This document shows, one piece after another, positions 1-64,000 of a DNA stretch of 64,000 bases. Position 1 is the stretch's first letter. Every line of letters starts with the position of its first letter. The notes under the pieces were generated by a model, which searched no databases, was not told where the DNA came from, and was given only the letters and a program-made list of their open reading frames with translations. The position numbers and the translations under genes are program-made. Origin of the DNA: Psilocybe cubensis (taxonomy: Eukaryota); assembly GCA_017499595.2 (NCBI GenBank), contig CM039004.1, positions 124,001-188,000 on the forward strand. The letters are read 5' to 3'.

Positions 1-882
1 TGTCTTCTGAACTCCCCATTGCCGTCATCGCCTTTGCATAAAAGGAGACCGGGAAGTAAGGTTCAAATGTAGGCGTATGTAATACGTTCGGTCTTATTTC
101 AAGTTGTCGTGTTTGGGAATATTGCGATTTCAGATATTTTTGGATTGTGTAGTGGTTTGGGTGATGGATGCGACCGCCTTTGATTGAGCTGATGCGGTTG
201 ATTTCGGATATCGCCGGCTGATACATCCCCTGCTTCGTTTCCGGGGGTCTCCGTCTTTCTGCCACTCCTCTGAAAGCACTCGGAATATCCACACAATACA
301 CCTCTCGTCAATACTCCAATCGTTTGGAACACGCAGTCAAATATGTGCAGTTCAATGTAACGGTTTCTCGTTTCTCGCCTGACAGACTGCGTTTGTGATG
401 GGGTTGGGATAATGGGAGGAAGCACAACGAGGTAGAACAGGTGATGTATTCACATTTATGTTTTCTCGAGACGCGCCATGTGCACAAATTGATTTTGTCT
501 TTCTCTGCATGAGCCAGCCGAGCTATGCCTATCGTGGTTCTCACTGTTCCTGTCAACTCACCTGATCCCCTTTATGTTCGCTATACCCCAACAGAATCAC
601 CATCCCCGTGTCCTCTCCTACACACCACACCCTCATCGTGTAAATTGGGATAGGAAATTGCTTACAGGAACTGTACCTTCACCACACCGACTCACATCCA
701 CCCATTCGGTTATGCAGCTGATCTTCGTATGGTTAAGCATACTCTCCTTTGAAAATGCTTACTTATCCCGGACTTTCTACTGGCTGTGCAATGCTACGCT
801 CATACTGTTGGCTCTTCGCGCTTCTATCTTTCTGCTATGTCTTGTCTCCTGCACCGAATTACTGACCTATTTCGCTTAGACA

Positions 883-1269
883 TGTTGTAACGGACCCTCG
901 TGTTATAACCGTTCATCCTCCCCAACCTAAATACGCTCATATCTGCTAACCAGTAACCCGCGTTTCCAACGGCGCTTTTATAGCGATTGAAGTCTAGTCA
1001 ACGAGAAGTGGTCACCTGCATCCACACGTGTATGCGTATAGGGTCTTGTCCGTGATATCGTGTCGAACCTCGACGCAGACTTGGACACGGACCACAGCCA
1101 CGGGAACCTGCAGTGAGTCATTGTCCTTGTCCACTTCTTTCTCTCCGCTTTCCATTTCTCTAGCCAACCTCTCCGCTTTCCATTTCTCTAGCCAACCGTA
1201 AAGTATATCACATTGCTTCCCATTGACCTTCCCGCTACTTTCGTTGTTTGTTGTAAAGTATCTAGTACA
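883..1269. mobile_element. Possible degenerate solo LTR
   Basis: 387-bp segment bounded by TG (883) and CA (1269), flanked by AGACA (878-882) and AGACC (1270-1274), a 4/5 match to a 5-bp TSD. There is a TATAAAA on the minus strand near 975-982 and an internal 28-bp duplication. No second copy in the window. Confidence 0.2.
1141..1196. repeat. Perfect 28-bp tandem duplication
   Basis: CTCTCCGCTTTCCATTTCTCTAGCCAAC at 1141-1168 and again at 1169-1196. Confidence 0.95.
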
Positions 1270-1301
1270 AGACCTCCAGGAGCTGGTGGGACTATCCAAC
1301 G

Positions 1302-2498
1302 CTAGTTCCTACTGTTGACCGCTAACCTCGAATGCTGGATTTTTGATTCGTTTGAGAGGATTAGCGACGGGTTAGTTATCGAATATGCATCCGTGTCATC
1401 CGTTCCTGATATAGTAATGCGGGCAACGAGAATTGTTGGTGCAATTGCCTGCAGGCCTCAAACAGCTTAGTACAATCAAAAGTTGTTAACTTATCAACAT
1501 TTGATTACGCACCGCAATAAATATGACAAATCTCTCTGCATACAAAAGGTATTCCTGCTCTACGCAAGACATTCTTACTAGTATATGCTCGATATTCACT
1601 ACCTGATGTTGATATATGCTGTCATCTTCACCGTTAAATAGGACTGCTCGTATAGCCGTTAAAATTGCATAGAAAAGTAAGGAAGCTGCATGTAGAAAGC
1701 TTGACTCCAAAACAACTCGGAGGATATGGGATAGACGTGTTTCATGTTTTCGGAAACTGACTCTGGAGACCATATGAATTCTGTAAGCGATGAGGGATGA
1801 TACGATGACCGTGGCTATAAAGGAAATGTATATAGAAATCAATAACCAGATAATGGCCGTTGTCGCAGATCCAATTGAGAATAATACTGCATATGAAAGG
1901 TTGAGAGACTTAGAGTGCATATGATTTAAAACCTACCGATTTCCAGAACCACTAGCACAAAGGGTAAAGCAATAACACGTTTGGACATTCCCCAAATATA
2001 GTAGCACCTCCAGAGCTGTTAAGGAGGTTGTCAAACAGTTTGTGATTTCAATGTAGTATTTGCTTACTAGCAGCACGTCAGCCACAGCCAGTATCCCATA
2101 GAACGAAATGAAGTTGGTGAATTCCCGTAGTATTGTAATGTATCCAAGTCGGAAGGCGGGTTGCAGAGATAATTGCTCCACTAGAGATAAGAAATATAGA
2201 ACCGAAATGGAACCAATGACCATCTTAGAACGGAAGTTGCCAGATTTTTTTGAAACTGAGGACAAATACGGCTTTCGGATGAGCATCATTCATTTATCAA
2301 CCTCCTTATGGAGCCAGACGTACTGTATATGCGTAATGTTCCTAGGTATACTACCGTGTATATTCCTATCAATTTAAAGATCGATCAGAAATCTTCCGGG
2401 TGCTGTATACCGTACCCACCATTCAAAAGACTACAAATCATGGTGGAGTTCAGCGGTGCTGAAGGGCTTACGATATTGCAATCCACAAGGCCTGGCAT
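1302..2498 (-). CDS. Multi-pass (about 6-7 TM) membrane protein of an expanded Agaricales family; 6 exons
   Basis: Spliced with GT-AG introns: MPGLVDCNIVSPSAPLNSTMICSLLNG/IYTVVYLGTLRIY/..VIGSISVLYFL..ADVLL/LWRCYYIWGMSKRVIALPFVLVVLEI/..SSLIAYRIHMVS..ILRVVLESSFLH../AIAPTILVARI..NSRN*. The motifs ADxxLxWRC, ES and PTIxVARI are shared with the paralog at 36092-37197. Confidence 0.8.
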
Positions 2499-5190
2499 TT
2501 CCTATCGAAAGATTTCTGGGGCGCTGAAAGGGTAATGAACTTGCAACATCAGACCATTATATAAATCTTCGATAGCTTGATATTGATGTTCCGTGGGGCA
2601 AAATAATAATGTGATATCGCGATCTTTTGCTCGGATCGCAGCCCTGTTCGCTTTTAAGCCATGGTGATTGTGTCACTACATGTTTCAAGAGCAACAGCTG
2701 TGCTGCTTATACAACGACTACAGTCACACCTAATCTATCGTACAGTAACTATTGTGAAATTATTTGTGAGGATTTAAATAAGAGTTGATTAAACTGATGA
2801 TATCTGGAGCACCATTATACATCTGCCTAGTTGCAACGCATGGCGAAGGCCGTATGCCAATGAAAATTATCTCCGAAGACATAACCACTTTAAACAGAGT
2901 TGGCCGAGTAGCTGAGTCGCATGGCGTACCCTGTAGCTCTATGTGCTGTATATTCGACATTTTTTCTCATGGCGCTGAGCTTGCAGGGCAACGAAGGCCT
3001 TAAATGATCACCCAACCTCGTCATCAGCATCACAGGAAACCCTTATGGGCCCGAACTCATGGACGCACCAAAAGCGCCCGTAATACCATTTTCTCTTCCT
3101 GCGCTCTAAGCGAACCCTCACCCTGGCGCACGCGGTCGTGAAGGGCTGCAGGGTTCCTTTGCGTTGTCTGGATATTTGCCTGGAACTCTGAGATGAAGGG
3201 AGAAGACATGCGTGGTTCTATAGACACGGTGGATGGTGAAGGGGGGGAAAGTCGCCTGGTCGGTTGAAGTGGTAGTAGGTAGCTAATGTCGATGTCGAAT
3301 CAGCACTGGTTACGTTCGGCAACAGTCGGCGATGCGGCCGAGAAAATTTGCCGGGTCATGCCGTTTCAGGTTCAAGTTGCGTTTTTGCAACCAACAGCGC
3401 GATTCTGCACAACATCGACGTTGCGCATCCCTACCGCCAATTCACGCTTGGTAGTCCTCCTTGCCATCAATTTGGTTTCCTCTCCCCTCTCCTTCCCCCG
3501 CCTGCTCGCATTCAATGCCCAGGCACCCTTAGATAGGGCGTCGTCAAACCCGTCAAAAACCGATATACTCGCAGATGTCAACCAAGAGGGTGAGATAGAG
3601 TGTATGAGAATCAAGAGCCTCGATTCTAGCGAGTGCATATATGCGCGTCAATGGGCCATGGAGGCATGGAAGCGTACGCGTGTTGAGTGAATTGGGGTAT
3701 TGGGTGTTGATAAAAATGAAGTAAGTGCGTTGGGTTTTGAGAAGCGGAGCGGTGTGGTTTTTCTTGGGTATATCGGGTGCGTAGTCAGGCGTAGTCCAAG
3801 CGCCATCCTGCTGTGACAATCTGTGCTGTTGACCATTTGTTCGTGTTACTGCCGTTTTTGCTTTACAACACATCGTAACTTGGCCGACACTTGCAACCGC
3901 ACCCAGGCCCGGCGAGCTCAGACTCGACATCACCCTCCACTTCATAACCCGGGTTTTTGCCAGATGATCCATCAGATGATTCGACAGTCAATGCGTACGG
4001 TGTTGATTAGAGTGCGTCTTTCTCTCAGATTTGGTTCGGTGAGTGTATTCTACATTGTCATATCTTATCCCGCACCGGGACTCTGTATGACTCTCCAGAT
4101 CTATGACTACCTCTCTCTCCTATACTCTCACTGTGAATTCCCCTTCTTCCAGACATTTAAAAGCACCACGCTACCGCTCATTGCAGTGTAAATCCCCGTA
4201 TCAATCCCTTCCCATTGTGCCGCCTTCTGCTCTCTACTCCTCTTGTTTAGTCCAACATTGGGTCCTTTTGTTATATGCTTCCCTGCCGCACCTGTGCGTC
4301 TTCCTTCTCTGGATTCTCAACGCCTACTCGGACAACGTCGGCGAGGGTTTTGTTCGGCCAAAAGAGAAACCCGATCATCACGACGAGGTGTTAGAAACCC
4401 CTATGTTTCGTTCCTCGTCAGCGAGTCGTGCTGCGGGTGACATTAGAACATTTGATTGGCCTATGTCCCCTGCTTTCTCTGACATCACATACTCGGATAT
4501 ACAGTTCAATGTAATTGTTTCATTGTCTATCAAACCGGATTTGACACAGTTTCTCACAGGATAGGAAACTCGAGGGAAAATGACGACAAAATGTATGCCT
4601 GGCTTATATAATATCTTTGATGCCAGCAGTGCCAGCGGTGCCAGCAAATTTCGAACATCGATAAACTCTCAAGCTACCACCATTGGCCAATTTTCCCGAA
4701 TACTATTTACTATCGTATCCAGGAATACCAACGTGTTCAGTCGTCCACCATGGTAAGGGATCGCCAAAAAAAAACTATGATTATTCAATGCTACAGCTGA
4801 TCATAGCATTATTAACAGGACAACGAAGCCTATCTTTATGGGCTGAGAACTTCATTCAACATGTTTGTCGGTGTCCTCTTGCTGTCATTCATCATAACTT
4901 TGTTGACGACTTTACCTGGGACAATTCAAGAGGAGTGAGACATCTCTACGGTACCCGAGAAACCGTGCGTTTTCAATTGTGGGCGGTCTGCAGAGAACTT
5001 ATCAAGAGTTCGTATTCAGGAGACCTCAACGCTGACTTCGATCCTGAAAGTGAACACAGACTATATTTATGTTAATCTGCCACAGAATTAATAACTATAT
5101 TCCTTGGGAAAGGTTACCTCATACAAAGTATGTATTCTTGCCAAATTCAACGATTAATATTACCTATTCAACCTGGTAGACACCGACGAC

Positions 5191-6810
5191 ATGGTTTCCA
5201 GCTTCATCAGGAATACGATACCTCTACGTCTGATAAAAACAGACACTCTGGAGTTTGTCACACCCTATGAGGTACAGCAGGAGGCAATGGATGGTATCCG
5301 GGCGGCCATCGCAGCACAGCTCAGATATGCGCTAGAGAAAGTAGCCGCCACGTCGGACTTTGAGCCTGAAGCGCAGGACATAATCGACGTTCTCGAGGGC
5401 CTCGTAACGGGAGCTGTAAAGGAGACCGTACGCTACTCGATTCTGTCCCATCGATGGGACGCAGGTGAGCTTGATATGAAAGATATGCATGTCATCTCAA
5501 AGATCACATTGGCGGACATCCAACATGTCAAGAATTCTTCTTCAGGACTTGTGCCAAAGGAGAGCCTGTTGACGGCTTTAGCAAAAGCAGCTTTGAATGC
5601 ACCACTTGAAGACTCAGATGTACCAAAACAACCTATAATTGATGCGCTCAAGTGTCTCGTGGAAGATCCTAAATTTGGTGCGTTAAATAATGGTCCGTCT
5701 ACGCGATTCAATGGATTCCACAAGCTGGTTCATTTTTGTTATGTTTCTCTCAATGAACATGGACACAAATACGCATGGATAGACACGTGCTGCATCGACA
5801 AGACCAGCAGTGCAGAGCTCGACGAATCCATCCGGTCCATGTTCAAGTGGTATCTGCAGTCGAGCATGTGCATAATTCACCTTGGGAGGTCAGCGTGTGG
5901 CTCAGGTGCAGGAAAGAAAGATGAGCCAGATGATTGGACATCTGACCCGTGGTTTACGAGGGGATGGACGCTGCAGGAGCTGTTGGCTCCCAAAGCTGTC
6001 AAATTCTATGACGCAAACTGGGAGAGGCTTACAGATGACCTGAACGATAAGGCACTGCCTGTCATTAGTGGCATCGGCAGCGACTCCGACTCGATATTGC
6101 AGATAGTTTCGAGGATCACATCCATTCCAATTCCCGATCTAGTTGGATTTACGCCTGGAAAGGACAACATTCGCAACAGGCTGCGTTGGGCATCGAACAG
6201 AAAAACGACACGGGTGGAAGATCAGGCATATTGCTTGCTGGGTATCTTCGATGTGGACATGTCAATCGCATATGGGGAGGGCGACAACGCATTTCACAGA
6301 TTACAAGTCGCCATTATCGGAGAATCGAGTGATCGCAGCGTCTTCCTATGGGGCGGACGGCATTCTAGAAAGTCAACGATGCTCGCAAAAGAGCCCGCCT
6401 GCTTCGCGTGGCCATATCCCGTGCTCATGCATGATTTTGATGAGTCACAGAGGGATTCTTCAATCGACCCAACTTTCATGCTTACCAACCACGGCTTGAA
6501 AATCGCTGTATCGCTGTACAACGAACATTTTACACGGAGATGGCTCCTTGATTCGCATGAGAGTTATCGACCACGGAATGTACCACCGCAACTGGATATG
6601 CTAGCTTCTCAGGACTATAGGTTGGCGGTTTTGGGTTACAGCAAACCCGGTGGAAGAGAGAAGCGGGGGGCGCCCGCCGTTGCCGTTGTGATGCTTTTAT
6701 TGAGGGTTGAGTCGGTGAACAATGTATACTACACAAGGCACCCATTGGTTCCACAGCTTGGATATTTCATGGAACCACCCGGCGCCCCTGAAGTCATATT
6801 TATCAGATAA
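5191..6810 (+). CDS. HET (heterokaryon incompatibility, PF06985-type) domain protein; may have additional 5' exons around 4750-5127
   Basis: 539-aa ORF with the hallmark HET motifs YSILSHRW, WIDTCCIDKTSSAELDESIRSMFKWY, WFTRGWTLQELLAP and RLRWASNRKTTRVEDQAYCLLGIFDVDMSIAYGEG. An intron-like GTATGT..TAG (5128-5179) lies just upstream. Confidence 0.93.
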   Translation: MVSSFIRNTIPLRLIKTDTLEFVTPYEVQQEAMDGIRAAIAAQLRYALEKVAATSDFEPEAQDIIDVLEGLVTGAVKETVRYSILSHRWDAGELDMKDMHVISKITLADIQHVKNSSSGLVPKESLLTALAKAALNAPLEDSDVPKQPIIDALKCLVEDPKFGALNNGPSTRFNGFHKLVHFCYVSLNEHGHKYAWIDTCCIDKTSSAELDESIRSMFKWYLQSSMCIIHLGRSACGSGAGKKDEPDDWTSDPWFTRGWTLQELLAPKAVKFYDANWERLTDDLNDKALPVISGIGSDSDSILQIVSRITSIPIPDLVGFTPGKDNIRNRLRWASNRKTTRVEDQAYCLLGIFDVDMSIAYGEGDNAFHRLQVAIIGESSDRSVFLWGGRHSRKSTMLAKEPACFAWPYPVLMHDFDESQRDSSIDPTFMLTNHGLKIAVSLYNEHFTRRWLLDSHESYRPRNVPPQLDMLASQDYRLAVLGYSKPGGREKRGAPAVAVVMLLLRVESVNNVYYTRHPLVPQLGYFMEPPGAPEVIFIR

Positions 6811-8168
6811 TACCATTGGATGAAATTATCAGTGGATAACTATGCATCACGATATCACGATCAAGTGAGTGTCCTTGAGATTTAATCCACTACTTTTTGT
6901 ACTGTGTAACCATCCGCAATGACGGTCAAACTACCTAATCAATGATTTTGCACAAACGAGGGTTCTACAAATCAGTGCGGGCCATGGGAACTGGAGAGGG
7001 TGGTGTCGACTCTGTGCTATCGTAGGATGAATTGGAATGGGAAACGGCGAGAACACAAACAAAATAAATTCCACTCTTGGCTTACGCACACACACGCTCG
7101 TGAAGATACTACCCTTCTAAACCCACGCCCCTGCTCCGCTGGTGTTTTGGGAGTTATGCATTCAGGTTTTTCAAGTGCGTCTGTCTCTGGCTCGGGTGAT
7201 CCAACAGGGGTAAGGCTGGAGGAAGGATCGCATGAAGAAGCAAAGAGTGAGTGGTGCAGCACTGGAGGAAGAAGGTACGGATGACAACGACGAGACGATT
7301 TACAAGCACGCGGCTGCGCAGCCTGCAGACGAGGGTACTTACAAATGGATGTACTGAAGCTACTACTCTCAACGTCGCATAAAAACAGGGTTGTTAGCTC
7401 AACCTTCATTGAACCAACTGATGCAGGAGTAATGCATAAGTACCATGATTGGAACAGTTACTGCGGACTTTGGAAACACGCTTCCGTTCAGAAACAACGT
7501 AGCTCTAAAAACAATTTCTCCGTGAGCGTTTTCATGAATGCAATATCGTCTGCAAGGTTTCTGGTGGAGTTCGTTGTTCGTAATATACTGTCATAATACA
7601 TCGGACGATTTAATTTACCGTCGTAGCTCTCAATTCAGGCAGTCTGTCTGTTACTTAAGACTTGAGTAAGGCAAGTAGTCTAAGTCTGAAGTAACACTGA
7701 TAGCCCAGACCTACATGCCGTTGATAATAGCTCCCGCGGGCCCTGCAAGGTCCGTTCTTTCAAATAGATAACATTTGGGGTGGAAGAGATACCTCAGCAT
7801 CTTCGGGATCGACTCTAACCATGACGTTTAACCTGAAGTCTGATTTTGGCTCAGTTGTCAATATATGGCATGGATGCATGGAATAAACTATTGTACATGC
7901 AAGCCTCATTCAGACATATTAGTAACTATTGGACCAAATTGGGAAGATAGGCGCAGATTCTAGAAACCAGCTCTAATCCTTTCATTACAGCTTGAAGTTA
8001 AGAAGTCTTTGTCCTCGGCAAAACGAGTCTAAGTAGAGCGGAAATTAATCGCAAGTCATCACCGAGACTTGATCCTGACAACCAAGTTAGATGCCTGGTG
8101 AGCGTTAAGTATTGACTCAAACCAAAATGGAGGGAACCTCGTGACGGTGGCCTAGGAGGGTAGAACAG

Positions 8169-8175
8169 TATAAAA
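8169..8175 (+). promoter_or_regulatory. TATA box of the 8254-9177 gene
   Basis: TATAAAA about 85 bp upstream of the ATG at 8254. Confidence 0.5.
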
Positions 8176-8253
8176 GATTGGCTGTATCATGGATGCTGAA
8201 CATTCAGAACTCGACTCTTCAGCCAGTCATACAACCAGGTATCTCAAATAGCT

Positions 8254-9177
8254 ATGTCTGACTCGGTGAATATTGTATTCTATATGCCCTCTGGGTTCAT
8301 TGCCTAATTTGTGTTTTGAATGTAGGAATCGGGTACCCCAGCCATTGAGATTCCTGGCCTCGAAGAGTTTCTTGCGCGCGTCTGTCTTTCTCTACCATAT
8401 TGATGGCTTGAGAATTAACAATTTTTATCCCAGCTTAAAGAGCCTAACGACGCTGATAATGTAGGAGTTTCTACATCCCTCCATGTTAATTCGATGTGAT
8501 CTAACAGTCAAAACCTCCACATGTACCCCCACTAGCTCGAGTATCTGGTATCGAACCAAAATTCTGCACGTCTATTCAATAAAGCTAACGGAATAATTGA
8601 TATTTTGTAATAAAGAGCATTCTTCGCGCCAGCAGGCAGAACAGAGTGGACGACCGCATAGCGTATGTCGCCTGGGAGCACGAGTCAGCCGTGATGGCCC
8701 GCCTCGGAGTTCGCTAAATCACCAAAGAAGGCAAACTTTCGGAAACTAAAACGGCATTCACCTACGAAGCCCGGCCCAGGCATTGGAACGTGAACCTTTC
8801 CAGGTTTAACATACCACCTGGAAGCACCGTGAGTCTCTTTTGGTCAACGTAGCGAAGATCACACTTGTTGATTTTATTAGATTCAAATTGTGTCGGACAC
8901 TATGTGGGGAGGTACTTGTGAGTGTGCAGCAAATCGTCCAGTTGTGTTACCTTGGGTGTAGTGTGTTAAATTAAGTATACATTTTGTAGTGGCGGTTGCA
9001 AACCAGTGGCATACATACGACCCAACGGCGTCTCCGGACTATTGTGCTCATTACAAGAGGTGAGGTGAACTTCCTTCTTATGTTGCAGAAAGACAAGCTT
9101 AGATCGGTTGCACACGTAGTTCGGGGACACTAGGACTGCAGAAGCGGAAGTTCAGGGGGTACAGAGGCCCGTATTAG
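8254..9177 (+). pseudogene. 8-exon small beta-rich protein gene with one in-frame stop
   Basis: GT-AG splicing gives MSDS/ESGTPAIEIPGLEEFLAR/LKEPNDADN/LEYL/SILRASRQNRVDDRIAYVAWEHESAVMARLGVR*ITKEGKLSETKTAFTYEARPRHWNVNLSRFNIPPGST/IQIVSDTMWGGTL/AVANQWHTYDPTASPDYCAHYKS/SGTLGLQKRKFRGYRGPY*. Intron phases are consistent; the only break is TAA at 8715-8717. Confidence 0.7.
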
Positions 9178-9448
9178 TCCGTTGTGACCTTTTGATTATG
9201 TATAGAGGCCGTTGTACCAATCTTCATGCACGAGAGTGCTTAAATCCACACGAGTTTATAAGATGCGTTTACAAACCACAGATTGTCTTGTGTGATTATT
9301 AGTTTCTGTGTCTCTTGAATCGGCATTGCAATAATGGCAAGAAAGCTTATTTATTCAGAAAATCTTTAAACACGACGAGCAACCGTGTCCCCACATTCTT
9401 CTAAAAGGAACCAAGGCGCGGAGAAGCCCTGTACAGCCACTGTAAAAC

Positions 9449-10348
9449 TTAAAAGTCACTTCCGTTGGAGCCTGGGTCGAAGCGCCATGAGCCACACAGG
9501 TCGGTTTCGAATCCTCCCTTCACACAAAGTTAGACATGATCAATAAGATATCAATATCCACCAACCTGTTTCCCATTCTCTCCATCAGTATTGCATCTGT
9601 CAACAGGTAGTCTGAGGAGTCTGTTGCAGTTGCTATCTACTTTAAACGAGCAACTTGAGAACAAGATGTCAATGAGTCTTCGAGCGACATGAAGGAAGTT
9701 TTGACGCACCCGTTTATAGCCTGCCCGCTGACTAGGATGGTGAATGATCCATAATTGTAGCGCGCCTAGTAAGACAATGAAACCAAGTTACATCTGCACA
9801 GTTGACGAGAGGATTTACCCAAATAATAGCACCGTTTTTTACAACTTGGCCAATGGCGTGGTTGCTATAGACATTTTCTTCAGCACACACATTCTATACT
9901 CTATATTTTATGTTTTGACTTACTTGCACCAATCGTCAATTACAGAGGTAGCGGGTGCCCTGTCAACCTAACAATGGAAGTAGCATCGACATTCGATTTA
10001 ATAAAATGGAAAGATGAATGCGCACTTGTGTGCCCGTATCGTAGCATGTAACAACCTCTGCTCCATTTCGTTTTGCCAAAGTAACATTACCTGGAATACT
10101 TTCTAAAGAAGAGACGATAAGTTCTCAAAGCACATCTAGTTTCCACATGTTGTATCTTACCACCAGGCAAAGTGATCCCAGTCTCGACGGAAATCCACTG
10201 CAACGGACAGCTGTAAATTGACATTATCTGTCAAGCTGAAGTTTTCACGTACCTTGTCGGCAACGTTGGGAGCTCTCGGGACTGCAGTTGCGTATGCAGA
10301 AGCGAAAACATTTGCAGCTGCAACGATGAAGCCCAGTTGAAACTTCAT
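9449..10348 (-). CDS. Small secreted cysteine-rich protein (about 150 aa, 8 exons; signal peptide, KR-ended propeptide, 6 Cys)
   Basis: Spliced: MKFQLGFIVAAANVFASAYATAVPRAPNVADK/WISVETGITLPG/GNVTLAKRNGAEVVTCYDTGTQ/VDRAPATSVIDDWC/NNHAIGQVVKNGAIIW/ARYNYGSFTILVSGQAING/CSFKVDSNCNRLLRLPVDRCNTDGENGKQ/GGFETDLCGSWRFDPGSNGSDF*. TATAAAA on the minus strand at 10452-10458. Confidence 0.85.
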
Positions 10349-13300
10349 TGCTTTACTAAAGAAAATTGGCCTTGTGTTAAGACGGATGAAGTTTGGATAT
10401 CTTGGATGTAAGATGTAGGACAGAATGAAGATTGCGAAGCAAAGCATCATCTTTTATACAATGGATTCTGCTGAGTAACTGACCTATTTGATTTTCAGAG
10501 TTTTCTTGATATCCAAATTTAGATCAAGATGAAGATGGCGTGGATGCTAGCAGGGTTCTTCATCACCGACCTGAACGTATATGAAATCGGAAGCAAATGA
10601 GACATGAGATTGCCGCTTCTCTGTTGGAGACTTGGATTAGACACATATCCGTATGGAGCAATCGAGAAGCTGTATACGTCCTGAAGAGGAACAATATCCA
10701 TGATCATTGGACGTAGAGTAATCAAGCTGAAGTGCGCTACGGTAAGCTTTCAACGTTAGTCGCAATACCGGACCGTGATTCTTACTTGTGCATCGCTCAA
10801 TTTAGGCATTTGGTATGCTTCTTTACTTCACGCTTCAAACGCTTGGCTTGTGGGGAACTGCATTTGAGCTGGTGTAATTGTAAACATCGCGTCTGGCCTC
10901 CTATGACTTCGGAGTGCATCATTTGAATTGGCTGTTAAAACTTCTTTTCCCTCCGAGTACATCGAGTAGGAGATTGAAGTCACCGTCGTACTCTGTTGGC
11001 AGTCATCGAGAGCAATAAATCAAAACATGAACATTATCCCAATTAAGAAACACCTACTATCATCTGTTTTAACTATAATCAAAGACAAGCTTGTGTAGAG
11101 AACGTTTGGGGAATGGCAGGAGAAGACCCGGGATGACATTTTTCAGCCCTTGGAAGGCTATGTAGCTCTTATTTGGAGATCGGTTTCATGTCCCAGGGTG
11201 GTGTATCAGAGCAGGCTAAGCCACTTCTTAACTCATATGTTCACGTTGGGGAACTTTAAACACGACCAGAGGTAGGCGGATCATCAAATATCAGAGGAAA
11301 TTGGATTCTAAGGTACAAGCCATAACAATATTGCAAGCGGTAAGAAAAAACAGCACCGCATAGACCTCGGGGAGACGATGAATTCGGAGGCATCACTTGG
11401 GGCATGGACATCGGATGGTGAGAATATCGTGTTTTCATTTGGACAATGAATATCTGGGTAAGAAATTACATTGCGATTTATTATGCATCTGAAACCTGGT
11501 ATCGAATAGAAGCCTTTTTCACGAACGATTTTAGGCATATATTCGACCTCTTACTCCTCACAATACTCGTCCCACTGGCGTTCTTTAGGATGGTAACTTC
11601 TTTTTGTCCCTAGATTTAGCATAATTATGGAGCGTATACTTAAAATCTTCATATTATAAGAGATGTTACAAAGCAGGAGATAGAGAAAGTGGGTGTCGAT
11701 CTCCGCAGAAATTTCCAACAGCCCGGAAAATTCATGGAAGTAACTCTTAGCTATTCCCAACCTCACTTGGACCGGATTTTTTACTAGTTTTATTGAGTGA
11801 GATGTGGAAGCGACAAATGGTAGTATATCCGGCTGTTCCCGGCTTTTGGCACTGGATACAACAAGACCAAATACGCAGCCACCCACCTCGGGTCCTCGTT
11901 GTCCAACCACGACGTCCGACTCCAACCAGAAAAGCATTCGAACGCCCACAGAACGAAAAAAGTGTGTCATTGGTGGATAAAGATTTCATTAGAGTTAGCG
12001 GGTTGGTGTGCGGCTTTCAATTGTGGTTGCAGGATCAGTTGGAATCCAGTACGTTTCTTAAACAGAACTTTGCTTGCTCGCTCCTTTATAAAACCGCTAG
12101 CCAAGGCCCCTCCTTAGGGAGACTGAATATTCTCGCCCCTGTCTTCGCCGTTTTCCTTCCATGCAATGCTCTGCTTCACCGCCATCACGCCATGTGTCTT
12201 GCCCTCGGCAACCTGTGTCATTCCAAATGGTTCGTGGAATACATTTTATGCAGGGCACAATCTACCACATTCGAGGGATTGCGTTGTGGTCAGCAGTAAT
12301 GTGGTAGAGAGAACGGTCAAGGGGATCGGTGAAATCGATGCGAGCAGGTAGGCATCGACTCCGGTGACGGTCATTCTTATGAATACGCCATAGTTCTTCA
12401 ATGAATGGTCCAACTTGCAGCTCTCGTGTAACGTCCGCCAGCTATTCCGCTTGGTTTTCCACCTCAATTAAACGGCAGATGTCCTTTTAGTCCCACTCTT
12501 CCTTTGAGCACCCTTCTCAGCGCATGGAGAGGCGTGTGCGACGCATATATGCGCGGTGAGCATGATTTTTCTGGAATAAAAGTTGCCTCACTCATGGATA
12601 TCACCTTCACTCACCGCAAAACCTTCTTCAACAACAACGCGATTCAAACCGATGATGTAGGCCGTCTCATCTCACCCCCTTCCATCCACCTCATGACTTC
12701 TCATCAGTAATTTAACCTCTTCAACGGGTTTGGCACATTTCCGTGTCCGACGGGTCCTCCTACGCCGACTTCTGATCGTTCTGGGTGTTTTGTGTGCAGT
12801 TATGCTTACGGTTAGAGGAGTGGATATGTAGAAGGGGTCGCTGAACGTGTTTAAGGTGTTATCGATATTTTTGGTGTCTTTGGGAAGGTATATAGATACA
12901 ACGCCCTCATTGCATTTAATCTTGCGCGGTGCGTTTCGTCTTTCCTCTCATATCCCTTTCACCACTCTTAGCCACTGCTAACGTCTAACTGCACAGTCGA
13001 CGATCAAGTAAACGAAGTAATCATGCTTCCCGTATACAGTGACTGCAAGCGCGATTATTCGCCTAATATTATACCCAGTTGTTGGATGGAGAGGTGTTGT
13101 ATCCTGACTACGTCGGTGTGGAATACGTACGTGGCATTGTCCCAAAAAGATCTATCGGCAGTAAGCTGACTGTAAGATATACACTTGTTGATTATGATCT
13201 TTGTATGCACCCCCTCGGAACTCGACTATGACCATGAACACACTCTATCGTCACTATCGAACACGCGCATACACCGCTACTACATTACTATGCTCAGTCT

Positions 13301-16300
13301 CACCCAACCGGATGCCACTTGATGAGGCATCTTCATCTTACATCCATCCCGACTCAAAGTCGAGATCAAACTTCGCTTCGCCGTCATTTTTGGCACGGTT
13401 CTTCCAGTCTGGCGTTATACTCGCGGCCGTGAGTTCACACCCACACCTTTATCTCAACTTTTTCATGAGCCTTGACCGTACCGAACCCTTAAAACAATAC
13501 TGATCGTTCGCAGAAGCTAACTCAGCTGCAGAAGACAACAAGCCTACTCTGATTTACATTGTTTCTTCCCTTCGTGACACCGCTTCGTTACCCATCTCCA
13601 TGTCTCCTGTTTTCATGATCTGGCCACGCTCTTTGTCAAAGGCCAACTGTCTTCTTATTGTGCGTCGATGTTCACGCCTGTTCAATCCACCAGCGAAGTC
13701 TGCCCTTCAGGACTACCACACAACAACAACCGAGAAATAAAAATTCACGCTCACTCGTTCAAAATCAATTGCCAACTGGATATAGAGACAGAAGTACGTA
13801 CGGTACAGTATACACCCAACGTGATATTGGCCGCCGAGTCCCGACTATCACGCGCGCGGTTGAGCATTCACTGGGTCTGGTATTCAAGTTCTTCTTTTGC
13901 AGCGACTGGTTAATCTTCAGTAGAAGCGATGAGGGTCCGCATTTGCATGTGCTCCACTGAATATGTTTGTCGTCTGATTTATCTGAACAATGCTGCGGTT
14001 AGTCCTTCACTCACTTGTTCCTCCTCGCATAACCTACTTGCAATTCTCTGCAGGATATTTGCTTGAGATGTGTCGCTTGGACGACGTAGTCCCTGTGTAT
14101 AACTCGCAAAGCATGCCGTTGACTTTGGTCTTGAAGCTTGAACCTCTCCCCTGCTCTGAAACCTCGATATCATTTCTCAGATTTTGACAGCTTTTCAGTG
14201 ATCCGCGCAGCGGGAGTCGTCTTAATGATGTCTGCCATCTGGTAGTTAACATAGTGACGCGAACCTTATAGCTTCTCTCTTTTTATCAGAACATTCCATC
14301 AGGCTATGACCCCTTCAACTGTCATCATTCCTGTTTTCCCATCTTTTCTCATCAAAGCTTCGCGGAGCTCTCTGGCAGTCTTGTGTCCTGGCTGTAGATT
14401 TTCCACATCTAATCTTTGTGCGGTTATAATTCCTGTTCCTCCCTTGCGTCCCGACCGTCCTGGAGCACCTGTTACCTCCCTAACTGTCAGTTGCCATTAT
14501 ATCACAGCTCAGCTCACTGAACCTTATTCCTGGATATTGTACATATGCTTTCATATATTTCTAGGTTCTCCGAAAATTTATTGTTCTTTTGGTTCCTGGC
14601 CTTTGTTTCGATGAATGGGTGTATGTCACCGTGACTGTGTACTTCCCAACCAGAAACCATACCATTCCCATGTACCCTGGCTTTGTCTGCCGTTGTCACA
14701 TTTTTCATTATGATCACCCACATCACATCACCGATTATTTCAATTCCGTTTCCAATTGAAATTTGTATTCCGATGTTTCCCACCGCAATCTGTCCTGTTT
14801 TGCATAACTTGAAGGTCGCCCTCACTCACATTCGCAATCGCATCACGTCGCACGTTGACCTAGCTTATCATGCTTATTCACAGTACCATTTTCACAGCTT
14901 TTCCATTGACTTGATTTAACCACTCCCGCGCAGTCACCATTTCACTACTGCGCTCTTCCGTTCGACTCGACTCGACATGGACACCAATCCGCATAGACGA
15001 TAAAGCTTTCATGCTCGTGCTTGCTCTACTCTCTTCGGAAGCCTTGACTGACTGACTGATAGACGCAGACGGACCTTGTCGTGGTTCCTGATCCAACATA
15101 TCATGCGTCTGATCTTCTGACCTTTTTGTGGATGTAGTGCTAAGGGTTTTTGGAAAGGCGTCCCTCCTCTTACCTTGCACATCGTATGGCTTCTCCACGG
15201 TCCTTGATGTCATCCATCATTCAAATTACCCATTAAGGTTCCTTGCCCATTTCTCGTGTCTTCTCGCACCGTACTCACAATTCAATAGCTGTGTTCTACT
15301 TGTGACTAGAATACGCCGCCGCCGCTGCGTAACACATCTTGTCTCTTGTAGGCTTGTGAATGTAACAGTTATCTGATTCGAATTCTGACTTACCTCAATA
15401 TCCTCCCACACAATAATTTTGTGTCGCTTTATTCGGTTACAATGACAGTATGCTTATGTTGTTTTTCGGAACTGAGCAGGCAGCATCAACCTCGGCAAAC
15501 CCCTTTCTCATAACTTCATGTTTAATCATATTCATAATCACTTGGCCGTCGTGTTTTAGCTTCTTTCTCATGTTATCTTAATTCAGATTTCTTTTCTGAT
15601 CCCAGGATAGGCAACACATACATACCATTTTGCTGCAAACATCTTGGCTATTGAATGTCCCAGTTCCGTTTGAATCATTCAGACCTTGTCAAGGTGGAGT
15701 CCTATTGGTATTCGCAATTAATTGACCTATGATATTGGCGCGATGCATATCATACCCTTGTGTATATGACACACTCGTGTCTGTTTGCAGATGTATGTAA
15801 GATTGGTGAAAACGCCACACCATACGATTGCCAGTCAAAACATGAGAAAAACACGGAGACGACACAGCAATTTGGCGGAGATTAAGCCAATCAGAAAGGC
15901 ACATATGACCAGTTTTCTCACTCAGAGGCTGTATATGCCGTCACATCCTATTCGGTTTACAATTTCTGGAGGTTATGTTCCAAAACCAAAGCATATGTTT
16001 TTTTGGAACTTCGGAGGGGAAATAGAGGGAAGTTGCCGAACGTGACATATATTGGAAAAAGATATGTTTTGATAATAAGTAGATTAAATTGAATGGTCTG
16101 TAAGGGGGTCTTTTGTAGCTGTAGACGTGATTATATTTGTCTGCTCTATTTCTGGGCTTCTCTTTTGCCTCGGCAACCCCATTCATCATTCCGTGTTCAT
16201 GTCTTTAAATGTTGCCTCACCACAAGGTGCATATTTTCATTTGAAGGCGGCCTTTCGAGGCCGTAGCGCACCATTACTGCTTCTGCTTGAGCGAACATCT

Positions 16301-17544
16301 GTTACTTTGGATTTGAGATTTTACAGATTTTTCCCTCACAAATTCGGAGTAATTAGTAATTGCTCCAGAGTCAAAGTCGGCCCCCGGAATGGCGTACCGC
16401 TCTGAACGCTCTCCATTTGACAGTAACTCTGTATACCTTGAATGTTAGCTCTTTATGATGTTACATTCCAACAGCAAGTGTCCATAATAATTGGTCCGCT
16501 CTTCAGATTTTTGTCGCATTGGCTTTACATCGAGTAGAATATCTCTGAAATGGCGGGCATGAAAAGTCGATGCACTGTGGAGGTTTCATGAAGGATGCCT
16601 GAACAGGTGCTTGGGAATTTAGCAGTCAGCGAGTCTGTTATAACATGATATCCATCTCCAACGCAAATGAAGGGACAGGTATCATGTCAACTTTGAACGA
16701 AATGGTGGAAAATGGAAAGTTTTGAATTCCACCGTCGTACATAAGATCGGAAGAACATTGCCCAGTGACAGCTTACACAATCCACGTCGAATATGCGTTA
16801 ACTACCAACCACTGACATTCTTTTTCAATAACTTACAAGGACCGGAAGCCAGCTTCCTCGGCTACTGATTCATATTTAATAGAAGTGAGGATTTTCAGTA
16901 GTATCAAATGAGGGGAGTCTGTGGAAGTTAGTTTAGCGTTCCATTTAAATCATCATTTGCACGGATAAAAAGAATATCAATATGACCCCTACCAGTTTTT
17001 CAGCTTGAATTTAGAGGTTAGCCAGAAGGATTGGACGACATGATATTAGACACGTGTATAGTGGGCGATCGCTCCTTGAATTATTTAGCACTCGCTCTAG
17101 CACGGTGATGCTTTAATGAACTCGAACTGACATGTGAAGCTAATATTGTGTCAACCATCCAAATAACTCATCATATGAACCTATTCTTCTCATGATCACA
17201 GCAACTATTAATACTTATACCTAGAAATAACAGTTTAAAAAGATTCAATTCCACGCCGGCCATCAATTTAGGGTGTCAGGGCCAGGTACGATGCGGCCGC
17301 CGTGTTTGAGTGTGTAGGTCCACTGAGCGTGTCCGAAAGCAATGGGCACACAGTGTAATCAACCACTGGAACTGAAAATCCCATGAGTATTGCGACTTAT
17401 ATGGCGAATAAGTAGACACGTTACGCAAAAGCAGATTATATCATCTAAAGGACCTGTACGCTACAAAACTGTTCATAATAGCATTCATATACGTTAAACA
17501 TTATTTGGTATATGTAAAGAAGTCTAGATATTTTGGGTATAGAG

Positions 17545-18363
17545 CTAAGAACGAAATCCTCCGACGAATGTGTTATCTTGTCCTGTTGTATGTGCAGCAG
17601 GAGGTGAAACAGGCTACAATTCGATATAAAAACCATTACTATTAAAATATCAAATTACGCATAACTAAATCACCACTCACAGGGGCGTAGTTTGCATGAT
17701 TAACAGAGTTGACGGGTGGAGGCGCACCGGAAGGCTGTATTACGAGAGAATCGTGAATCAGGAGAGATATGACAACGGCAAGGTGGACTTACTGGAGCAT
17801 ATTGTCCTTCATAGTTTGCATCCTGACCATATGCTGGTGGAGGAAGTGGAGCATTTGGGGCCGGATATTCTGTGATAGCGGGTGGTGTGGAGCTATATGG
17901 TGCATTAAAGGAACTCCCGCGATTGTAGACGGGTCCGGTATTTCCAAACGAGTTTCCGCGATTATAACTAGGTCCACCGCTGTTGACCTGTCCGACTGGA
18001 GGCGGAGGGATTGCTGTTCCATTTGAACGACCCCAAGGGCCCCCAAACATTGGCTTCCCGTAAAAGAAGTTGGGTTGAGCGCCAGGGTTGGCTCGCATTA
18101 CACGCCTTCTCTGAATTAGGCGTAGTAAGATACATAGAAGAAACAGCCCAGCGACTCCTCCTGTTCGATGGGAGAAGAAAAATCTCGACATGAGACAATC
18201 CCAAACCTTACAAACCAGTCAATCATTCCAACGCACCAACAATAGCACCGGCAATAACTCTTCCCCACGATCTCTGTGGCCAGTTATAGGTAACTTGAGC
18301 ATTTGCTGTCGGTAATTGGTTTGCAAAACAGAAAAGTATAACTGTCGAAGTCGAGAGGATCAT
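17545..18363 (-). CDS. Single-pass membrane protein with a Pro-rich tail and PY motif (Rcr1/Shisa-like, putative Rsp5/NEDD4 adaptor); 4 exons
   Basis: Signal-like MILSTSTVILFCFANQLPTANA, then a short ectodomain, TM IAGAIVG/GVAGLFLLCILL, basic stop-transfer QRRR, and a tail with LPPPAY, QYAP/PSGAPPP and NYAP/PVSPP..FVGGFRS*. Canonical GT-AG introns. Confidence 0.8.
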
Positions 18364-21300
18364 GGTACGAAGCAGTTTAGTTCTTGAAATTCTCCACAAA
18401 AAGACATTATAAGGGCCACAGGATTACTTGACGTCATGGGAGTATGTCACATGACAGCCCCTGTCGGGGACGTGCACATAATCGTCTATGCCAAGGTTTG
18501 TATGTCTACCTCGCATTACTGTGTGATATATAGTTATCATTAATGTACGTCTAGTAAGCTTTGGTTGGATACCAAGCAAACATGTAAAGCTACTTCACCT
18601 TCACAATAGCTTTAACTAGTTGATTAACTACAGCCCAGGCAAAAGTTACCCAGCTGCACGATAGACTCTTGGTGAGATATATACCTCTGGATATAGGAAA
18701 CAACTACTCTTTTATTTTGACTGTGTTCTGAGTCTGAGAGATAACAGAGTCGCAATTGAACCTGTATGTTTGATGCTGGCTTGATGATTTGATCCTGCAA
18801 TCGTGTGTGCAAGTCCACATTCACAAAAACCTCTTGTAATTCTGAGGGTAAATTAGGTATACATAATTTTATACCAAGTTGGTCAGTCAATATCCCGAAT
18901 CGAATCCAAAGCGCATTGCACTCAACCAGTTAAGAGGATGTAAGGTTCGGATAAATGGTAACCGAAAACGCACCGTAGCCCGGAGGGAATTGTCTTAATA
19001 AGCATCGCAGTCAGGTGATTATTATGCAGCCGGTCCGCTCATCCTTAACAACCGCGGCAATGAGCGGCGAGCGCTTTTACACCCGCGTTAGCCATCTTTT
19101 GTCCCAATTTTGTCCACGCTATTGAGCCCGAACTGAGCGCCAGCTGCTCATATCATTTGTGTAGTGTATCAATAAAAATTTGTACTGCAATTCAACTTGA
19201 GCATCCAGAAGACTTTCACAAACTCTACACGTTGGCTGAGTACTATGATGAGGTCCTGTCTACAATCGCCCGATTCAGCATGTCAAAGAGAGGTTTACTA
19301 AAGGCTTTAAACTAGTACCCGGAGTAATTACGAACAGGAGAGTGGACATATCGAAGAGACATGTAATGATTTGGTCACCCCTTTTTGGATTTTTGTGAGA
19401 GTGGCTTGATGGGCGAGAAGGCGAAACAGATCATTATTCCATTTATCAATGCCATAAGTATGTTATTTGCACTCCGCGTATGATCAATTTTCAAAAATTT
19501 TACTGTATGAACCTGGAGATAAGTGAAAAAGCAAGCACTCGGTCTTCGAAAATTCGTGATTTACATCTAAAGGTGCAGTCAAGAGTAGCATGCAAACAGA
19601 AGATAGGTCCGAAGATCCCATTGTGTCCATGAGATTACATCTGATTTACGTCCCTGACATGGACGCGCTCCCTCAGAAATTTTTTTCTATAACCCGGAAT
19701 CTTGGTAGAACCATTATTCACGATATCCATGGCCGGGTTACATGAATGGATTCAAATGAATCTCTAGGTTCCCATTTAGAAGAGAGTGACAGCTCACAGC
19801 GTAGCACCGTAGTCATTACCACCGGGCAGTGCCAAGTAACATCACATTGTAGAACAAGCAATATGAGGCGCATTTTGAGAGTATTCACCACACCGATACC
19901 ACGATAAGACCCTCAAATCTTCCCATTAAATTGTCTTGTCTAATTGAATTGAAAATTTAAATATATGTTGAGCTTAGTGGACATATAATTCTTCGGCATG
20001 TTTATAGCAACCTGCATACCACTAAGCAACTGCAGTGATACTTGGTATGGAGTAATTTAGGGCGCATTTACCTCGCCATCGATACCTTAATAAGAATAGA
20101 AGATAATCTATTCGATATCAAATGTTCTGAAATCAATTAGCCTATAAGGCCTTGTACTCGTGGCCGCGTGATAATAACGGCACATCCATACCGTGAAATA
20201 GAGCCACTAGAACCACTGCACACAGCACTGTAGAAGAAAGAATACTGCCCGAAATGCCACCCAGATGTCCTAGACCACTTCTTTCCTAGTAGGGAACCTC
20301 ACGACATGCTCATATGTTCGCGGGTGAATTTTTAGCCCTCTAGACCCCAGGCGAACAGATGACGAAGGAACGGACAAGGAGCCGCAGCGCGAATGAATAC
20401 ACACACCAAAAATAATGTCGATGTTTTGCTTCTGACTCGTCCCTGTGTGCCTGCCGAAGACCTCTCCTCAGATAGAATCTTCGTCATACCCTCCGCCAAG
20501 TCTCCGCGAAACGCACGCCTCGTACTCCTATCCCGATAATCCCAAAAATAAACCCTCCCTCCGCCTCAGCTTTTATCTCGCTCTCAAGATGTCAGCCACT
20601 TCTGTCCCCTTTGACCCGATTTGGAGTGGGCTGGAAGCAATAGCATCTACATCCCTGTCCAGAACCCCATAGTACGACGTGAGATTCCCGAACAAACACA
20701 ACACAGGATGCAGGGAAAAGCACATACACAGAGACAGCAATCGGGATTCTGGAGCACAGTCCACGGCTTACAGCCGAAATTCTGTTCTGTAAATAACTGC
20801 ATTCCTTGAATCTTCTCATGTTGGTGTTGATTGCAGGTGGTGATCACCCGTCTTATCTCGCATTGTACCATTCTTTTCTTCTCACAGACACACACACTTA
20901 TCCATTTGTTAAACATCGCCGTGAACCTCGCCACCTTCTCAACGGCATGAGGGAGTCACCAGCTCACTTTGACTCTGCCGGCCTTTTTGTGCATGGAGAA
21001 ATCGCCCTACTTTTTTGCTGGGCACAGATGCTCGCCCTCTCACCTGTACACTCAAGGACTGCGCAACGCCAAACGATCGTGCCTTTTGCAGAAACCTTTG
21101 CCTGTCCGTGTGAGTGTGCGTTCACGGACATCTAAGTCACATCTAGAAAACCGACCCTTGAGGCTTCCACTTCAAGTTCCAAGTCCCTCAAGCCAAGCAC
21201 ACCAAAAAGGCTCGGCACCACCACTCGGCGCAAGTGTCAGATTGGGAAGGTAGTAATGGCAGCGGCAGCAAAACCGCGCAGCACAGTTGTTTTCTTTTTT

Positions 21301-22913
21301 TTTTGTCCTCGCGGGCGTCTTCCCTGAATACATTTCTATTTGTCATACACCATATATTCCAATTTTACTTTCACGATTCGCGCCCAAAGCGCAAAAATTA
21401 ACCGCGGCTCTAACGCGCTATAGCCGCCTTTATCGTCATTGCCCGTCATCCATCCCGGTAAAAAAGTCGTAATCGTCTACCAAAGAAGGATAAACCGAAC
21501 GGTAATTCGTCGCTGGCGACTGTCGTGAGCAAATCAATCGACTGAGAGCATCCCTTCACGTCATCGCGTCAGCCACAGTGTTGTTTGTTGCCCGGACGGC
21601 CATTCTAGCCGGCTGAATGGATCATCTGAGTCTCCTCCAATGGACACTCCATCAAGCTCTGTGAATGAATCAACAATTCAATGGAGGGAGTACCGCCCCA
21701 TTCTCCCCGGGCAGAAGGGCCCTGCTCGCTCCTCAAGCTCCAGATTAACGAATCACTGACACACAATGATAAGATTCATCAGAAAGCCTGGATGCAACCG
21801 AGTACACCACTACGACCCACCACATGCAACACATCTCACTTGGCTCCGAGTACAAGACATGATACACGAAGCCAGAGCTGGGATATCCCGACGCATGCAA
21901 AGGGGTGTCGTGCGATCCCTTCCCTCGATTGCTGTGCGTGCACTGTCCGCTGTTCCAACAACGCGGATACACGGCGCCATTAGAGTTTCTATCCCACAGC
22001 GGGTGGGTACGAGGGGGGAGGTACATCACCAACAAACCGAGCAAGCATTCCATTTTTCAGTCTGATTAGCAATGGTGGGAAGCAGCGACCGCTCAAACGG
22101 TCCATGGCGGAGCGCAGTGCGAATTCTAGAATCGCCGGCGCATTGACACAGCTAGTGCCTTTCCTGCTCCGAATGAAGATTATTAAATCGCGACGTCGGT
22201 TGAAGCTTTGAGCTGTGTATTGTATTGTAGGACATAGCACATCCACATGTGCACACCTCTCATAGTGAGAGGTACGCCGGGTGTATCATTGACAATGACA
22301 CAATCTAGAAACCCGCTATGTACTGTATCCACCCATCAAAACAAACCAATTGAATAAATCCATGTACAAACCAACAAAAAGAAGTTGCAATATATTCATC
22401 AACGCGAACACTAACAGTACAAGTAGTCTAAAACGTTTTGCATTCTGGGAGGATAGGGATAGGAAGGTGATAAGATGGTTTGTAGATAGCAATGTAAATG
22501 TCATTCGACATGTCGGCAGTGCCGATCCAGAATGAGAACGTGAATTCATAGCCAAAATAGCAGCCGGGATAGTAACGAGTCAGAAGGCATGAAGGGATTC
22601 GGAGGGAGGGAGGGAGGGGGGGGGACAGATAGTCCAATGAAGCAGCAAAATTAAACACGAGACGAGACGAGACGAGCGATACACGACGCGAATACCATCC
22701 AAATCCAATAATCCACAAGAACCGAAACCGAAACCGAAACCGAAGCAAACAAAAAAAGGGGAAACGCAGACTAAAAACGCTACAGGCTGGACAGTGATAA
22801 TAGACGACTCGGTGTATAGGAGCGATGTAAAAAGAGATGATATAAAGACGCAGGCAGACAAACAACGACGGAAGATGGGGAGAAAAAAAAAAGAAAAGAA
22901 AGAAAAACCAGGA

Positions 22914-25230
22914 TCACCCATCCTTCAAGACATCCGACTTGATCCCAATCCTCCCAGTCAAGCTCGCAGGGGACGCCAAAATGCCTCCAGGCCCACTGAA
23001 CCCGCCCGAGTCCTCCTCAATCTTCGTATGCGCATGTTTCCCCACCCCACCTAGAACACCAACACCAATGCCCACAATACTATTCGACCTCCCGCGCTCA
23101 GCATGTTGTCCTCCACCGAATATATCCGATATACCACCACCCCCCCTATGCTCGCCACCGCGTTCCCACGATAACGCATCGCGCCCGCCTCCCACGTTTC
23201 CATTTCCATTGCCATTGTTGTTACTATTGTTATTGTTATTATTGTTACCAGAAAGAAAGTCGAGCCAGTTGCCCGAGCTGCTGCTGCCCCCCGGACCACC
23301 GAGCACCGACACCGACACAGGCGACGGTGCGGCCGCCGACGACGAGGAGAGGTGCGGTACTGGGAGAGAGGGAAGTGAACATTGCGATCAGTTAGATTCT
23401 GAAACTGGCGGTGAATATGTTGTGGCAATTGGTAAACATGTTTTTTTGTATGGTTGAGACAAGGGGGACGAAAGAGAAATACATCCATGACATTTTTTTT
23501 TGAATTTTGAGGTGATTGAGGACATGGACAGAGTCATGGACATGGAGGTGTGGAGGGGTGGCGTGGTAAATGCAAAGGGTTGGGGGGTAAAGCTAGGCAG
23601 GAGGCTTACCTGAGCTAGACGGCCCAGAGGGTCCGCCCGACGACCCGCCCCCACCACCGCTCGTGTTGTGCACCGGCCAGTCCAGCCCAACAAGACTCGG
23701 ACCGCCCCCCGAGTGGCTCTGGTGGCGGCTCTGCTCGTCCGCGTCCAAAAAAGCGGCGAACAGGTCCCCATTCCCCCCGCCGCTCCCGCCGGGGCCTGTA
23801 GACTGCGACGAGGTCGAAGACTGGTTGCGCAGTATGCCGGGGTAGAGATCGCTGCTGCGTGACGGGATGCCAAAGCCTGGTCCACCGCCGCCGCCGCCGC
23901 CGCCGCGCGACGAGGGACCGCGGGAGAAGTCTGACGAGGTCTGCAGAGGGATGAATGACGACGGGGGCGAGTTGTGTTGGCCAGAGACGGGGAAGAACGG
24001 CTGGTACTGCGGGCCGCCGCTATGGTGCCCGCCTCCCCCTCCCCCGCCGCCGCCGCCCCCACCACCGCCTGGGTGGTGCGGGCCCTGGGACGAGTGGTGG
24101 CCGTATTGCCCTGAGCGGGCGAAGGCGCCTGAGTTTTGTCCGGGGTAGTAGGGGTAGTTGCCGTTGCCAGAGTTGACGTCGTCCGAGGGAGAGCGGCTGT
24201 GGCCTAGATGGAGGCTCGGCCGCTGGCTGTTGCGCTTGTTGTCCCGCATGTCCATGCTGCGTGAGTCCGAGACGGGGAGGGTGGGTCGACCACCGCCGGT
24301 AGATTGAGAAGAAAGACCATGCAGCGAGAGAGGTGGTGGTTGCGCGATTGGAAGATTACGGTGTCCAGAGGAGTAATCGACCTGATACGGGCGTCAATGT
24401 CAGTGTCATGGCCGTTGGGGGAGAGGGGCATAGCCACGTACGTTGCCCGTAACCATGTCGCCGCCCGACTTCATCTTTCCGTCGTGCCTTCGCTTCCCAC
24501 GCGGGATATCGTCGTCGTCGTCGTCACCATCGTCGTCCTCGCCGATGTCGTCGAGCTTTGCGCTGTTGTTGCCCGAGAAATCCTGGGGCCCACGGGTGTC
24601 TTTCTCACCGTCGTGCTGGCAGATGGATTGATAAGGATCAGTGATAACGGGAAGAGTAAAGGTACACGCGTCAACATACCCTAAGATGCCTCTGGACGAT
24701 GTCGTGGATGTCGGCGCTCCCGTACTGGTAGAGCTTTACATGGTGTCCTGGTCGTTCCTCTTTTCGACGATAAAAATAGAACGAACGACAAGAGAATGCC
24801 AAGAATGAGACGAGGCAAACGGCGGTGCTAGAAGAGCAGACGCACCAAAGATGATGACGGCGACGTCGACGGAACAGAGAACGCCGAGCTCGTACGCCTT
24901 TTTGAAGAGGCCGTTCTTGCGCTGTTGAGCGGGGGGGCGGGAGGAGGAGGGCGGGATGGATGATGATAAGAATAATACGCCAAGCCAATTTAGCACAAAA
25001 ATAGCGACAAAAATATGGGACGCACCTTTAAAAAGGTGACAGAACGGTTTCGTTCGTGCTAAGTATAATTCGGGGTAAGCGAGTGGGCATAGGCGATGAG
25101 GAGGGCGTTGTATAATTGGAGGGGGATGAATGGGGAGGAGGAGGAGGAGCAGGGGGCCGATAATAGCCAACAAGAGGGACTGAAAAAAGCTCACCGTGAT
25201 GGGTTGTATTTCGATCTTTCTTCTGCCCAT
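22914..25230 (-). CDS. rlm1: MEF2-type MADS-box transcription factor (Rlm1/Smp1-like); about 7 exons
   Basis: Spliced N-terminus MGRRKIEIQPIT/HERNRSVTFLK/RKNGLFKKAYELGVLCSVDVAVIIF/EERPGHHVKLYQYGSADIHDIVQRHLR is a MADS box plus MEF2 segment starting at Met1. It is followed by acidic, poly-G and poly-N low-complexity regions ending ..SDVLKDG* at 22914. The symbol reflects family membership; orthology is not proven. Confidence 0.93.
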
Positions 25231-25599
25231 GTTGTGGGGAAAGCGAGGGTTTACAATCTCAACTTTCAAACACACCCCACTCTTTGAACCTTTGAACAAG
25301 CTTTACTCTAGTTTGTTTTCCATCACCCTCTCGGCACATCCCTGCCGCCCCCTCTCATTGGCCCCCGCCTCATGCCGTCTCTCTGCCGTGCCGAACTGCC
25401 GGAAATGGAAGCGGCGCTCCCACACCCACACAGCTAATGCTTCCGCTGATGTCGTCCTTTCCATCAGCCACTCGCCGCTTCTCCGCAGCAACTCTCTCGG
25501 ATCTCCTCCTCCTCCAGGGCAGCTCATCAACTATCACTCCAGCTGACGCCCGCCATCCTCGCCCCAGCAACACAACCACAGCTATGTCCTTGAAACCAT

Positions 25600-28500
25600 C
25601 CCGCCGCCCATAACCCGTGTAGCTTCTATCACCGAAGAAGCATTCATTCCTCTTTTTCACACACACAACTGACATGTCATCTCTGCACTCCTCTTGGCCC
25701 AATCCATACGATTTCATGTTTCTTTTCTCGCACTCTCGGGTCTGATGTCACTGTGCTATTTCCTCTCTCTCTCCTAGTCTCCCTCTCCTCCCCCTCTCAT
25801 ATCTCAGCTTGGCTTTGCACCTACCTCTCTGTATCATTTCACAGCTTGGCGGAATTCTCGGAGTGCCACTGGAAAAAATGTCAGATTGCCATATCATATG
25901 TTTCTCACTCCAACCCTGCACCAGAACTTAGATTCAGTTTTCGATTCGCGATAATGCACGCACGCGTCCTATCTATCTGGATCTGCCGTCGCTTTTTCTT
26001 GAGGCTTGAGTGCTTCCTTCCACCAGCTATCTATCTTCGGGCTAATGCTTTCTTCCGTATCAAAATCAAATCAAAACAAACAACAATCTACGTGTCAACA
26101 ACAAAAACAACAACAACAACATCGAACATCGAACCCTCCTTTTTGGTCCCCGCGGGATGCCAATATGAAGCAACAGCCAACGACATCATCGCGATTCGAA
26201 TCACCCATCACCGGCACCCATCACCAATCCTAATCCTGATCCTCACGGGGTATCCCAAACCATCCCAATCCCAACTCCCACCCTCCCATCCCATCCTCGG
26301 TTATATCGCTCGCAAAATGCCGCACTGTACGGTACGGTGCATTCACTGTTTATCTTACACATGTCTCATCTCCGCACCTGCACAGTGGGAAAAAACACAC
26401 AAAGCACGACGACGACAGCAACTACAACAACAGCAACAACATCCGGCACGTCATACTTTGATCTCGCTCAGGGGCTGCACTTTACATGCACCGTACATGC
26501 ACTGTGCATTATACATGTCATCCATCCACCCAATGCAATGCAATCCCGCGACCGTGGTCCCTAGTCCCTAGTCCGTGGTCCGTGGTCCGTCCTTATCTCC
26601 TTGTGAAATCCCACCTCATCCCATTTTCCATTTTCCATTTTCCGCTCCCGTTGCACCATCTCTTTCCCATACCCAAACTCAAACTCAACTCAAACCCAAA
26701 CCCAAACCAATACTCACGTCTACACTTCCTTCAACTTCCCCTGTCCCAGTCCCTCTTCTCCTGTCCTCCTCATCTCCCCGACAGCAACTACAACTGCAAC
26801 TACGATATGGACTGCGTCCGCACCACGTTTCTACGGAGTCTATACGGATACCCTCATCTCCTCTATACTCCGAGAACACGCAACGCGCAATAGGGCTGTC
26901 ATTCTCAATGCTCAATGCGTATCATGTCTGATGTCCAGCGGTCCAGATTCCGGCCACACACAACGCGCAACGCACAACGGGACCGCACTCTATCTCTCCT
27001 CCTTACACTCAACCTCTTCTCCGCTGCACGATTTCGAATCCCTTAGCAGCGTCATACCATTTTGTGCTGTCTATGTAACATTATAGTATCCTATGTCTGG
27101 TATCTTTCATCTGGTATCTGGTATCGTAAGTCCAGTACCATGCATAGGCTCAGGCCCCGGGCCTCATTTCCCATTTCCCACTTCCCATTTCCCAGTGCAC
27201 AGTTCACAAGTCCCAGGTCCCTCCCAGGTCCCAGGTCCCATGACACCTTCCACCTCACTTGACTTGACTTCCCGAAATCTACTAACTCCTCTATACATCT
27301 GCGCAGCTCTCCCTCTCCTCTTCTCCTCACCTCCTTTCCTCCACTACTGCTACCGTTAACGTTAACGTTAACGTTAACGCTACCAAATCACAGAACAGAA
27401 CTCACAGGCGCGGTCCCGACTACTACGTCCGCTCCTTCGTCCTCGCCCTCGGCCTCTCGCCCTCGGTTCCTCGCCCTCAATCCCACGTGCGACTAAAAGG
27501 TCCTACGTATACGTTCCGATTCACCGCCTTTCAGAATCGTAGTCATAGTCGTAGGACAATCAGTATGATTATGACTGTTTTATCTTTTATCTTTTATCAG
27601 GTATGCTCTAGGTATGTGCTAGGTATCAGCCAACTCGGCACAGGGAACGGGGAACAGGGAACACAATTCGGCACAGGTGCAATCCTAACCCAATCCCAAC
27701 CTAATTCTCAACCCAATCCCATCCCATCCCAACCCGATCCCAATCCCGATCCCATCTCATCTCATCTCCTGAACCCATCTCCTCATCTCCTGAATCCATC
27801 TCCTGAACCCATCTCACACCTCTCCTCTCCTCTCCTCTCCTCCTCCCATCCCATCCCAATGCACTCCCACCATTCCGAAATCATCACAGATCACACCACA
27901 TTACAATCAATCACATCACATCACATCATATCATATCGTTTGTATCTGGTGAGTATGTATTACCTTTTGCAGTATAGTGAGTAAGTAAGTCTCTATGTCT
28001 ATGCCTGTATGCCTGTAGAGTATAGGAAAAGAGGAAACAGAGGACTGGGAATGGAGGACTGGGAATGGGGAACAGGGAATGGGGAATGGGGAATGGGAAC
28101 ATGGCACAGGGCACAGAAAACAGGAAACAGGGAATGGGGAACAGGGAACAAGGTACCGAGCGTACCGACCGTATATCGTTGTGCGGGACTGGGATATTAT
28201 GTTAGTTGGTATGTTATGTTATGTTATGTTATGTGTAGGTGTAGGTAGAGTGAAATGTAATGTAACATCTGCACCTCGCGGTGCTTCATGTGTGTAGTAA
28301 TTGTAATTGCAATAAAGTGTGTTGTGTCTATTAGTCTGACTCTTAGCGTTGCTATCTCCAGCGTCCAATGATAACATAACATAAACTCCAACACAAAACA
28401 ACCCGAACCGCGGTTACATTCATACTGAAACTATACCCAATCCGGCCTTTTCAAAATCGAAATCTAAATAGAAAGAGAAATCAAAAGAGAATTCGAAAGT

Positions 28501-30000
28501 GAAATAGGAATAGGAATAGAAGCCGCCTTCGCTTTTGAATGGTCGTTGCTGTGTTTGTAATTCCATGTATGTTTCTAGTATGTTCAATATGTCATGACAC
28601 GCTATAGCACACCACCACACCACGCTAGTGCTATTGTATAGGATAGTATAGTATAAACGCGAACGCGAACGCCTAACCCAATTTATCTATTCTGTTGTTT
28701 ATCTGACACTCATTTATACAGAGAAGCGCTCAATATCAATCTCAATACCAATACCAAAACCAAAACCAAAGCCACTACCAAATTAAATTTGAAGTGTCCA
28801 ACATATACCCCAACTAGTAGAGTCCATTTCTATTGACCCGGCTAATTGTGATTCGTATTAATATCTGAATCCGTAATATTCTTATCATCCCCGCCATACA
28901 TCCTCCGCCAGAAATACTATTACGAACACTAACACTAACAGTAATAGAGCATCAAATCTAGGTACTGGACAAATCATCATATATTTTCATTTTTAATCTT
29001 ACACCTTTGATTTTTAAAATTATATTCAATTGTTATTGACGCATTATGTCTCCGACTTTGATTTTGATTTAGATTTAAGAGCTAATAAAATATCTTATAT
29101 CCCAGAACGCAAATCATGCCGTATGTGTAGGCTTGTCCGTGTAAAACACGGACGCGGAGAAGACAATAGAAGTACACTAACAAGGGCCCTGCCTCGTTTC
29201 ACCCCAACCCATCCAATCCCATCAAAATCCCATTCAACTGCAAACTCAAACCCCTCGTCTTCCTTTCATCTCTGGCTCTGTAGTGGTACCGGCCCCTTCC
29301 ACACCCTATAACAACGGACCCAATTGTAACTTCCTCCGCGAACGGGCAAGACACGGGCAAAGCAAGAGAAGAAACTCAAAACGTGTCGTGTTTTGATAAT
29401 CACGAATACAATAACCTGTTACGTACACCCTCGCTGCAGCACCTTCTCCATCTCCTTCTCCTTCTCCATCTCCTTCTCCATCTCCGTGTCCGTCTCCTTC
29501 AGATTCTGCGTCAGGTTCAGGTTCAGCTTCTACTTTATCCTTTCCCCATACCTGGAAATCCACGAACCGATGAAAAATTTTCTCGTTCTCACTTCGCCGT
29601 ATTGACTGTCTCGTAACTATCTGTCAACAGTCATACGCCAGACTCGGGACGGATGGAGTCCCAGCACCCAGTACCCAGTACCCAGTTACGCGATGCAACA
29701 ACGGCATATGACGGTGATTGGAAGTTGAATACAAAAACAACATCAACATCAGAATAGAATAGGATAGGTGGGATGGGACGAAATAGAACACACTCTCACG
29801 CACGCTATCGATCGATTTTTCGAATCAGAATTGAAACTCACAACCCGTTGCCCAAGGGTCTCAAGGCTCAAGCCAGTACCCAAGTCTCAAGTCGCAAATT
29901 GCATTCAAGTTCCAATCTCAATCTTAATTGTAATGTCAATGTCAACGAAGCACAGCACAGAACAATAAACACCCCAATTCTTCATTCTCAATGCATTTTT
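25600..30000. repeat. Microsatellite-saturated non-coding region upstream of the MADS gene
   Basis: Dense imperfect 5-7-mer arrays, for example (GTTAAC)n at about 27355-27380, (CCCAAT/CCCGAT)n at about 27690-27755, (GGGAATG)n at about 28047-28145, (TTATG)n at about 28200-28235 and (TCTCCT/TCTCCA)n at about 29440-29500. Confidence 0.85.
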
Positions 30001-31311
30001 TTTCTTTCCGTGGCACTGCAGTGAGAAATCTGTGTGCTCGAGGCTCTACTCATATGGGTTTACATCGATATCATTGTCAATTCAGATTTCGAAGTGTGTG
30101 TGTGGGTACAAGTTCAAGTACACGACTATCTCACTCAACAGATCAAAGATAGCCAATATCATTGTTTCCAACCTCTTCGCCATTTACCACAGCTTCACGA
30201 TAACTAAACCAGTAATGAACGTGTAATGATTGCCTATGTGTACGGCGGCGCGTTGAAAGTCTACCTGGAACATGACATAATGCAACAACCCATACGACGA
30301 AGCGCGGTATTATGTCGCGTAACGCACCACTTGATCCAAGCACGCCATCCGCCTAGCACGCGCTAAACCACCAGATCACTCCCTTCTCACTGCTTGCCGC
30401 GGCTCGCTAGCCATCTATCCGCCACCACAACCAAGCCGGCCGAGCGGCGATTCCCATGCCCATGATCAAGTCGATCGACCTGGGACCTTGGAAAAACCCA
30501 TCGGCTACGTTTAATTAAAAAATGACTCAACTTGACCCAAAGTAGTCAAAAACTATGTCGCTGACCTTGACATGCCTTGCTTTACACAGCCTTTTATGTC
30601 GCAGATGATAATTCTGAGTGTCAGGTGAACCACATAGATGCCTTGTTATCGCGTTTTCTGGACCTGTCATCGGCTGAGCTAGCTAGGTACGGGGACAAGT
30701 GTGTATGTGTGTTGTGTGGATTTAGACCACTATACGCATTGTACAGCACAGTACGCATATAACCCCCGCTTTGCTTGGAAAACACCCAAACAGGGTTGTT
30801 GTACCGAAGATTTTCAACCTCCGCGCACATTGCCTAGGGCCAACAGTCCCCGATATGGGGATATATATAGCTCGAATATCATAAACTTAATATTATCCAC
30901 CCCTGCAAATACGCTTTACTTAGCTATAAACTACCGAAAGCGTCCGGCGTCGCGTGCGGCGCACATTCGCGGTTCTCTTCTCTGTGCCCCTGATGATCAT
31001 ATCATGGTGTCAGCTCTTCGTTTATAGATCCATGTCCAAGTGTACGTTTTTGATGTGGCATGCTACGAGGAACGCAGAGACCGCTCAGTCTTTCGGTTCC
31101 CGTCGTTGCAACTGCTTCTCACCACCGACAACACCGAGAAGAGCATCAAGCACTGCTAACCCATCCAATTGAGTTAAGTTTTCCAGAAGCCTGAACACCG
31201 CACCGCGCCGTGGGCCAGCCCAGGGTTGATGGCAATGCACATATTTCACCGTGCAGCACACACACAATAGTGCGATCGGTGTCCATGGGGGTGGGGGTAG
31301 ACGACACGCGC

Positions 31312-31321
31312 CTATTTATAG
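31312..31321. promoter_or_regulatory. MEF2/Rlm1-type site CTA(A/T)4TAG (also reads as a TATA box on the minus strand)
   Basis: CTATTTATAG is an exact consensus match, lying in the divergent intergenic region between the MADS gene and the 31946 secreted-protein gene. Confidence 0.3.
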
Positions 31322-31945
31322 CCGCGGTGTGAACGAGGTCCTGATCCTGATGTTCAGATTGCCTGATCACAGCAATTTGACAATTGACAAGCGACCAAAT
31401 TTTTATTTTTGGGGTTTTGATGTCCTTCGCTAAATTAAACATATTCGCAGAGCCCGTTTTTACGGAAGGCCCCGTTGACATCAGACGTGAAATGTAGCCC
31501 CAGGGGAGGGGAGCTATATTTTAAAGTTTACAGGTTGCCGTTTGGGATTCAGGGTGATCAATGATCTGGATTGCACTATTTTGAGTAAAGTATCTAGCGC
31601 GACGTGGGGTTCATGTAGGGCGCACTCGCTTGAGCTATGCATGAATCTACAGTATGTCATCTAAACGTCGGCTGTTCTGTGTCGCGTACTGACCTTGAAA
31701 ATGAAGTCATGTAACCGCTTTAACGTTTCTCTTTCTGGACGATGAATGAAGCACACTGGTTACTAGTTGCGGGCACGTACCCTGGCTGACTGCTTCAATC
31801 AGTAACACTAACAGTGGCGTAGTACGACTGAGCTGCACTCCCTAGCCCCGTCGCATCGACCAAATGGTCTTCACCTGAAGAACAGCGCATCGATACTTGC
31901 GGTACTTAATGCATACACCCATACACCTTATCGATATCATTCCAG

Positions 31946-32372
31946 ATGTAACTTCTCGCCCATTCCGGCTTTGAATGCTGTGGCTGCGGCTACTATCGCA
32001 GTTCTGAAGGTGCAGGCAGAAGTAACAGCCTGGAACAAAGCGGATTGCAAAGGCGAACCTGGCGCCGACGTTTCCTGCGACCACACCGGGTCCCAATGTT
32101 GGGGGTTCTCGTACCGACAGTCCGTAAATGTAAGCACATTGCTGATGCTAAAACATTTTGACTGGAAGGCGTGTTGATTGTACTCCTTTCAGCTCACATC
32201 AGGGACTGGAGACCACTGCATCAAGACATTTGCGGATGCAGGGTGCAAAACTCCCAGTGCCCCTGTCGGCGAATATCTTGCCTTCACCCCGTCCTGTGTA
32301 AATATCCTCAACTCGCCGAAGTCATTTCGATGTTTCTCTGGCGTGACTTCGTGCGATGGCTTGTCTGTATGA
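31946..32372 (+). pseudogene. Small secreted 8-Cys protein with an apparent 1-nt insertion directly after the start codon; 2 exons
   Basis: The start reads ATG-T-AAC. Removing T31949 gives MNFSPIPALNAVAAATIAVLKVQA-EVTAWNKADCKGEPGADVSCDHTGSQCWGFSYRQSVN/LTSGTGDHCIKTFADAGCKTPSAPVGEYLAFTPSCVNILNSPKSFRCFSGVTSCDGLSV*, with intron GTAAGC..TTTCAG. As written it is ATG TAA. Confidence 0.7.
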
Positions 32373-35300
32373 TTACAGACGATGGAAAATAGGGATCCTA
32401 TACAGTCAATCTCTATATAGAGCCCAGGTGCCTATTTTCTTTTTGATTACTGTCGCACACTGAACAGTATCAAATATACTGGGCATGCCAATACATCAAT
32501 CCCTTGAATATCCAGTCTTTCATCCTAATGGATCAATTCTATGGGGAATACGTTCATCACTTGTACAGTATTTTCGTTTCATGAAGTCGTATAAGCGCCC
32601 ACTATATCTGATTGATTCTGTACATTGGTTCTAATTTTTTCAGGCTATTCTTACATTCATTGCCTCACTGACGCTCCCCTACATCGCATTTATACTTTGT
32701 TTCGGCGTACAGTAGTGGGTCAGTATAAAAGTATGGCATAGGGTTCAAATCGGACTTACAATCCGAACCTAAACTTCAATATTCAACAAGGGATCTTTAC
32801 AAATGGGAGTAGGTCTCCATATACTCAGACATGTTAAATTCAATTACTGTCAAACAATAGTATTGTCACTTCTACCTCCTGCAACCTGTAGCCTTACAAT
32901 CGAGATATAGAATATAGAAGGTCGCATAAATGGCAATTTACTGTTCTGTCATGTTTCCAAAAACCCCACCCCCGAATAATACGTATCGTAGACTAATCAC
33001 TGGGACACCTACACTCTTTCTGTTATGACTAGTGCTTCCGCGCTGATCGAAAGGGTGCTAAGTAAATTATTCGGTCCTAGGTTTATCCATGTACATATTT
33101 TATCTTCAAGAAGGGTATCGATGAAAGACAGGGGAATAGGATAGCTATAGAGTTTATTCAACCAGCAGGGCAGGACATTCGGCAGCGCAATTCGAAGCTA
33201 TACCGTCTGGGCAGGAAGTGACGGGTTTATAATCACCCTAAATTACTATGTCCGATACCTCCAAGAGATCTAGCGTTCCTTAGAGCTACCAACGTTTGTC
33301 CTGACTGTACCCTATCTAGACACCCTGGATGCCTGCCACGTACGCGAGTTATTTTTGGGTTGGATGAACAAGGTTTCGTCTACTTGCACTTTCAGAAGAC
33401 CTGAGATTGGAAAGACCTTATGAGATTGTCAAATAGATGAAGTGGTGATTGTGAGCCTTCGGAATAGTACCTGTGTAAAAATGTCCCTATAGATACATCA
33501 GAACTTACAGTGGTTGAAAACTGTTGTTCAAGTTCAATGTTATGTCGGCGCTGTTGGTTAACATTATATTCTAAACATAGGGCAGGGAAAGTTCTCCGTC
33601 TTCCAGCGGCAGATAATCTGGGATTACTGCCGGATTAGGGACATTTCTAGCGGATTTCAAAGGTTCTTCCCAACAACAACTTGCCGATTTGATGCCGAAG
33701 GGCAGAAGGTCCACAGAGGCAATGTCATTCATTGGACAGTGAAGGTCCATTAGCTCGTGGGACGCAGTGGACACATCGGGGAAAGGGACTGGAGATGGAA
33801 CATCACTCTAGAACCACAAACAAATGCAGACAAAGCAGATGCCGCTATTACACCGGCATTGTAGGGGAAGTCAAAGTATCGCATAGTCGACTCTTTTGAT
33901 ATTTTGAGTGCAAGAACATATTTGTTATTGCATATGGGTCCCTCCGCACTCATAGATAGAACTGATAGTGTTGAATTTGAATTATATAGAAAATAGAATA
34001 GCTGGATTAACAACAGAACGAGAGTTTCGCGGGAAATATATATAGAAGAAAGACTAAATAATGCTTTATTTACGACCTTTCTCGACGGAAATAATGCAAT
34101 ACCGTGATATTGACGTATTCCTCCCTTGATTCTTTCATGATAACTTTGAGATGGCTAAATGAAACATTAATGCCATTGGGTGGTAGTAGGGCATGCGATT
34201 GGCCCAATTTTAGCTCGGATATTCGATCCTTAAGCCCCGCTTAATACTTGCCGTAGTCACTGGTCGGAAACATCAGCTTAACCATGTGTGGGTAGCATGA
34301 TGGACTGAATTCTTTCCCAAGAAATTTGTCAGAACGAACAAATATCGGGTACAGAGCGGAATGGACTTCCCGTGATTGGTGAAAAGGAAGGCTATCGCCT
34401 TCCAGCTCGAAGCTTAGGGCGTGTGGGTGAATTGCATCCAAAGTAATTCCATTGCTCAGCTGATATTGAATAATGCCGTCACCTTGACATCTTTCTTCCA
34501 TGCGTTGGGGTGACTGATGCGACGGTGGTTTCATAACAAGAGACCGAAAAGGAAACAATATTCTCAAGCACAACGACATGGATTGGTAATGGTTTCCGGC
34601 AATGTCGCTCTTGTTTACCCTATTCCCGTTTCCGCCTATCAACTCTCTGAGGTTGGGCGGAGTATTGCCACTTCCTGTTCACCCAGCTCGCGCGTAGTAC
34701 AGATGTAAATTGACACAACACACTAGTGGCAGCATCCACAACCATTGATCTTATCAGTCATAGTGTAGTGTTCCAAACTTTTCTAAATACGTGAGTTGAG
34801 AGTACTGCGGAATTCCCTGTGGCAGGTAAAGCTAGAGAAGTTATCCACGGTGTTTGTTAATCCATCCGGTTATGGAACACTGCTATCCTGAATCTTAATC
34901 TATATAGTCACCGTTTACACAACGGCCTCACGGTTGCAATACTGTATTATCTGAATCAAATTAAAGCTCTCTAGCATACATCTTGGATCTCACCAACACT
35001 CATTTTGCTGTGGATTAGTCTACGACTTGTTCAACCCCTGAACCATTCTCGTACGGTGGTATTACTCTCCGCGTTGGTGGTCGCGTCTTGGGACGCGTCA
35101 TCACGTGTAGTACCATCAATCCCGATCGGCCGAAATGCCGAACAGGGTTCCGTACTTGCAGGAATGCGCACATACCACATACGCCAAGCACACCCTTTAC
35201 TTTTTTAACACAACTTTTGTTAGCAGCTTCATGAAGATCTCAAAATTATCTCAGATTTCAAGGCCGTAATTGAGGGCAAGAGTGAACAAGTCTAATGATA

Positions 35301-35663
35301 GTTTAATGTTGAGCTGCGTGCCATATCCTTGTGAAACCTTGTACTCAAGTAGCAAAGACACGCAATGTTTTCCCCCTAACAAACCCAAACAAAACCATCA
35401 CAAGGATAATCGCAGACATCCTGTATCTATCTTTCGTCAGTTTGAGGATTCCAGCTGTGGCAGTGCGTTCTGTTTCGCATATCATACATATTTATGTTTT
35501 CCAGACAGTTAATTCTTACTATGTAGACATTCTGAAACCTTAAAGTTGAATTATCTCTTGCCACTTCATCAAAAAAGTATCCATGAGCACGAAGATACCA
35601 ACATTCAAAACAGACTCGCACCTTTGAGGAATCATCCACGAAACATGCGCTAGAGAAGCTGGC

Positions 35664-35755
35664 TTCTCTGATGATCACTATCTGCAAATTGCAGATTGTG
35701 ATCATCAGAGAACATGTCTACCACCAATTGTAGACTGCAATTGGTGGTAGACATG
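35664..35755. repeat. Two abutting near-perfect palindromes (24-bp and 21-bp arms); probable hairpin-type transposon excision footprint
   Basis: 35664-35687 and 35689-35712 are inverted about A35688 with 1 mismatch. 35713-35733 and 35735-35755 are inverted about A35734 with 1 mismatch. There is no spacer between the two palindromes. Confidence 0.9.
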
Positions 35756-36091
35756 ATTTACCTTTCTCAATGCGTGCTAATGAATGCAGTGCTTTTAATC
35801 GTGCCAACAACAAAGACTAATAAAATGTTAACGGCAATCAAAGAATTCATAAGAGTGTACTCTCAGAAGCCAATGTCTGGCCTTTTGATTGTACCAATGG
35901 TTCCATAGTCACGGCGCAGCTTGCCGCCATGATTTTATCAAAGAAGTGATGTCGGCATAGACATTTCCTTAGATACCTCGATGAGGTTTTCTCTGATGTA
36001 ACGATGCCAATGATACTATTGTACTTGGTTGTACTAATATATAGGCGGAATGTTTGAAAAGCTTTTATACATTCAAATCCTCCAGGACGGA

Positions 36092-37197
36092 ATGTCTAGT
36101 CATACAAACGTGGTCATTATCACACCGCAGGTCGAAAGAAAAATCATATCTGACAATCTCAATTCGGACATGATAGGCAGTGTTCTCATGGGTAAGAACT
36201 TACTAGGTTCATAAAGATATTAAACTTATTGAAATTTGTCTTAGGGGCATACTCTTTGCTCTATGGGTATACTATGTATCTATATAGTGTGTAAACTAGC
36301 TTATACTCTACAGCACTTACCAAGCTTCCCTTTGCAGTTTATAAGAAGCGAGCCAACAAAAACAAATTCATTATTATACCTCTGATATCTATGCTCTACT
36401 TCCTTTCATGGTTTTTCTTTTTCAGTGGATGGATAACTCTGGACTTGGAATTAACAAGGGATACTGCTGGAAGCCTTGAAACAATGGAGATAGTTGCTTC
36501 GACGTTGCACTTCATGGTAATTCTGATTGTGGATATATTAATGGTGAGTCTGGTGTACACAGCGGAGATCTTTAAATTTAATTACAACTACATACGAGCA
36601 GATATGGATGGATAATCATCCCATTGGTTTTGTTTGGTGCTGAATGTGGTGGGTTGGACACAATGGTCTTGATTGTGCTTCAATTGACAATGACGTCGAG
36701 TCGTTTAGGCCTCTATCTTGCACACCTAATTTTCCGGTTCAAGTTTGGCGCAGCTTCCAATCCATCCATAACAGACACCATCAATGACATCAATGGATCC
36801 CTCATGTTCATATCAGTCACAACGACATCCTTGTGCTCCTTTCTCATAGGCTATAGAATACACATTGTATCAAAGGAGCACTATCTACCCGCCGCTTCCA
36901 AAAAAATGTTCAACCACATTATTCTGATAATCATCGAATCAGCAGCCATTTCTTCCGTATGCCTTTTGGCGATAGCTATTAGCGGGGTTCTTCCAGGAGT
37001 GGGCCAAAAGCAAACTGTCCAATACACGTTGTCAGTTTATACGTTGCAATTTATCATTATCTCAGCTGTAAGTCTTCCCTATTACCTTTACAACTTTCTA
37101 TTTCAGTAACAATCCGGTGAGGAATTAGGGCATGTCACCAACTATCATGGTCGCGAGAGTCGCTATAGCACAGGAAAACAGCTTTGGTCCTCATTGA
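36092..37197 (+). pseudogene. Multi-pass membrane protein paralogous to 1302-2498, with a frameshifting deletion in exon 4
   Basis: MSSHTNVVIITPQVERKIISDNLNSDMIGSVLMG/AYSLLYGYTMYLY/..VDILM/exon 4/..FLIGYRIHIVS..IIIESAAI../GMSPTIMVARVAIAQENSFGPH*. Exon 4 (36602-36648) is 47 nt versus 79 nt in the paralog, lacks the RCxxxW motif and reaches TGA in frame. Confidence 0.7.
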
Positions 37198-38157
37198 GGA
37201 TCACCATACTCTCAAAGAAGTTCCCACTACGTTGAGACATGTGCTCAAGGATCCGGATTTCAAGACGAAATCCCTGTAATTTAATTCACCTTTTGTTAGG
37301 TTTACAAACTTACTGTTAATTATATGCACCCTAGTCACAAACTTAATGATTAACGCCCTGACAAAGTAGTATAAAGCTTGCTATTTTTTTGAGGTTTCTA
37401 AAAATTCTGTTCATATTCATTTCAAGGAATCAGAACCATATCCAAACATAACTGATATTTATTCAACACGCGGCTATCATACTTACATAAATCTTGTCAT
37501 TATAGCATTTTGTTTGATTAAACTTCATCCATTGAAAAGTATACAATATACGGAGGTAAATTTCCCTCTGTAATAAAGCATTATTGCTACAAGGCCTATG
37601 GCCCTATAAACACAATCAACACATAATCTAGTTTCGGCACTGTAGCCCGCAATTTATACATTCGGTGATGTCCGGGGCATCACGAACTTGGCGAAAAAAT
37701 ACACAATTTTGTCCATTGGACATGAATTTTATGTTGTCAAACGACAACGAGCGTAAAATTACAGCATTCTAATCTCACTCAAATGCACATATTTTACACG
37801 CAAGCCGCACGCGAGCTACTTTCCCACGTGCACGCGAGGGCACGCGATGAGACGCGAAGCAAATACGCGCACGCCGCGCGCACCAGACCGCTCGATACTA
37901 ATATGGCTCTTCTTAAGGCTTATCCAATGACCTGCTGATTTGCTTCAAGCTTGAGCTCGGCGGGATCATCAGAAGTTCAGATGATCAGATGAACTAGGAT
38001 GAACTCGTAGCCATCTTACGGCCACCTGAGGAACGACGAAATGCTTACTTTTAAGTTTCCAAAACACTTGCAGCGATAGCCGACTAGCGGAGAATGTTTA
38101 TAAGTTGATGTTGAGCTTAACGCTCCTGACATAGCAATGGTACGGCTAAGCAGGCAT

Positions 38158-38259
38158 GGCCGTGTGGCGAAATGGCATCGCGTCTGACTACGATTGAATT
38201 CACCGCGACTCCCTGCTTACGTAATCAGGAGATTGTAGGTTCGACCCCTACCTCGGTCA
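38158..38259 (+). tRNA. tRNA-Arg(ACG): tRNA-Arg(ACG) with a 30-nt canonical intron (38194-38223)
   Basis: Acceptor stem GGCCGTG/CTCGGTC, A box TGGCGAAATGG, anticodon arm TCTGA-CT-ACG-A[intron]A-TCAGG, T arm GTAGG-TTCGACC-CCTAC. The intron sits at the 37/38 position. Confidence 0.95.
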
Positions 38260-38261
38260 TC

Positions 38262-38266
38262 TTTTT
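38262..38266 (+). terminator. Pol III terminator of the tRNA
   Basis: T5 run starting 3 nt after the discriminator base. Confidence 0.7.
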
Positions 38267-38722
38267 AGTGGTTTACACAATGAACTGTTGGTCGTCAGCG
38301 AAGAAAGACGCGTGTTCGCTTTGCTCACCCCACGGCGCGTAGGCGACGGGTCATAAAGCTCGTGGGAAGAAGGAAGAGAAAGGTGCACAGACAATTACCA
38401 AATACTGACCGGCACATAGGTATGCCGAGTAAAAGACTTCCGACACTCCTACTCACGCAAAATAATCTCCTGTAAATAGTTCATATCTTATTACATTACA
38501 CTGGTGAACATAAAGTTATTCAGACGTGACAAATCCATTATTTACTGCCCTAAGGCATCCGGTCCATGTTCATGGGGTGTTTGCGGTCCTGGGTCAGATC
38601 ACTCGTCAAAGATGCCGGAGAATGCTTGGTGTTTGTCTGGGAACCTCACCACATACTTTATGAGTTTTTCTGAACATCCGGTGTGCCTGGTATTTGTGTG
38701 TGGGAGTGTATAGGGGAGAGTG

Positions 38723-40915
38723 TATGGCTGTCCGTTTGCACATTTAATACCAATCTATAAACTTTTTGTTCCATACATAGAAATCTCAGAAGTAAGGCTC
38801 CGATAAGTATTTGCTCTTATTTCCGCGGATAGAAAAGAGATTGCCGAACATATAGATCCAGTGTCCATACATTTACAGGTTGCACCATCAGATACAACTT
38901 TGAGTACCATACATATGGTTTTGGTGCCCACATATACAAAGCACAATCCCTTGGAGAGTTCAAACACACCCTTTCATACATATTTTTCTTCCTCACATAT
39001 GTTTGCAGGTTCCCCGTATGAGTGATTTGACCTTTCTTTTGCCTTTCTTCCTCCCGAAGATATATAGTCGTTTTTCGGCATGTGCCTATGCCGTGCTTGC
39101 TGGACATCGTGAGAATTCGGCAAATATCGGCAAATGAGGAGACAAATAACAGTACATTGCCTGTTCCTGTCAACACACACTAATTGAGCAATGAAAAAAG
39201 ATTCACATATCTGATAGAAGTGGTTATCTGTCTGTATTAAGCCTGATTACGAAAGTATCACGTCTCTATAGCTTTTGACGAGTATTTTAGCCACTCCTAG
39301 TCACCGTGCTAAGGCCTAAAGTTGAGATTGCGGGTAAAACTCTGCAATGGATTTCACTTTATAGCCTACACACACGTTTTCACTGCTCAAGAGTATAAAT
39401 TAATACTTCTAAAGAGTTTTCTAACCTTGCAAAGGTCGTCCTACATCCTTTACAAGTAGCAATTCCACTGCAAAGCGGGACGAAAGCTGAGTTCCCACAC
39501 TTGTACGGCAAGGACGGCACGCATGATATTCATCTTGACAACTCTATATCTTCGGGCAAAAGTTGAGGTATTATGCGGGGAGTATGGCTGTCCGTTTGCA
39601 CATTTAATGCCAATATATAAGTTTCTTTCCCCTTACATATATGTGTAGGGAGTAAGTGGTCCAATATATACATCATATGATATCCGCAGACAGTCAGCAA
39701 GTTACCGAACATAAAGATTCCCAATCCACATATTCAAATGTTGTGCCCTCAGATGAAACATTGAGTACCATACATATAGTTTTGGTGCCCACATATATAA
39801 GTTACAGTCCCTTACATAGGAAACCCACGCCCTTTCATAAATGTTTTGTACCCTTACACATATCTTACAGGCTCCGTGTATTGTTGATTTTACATATCAC
39901 CGTCCCAAAGAGATGAAGGCATTTTTCGGCATTTTTCTATGCCGTGTCAGCCTGGACATCGTGAGAATTCGGCAAATGTCGGCCATCGACAAGACACATC
40001 TCAGCACATTACCGTGTTTAAGTCAACACACGCTGAGTGAGCAAAAACAAAGTCTTCATACGTACTATTGAAGCATGCATGTATGCTTACTAGAAATGTA
40101 TTACGTCTTTCTGGTTGGAGCCAAGAATTCACCATTACTGAAGCCTAGCCGGTGTGCTAGGTTTAAATAAGCGTGCAGTTGATGATATAAGTGATAAAGT
40201 GCAATAATTCTATTTACAATCTGTTATACAAAACACCTGCAGTAATCACGACACACTTTTAAGACTTTGAATGAAATCTAATATCCATCCTAGCTTCTCA
40301 ACGAGTATCAATTCACTGCAAAGCGGGATGCAAAACGAATTCCCACGCGCCTCCGGCAAGGACGGCACGTGTGATAGTCTTCTCGACGACTCTATATCTG
40401 CGGAAGAAAGTTTATATAAATGCGGAAGGAGTTAGAAAGAGGGATACTGGCCTTTTTATATATGGGTGAGCTACCTCTATGCTCGTACCTCCCATTAAAA
40501 CTTAAGGGCATGTAAGTTCAATGACTGGGATGGTTTCTTCCATGCTGGGAATCCATCTGTCTATGACCGGGACACCGAAGTATGTCTTCGGAACCGTGTA
40601 GAATTATGACTTATATGTAAGGGGAAAAAAACTTATATATTGGTATTAAATGTGCAAACGGACAGCCATAGGGGAGGGTCTTAGAGTGTGGTGCTACGTT
40701 TTGGATGTTCGCTTTACCTACTTCTATGTGTGTACCCCCATTCAAACTGGAGGGCATGCAAAAACAATGACCGGGATGGTTTCCTCTATGTTCGGAAACC
40801 ATCTGTCTATAACCGCGACACCAAAGAATGTATTTGGAATTATATTCAATTATGACTTATATGTATGGGACAAGAAGTTTATATATTGGTATAAATGTGC
40901 AAACGGACAGCCATA
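38723..40915. mobile_element. Non-autonomous TIR DNA transposon (outer copy; about 1099 bp without the nested insert), IS3EU-like ends
   Basis: About 56-bp imperfect TIRs beginning TATGGCTGTCCGTTTGCACATTTA. 6-bp TSD AGAGTG at 38717-38722 and 40916-40921. No transposase ORF. Confidence 0.9.
39583..40670. mobile_element. Non-autonomous TIR DNA transposon (inner copy, 1088 bp) nested in a relative from its own family
   Basis: About 59-bp TIRs with 2 mismatches beginning TATGGCTGTCCGTTTGCACATTTAAT. 6-bp TSD GGGGAG at 39577-39582 and 40671-40676. The body is colinear with the outer copy (shared CTGGACATCGTGAGAATTCGGCAAAT, CACTGCAAAGCGGGA, CGGCAAGGACGGCACG and CCATCTGTCTAT). Confidence 0.92.
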
Positions 40916-41085
40916 AGAGTGGGGCGTCTGCGTGATGTTTTTAATTTATGAGTCCGATGTAAATTACTCACAAAATAACACACGCTGCCACTCATTCCCA
41001 TTCGTTCCGCTGCTAAGAAATTCCTGAATAGAATACATACTAGACGCGGCCATCGACTCGGGGATGTATTGACAAATTCTCAACG

Positions 41086-41831
41086 TATGACACGATTTTC
41101 CGTTGAAAATGCGAAGTGTCTGGCTTGAGATTTTGGTCACTACAAAAATAGCAAGGTTAGAACGTACGTAAATCGGTGTCAGGTTTCATAATGAACTACT
41201 TGGTCGTTAGTGCATACACCCTGAGTCGAACAACATACTTTGGTGTGGTTGTACTGCGCCCTAGGCATACTTTAGTATCAGATGGTTTTCTTGTAAGTAA
41301 TGTAGTACTACCCGGATTACATGAACATATATACCAAGTCTAATTCCCTTTCACAAAACCGTTGTAATCATTTCTCAAATTTCTTCGTTTCCAACTTATT
41401 CCGGCTGCTTCGGCTTTGAAATAATTCGTATAGATGTACCGGAAACACCCACAGCAAGACATATACTGTGTTATTATGCTTTGCCGTGGATAGGCCAATA
41501 TAAAATCAGTTTAATGTACAATTTTCTGGAATTATTTTGCCCTTAAATATCTGTTGAAATACCTGCTTTAGGGAAGCCATCTTCAGAGATACCACCCTAA
41601 GGCAATACCAACATGTACACTGTTGGTTTTGATCAAACCACGACTTGACCACGGCTTTACCACGACACGAGATTAAATTTCCCACGGTCTGTGCTAATTT
41701 TATCAGAATCCTGGGTAATAGGCTGTTCGCACACTCAAAATGTAAGTACTACAACGTAAGAAAAGGTCCGAAACTAGTGAGTACAACTCCATTTCTGAGT
41801 GTTCGCATTTTCAACGGAAAATCGTGTCATA
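41086..41831. mobile_element. Second-family non-autonomous TIR element (746 bp), IS3EU-like ends
   Basis: Perfect 30-bp TIR TATGACACGATTTTCCGTTGAAAATGCGAA at 41086-41115 and 41802-41831. 6-bp TSD TCAACG at 41080-41085 and 41832-41837. Confidence 0.92.
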
Positions 41832-44800
41832 TCAACGTCCCCGCTCATCGTTAGCAATAGCTAATGTTAAATCATATCCATGCTTTACATCCTGCATACA
41901 CACCCGGAATCGTGGAACGGGAGACAAAAGGGAAATACTGTGGCGGAAGCGTTTTAATATAACTCTCATCATGTTCTCCCTTTCTTGTTCGTAGTCCGTG
42001 TTTATCTTGCTTTCTGTTTTAGGAAGTTTAAGGGTCCAATTACAAGTGAAGGGATGTAAACTTGAAGTTTGGATTTTATATTAAAGTCAAGAATATCTAA
42101 CTCGTACAAATATGTGTCAAGTACCAGAAGACCAGCAGGACGCATGAAGCAAGAGGAAACTAGGGACAGATCTAGTCAATTAGTGCGACTTTTACACAAA
42201 GGCGCGCAAGAAACGTCTAATCTGCAGTGTACGTAGACATTACATGTTATTGACCCACCACTCAAGCTACACAAGTAGAGAGTTCTGTATGAAGTAAGTA
42301 CAGGCCCAAGTCATCGGTCACCAAGCAGCCTCTGTTCCCTTCATCATGTGGTGGAGTTAAAACTTGACACAGAAGCACTATACACATCACTAACTTATGT
42401 CAAGATCGAAATTTAGTTCTAGTTAACCCTCCTGCACATGCATTGGAAAGCCGCCGTTCTTGTTTTGCCTAGGTTTTGCATTCTATACCTATATATTCGA
42501 AGGAAAGAATTCCAAAACAACCCCGGTGGCGGTAAGGTTTTAATGTGAACTTTTTGTGTCTACTATCTCTTATTCTATTCCGTGCTTTTCTGGGTATCTT
42601 ACTTTGGAAGTGTAGGTGTCCAATAAAATTGAGAGGACGTACAGAACCGCATCTTCTTCATGAATGTGTTGGTCAAGATACATGTCTAGAGTCATTGATA
42701 TGTAATGGTGGTGCTTGCAGAGGCTTAATAACCAACACTGTTCAATGTGACACTCTTGTGGCAAACCCCTCGGAGGTGACTGAATTCAGTATTCCTCATT
42801 GCGGATGTAGAAATCTTTTCCTCTGTCTTCTGAATGTCCTTTATGTGCCCACCTTTGGTTCGCATGCTCACAACCTTTTTTGCTCAGGGTCAGCTAACGG
42901 TCCCAACACTAGTTGAAAAGCATTGCCCTAGAAAAACTACTTGGTCCATGAAATGAGAAGATATAACGTCTGATAAGCTATCTACACCTTGTCAAACTTC
43001 ACGTTCATGCTTAATTTTGCCTCCGACGCTACGTGATAGGGGATCATGCTGGATCAAGACGTATAGTTTATTTTGATAGTGGGAACGTCGATTGGTCATT
43101 CAGGAGCACGCTGCTCTGCTTTGTGTCATAGAACTGCGCTATTGTCAAAGGCAAAGTGCCAGAACCCATTCAATGTCCGAAGAATATTGTCCTAATCCTT
43201 AATATTAATCCTTAGTCGCGTTTTCAACTGTACTAGACTACCCACGGCTGGGATCCTACCTAAATGTAATATTGAAGAGTGTGATCCCCTGGAATAATTG
43301 TCACATGTTGGCTCACACACCAATCAGTATTTGTTCTTGATCTGGTTAACGGTGATGTTTTGATGCCACCGTTTATTATGACTCTCAAAATTGTACCACA
43401 AGGACTGAATTTCGAAAAGCGTTTCGTAGAATTGGTATCCACGCACTGTACATGGTACCAGCGCTGCTCCAAATCGAGGACCCACCGAAAATTTAGGAAC
43501 GTTGACGTAACGAGTTAAACCAACCAGAGATCATGGATCATGTAAACAAGAAAAAGGTATGACCAATGTCGAAAGGTCTGGTACTACATATAAAGATAAG
43601 TGTTTCGGGCGCGCGGATATGGTATCGAAGCCCGAATGAGATCCACATTCTACATATCAGGCACATCCAATTAGTAATGGGTTACCACTTACATCCGCCG
43701 CATTTCCACTGTTAGTACGCACCCCAGAGATCTCCACTTTGACTGTTCTTCATTTGGAGAGAATAAAGCATCGCGGTTTCCCCTTTGGAATGCGATGTCG
43801 CCCTCGCCCCGACCAAGAAGCCACAGGTGGAGTAATGAGTCGACATTTGCATCTTTAGTGTGCTTCCAATTCAATTTCCATGTATGCTCAGGTCAGAAAT
43901 GGAAGACATCTTCATCCCAATCTGATTTAGGAGGAGACAGTGACGCTAATCACTAATTTATCTTGGTTATGAAAAGTACACACTTATCATGACCCGATAT
44001 TTGGGTTGGAACACTCTTGGTATTGAAAGATATTAAAGATTCAGAATTGAAATCCAAACAAACATGGATATTGTTGGGGAGAATATGCCTAGAGAGAGCA
44101 CTTATCGGCGGTATTTGGAAAGCCGAAGCGTAGTTGTACATATAACATTATAGTTCCTCTGTTGTCGTTGGTTTCGACACTCGCATACACGCGTTCCGGT
44201 TGATCTGTTGAAATTGGATTAAATCAATATATCTACCACTTTTCCCCGAGTGACACGTTTAATATTTTTCATTGAGTGACCTGACCTAGTAAATACGAGG
44301 GGGTCTAGTGTACAAAATAATCTACCCAGGCCCTTCCTCCGTGACCATTATAAGATCATGTAAAAGCTACGAGAATTAGTAAATTAAGTTACCATATAGA
44401 TGTAACTTTGTCTAGTGTACTATTTCAAATACCAATTAGTGTTGAGGCATGATTAGGACAATTATGGACTGGAAAAGTTTCAGTAGGGGAAAAGAGTCAT
44501 ACATTACATACAGTAATCATTAGTAATAGTATCATACTAGCACCTCTGACGAATTTGATCTCCACGTACTCGAACGGGCCTGTTCGACGGCTTTTGTCTT
44601 CCGCATTCAGAAGCAATCCATAATGCAAATGAACCTGTATAGCATGTCTTGGATACTAATATATTAGTAGCAGCTTACTTACGTCGGACCTATCGAGTAC
44701 CAACCGGCATTGCGCGGGAGAACACAGCACTCCCGCGAGTATTATCCCCTTCCTTTCCACGCGCTCGGGGTCACGCACCCGACGGTGCATATCCCTGTAG

Positions 44801-46999
44801 GTGTAGCTCCAGGACACTCTAAATTACAAAGGCACATTCTGAAAGACGTTGAACCTTCTAAGAAAGTGGCCCGTTATATAAATGATGCATAACAGGTCTG
44901 TCATCGTCATATCGAGTTGTCATCCACGCACTGGGGGCTAAATCGCCCGGACTACTAGGTGAAATGTACATGTTAACAGTACAGAGACTTGTAACAAAGT
45001 GTGGGACGACTAACTTCTGTGCGCAGTAAGCTGCGTCCTAGATCTGCAAGCTTAGCATGTGTCGCTGTAGCACACGCAAACACAGATATGACACACACGC
45101 AAGACGTCGCATCCACGTCATTCACTCCTTGATAGTTACAGTGCAGTCTTATTACCACATCGCCACGGACCCAACCCGCCCACTTTTGCTCTGTTTGACC
45201 AACTGCGTGTATATCACAGTCTCTCCGCACAAGCTCCCAGTCCCTACATCTCCGAGGAAAGTTAAAAATAATGGCCCCATGGGCTTAACCCATTGATCTC
45301 CGTGTTTGATGTATGTTGCACACCCAAAACGAAGATGTAATTATACTCATGGGTAATGGAAGTTAACATGAACATATTCTTCGCCCTAGTTTTTGCTCTT
45401 TGTTTACTTCGGAGTCATTGTTGAAGTTTAAGATCATGTTACCCTTTGTAGTGTCACTCGTGGCGGCATAATTGGTGACAATATTGGTACAAACATTTGA
45501 ATTCATGATTTGCACACTACATGACATATGGACCTCTAAAGCACCACACAGTTAAACAGCTCGACGGCATTGTACCGGCCCTGAAACCCTGGAGCTCCTG
45601 AAGGGGTTTGCCATACAATTGACGCCCAGCATGGTCCAAGAACTGTCCGCCAGTGCTATTTCAAGGTGTAGGCAAGTATTAATAGCATTTATGACCCGAT
45701 TTATATTCTCGTGTCACTGCATTAAATTGATTAATGTGTCATATTTTTAGGAGAGATTTATGCCTCTTTTCTTACCCAATATCCATGTTCCATGGACTTC
45801 CAGTCCGACCGTGAACAAGGGAGAGAAGCAGCTCTCGTAACGTTACATGAAAACATGAGCAGGTTGCCTAACTATGAAGACTGACCCCAAATCCGTAGAA
45901 CGGTAGAATCCAGTTATGGAATTTCAAAGGTGTACAATGCCCGCTGCCCCTATTTTCCATCGCACATTCTGCCCCCGAGCCTGGAGTAGAAGGCATAATA
46001 ACGACAAGCTATAGCCAAACCAAAAACCAATACCTATCAATATCTTTCCAACGCCGGGACAAATCAACATGTCACGAACTGTAATTTTAAATCAGAATAT
46101 AATATTTTCTCGAGTTTCATTCTCCGCAAATGTGATTTTCATGGATGTGTTATTCTGCCAGTCCGAATGGTAGATACAAAACAAAGTAGGTAACGTCAAA
46201 GTGTCTTCTAGCAACGCCCTTGCTTTTGTTCGGATACTCTTCCCAAGCCCTTGGAATGGAATGTCATATACCCTGTGGGAGTCGGAACATGTCATATGTG
46301 CCCGCCGAGGGAGCTTATATTCGACCCCTATATTCCAGAAGGAGTCTGGAAGATTATCCTCCGAGGCATATGCAACGAACTACGCCTCGAGTTAAGCATA
46401 AACCGCCATGCTACTCTACACGTTTACAGACTTTTACGGCGACATCCTCAGTCCCTACCAATTACATGCCGAGTTGAAGAGGTTTCCATTGCCCATCTTC
46501 TGAGTTCTGTAAAGATGTATGTGTCTTCTTCGGATGCCACTAAACACATATCAATAGCGCCTGATCCGCCGTTGTATGGAAGATAGGAAGTTCGTTCGAC
46601 ATTTGGGTGGGGTTCGCTTGACATAATACCTGTTCTTCCAACGCCGTTGTAGATGCATATCATCTCATATCCAAATCCAAATCCATATCATAATCGAGTC
46701 ATCTACTGCGCTCCCCCCGCACCATGTGCATGCTGTTCAAGTGATCTTTCAGTCTAATACCATATGTGGCTAGACCTGATCTACTTAAAACATTAAAACA
46801 ATGATGTTCCATGTTGAATTGGTAGAATAAATAGAGTAAATAACAGTGGCTGGCCTGGATAATTTGTTTGGAGAATATCCGCTTGCTTTTGTTCGATACC
46901 TGGCGTCAAGAAGGCCTGCGGTGCAGTATGAGCTTATCCTTCAATCTGGCGCTGAACCTGGCACCCAGCATGATGGTCGGGCACTGCCAACGATATGGC

Positions 47000-49900
47000 A
47001 ATGTGAGAAGCCGCAAACACCATGGAAACTTGCAGTTTAGAATTAGAAATAGAAATAACATGAAGAGACAAATACAGTCGAAAATAGATTTAATTTTATG
47101 TTCATAACAAGCGAAAAAAAGGACCGATGCAGAGCAGGCGTGTTATTTCTAATTCTATTCTGATCATCGCTGCGAATCGTGATGCGGATGGGTAAACATT
47201 CGGATCTATGTTTAAATAATTGCCTCAAACGTCAATCCACAGGGGCGATATAGGGTACATCCCAGTACACCCATTCGTAGTCGTACACCTCCTAACTGCA
47301 AAGACAAACTTCTTAGTAAGACCTAGAGGGACATGCACCGTCTACTCGGACTGAAATACATGTCATGAACATGAAATGATGAATGGGGATGCCGAGGCAA
47401 GGAGAAGCATAGAAATTAGAGTAGACAGATGGTATCACGTACATACCAACAAAACACAAGACCCCCCTCCCCTCTCCCTGCCAAGTTCGACAAAACGTCA
47501 TAACATTAATTTTATTTTAATCTGCTATCGCAGACATAAAATGTATGTTTTCCATGTCACACTCGGCAAACTCCAATAGCACCCCTCTTGGTATATGTAA
47601 CCTTTGCAAGTTACATAAGTTACAACTCCTTGAACCTTCCCAAAAAAACATACGCTTTTGACAATGACATATGTCGGTATCGCCATCTCCCGGTCCTTCC
47701 TGCAAATTTGTCAAACCGAATAAGCCACTGACGGCATAACCCTATAATCCCACTCAATTATCAATACCATATGTGAGAAAGAACACACAAGACGGAGGCA
47801 TAATCTCCGCCATGCCTTGCGTACCGTTCAATTTCTCATGTTTCTTGTGCGGCTGTTCAGGTCTTGGTATGATCTTATGGTGTGGCGTTTTTTTGTTGGC
47901 GTTCTCGTCTGATGTGATTCGAGTAACACGCAGTAAAGGGGGGGTTGTCATATGTTTGTTGTTAGTGAGTGTATTAACGACATACGGATTACGGATATCT
48001 TGGGTGGGGTGAGGAGAAGAAGGGTTATATTTCTTCCTGGGCGGTGGGTGCAACAGCACGTATTCACTAGGGCTTATCACAATTTACCTGACCGCTCGGA
48101 GATTATATACACAGACTGCGAAAACCGTACGAATTTATACTCTACCTTGTCATTGTCACCTCCAACCGAAACCTAAACCTAAACGTATGTCCAGGACATC
48201 GCCGAGGATCCATTCATCGACATAAAAAAATCAATGATACATACTAACTGCACAGCAAAACAACTGCCCCGCGGCGCACACTGACACTATCACGGCCAAT
48301 CCCATCGTATCGAAATAAACATAGGCATAAACATAAACATAGACATGGACATGGACACGGAGACAGCGCCATAGATATCGCAGCCGAACAGGATCCAAGA
48401 ACAAGCACTGTATGCATAACACAAACAAATCTCCAAATCTCCAAATTTACAAAAACCAAAAAAGATAGATCGAATACCACGACCATAATCCAGGCATAAT
48501 TCCAGAGTCCAGAATATCCTGGACCCGACTCGAGTTGAAAAACAACATGAAGCGAAGCAAAGTAAAATAAATAAAATAAAAACCGCAGGTTGAAAGGACA
48601 GATGGGATGTTTATAATACATCGGATTGTGGGTACGGGGACACATGGAATGGCCGTCTGTATCTCAATCACAATGTTCTTCGACCTCGAGACACACGGGT
48701 GTGGGTACGAAGGTACATGATCATGAGTTACTGCTAGTCTAATGCCAATGTAACCGTTGCTATATGCTGTATACTATACTAAGAGTAAGAGAAACTGACA
48801 ACGAAAAAGAGACACGCGGAATGGCGTTGGTAGATGCGATGGCGATGGGATGGCGAGTGGAGGAGACTGGAGAGTATATTATAAATGTTGATGGTATGAT
48901 ATCTATCAAGCAAACGGCGATCTTTTAATTGATGTTTTTCTGTTACACTGAGAGGTGCGGATCTGGTGATATACGATACGATGCGATGCGATGCTCTGTG
49001 AGAATTAGAGTGCGCGATGCGAGGAGTACGGGTACGGGTCCCGGAAAGCATCAGGACAGGACCAGGACAGGATGGTACAGTAAAGAAAGATGACACAGCG
49101 GAACTGCGAGACGTCGTCTGCTGTCGTCCCACGAAAAACAAAAACCCGCCCATGGGCCATGTAGCAATGAAAATTCCACTACGAAATGGACACAACGAAA
49201 AAGAAACGATTGGATGGTGGGCATGACAAACAACAAAAAATTCTTGATAATGTAGATATAGATACTACATGAAGAGTGGATATGGATATGGATATGGATG
49301 CGATATGATACGATATGGATATGTATACGATACGTCGTCCGCGCCTCCCTCGCCTCGTGCAATCTATCAGACTCTATCTCTATCTATAAACGCAGAAGGA
49401 GGAGGGGATGGAGGGAAAGGGAAAAGGAAAAAGAAAAAGAAAAAGAAAAAGAAAAGGATGGGAGGGGTGGAGGTGGGGTGGACTACAATGACAATGACAA
49501 TATAATGAAGATAACAGCGACAACGACAATGTCTAATGTCCAATGTGAAGCGTGAAGCATGATGCAGAAAAGCATAAAAAACACAAGAGAATACACGAGA
49601 TGCGAGAGATGTGTTGGATGGGATGCTAGAGATGAGATGAGATGAGATGTGATGAGATGACATGCAAAAAAAGCAACAGCCAGCAACCACAGCAACGACG
49701 AGAATGGGAAGCATGGAATGGAATGGAACACGATACAGCAAAGCAAAGCAACGAACCACAAAAAAAAGAAAAAGTCAAGAAATAAACCAGGCGACAACAA
49801 CACCCAAGGCCCAAGAAAAAAAAAAGCGAAGAGAAGATGTCGTTCTCGGCGCAGACAGCGAGCAGCGAGATCTGGACGACCAGTGGCGCACCCCCCACCG

Positions 49901-52900
49901 CACCGCACCTTCCACCAACCCCAACCCCCTCAAACGCAACCCAACTCACCCAACTCAAACTCAAACAGCCCTAACCCAACCCAACCAGCCCTAACTCAAC
50001 TCAAACAGCCCTAACAACATCCCCCTCAAACCCAACCAACCCCCTCTCCCTCATCCCGCCCACCGCACGCGCAACCTCGCCCGTATCAAACTCCTCATGC
50101 TTATCAGGCGGCATCGCGGCGTTGAGGTAGGCCAGGAGCGCGGAGATCGTGAGGTCGTCCGTGCGCTCATAGGTTGTGTTGAGGAGGTGGGCGATGGAGA
50201 GGGATATGAACGCGTTTCTGGGTGAGGGTGAGGGTGAGGGACAGGGGTGAGGGGGGAGGGGAGGAGGGAGGGAAGAGGAGTTAGTAAATGTGTTTTTCGC
50301 ATTTTAGACACGCCGAATAAAATTAAAAACACCCCAAAAGAAAATAAAGCAAGAACCGGAGGTCGTCTATGACGATGTATACCATATCGTATCATATGCA
50401 CAATATACAACCCATCCTCCATCTCTCTCTCTCTCTCTCGAAGAAAAAAAAAACAGAGCTTGGAAAAAAGAAAGCGACTCACCTCCCCGCAGGAGAATCT
50501 AAATCCGCAAGCCCAGGCGGAACAGCGAACGGCCAGCCTCCTCCCGCTCCTGCATCCCCGCGTCTTCCACCAGCGCGCCTCCTCCCTCCACCCGCACCCG
50601 TCCCAGCACCACCAGAATCTCGAACGCTCTCACCGTGCACCCCCACGCCCATATTCATACCCACACCCATGCTGATGCTCATACTATCACCACCGCCAGC
50701 GCCGATACCAGCGCCGATACCAGCGCCAGGTCCAGCAGCAGCACCACCGTCCTCGAAATCGTCATACTCATCGTCGTCAGCCCACGGCGGACGCGCGATA
50801 CCAAGGTGCGCGTGTACATCTCGATATCCGTGTCCTTGACTGTGTGCATGACCATGTCCGTGTCCGTGTCCGTGTGCGTCTCTGTACCCATGCCCGTTCG
50901 CACTTACACCGGCACCAGAGCGCGAGCCGGGTCTCGAAGCGGACGAGGAGGACGACGCTGTATGGCCTTGCCCATGCCCATGTCCGTGCGCATAAGAGTA
51001 GGAATGAGAGTGGGAATGAGAATGAGAGTGCGAATGGGACGGTGCAGTGCGGAACGCGGGGCCCAGTGTGTACCTCCCCTGCGTGCTTCCCTGTGCGTGG
51101 CCCTGTGTGTGTGTATAGGCGTGTTGATGCGTTTCGCGCGCGTACGCGTGCCCATTACCATGACTATTTCCATGTCCATGCGCATGTCCATGTCCTGAAG
51201 CGTGTGACGAAGACCCACCGCGCGCGCGGCCGCTTGTAACATCACGCTCACGCTCGCGGTCGCGCTGCGATTGAGATTGAGATTGGGAATGCGACTGAGA
51301 CTGAGATTGGGAGTATAAAGACGGCGAGGGCATAAGCGACGCATACGGGTTCGCGTTCGAACTCGCGTTTGCATACATCGAATTCCTGCGTCCCTGTCCC
51401 TGTCCCTGACCCTGCTGCGAACCACCCGCACCCGCACCCGCACCGGCAGACGCAGGAAGAGGAGGAGGATGAGAATGAGGCGAAAGCCCACGCGGGGCAT
51501 TCGCATTATACCCCGCCGCAGTCGCCGCCGCCTCTGCGTCCTCAGCTGTATCCATTATACCGCGGTCGTGGTAATATGCAGGCGATCCTGGTGCGGATGC
51601 TTTGTGTTTCGCTTTCAGTTTAGGTTGAGGTTTACCCGTAGCCGGCGTACTGTTACCTTTCTTCGTCGTGGAGGTAGAGGTAGAAGTAGTATTCGAGCTC
51701 GCGGTAACTTGCTTCTTAAGCACCGCCTTCCTCGTCGTCGATGCCGACGTCGACGTCGAGGACGACCCGCCGGCGGTAGAATTGCCGACTTTGTTAAGCT
51801 TGGGAGATGGAGATGTAGGCGTTTCGCGGGTGATAGGGTTTCCCTCTGCGTCAACCTCAACCTCAACCTCAACTTCAACCTCAGCTTCACCTTCGACCTC
51901 GGGCTCGCCGTCCGCATCTGCATCTGCATCACCGTCGGCGTCGGCGTCGTTTGCGTCGTCGCCCTCGACGTTGGATTTGTCCGCGTTGGGTTCAGCTTCA
52001 GCTTCAGCTTCGCCGTCGGCGTCGGCGTCGCCCTCTGTCATCTCAACGTCCGCTTCCACATCGCCCTCGCCCTCAGCATCCTCGCGATCAGAAACCAACT
52101 CGTCTTCGCCTTCATCCTCCTCATCCTCATCCCGCTCATCCTCTCCATCCCCATCCCCATCACCATCCCCATCCTGCTCATCTTCAGACACTTCCTCCCT
52201 GGCACGACCTCCCATACGCATGCGCATGCGCGTACCAGCCTCGTCCTCCATATCAACGTCCCCATCTCCATCTCCATCCCCATCCACATCCATCATCCGC
52301 GAAGCGCCATACCGACCCGCCTTCGCCTTCACCTTCGCCTTATACCCGCCCTGCTCTCTTTGCTGACTCTGCAAATGCACCTGAAACCGATACTCCTGCT
52401 CTTCCCCAATCTCCAGCTCAAGATCGTGCTCGCGCTGTTGTTGCAGCATCATCTCATACTGCTCTTTGGGAGTGAGTCGGAGTTTTTTCTTGGGCTGGGT
52501 GTGTTGGGCTTGAGCGTGTGGGAGGTGGGATGAGGGCGGGTGTGTGTGCGCGTGGATGGGTGCGTGGGTGGAGGAGTAGGTGTGGGCGTTGAACGACGCT
52601 TGCCCCTGCCCCTGCCCCTGCATATTTCCATGTCCATGTCCATGTCCATGTCCTTGTCCTTGTCGACGCGAGCTGGACGCGGCACCGGACACAGAAGCGG
52701 AAGCGGAAGCAGAGGCGGAGGCGGAAGCGGAAGCTTGCATCTGCGTCATCTTTTCATGACGGCGTTCGCTGTGTTGTGTGGTGTATCAGCATCGCGAGTC
52801 GGTAGGTCGGTAGATTGGTGGGGTGAGCAGACGGGGTGTAGCGCAGGAGATGGGATATAGCGGGTAGAGGGGGGTAGAGAAAAAGATAATGAGAAAGAGG

Positions 52901-55214
52901 AAGAGAAAGAGGAAGAGAAAAGGATGTCAGCGCTCGATCATCATATACAAATCCGAATCAAAACGAAGAAATTTTAAAAATCAAGAGGAAACATGCAGAA
53001 TGAATGGGTGAGTATGTGCTGTTGAAGTGCAGTCCAACAGCTGCTCAAACGCCACGGACTCTGAACAAAAAATGCCAAGTCCACGTTTGCATCCGGCGCT
53101 GCACGCACAGACCACCTTTATCACTTGCTCTCTACCCACCACCCACACAACACACACAACACACACAACACACCAACAAAATCGTAACAACACCAACGCC
53201 CAATTCAATTCAATTCAAAGAAAAGAAAAGAAAAGAAAAGAAAAGCAAAGAAAAGCAAAGAAAATAAAAGAAAAGACAAGAAAAGAAAGTCTAAAAGTTG
53301 AAAAGACACTCACAACCGCCTCACACACTTATTCCGATGCTGGATCCACGGATACGCACAATAGCTGCTGTCCTGGCGGAGCTGCACCCATTTCATGCAC
53401 AGACTGCAGAATACGCGGTTGGGTTGGACTTCGCCTATCAAGCTATAACGCACAAGGACAAGGACAAGTACAAGTACAAGTAGAAGGGCATCAGCACATA
53501 GATATATGAATGCTAAGAAATGGTAAGAGAAAAAAGAAACAAAACTCACTGATCAGCTCGAAGCGTCGCAGCCCGCTGCTCCGCGTTCCTCCGCCGACTC
53601 TCATGCGCGAGCGTCTGTCCGGGCGCGTGCGTGTATGTGTTGGGCGTCAGTGACAGTGCCAGTGCGGTGTAATCACTGTGCTGCTGCTGCTGTTGATGGT
53701 GGTGGTGTTGCGCGTCGATATCGCCGTCGAGGTCGCCTTCGAGGTCGACACTGCGTCGGAGGTCGTCGTGCGCTGCTTCCCCATCGCCGTCGGCGTCAGC
53801 GTCAGCATCGGCATCAGCGTCGGGGTCAACTTCACCCTCGCCATCCTCCCCACCCTCACCCTCGCCAACCCCCTCGCCCTCGCCCTCGCCCTCACCAACC
53901 TCCCCACCCTCGCCCTCCCCACCCACCCGCATCCGCATCTTCGCCTGCTGCGCCTGCGCCTGCTCCTGTGCCCTTCGCAAACTATGCCTCTGCGGCAATC
54001 TCACAATAGGCGTCTTCTCACGTCCCGCACCCGCGCCCGCGCCCGCACCCGCGCCCGCACCCGCGCCCGCACCCGCACCCGCACCCGCACCCGCACCCGC
54101 ACCCGCGCCAGACGCAGACGCTGAGCCAGACGCTGGGACTGATGCTGATGCAGAGCCAGGTGTAGATGATGTGCCAGGACAGCCTTTCGCCAGCGGCACG
54201 CCGTACCCGCGCCAACTCCTATTTTGGCCCTGCTGTCCTTGCTGGCCTTGTTGTCCTTGACTTTGACTGTGCCCCTGCCCCTGCCCCTGTCCTTGACCGC
54301 GCGCTTGCGATTGCGCTAGACCTTGCGCTTGTACACGCCCACCCGCCCCCGCACCAGAGCCAGAGCCAGAAGGCGGCGTAGGAAAGCGCGGGACCTGGAT
54401 CTGCCCCTGTCGCCCTTGCGCGTGCGCACCAGCACTAGCACCAGCACCAGCACCGCTGACGCTGACGCTGACGCTGCCCGGTCTCGTCGGGCCTTCCCCC
54501 GAAGCGGAAGCGGGAGGGTGCGACCCAGACCCAGAACCAGAGCCGGAACCAGAACCAGAACCAGACCCAGAAGGTGGCGGTGGCGGCGGCGCACCCGTCG
54601 AAGTCGAAGTCGAACCCGAACCCGAAGTCGAAGCGTGCGTATTCGGGTGCGTCTGGCTGCCGTTGCCGTTGTTGGGTGCAGAAGAGGGATGAGTCGGGTT
54701 CGGTGGATGAGGGTGCGGGTGAGAGTTTGGGTGTGGGTGTGGGGTGTGATGAGGTTGAGGGTACGGCTCGATGCGCGCGAATCTGTGGGATGTGGAAATT
54801 ATGTGGTGAGTGAGTGAGAGGTAGGTTTTGGGGAGGTGAGGAGGAGGAGGGGAGAAAATAGGGGGTTAAGTGAAGAGAGAAAAAAATGAAAAGAAATGAA
54901 AGAAAGCAAGTGGGGTGGGGGATACTCAGCATGACGGCCGGCTGGGTGGGAGCGCATGCGCATGCGCAAAGGGGCAAAGGGGCACGCGTGCGCACACGCA
55001 CACGCGCAGCGAGCCCAGCACCGCATTCATCCAACCACTCATCCATCCAACTCGCCCAACGCATATCAAAAATCAGATGTCCATATACCACCCACACCCA
55101 ACGCAACACCGCCAAAAAAAACCAGCCCCAACAATACCAAAAGAAATCCACAACCAAAACCAAACCAAAAAAGGCCAAACCAAAAAACCCACAAAACAAA
55201 AAAACCCACAAAAA

Positions 55215-55249
<35 letters not shown>

Positions 55250-58200
55250 CACTCACCCACCACCCGCCCCCGCCCCACCACCACCACCACCACCACACCC
55301 CTCGCGATGCCTCACCCACACATCGATCGCCGCGCCATGATCGTCGCTCGGCACGGGCACCCACCGGTCGCACAGCCCGCAGAGCACGCGCTCGGGGTCG
55401 AATTTGCGCACGTCGGGGTCGTTGGTGAAGAGTGTGTTGCGCGTATCGAGGGCGTGGATGTTTTTGTTTGATCTGTGAGTGAAACGGGGAGGGGAGGGAG
55501 GGTAAGTAAACGAAAAACACAGTCAAAAAAGTACGTCAACCAGACACAACAAAATGGGATCCCAAATACTGCCAAAAAAGAAGAAGAAAAAAACAAAAAA
55601 ACAAAAAAACGTACATCTTCTTAGCCAAACAACTCTTCCGATGCGCATCCCACGGGATACTACAATACGTCGAATTCGGTCGGAGCCTAATCCACTTATC
55701 GCAGTTCGCGCACAATACGCGGTACGCTTCGAAGGAGGCGACGTAGGGGTCCGAGCGGAGATGCGCGATGCGCTCTTCTTCGGTGCGTTTAGCGCGGCGC
55801 CGTTTTTGGAGGGGGTGCGGTTGGGGGTGCGGGTGTGGGTGGGTGAGAGGGTGAGGATGGGAAAGAGGATGCGAGAGGGGGTGCGAGAGAGGGTGTTGGG
55901 CGTGGGCGTGCGAGAGGGGGAGGGAGAGGGAGAGCGCGTGTTGGGTGTGTTGCGAGAGGTGCGGCGAGAGATGCGAGAGATGCGCGGATGAAGGGTGCGC
56001 GAGCGGTTGCGCATGCGATGGATGCGAAGCGTGCGCGTGAGTATGCGCAAGCGCCGATAAATGCGCTGACGAAGGGTGAGCCGCGTACCCCGCCCCCACA
56101 CCCGTCGACGACGACGGAGACGGTGCAGCTACAGGCGACATCGACGCCGACGCCGACGCGGGCGAGCGTTGCTGTCTCTGCCTTTGCGCCTGCGCCTGCC
56201 CCTGCGCCTGAGCATGAGCGTGGCCTTGCGACTGCGCATGGCCCTGAGATTGGGATTGGGATTGGGATTGGGAATGGAACGCGCGCGGACGGGGAAGCGG
56301 CCGGATATTGTATCGTCCCAGATACTCCTCCCTCTCCCTTTCCCTCTCCCCCTGCCCCTGCCCATGTCCATGTCCATGCCCCTGTCCCTGTGCGTGTCCG
56401 TGCCCGTGACCCTGTCCCCGCGCATCAGACACAACCGATGACCCTCCGCGCGCGCGTGAACCTGGATGTACACCTGTACGTGGAGCGGGACCAGCGATGG
56501 CCGACCCGCCGACGCCCTCGTCTGCGGATTCGGCGTCGGCTGGGTCGTTGGACGCTGCGAGACCTGGGCTGTTAAGATGAATTTTGGGATTGTCAGTTTT
56601 TTGTTTGTTCTAGGAGGGTGGTTTAAAATAATGGGGAGAGAAAAGTGGGTGAGAGAAAAGTGGGTGGAAGGGAGGGTGGAAGGGAGGGAGGGAGGGGTGT
56701 GTTCTTCGGAACCGAATAGGCGTGCATCATGGGCGAAGGCGGAGTGACGCGTCCAACCGCAACGTCAACATCCAATGTCCAATGTACAGGACGTATACAA
56801 GCCGCGCACAACCGCACCCACAAAAATCCACAACCCACACAACCCACAACCCACCACCAAAACGATCCCAAAAAAAAAGATCCCAAAAAAAACAAAAACA
56901 AAAAAAATTGAAAGGAAAAAAACATAATGAAAAAAACAAAAAAAAACCAAAAAAAAAAACTCACCAAACACCCCGATGCGCCTCCCAATGTTTAACCGTA
57001 AAACTGCCCGTGCGCGTGTCGCGGAACGAGACGGCCGCACCGCATGTTTCGCATGTGACGCGGCCTGCGATATATTCGTCTTTTTCTTTTTCTTTTTCGT
57101 CTCTGTCGTTGGATTTTTCGTCGGGTTTGGATGTGGATGTGGCTTCGTCGTCGTCGTTGGATTTGGGTTTGGATTTGTCGTCTTTGGGTTTGTCGTCTTG
57201 GTCGTCTTTGGAGGAGAAGGAAGTGGTAACTTTGTCGTCTTTAGACGAGGCGGATTTGTCGTTTTTGGAGCGACTGCTGCTGGTGATGGTAGCCGCGGAT
57301 TGATCGTCGTTCCGCGCTTTGCCTCTCTCCTCTTTGCGCCTCTCACTTTCCACTTCCACTTCCACTGCCGCTGCACTCCCACTTTCCCCGCCTTCATCCG
57401 TTCCGATTTCTTTTGACTTGGACACGGTGGCGGTGGAAGTGCTTGCGTTCGCCGTCCTCCCATTATCATCATCATCGTCCGCGGGCTTGGGCTTGGGCTT
57501 CGTAGGCGTGTTGCTCGAGCGCGCATCATCCACGCGCACTCCCTTGTCGGAGATATCATCTCCACTCGCACCGACGCGCGCACCGGCACCTTCAGCGTCA
57601 TGCGCCGCAGCAGCGGCAGCAGCGTCGAGGTCGACGTCAAGGTCGACGTCCATCCCGTTTTCCTCCTCCCCACCTACACCCGCACCTACACCACCCGCAC
57701 CCGCACCCGCACCCGCACCTGAACCGGCACCCCCACGAGCATCGATCCTAGCTTTCTTCCTCGCTCTCCCGCCCTCTGCCTCACCCTCTAGGCTCTCCAT
57801 GTCCTGTACATTCGCGCTCGCGCTCGCGTGCTCATCATGCGCAGCGTCTACATCCGACGCTAACCCAGACCCAGACCCTGCTCCTGACACTGACCCAGAC
57901 CCAGACCCTGCTCCTGACGCAGATACCGATGCAGATGCAGCGGGACTCCCCTTCGACGTTGACGTCGACGTTAAACTCGAAGTTGACGAGGGAGGTTTTG
58001 CATGGTTTGCGTTGGTGTTGGCGTTTGCGTTTGCGTTGGGGTTAGCGTTGATGGAGGTTGGAGATCCTACTCCCACTCCCACTCCGGATCCCGAGTCTGA
58101 AGCGCGGGATTTGCGCTTGAGTGCGTTTCTATATGAGAGTGAGGTGAGTGAGTGAATGAGTGAATGGTTAGGAGCAGACGAGTGGGAGGAAATAAAAGGA

Positions 58201-61200
58201 CAAAGTGATCATATAAAATGTGAAAAGTGATAAAAGTGAAATGTAGATGAGGAGGTAAGAGAAACGAGAAACGAAGGGAAGAGAAAGGGTGAGGCGAAGA
58301 GGTCATGAAGTGGCGACCGCACCGACCACGCGAGAAAAAGACATAAAACACCCAACGACACAATAAAAAAAACGAATGGCAAAAACGAATAGGAAAACGA
58401 ATGGCAAAAACGAATAGGAAAACGAATAGGAAAACGAAAACGAATAGGAAAAGGAAAACGAAAACGAAAACGAATAGGAATAGGGAAGAAAACCACGTAC
58501 GAGGTAAACGACGTCCTCGAAGCCATACCAATTCCAAATTCCAAATATCCACTTCACTTCACTTCACTTCTCTTCACTTCACTTCACTTCACTTCTCGCA
58601 GAACTATACCACCAATAGCAATACCAACACAACAGTCGAAAAAATCAAAATCACAATCACGACTACTACTCGCGAGTGCGAACTTGAAAATCGAAAGTCG
58701 AAAGTTGAAAGTCGAAAGTCGAAAGTCGAAAGTCGAAAGTTGAAAGTTGAACAAGGTTGAGCGTGGATAGTAGGTGAGATAGGGGTTACCGTTACGTTCG
58801 ATAGCGAGAGTAGTTGTGGTTTGAGGTTCGAAGTCGAGGTTCGAGGTTCGATGTTGGAGGTATCCGCCAGACAGACAGATATACAGGAGCGCAAGATGCG
58901 AGATGCGAGATCGCACGAGGGTATAACCGCGGTGGGTCGCAAAGCAATCGAAAATCAAAGGAAGTGAAAGATGCCAAAGAAGAGAGAAAGAGAGAAAGAG
59001 AGAATCAGCACCATCCTCGTCTTATATACGCTATACACCTCCACATCGCAGACTGTAGTATATGATTAAGTCAACATGGACGATGTTGTCCATGATGTTA
59101 TATGTAACAGCCGAAAAGGGCATTTACATGTGTACACACAACACAGGCATATGATGTCGTCGACATCGACATCGACATCGACCTCGAGGTGGATGTGGAG
59201 GTCGGGATAGGGGGTGAAATCAGAATGCGGAATATGAGCTCACCTCGATGTAGACTCCAAGTCAGGTATACCGAGTCGAGTCGAGTCGAGTCGAGTCGCA
59301 GTAGCAGTAGCGGTAGCACAAAGAGTGTCTGTGTCAGTGGAAAGAGCAAAAAGTTGAAAAACAGCGGCTGCTCAGTCATAGCCCATCAAGAAAAGGACGA
59401 GCGAAGGTTCCAACGTTCAAGATCAAGTTAATAAAATGCCCAAAGCCTAAATCCCAGGAAGGACACAGGAAGGGGGGGACCAGTACAAAAAAAGGAAAAA
59501 GGAAAAACTAAAGCGAAAAAGAAGGCGGTGAGACCTTAGATGGGTCGCAACAACAACAACAACAACAGGGAACACGGGCGAGCGGCGACAAACGAGCGAT
59601 GGAGATCATACGTGTATGTATAGTATATACATAGCCATACCCATACCCATCAACCTCCCAAATCTGCATCTCCACCCCCCCCTCCACCCGAATCTTAACC
59701 TTCTTTTCATTTCAGCGAATAACAAAAAGAAAATCACGACGGAAGACTTAATTCGGTTCCCCTACAAGGGCAAGGGGGGGGGGGCGCCACCCGCCAAATG
59801 ACAAACGAGGTACAGATGTAAAAAAAATCCAGTGTCCTCGTTCCCACACACGTTTCAAAGTCCGCTTAATGAAATTTAGTCGTCACGTCACAGATCCATC
59901 CAACCCAACCTAACCCACCCCCCAACCCCTGTGGTGTCAAATATAGTGTTGTCGCTATGTTCCCATCCGAGCATACGATCGCTCGCTCGATCCCACCCCC
60001 ATGTCATTCACTGTCACCCATAGAAATGCGTCATGTCCATCCCACCCCCACCCTCGATTCCGCATTCTGGCAAAACAAACACGCGTAGGCGTCTGTTATA
60101 GTGCCCTCTTTTAACTGATTGGAAAGACTCAAGTGGACAGATGTAGTGCTGGCTTGTTAGTGGTCATCTTAGTTATTGCTATATCACCCTAGGAATGCGG
60201 AGACACACTGGAGACAGACAGACGCGCACATGTACAACGTGAGTTCTTTAATTAACCGTGCGAACGGGGAAAAGCAAACATGTCCCCAAATAAACATGCG
60301 AACATCACACGAGTTGTTTGGTATGGTATACCCACATATGCGATTCCCTCACCGTCCCATCCTCTCAAAGAAATACGATATACGATATACGAAAAATGAA
60401 CATGAAATTAAAGTTAAAGGAGACAGAAATGGAAATGGAAGCTGAAACGAAAACGGAAAAGGAAACGGAAGGAGAGTAATAAACCTACATTTTGACTAAT
60501 ACATACACCCGCACCTACACCCGCGCGCTATGTCCTCGGGCATAGAACATCTGCATCCTCATTCTCAACCTCATGCATCATCAAGACAGGAGTCATCAGG
60601 AGTCATCATCGATCATCACACATCACACCACGTCCAATATGGAATCAAACTACCTCGGAACGGAACAGAAAAGAAAAGAAAAACAGGAAAGGAAGTGGTA
60701 ATAACTTAGATAAACTCGGAATCTGGAAAGAATGAAGTAATGAAAGAAGGAAGAAGGAAGGAAGGAAGGAAGGAAGGAACTAGAGCGACACTAGACGAAA
60801 CGAAACGAACGTCAAGAAACAACAGTCAAGTGGTTCCCCGGCCTATCGACATAGAAGCGCCGATGCCGATTCGATCATCGTCCAACACTGACACTGACAC
60901 TGACACTCCTTCTAATTGTAAAGTAGTCGCTCGATTTTCGTTCTGATCCATCACATGTACATGCACATGCACATGCACACCACCACCACCACACCACACG
61001 CTCTACCGCCATCTCCTTATACATCTCCTTATTCATCTCCTTGTTCATCTCCATCCCATCAAACAAGTCCTAGTCAAGTCCCGTTCGCATCCGGTGCCAA
61101 GTCCGCATTTCCCATTTCCCATTTCCCATTTCCCATTTCGCGATTTGAAATTTGAAATTTGAAAATTTTAATTTTGTAATTCTCAAATCGCAAGAGTGCC

Positions 61201-64000
61201 AGTGCCGCACGTCGCAATTCAGAAGTAGCACTCATAAAACTTAATAACAGCGGTGCACCGTAAACGCGTCAACATCCAACATCCAACATGCAAGCAAAAG
61301 GGCATACAGAACAGCCTCTGACTGACTCTGAACAACTCCTAAAACCGCGCGATCCCCATTCCCATTCCCATTTTCATTCCCATTCCCATTTTCATTCCGC
61401 AACATGCAGCTAGAGCTAGTACCACATTCTACTTTTCGCATTCCGCATCCCATATCCCGCATTACTCGTCTCGTCGCACGTTCCACATTGCACATTGCAC
61501 ATTGCAGATAGGGGCACCCACCCTCCATCTCTCCATCTCTCCGCCTGCCTATCCGTCTGTCTGTCTGATGTCTTCCCTTCCCTTCCTGTCTGTCGAGTCT
61601 GACATGGATTAAAATGTTAAATTTTAAATTTAAATGCCGGATCACACGTACGTTCGCGGGTAGCTCGTATGTGGAGGTATGCGGTATGAGGGCGAGAGAC
61701 GAGTCGCGGATGTTCCAGTTCTAAATCGTATTTGTATTCGTATTCGTATTCCACTTCCTATTCCACTTGCTATTCCTATTCCAGTTCTACTTCCGATTCT
61801 AAATCCCATTCTACTCCAAATCGCATTCGTATTCCCAATCTAATTCCAATTCCAATTCCGCTCCAGCTTCCGCTCTAATTCTACTGCCGGTTGTATTGGT
61901 AGCAATACAACATGTATGTTACGTGTACAACAACAAAGAACAAAGAACAAAGAACAAAGATGGAAGAAGAAAAAATTGGTTTTTCCAGAACTTCAATCTG
62001 CCTCTAGCTCTAGCTCTAACAGAACAACAACACTGAACAAGTCCGCGGAGACCGTATTTCATATTTTAAGTCTTGTATTATGTGTACATGTGAATGTGAA
62101 TGTAACTGGAAGTCGGAAGGCGGAGGTAACACCAACACTCACACCAACACAGACGGCGATCACAAGGGAATGAACATGCAAGTAAATGCAACTACAACTT
62201 GACCACATTGCCTCAAACATGTAAACATTTCAAATAAACTTTTATAAAATTATATATCAAAAGCTTGTGCAACAGCGAGTATATGAGTCAGCGAGTACAT
62301 GAGTCTGTCAAACCCAAGGCAGACTCCAGGAAAACTCCAGGCAGACTCAAGGAAAACTTGTCACTCCAGGAGTCAGAACCGACCGTGACATTCAGACGCA
62401 AACAAACAGACATATAAGGAAGAAGACAACACAAATACACAAACAAACGGCTAGATCATTAAAGCGTGGGAACTAACCTCGCCGTTCGCTTGACTTGCCA
62501 ATCTAACACCCAACACAATGATCAATCTATTCCAACGTATGTCTCCTGGAGGGGGCGAGGGGATTTTGCTCGAGTGCGAGGTTGAGGTCGAGGTCGGAGT
62601 CGAGGTCGGAGTCGGAGTTGAGGGAAGGTGTAAGGCCAAGCACACGGGCAAGGGACAGGGCAAGGGCAAGAAGGGTGGGGGCAATCGCGGGAACCTGAAT
62701 TCTGGAAACACACTCGAACAACACCCAATGTACTAGTACATGTCCATTAGCCTCGCAGAATAAGAGCTCTAATATCTATATTGTACCACGCCACCATCAT
62801 CAAAATGATATTAAATATTATGACTCTTGCCTTTCCCGCTTTTGTTTTTACCCTTTTCAAACGTCACTATCTTGCCGCGATAGTAGTAGTAATTATGTAC
62901 TAATTAGCAGTAGCAATAGTAGAGTTTAGGTCAGTGCGGAAGATAGTCGTGCGTCGGCGCTACGACCGAGCTAGCTAGTAAAATCCAATTTCCACTTTCC
63001 AGTATTCCTTTACACCTATATCATTTAAGCATGTATATGGTAGTTATTTATCTTTTTTGAAGCTGTGCCTAGTTACACTGATGATGGTCACACATTCCAG
63101 GTTCGGGGAGAATGTATATTACTTATAATTATTGTTATTCCCAGTACGATGCAGACCCCCTCGCATTTACGAGCTTAAGCTTAAGCTCAAGGTCCGGTCT
63201 CTCGTTGGAATATAATATGCAATGCTAATAGTCAAAGGAGTGTCACTCGTGTCAACGGTAGATTAAATCTCAACAAGGCACTACTTCCAATTCTAATTCG
63301 AAATCAGACAGATCGACTGGAACCTGCGAACCGTCGCAAGCTGAATGTGTGTCGACGTCGGACGACAACACGGTCAGGGGTACCGGGTACCGAGAATCCT
63401 GTTGAGATTATAATATGGGAAACTGTAGTACACATGCTGCACAGCAGCTAATAGCTGCAACACAGACACAGACCAATTGAAGCCAATAAATAGCTGCTCC
63501 TAGTGCGCATAGCTGACATAATTTCCACTTGTGTTTGTTTGTACATCAAATAATTCAGAGTTTCTCAATCCAAATGTCCTGTCCTGTCCTGTCCTGATAC
63601 ATATCTATCAAACAATAGTCAATACCCAATAATCACTACCCAACAAGGAAAATAAGTAAAAGTAAACTCACATATCCAAAAAGGATTAGCGTCCATATAT
63701 CAATTCCAATTCCAACTCTCCCCACTCAGTCGGACAGATTGCGATGGAGATATACATATATCTATCTGATGTCGATGTCTTCCATCGCCGACCAGAAGCA
63801 GAACCAGAACCGGAACCAGAACCAGAAGTCAGACTCGACCAGCATGGAACTTGAATTGGAAGCACCCTCGACATGACACGCCAATGTCGAGCCAGTCGTC
63901 CTCTTCCCAGGTCAACCGGCCCGACTTGCATCCCCCCGAGAAGAAAGAGATAAAAGACAACATGAATTCCAAAATGGGCAAGCAAGTTGCTTGTTTAAAA
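47000..64000. repeat. Microsatellite-saturated domain spanning the zinc-finger gene, its introns and both flanks
   Basis: Examples: (ATATGG)n at about 49280-49325, (GAAAAA)n at about 49415-49455, (CCCGCA/CCCGCG)n at about 54024-54108, A-tract at about 55216-55246, (CTTCA)n at about 58550-58592, (GAAAGTC)n at about 58690-58750, (GAGTC)n at about 59273-59298 and (GAACCA)n at about 63800-63826. Confidence 0.9.
50001..58526 (-). CDS. About 2074-aa low-complexity putative nuclear protein with four CxxC..WxxH.xxC zinc-finger-like repeats and a C-terminal winged-helix-like domain; 8 exons
   Basis: Exons 58526-58501, 58128-56965, 56568-55615, 55472-55257, 54782-53550, 53442-53314, 52768-50483 and 50217-50001 join in frame. 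Repeats: VTCETCGAAVSFRD..KHWEAHRGVC; LRSDPYVASFEAYRVLCANCDKWIRLRPNSTYCSIPWDAHRKSC; FTNDPDVRKFDPERVLCGLCDRWVPV..VWVRHREGC; LRADHLIGEVQPNRVFCSLCMKWVQLRQDSSYCAYPWIQHRNKC. NLS-like KRRRAKR and PKKKLRL. Exon 1 is the least certain. Confidence 0.85.

Follow-up and report, generated by a model that had tools for sequence, protein, structure and literature searches.

An abutting double palindrome in Psilocybe cubensis, probably the scar of a hairpin-type transposon excision

The window, that is, the whole 64-kb stretch of DNA analysed here, carries at 35664-35755 two near-perfect palindromes that abut directly, with 0 bases between them, in the order X, A, X', Y', A, Y. Judged from its sequence, this double palindrome would have been left where a cut-and-paste DNA transposon of hAT-type chemistry excised and the donor site was repaired, a reading to which we give a probability of roughly 0.6. 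That it is a hairpin-type excision scar, left by a transposon of whatever family, can be held with good confidence. The excision-scar reading is well supported by the internal logic of the structure and by precedent, whereas the assignment to hAT is likely but unproven. In kind, the structure is a long, clean, natural example of a scar type that is already known.

Structure of the double palindrome

An earlier note had described two abutting palindromes with arms of 24 and 21 nt, single-base apices and no spacer. Direct inspection gave the same layout and the same lengths, together with one mismatch in each arm pair that had gone unmentioned. The parts are listed below with the roles they would have in an excision scar.

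35664-35687, plus strand: outer arm X, 24 nt; original left flank
35688, plus strand: left apex A; complementary to the T at position 8 of the duplication and unpaired at the tip of the left flank hairpin
35689-35712, plus strand: inner arm X', a 24-nt P-nucleotide tract, the opposite-strand copy of the left flank; mismatch at 35697
35713-35733, plus strand: inner arm Y', a 21-nt palindromic tract from the right flank; mismatch at 35731
35734, plus strand: right apex A; complementary to the T at position 1 of the duplication
35735-35755, plus strand: outer arm Y, 21 nt; original right flank

The two outer arms share their inner ends. X ends with TCTGCAA (35681-35687), which corresponds to positions 1-7 of the putative 8-bp target duplication and is followed by the A at 35688; Y starts with CTGCAAT (35735-35741), corresponding to positions 2-8, and is preceded by the A at 35734. 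Both ends, with their apices (35681-35688 and 35734-35741), are as the earlier note had given them. The mismatches are T:T between 35679 and 35697 in the left palindrome and T:G between 35731 and 35737 in the right one. At 35731, a T in a CpA context stands in place of the expected C, and this mismatch is attributable to the inner arm, since the outer arm matches the other copy of the duplication. The junction GAA|CATG between X' and Y' cannot be shifted, that is, it is without microhomology.

In a scan of the whole window (loops of 0-8, at most one mismatch, arms of at least 12), the two halves of the structure ranked first and second in length, by a wide margin, among the short-loop palindromes of the 64 kb. 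The runners-up were a 16-nt arm within a CGTTAA tandem repeat at 27351 and then one of 13 nt. When the 121 nt of 35650-35770 were folded as single-stranded DNA, the energy was -44.5 kcal/mol, compared with -11.8 +/- 2.5 kcal/mol for shuffles of the same stretch (z = -13.25; 0 of 200 shuffles folded as well).

It should be mentioned that a small pre-existing inverted repeat, AGAGAA-GCTGGC-TTCTCT, lies at 35652-35669, to the left of the scar, and that its right half coincides with the first 6 nt of X. The border between loop and stem of this repeat is where the left nick site (35663/35664) falls; this position may be a coincidence.

Agreement with hairpin excision

Target duplications (TSDs) of 8 bp are a hallmark of hAT elements in the accessible text of PMC10368747 and PMC4763223. 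Ac/Ds footprints are described, in the accessible part of PMC5873905, as deletions accompanied by P-nucleotide palindromes that are centred on the base complementary to the one that adjoins the transposon. The rule was coded such that the left outer arm ends with duplication positions 1 to k-1 and its apex is the complement of position k, and such that, on the right side, the apex is the complement of position 1 and the outer arm begins with positions 2 to k. Over TSD lengths of k = 2-15, only k = 8, with TCTGCAAT as the duplication, agreed at all 8 constrained bases (6/6 internal bases and both apices). By our own calculation, the chance of such a fit is approximately 14 x 4^-8 = 2e-4. The TSD of Transib is 5 bp, and k = 5 failed this fit. 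Hairpin offsets of 2-3 nt combined with longer duplications were worked through by hand, and at least one base failed in each. With the apices left free, the only duplication length that fitted was k = 6, CTGCAA, the sequence common to the outer arms.

An excision simulated from the window coordinates, with an 8-bp TSD, a 1-nt offset into the flank, and, on the 5'-terminated strand of each end, nicks placed 24 nt (left) and 21 nt (right) from the tip, regenerated 139 of the 141 bases of 35640-35780; the misses were 35697 and 35731. The three other combinations of nick strands under the 8-bp model gave extra mismatches at one or both apices. The odd centres of the palindromes fit a hairpin with a 1-nt offset and not a flush hairpin of the Muta1 type; the single-base centre of both palindromes is not the even axis, with the full duplication kept at the tip, that is expected of a flush hairpin as formed in the MULE, Transib and RAG systems. 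TCTGCAAT agrees with the Hermes target pattern nTnnnnAn, as it appears in the accessible text of PMC10368747, at one of the two specified positions (A at 7, with C at 2); the pattern is a weak preference and no rule.

In the history proposed for the site, the element would have inserted into ...CACTA-TCTGCAAT-TGGTGG... and generated the 8-bp target duplication. Upon excision, the transposase would nick the 5' strand on each side, one base inside the flank, and cap each chromosomal end as a covalent hairpin, so that the unpaired tip of each hairpin would be complementary to the duplication base carried off with the element. Both hairpins would then be nicked on the 5'-terminated strand far from the tip, at 24 and 21 nt, where the usual distance is ~2 nt. 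The unfolded ends would be made double-stranded and joined without loss or microhomology, placing X-A-X' beside Y'-A-Y. How two long self-complementary 3' tails would be joined bluntly, with zero microhomology, is not well described, and this counts against the hAT-type reading.

We infer the element family, the joining route and a nuclease that was Mre11-complex-like rather than Pso2/Artemis-like. According to the accessible part of PMC3299998, hairpins are opened by Pso2 and Artemis at 2 nt from the apex; in yeast, most Ac/Ds hairpins are repaired with Pso2 and a minority without it. In the accessible part of PMC5795779, the cut made by MRX-Sae2 lies on the 5'-terminated strand, some way in from a blocked end. 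The opening considered here resembles MRX-Sae2 activity more, because the apex letters require 5'-strand cuts 21-24 nt from both tips.

Occurrence in strains and raw reads

An 801-nt stretch was present in nine public runs from three studies. Four of the nine were compared over 35200-36200, namely the contigs X6, X8 and X9 (other organism label) and the raw paired Illumina reads X11, which together represent 3 studies. The double palindrome was in 4/4 of these runs and showed no indel. It is fixed in the strains sampled, as expected if the event is no younger than their common ancestor.

The earlier note had named an assembly or chimera artefact as a danger to be checked at the level of reads, and chimeric reads can indeed produce palindromes. 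However, the three independent strain assemblies and the raw 151-nt reads of X11 (202 aligned) cross the double palindrome cleanly, without joints or loose ends, and the depth of X11 over the palindromes is even, at ~27-38 reads. An artefact of assembly or library is therefore hardly conceivable and is regarded as already refuted.

Relative to the window, the strains have 3-7 listed differences per 1001 nt (0.3-0.7%). The sole difference within the structure is 35670 G>T in X9, which breaks a pair and is uncompensated. The earlier note had expected an empty or a filled allele to appear across strains. Neither was found among the four runs compared, which are 0.3-0.7% diverged and all carry the scar. 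Metagenome scans with the 24-nt outer arm X and with a 22-nt stretch of the right flank gave 0 matches each.

The two arm mismatches and the uncompensated change at 35670 fit neutral decay, and in its present state the scar looks like non-coding DNA that decays slowly and neutrally. The 2 mismatches in 45 pairs suggest a divergence of ~2% per site since the event, provided that both arose after it; with two events only, the range of this estimate is wide.

Transposable elements in the window

The earlier note had suggested a search for hAT transposases. Within the 64-kb window, the 275 ORFs (18 + 121 + 136) scanned against Pfam yielded no transposase domain, of hAT or any other type. The last of these sets consists of 136 of the 162 ORFs of 50-89 aa within 28-50 kb and covers about 29.7-48.5 kb; the window has 443 ORFs of this size, 281 of them elsewhere. 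A combined scan for TIRs and TSDs gave no TIR element with a 7-, 8- or 9-bp TSD in the window. The sole DNA transposons found there have 6-bp TSDs and TATG...CATA ends and lie 3-6 kb from the scar.

38723-40915: TIR element, TSD AGAGTG; contains the nested element 39583-40670
39583-40670: nested TIR element, TSD GGGGAG; inside 38723-40915
41086-41831: TIR element of 746 bp, TIRs of 57 nt, TSD TCAACG; TATG...CATA ends

These are three 6-bp-TSD insertions within 3.1 kb. The elements at 38723-40915 and 39583-40670 are diverged copies (~71-82% identity) of a ~1.1-kb non-autonomous TIR element, one inserted in the other. They have identical termini, TATGGCTGTCCGTTTGCACA, and TIRs of ~62 nt, and the ORFs of this ~1.1-kb element gave no Pfam match. 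The element at 41086-41831 resembles the nested pair in its ends and differs from it in its interior.

Other scars of the same kind were also looked for, as had been proposed, by scanning for further abutting palindrome pairs with 8-bp complemented apices. The window holds 8 abutting pairs with perfect arms, and 0 of the 8 carry the k = 8 signature; the scan used perfect arms, so it cannot re-find 35664-35755 itself. Simple 16-nt footprints numbered 2 in the window, compared with 1.19 per shuffle, and both lie in low-complexity DNA.

Taken together with the strain comparison, the claim of a hAT excision scar stands in its sequence logic (only k = 8 fits, and 139/141 bases are simulated), while the allele, the transposase and an 8-bp-TSD element were not found in the material searched, and the assignment to a family is not unique.

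Genes around the site

The 30-48 kb part of the window is gene-poor, and all six reading frames around the site are closed by stops. Pfam's own score cut-offs were reached only by HET and SRF-TF among the scanned ORFs; weak sub-threshold matches to TrAA12, Serglycin and GSPE_N1E were disregarded.

5158-6810, plus strand: HET-domain ORF, 550 aa; above the Pfam cut-off
24739-25302, minus strand: SRF-TF (SRF-type MADS box); above the Pfam cut-off
35430-35717, minus strand: ORF of 96 aa that overlaps the left palindrome; no Pfam match

Relatives of the 96-aa ORF were sought among 1.84 billion representatives. Both of the 2 matches were rejected, since they are explained by repeats inside unrelated proteins, one being a Listeria-Bacteroides repeat protein from bacteria. 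For the nearest sizeable ORF (36582-37106, plus strand, 175 aa), sequence searches gave no relatives.

These results bear on an intron that had been proposed in the earlier note, where removal of the extra bases turned a minus-strand GT..AG segment from 112 nt into one of 59 nt. The arithmetic is right (92 - 39 = 53; 112 - 53 = 59). The intron itself has no gene support: the frames are closed, and the 96-aa ORF is without true relatives or a Pfam match.

Several other features of the surroundings were observed. A stretch of 33 nt from the HET ORF (5829-5861) has a second occurrence at 38556-38588, with 85% identity, immediately left of the nested TIR elements. The regions 20000-28000 and 49000-59000 are GC-rich blocks (0.50-0.59, compared with 0.40-0.45 elsewhere) in which tandem repeats of short period (5-30) are dense and both strands carry long open frames; they gave no Pfam match except the SRF-type MADS box at 24739-25302 (minus strand). 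A 68-nt inverted repeat with 74% complementarity (16165-16232 and 47333-47400) has its arms 31 kb apart and brackets the gene-poor region of the scar.

Alternative origins

The main rival draws on the neighbouring elements. The scar would come from an excised member of the TATG...CATA, long-TIR family with 6-bp TSDs, the duplication being CTGCAA and each tip carrying one base of the terminal T:A pair. Because the tips would hold the terminal base of the element, this implies a flank-hairpin chemistry that is offset one base into the element. The free-apex fit, which gives only k = 6, favours such an origin, as do the three elements of this kind 3-6 kb away and a window without any 8-bp-TSD element. 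An element ending in T...A could supply both central A's, and the simulation fitted as well as that of the hAT model, with 2 mismatches. That simulation, however, needs unlike nicks, on the 5'-terminated strand at one side and on the 3'-terminated strand at the other. A variant that leaves the 3'-terminal base of the element with the flank would be expected to shorten the element at every jump, and no description of a hairpin geometry reaching one base into the element was found in the sources consulted. In addition, the T on each side of CTGCAA, on which the 8-bp hAT reading depends, would be a 1-in-4 coincidence (our calculation, with either nick polarity allowed). On balance we consider an origin from this family unlikely.

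An origin without any transposon is a further alternative. A double-strand break of another kind might have been followed by fold-back (snap-back) synthesis or template switching at both ends, so as to give two inverted duplications. Snap-back synthesis at break ends makes inverted templated insertions, as described in the accessible part of PMC5728401, and the putative ancestral site contains the short palindromes TGCA and CAATTG. But the same 6-8 bp are kept at both ends, which would need a break with an 8-bp stagger, and the palindromes reach a single central base, whereas priming by snap-back would be expected to leave a loop. Self-pairing of CAATTG, worked by hand, would shift the centres and give an even axis. 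Moreover, the insert is X' followed by Y' and not the reverse complement of the site, and three switches would be needed. We regard such a break as quite improbable. The two very stable stems of 21-24 bp could also suggest a selected structure, such as a small-RNA precursor or a protein-binding cruciform, or else a tiny foldback mobile element. Against this, Rfam gave no match over 35300-36100 at E up to 1, each stem is already mismatched, and 35670 G>T breaks a pair without compensation; a curated structured RNA was rejected on these grounds. The 92-nt unit has no flanking direct repeat (its flanks are ...GGC and ATT...) and no second copy within the window, where the surrounding 1.8 kb is also single, and a miniature foldback element or MITE was likewise rejected. 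Selection or foldback mobility seems very improbable as the origin.

A further proposal keeps the transposon and concerns how its hairpins were opened. The scar may record a second hairpin-opening route, in which both hairpins were cut on the 5'-terminated strand, some two helical turns away from the tip, with the signature of Mre11 and Sae2/CtIP and not of Pso2/Artemis, and were joined bluntly; in a bolder variant, the element came from the neighbouring 6-bp-TSD family. This is put forward tentatively and is considered unlikely.

Comparison with known systems

If the double palindrome is read as the donor site of a hAT-type element, its closest counterparts are the Ac/Ds footprints of S. cerevisiae, Arabidopsis and C. 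albicans, which, as far as the accessible sources describe them, also keep the 8-bp duplication on both sides and carry P-nucleotide palindromes centred on the complemented base. Unlike those footprints, the present one has long arms (24 and 21 nt) on both sides at once, no loss of ends and a joint without microhomology. It also differs from the experimental Ac/Ds revertants in being a natural scar that is fixed in several strains and known here without its element. The earlier note had called the arms much longer than the usual footprints of a few nt. This was overstated: the accessible part of PMC5873905 gives a maximum of 20 nt for Ac/Ds palindrome arms in S. cerevisiae (citing Lazarow 2012), versus 3 nt in C. 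albicans. Against these figures, the 24- and 21-nt arms reach or slightly exceed the known Ac/Ds range and are of the same known kind. The literature searches made here found no natural fixed excision footprint with arms >20 nt.

The coding joints of V(D)J recombination are similar in that a hairpin-capped end is opened off-centre and yields palindromic additions (PMC5499845 and PMC3299998, in their accessible parts). They differ in that RAG hairpins are flush, with an even axis and no complemented base, and in that the site is marked by signal sequences and not by TSDs. In repair-deficient cells, very long P tracts occur in V(D)J joints. Among fungal elements, a likeness exists to Ascot-1 of Ascobolus immersus, reportedly described by Colot et al. 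in 1998 as a Ds-like element whose footprints suggested hairpin intermediates.

The MULE Muta1 likewise forms hairpins on the flanking DNA, with TSDs of 8-9 bp, and to this extent it resembles the system considered here (accessible part of PMC5499845). Its hairpin, however, is flush, at 43 + 43 = 86 nt, and predicts an even palindrome and intact ends of the duplication. In yeast, according to the same part of that source, >90% of Muta1 excisions are precise.

Implications

Excision scars are the only lasting trace of departed DNA transposons at a site. A scar that retains both full hairpin stems reveals the length of the duplication, the one-base offset of the cut, and the position and strand at which the host opened the hairpins. 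The present scar leaves the known understanding of the mechanism unchanged. Found in nature and with arms of 24 and 21 nt on its two sides, it indicates that the opening far from the tip, known from yeast assays, also occurs and becomes fixed in a wild fungus.

If the second opening route is true, a class of such double palindromes should be recognisable across the genome of this fungus. Every such event would make two perfect hairpins of 20-25 bp at once, and these would be possible seeds of small-RNA loci or foldback elements. If the variant with the 6-bp-TSD family is true, the geometry of flank-hairpin cleavage would be new to any transposase. For genomes from which the elements have gone, two abutting odd palindromes with an 8-bp overlap and complemented ends provide a search pattern for dating past hAT-type activity.
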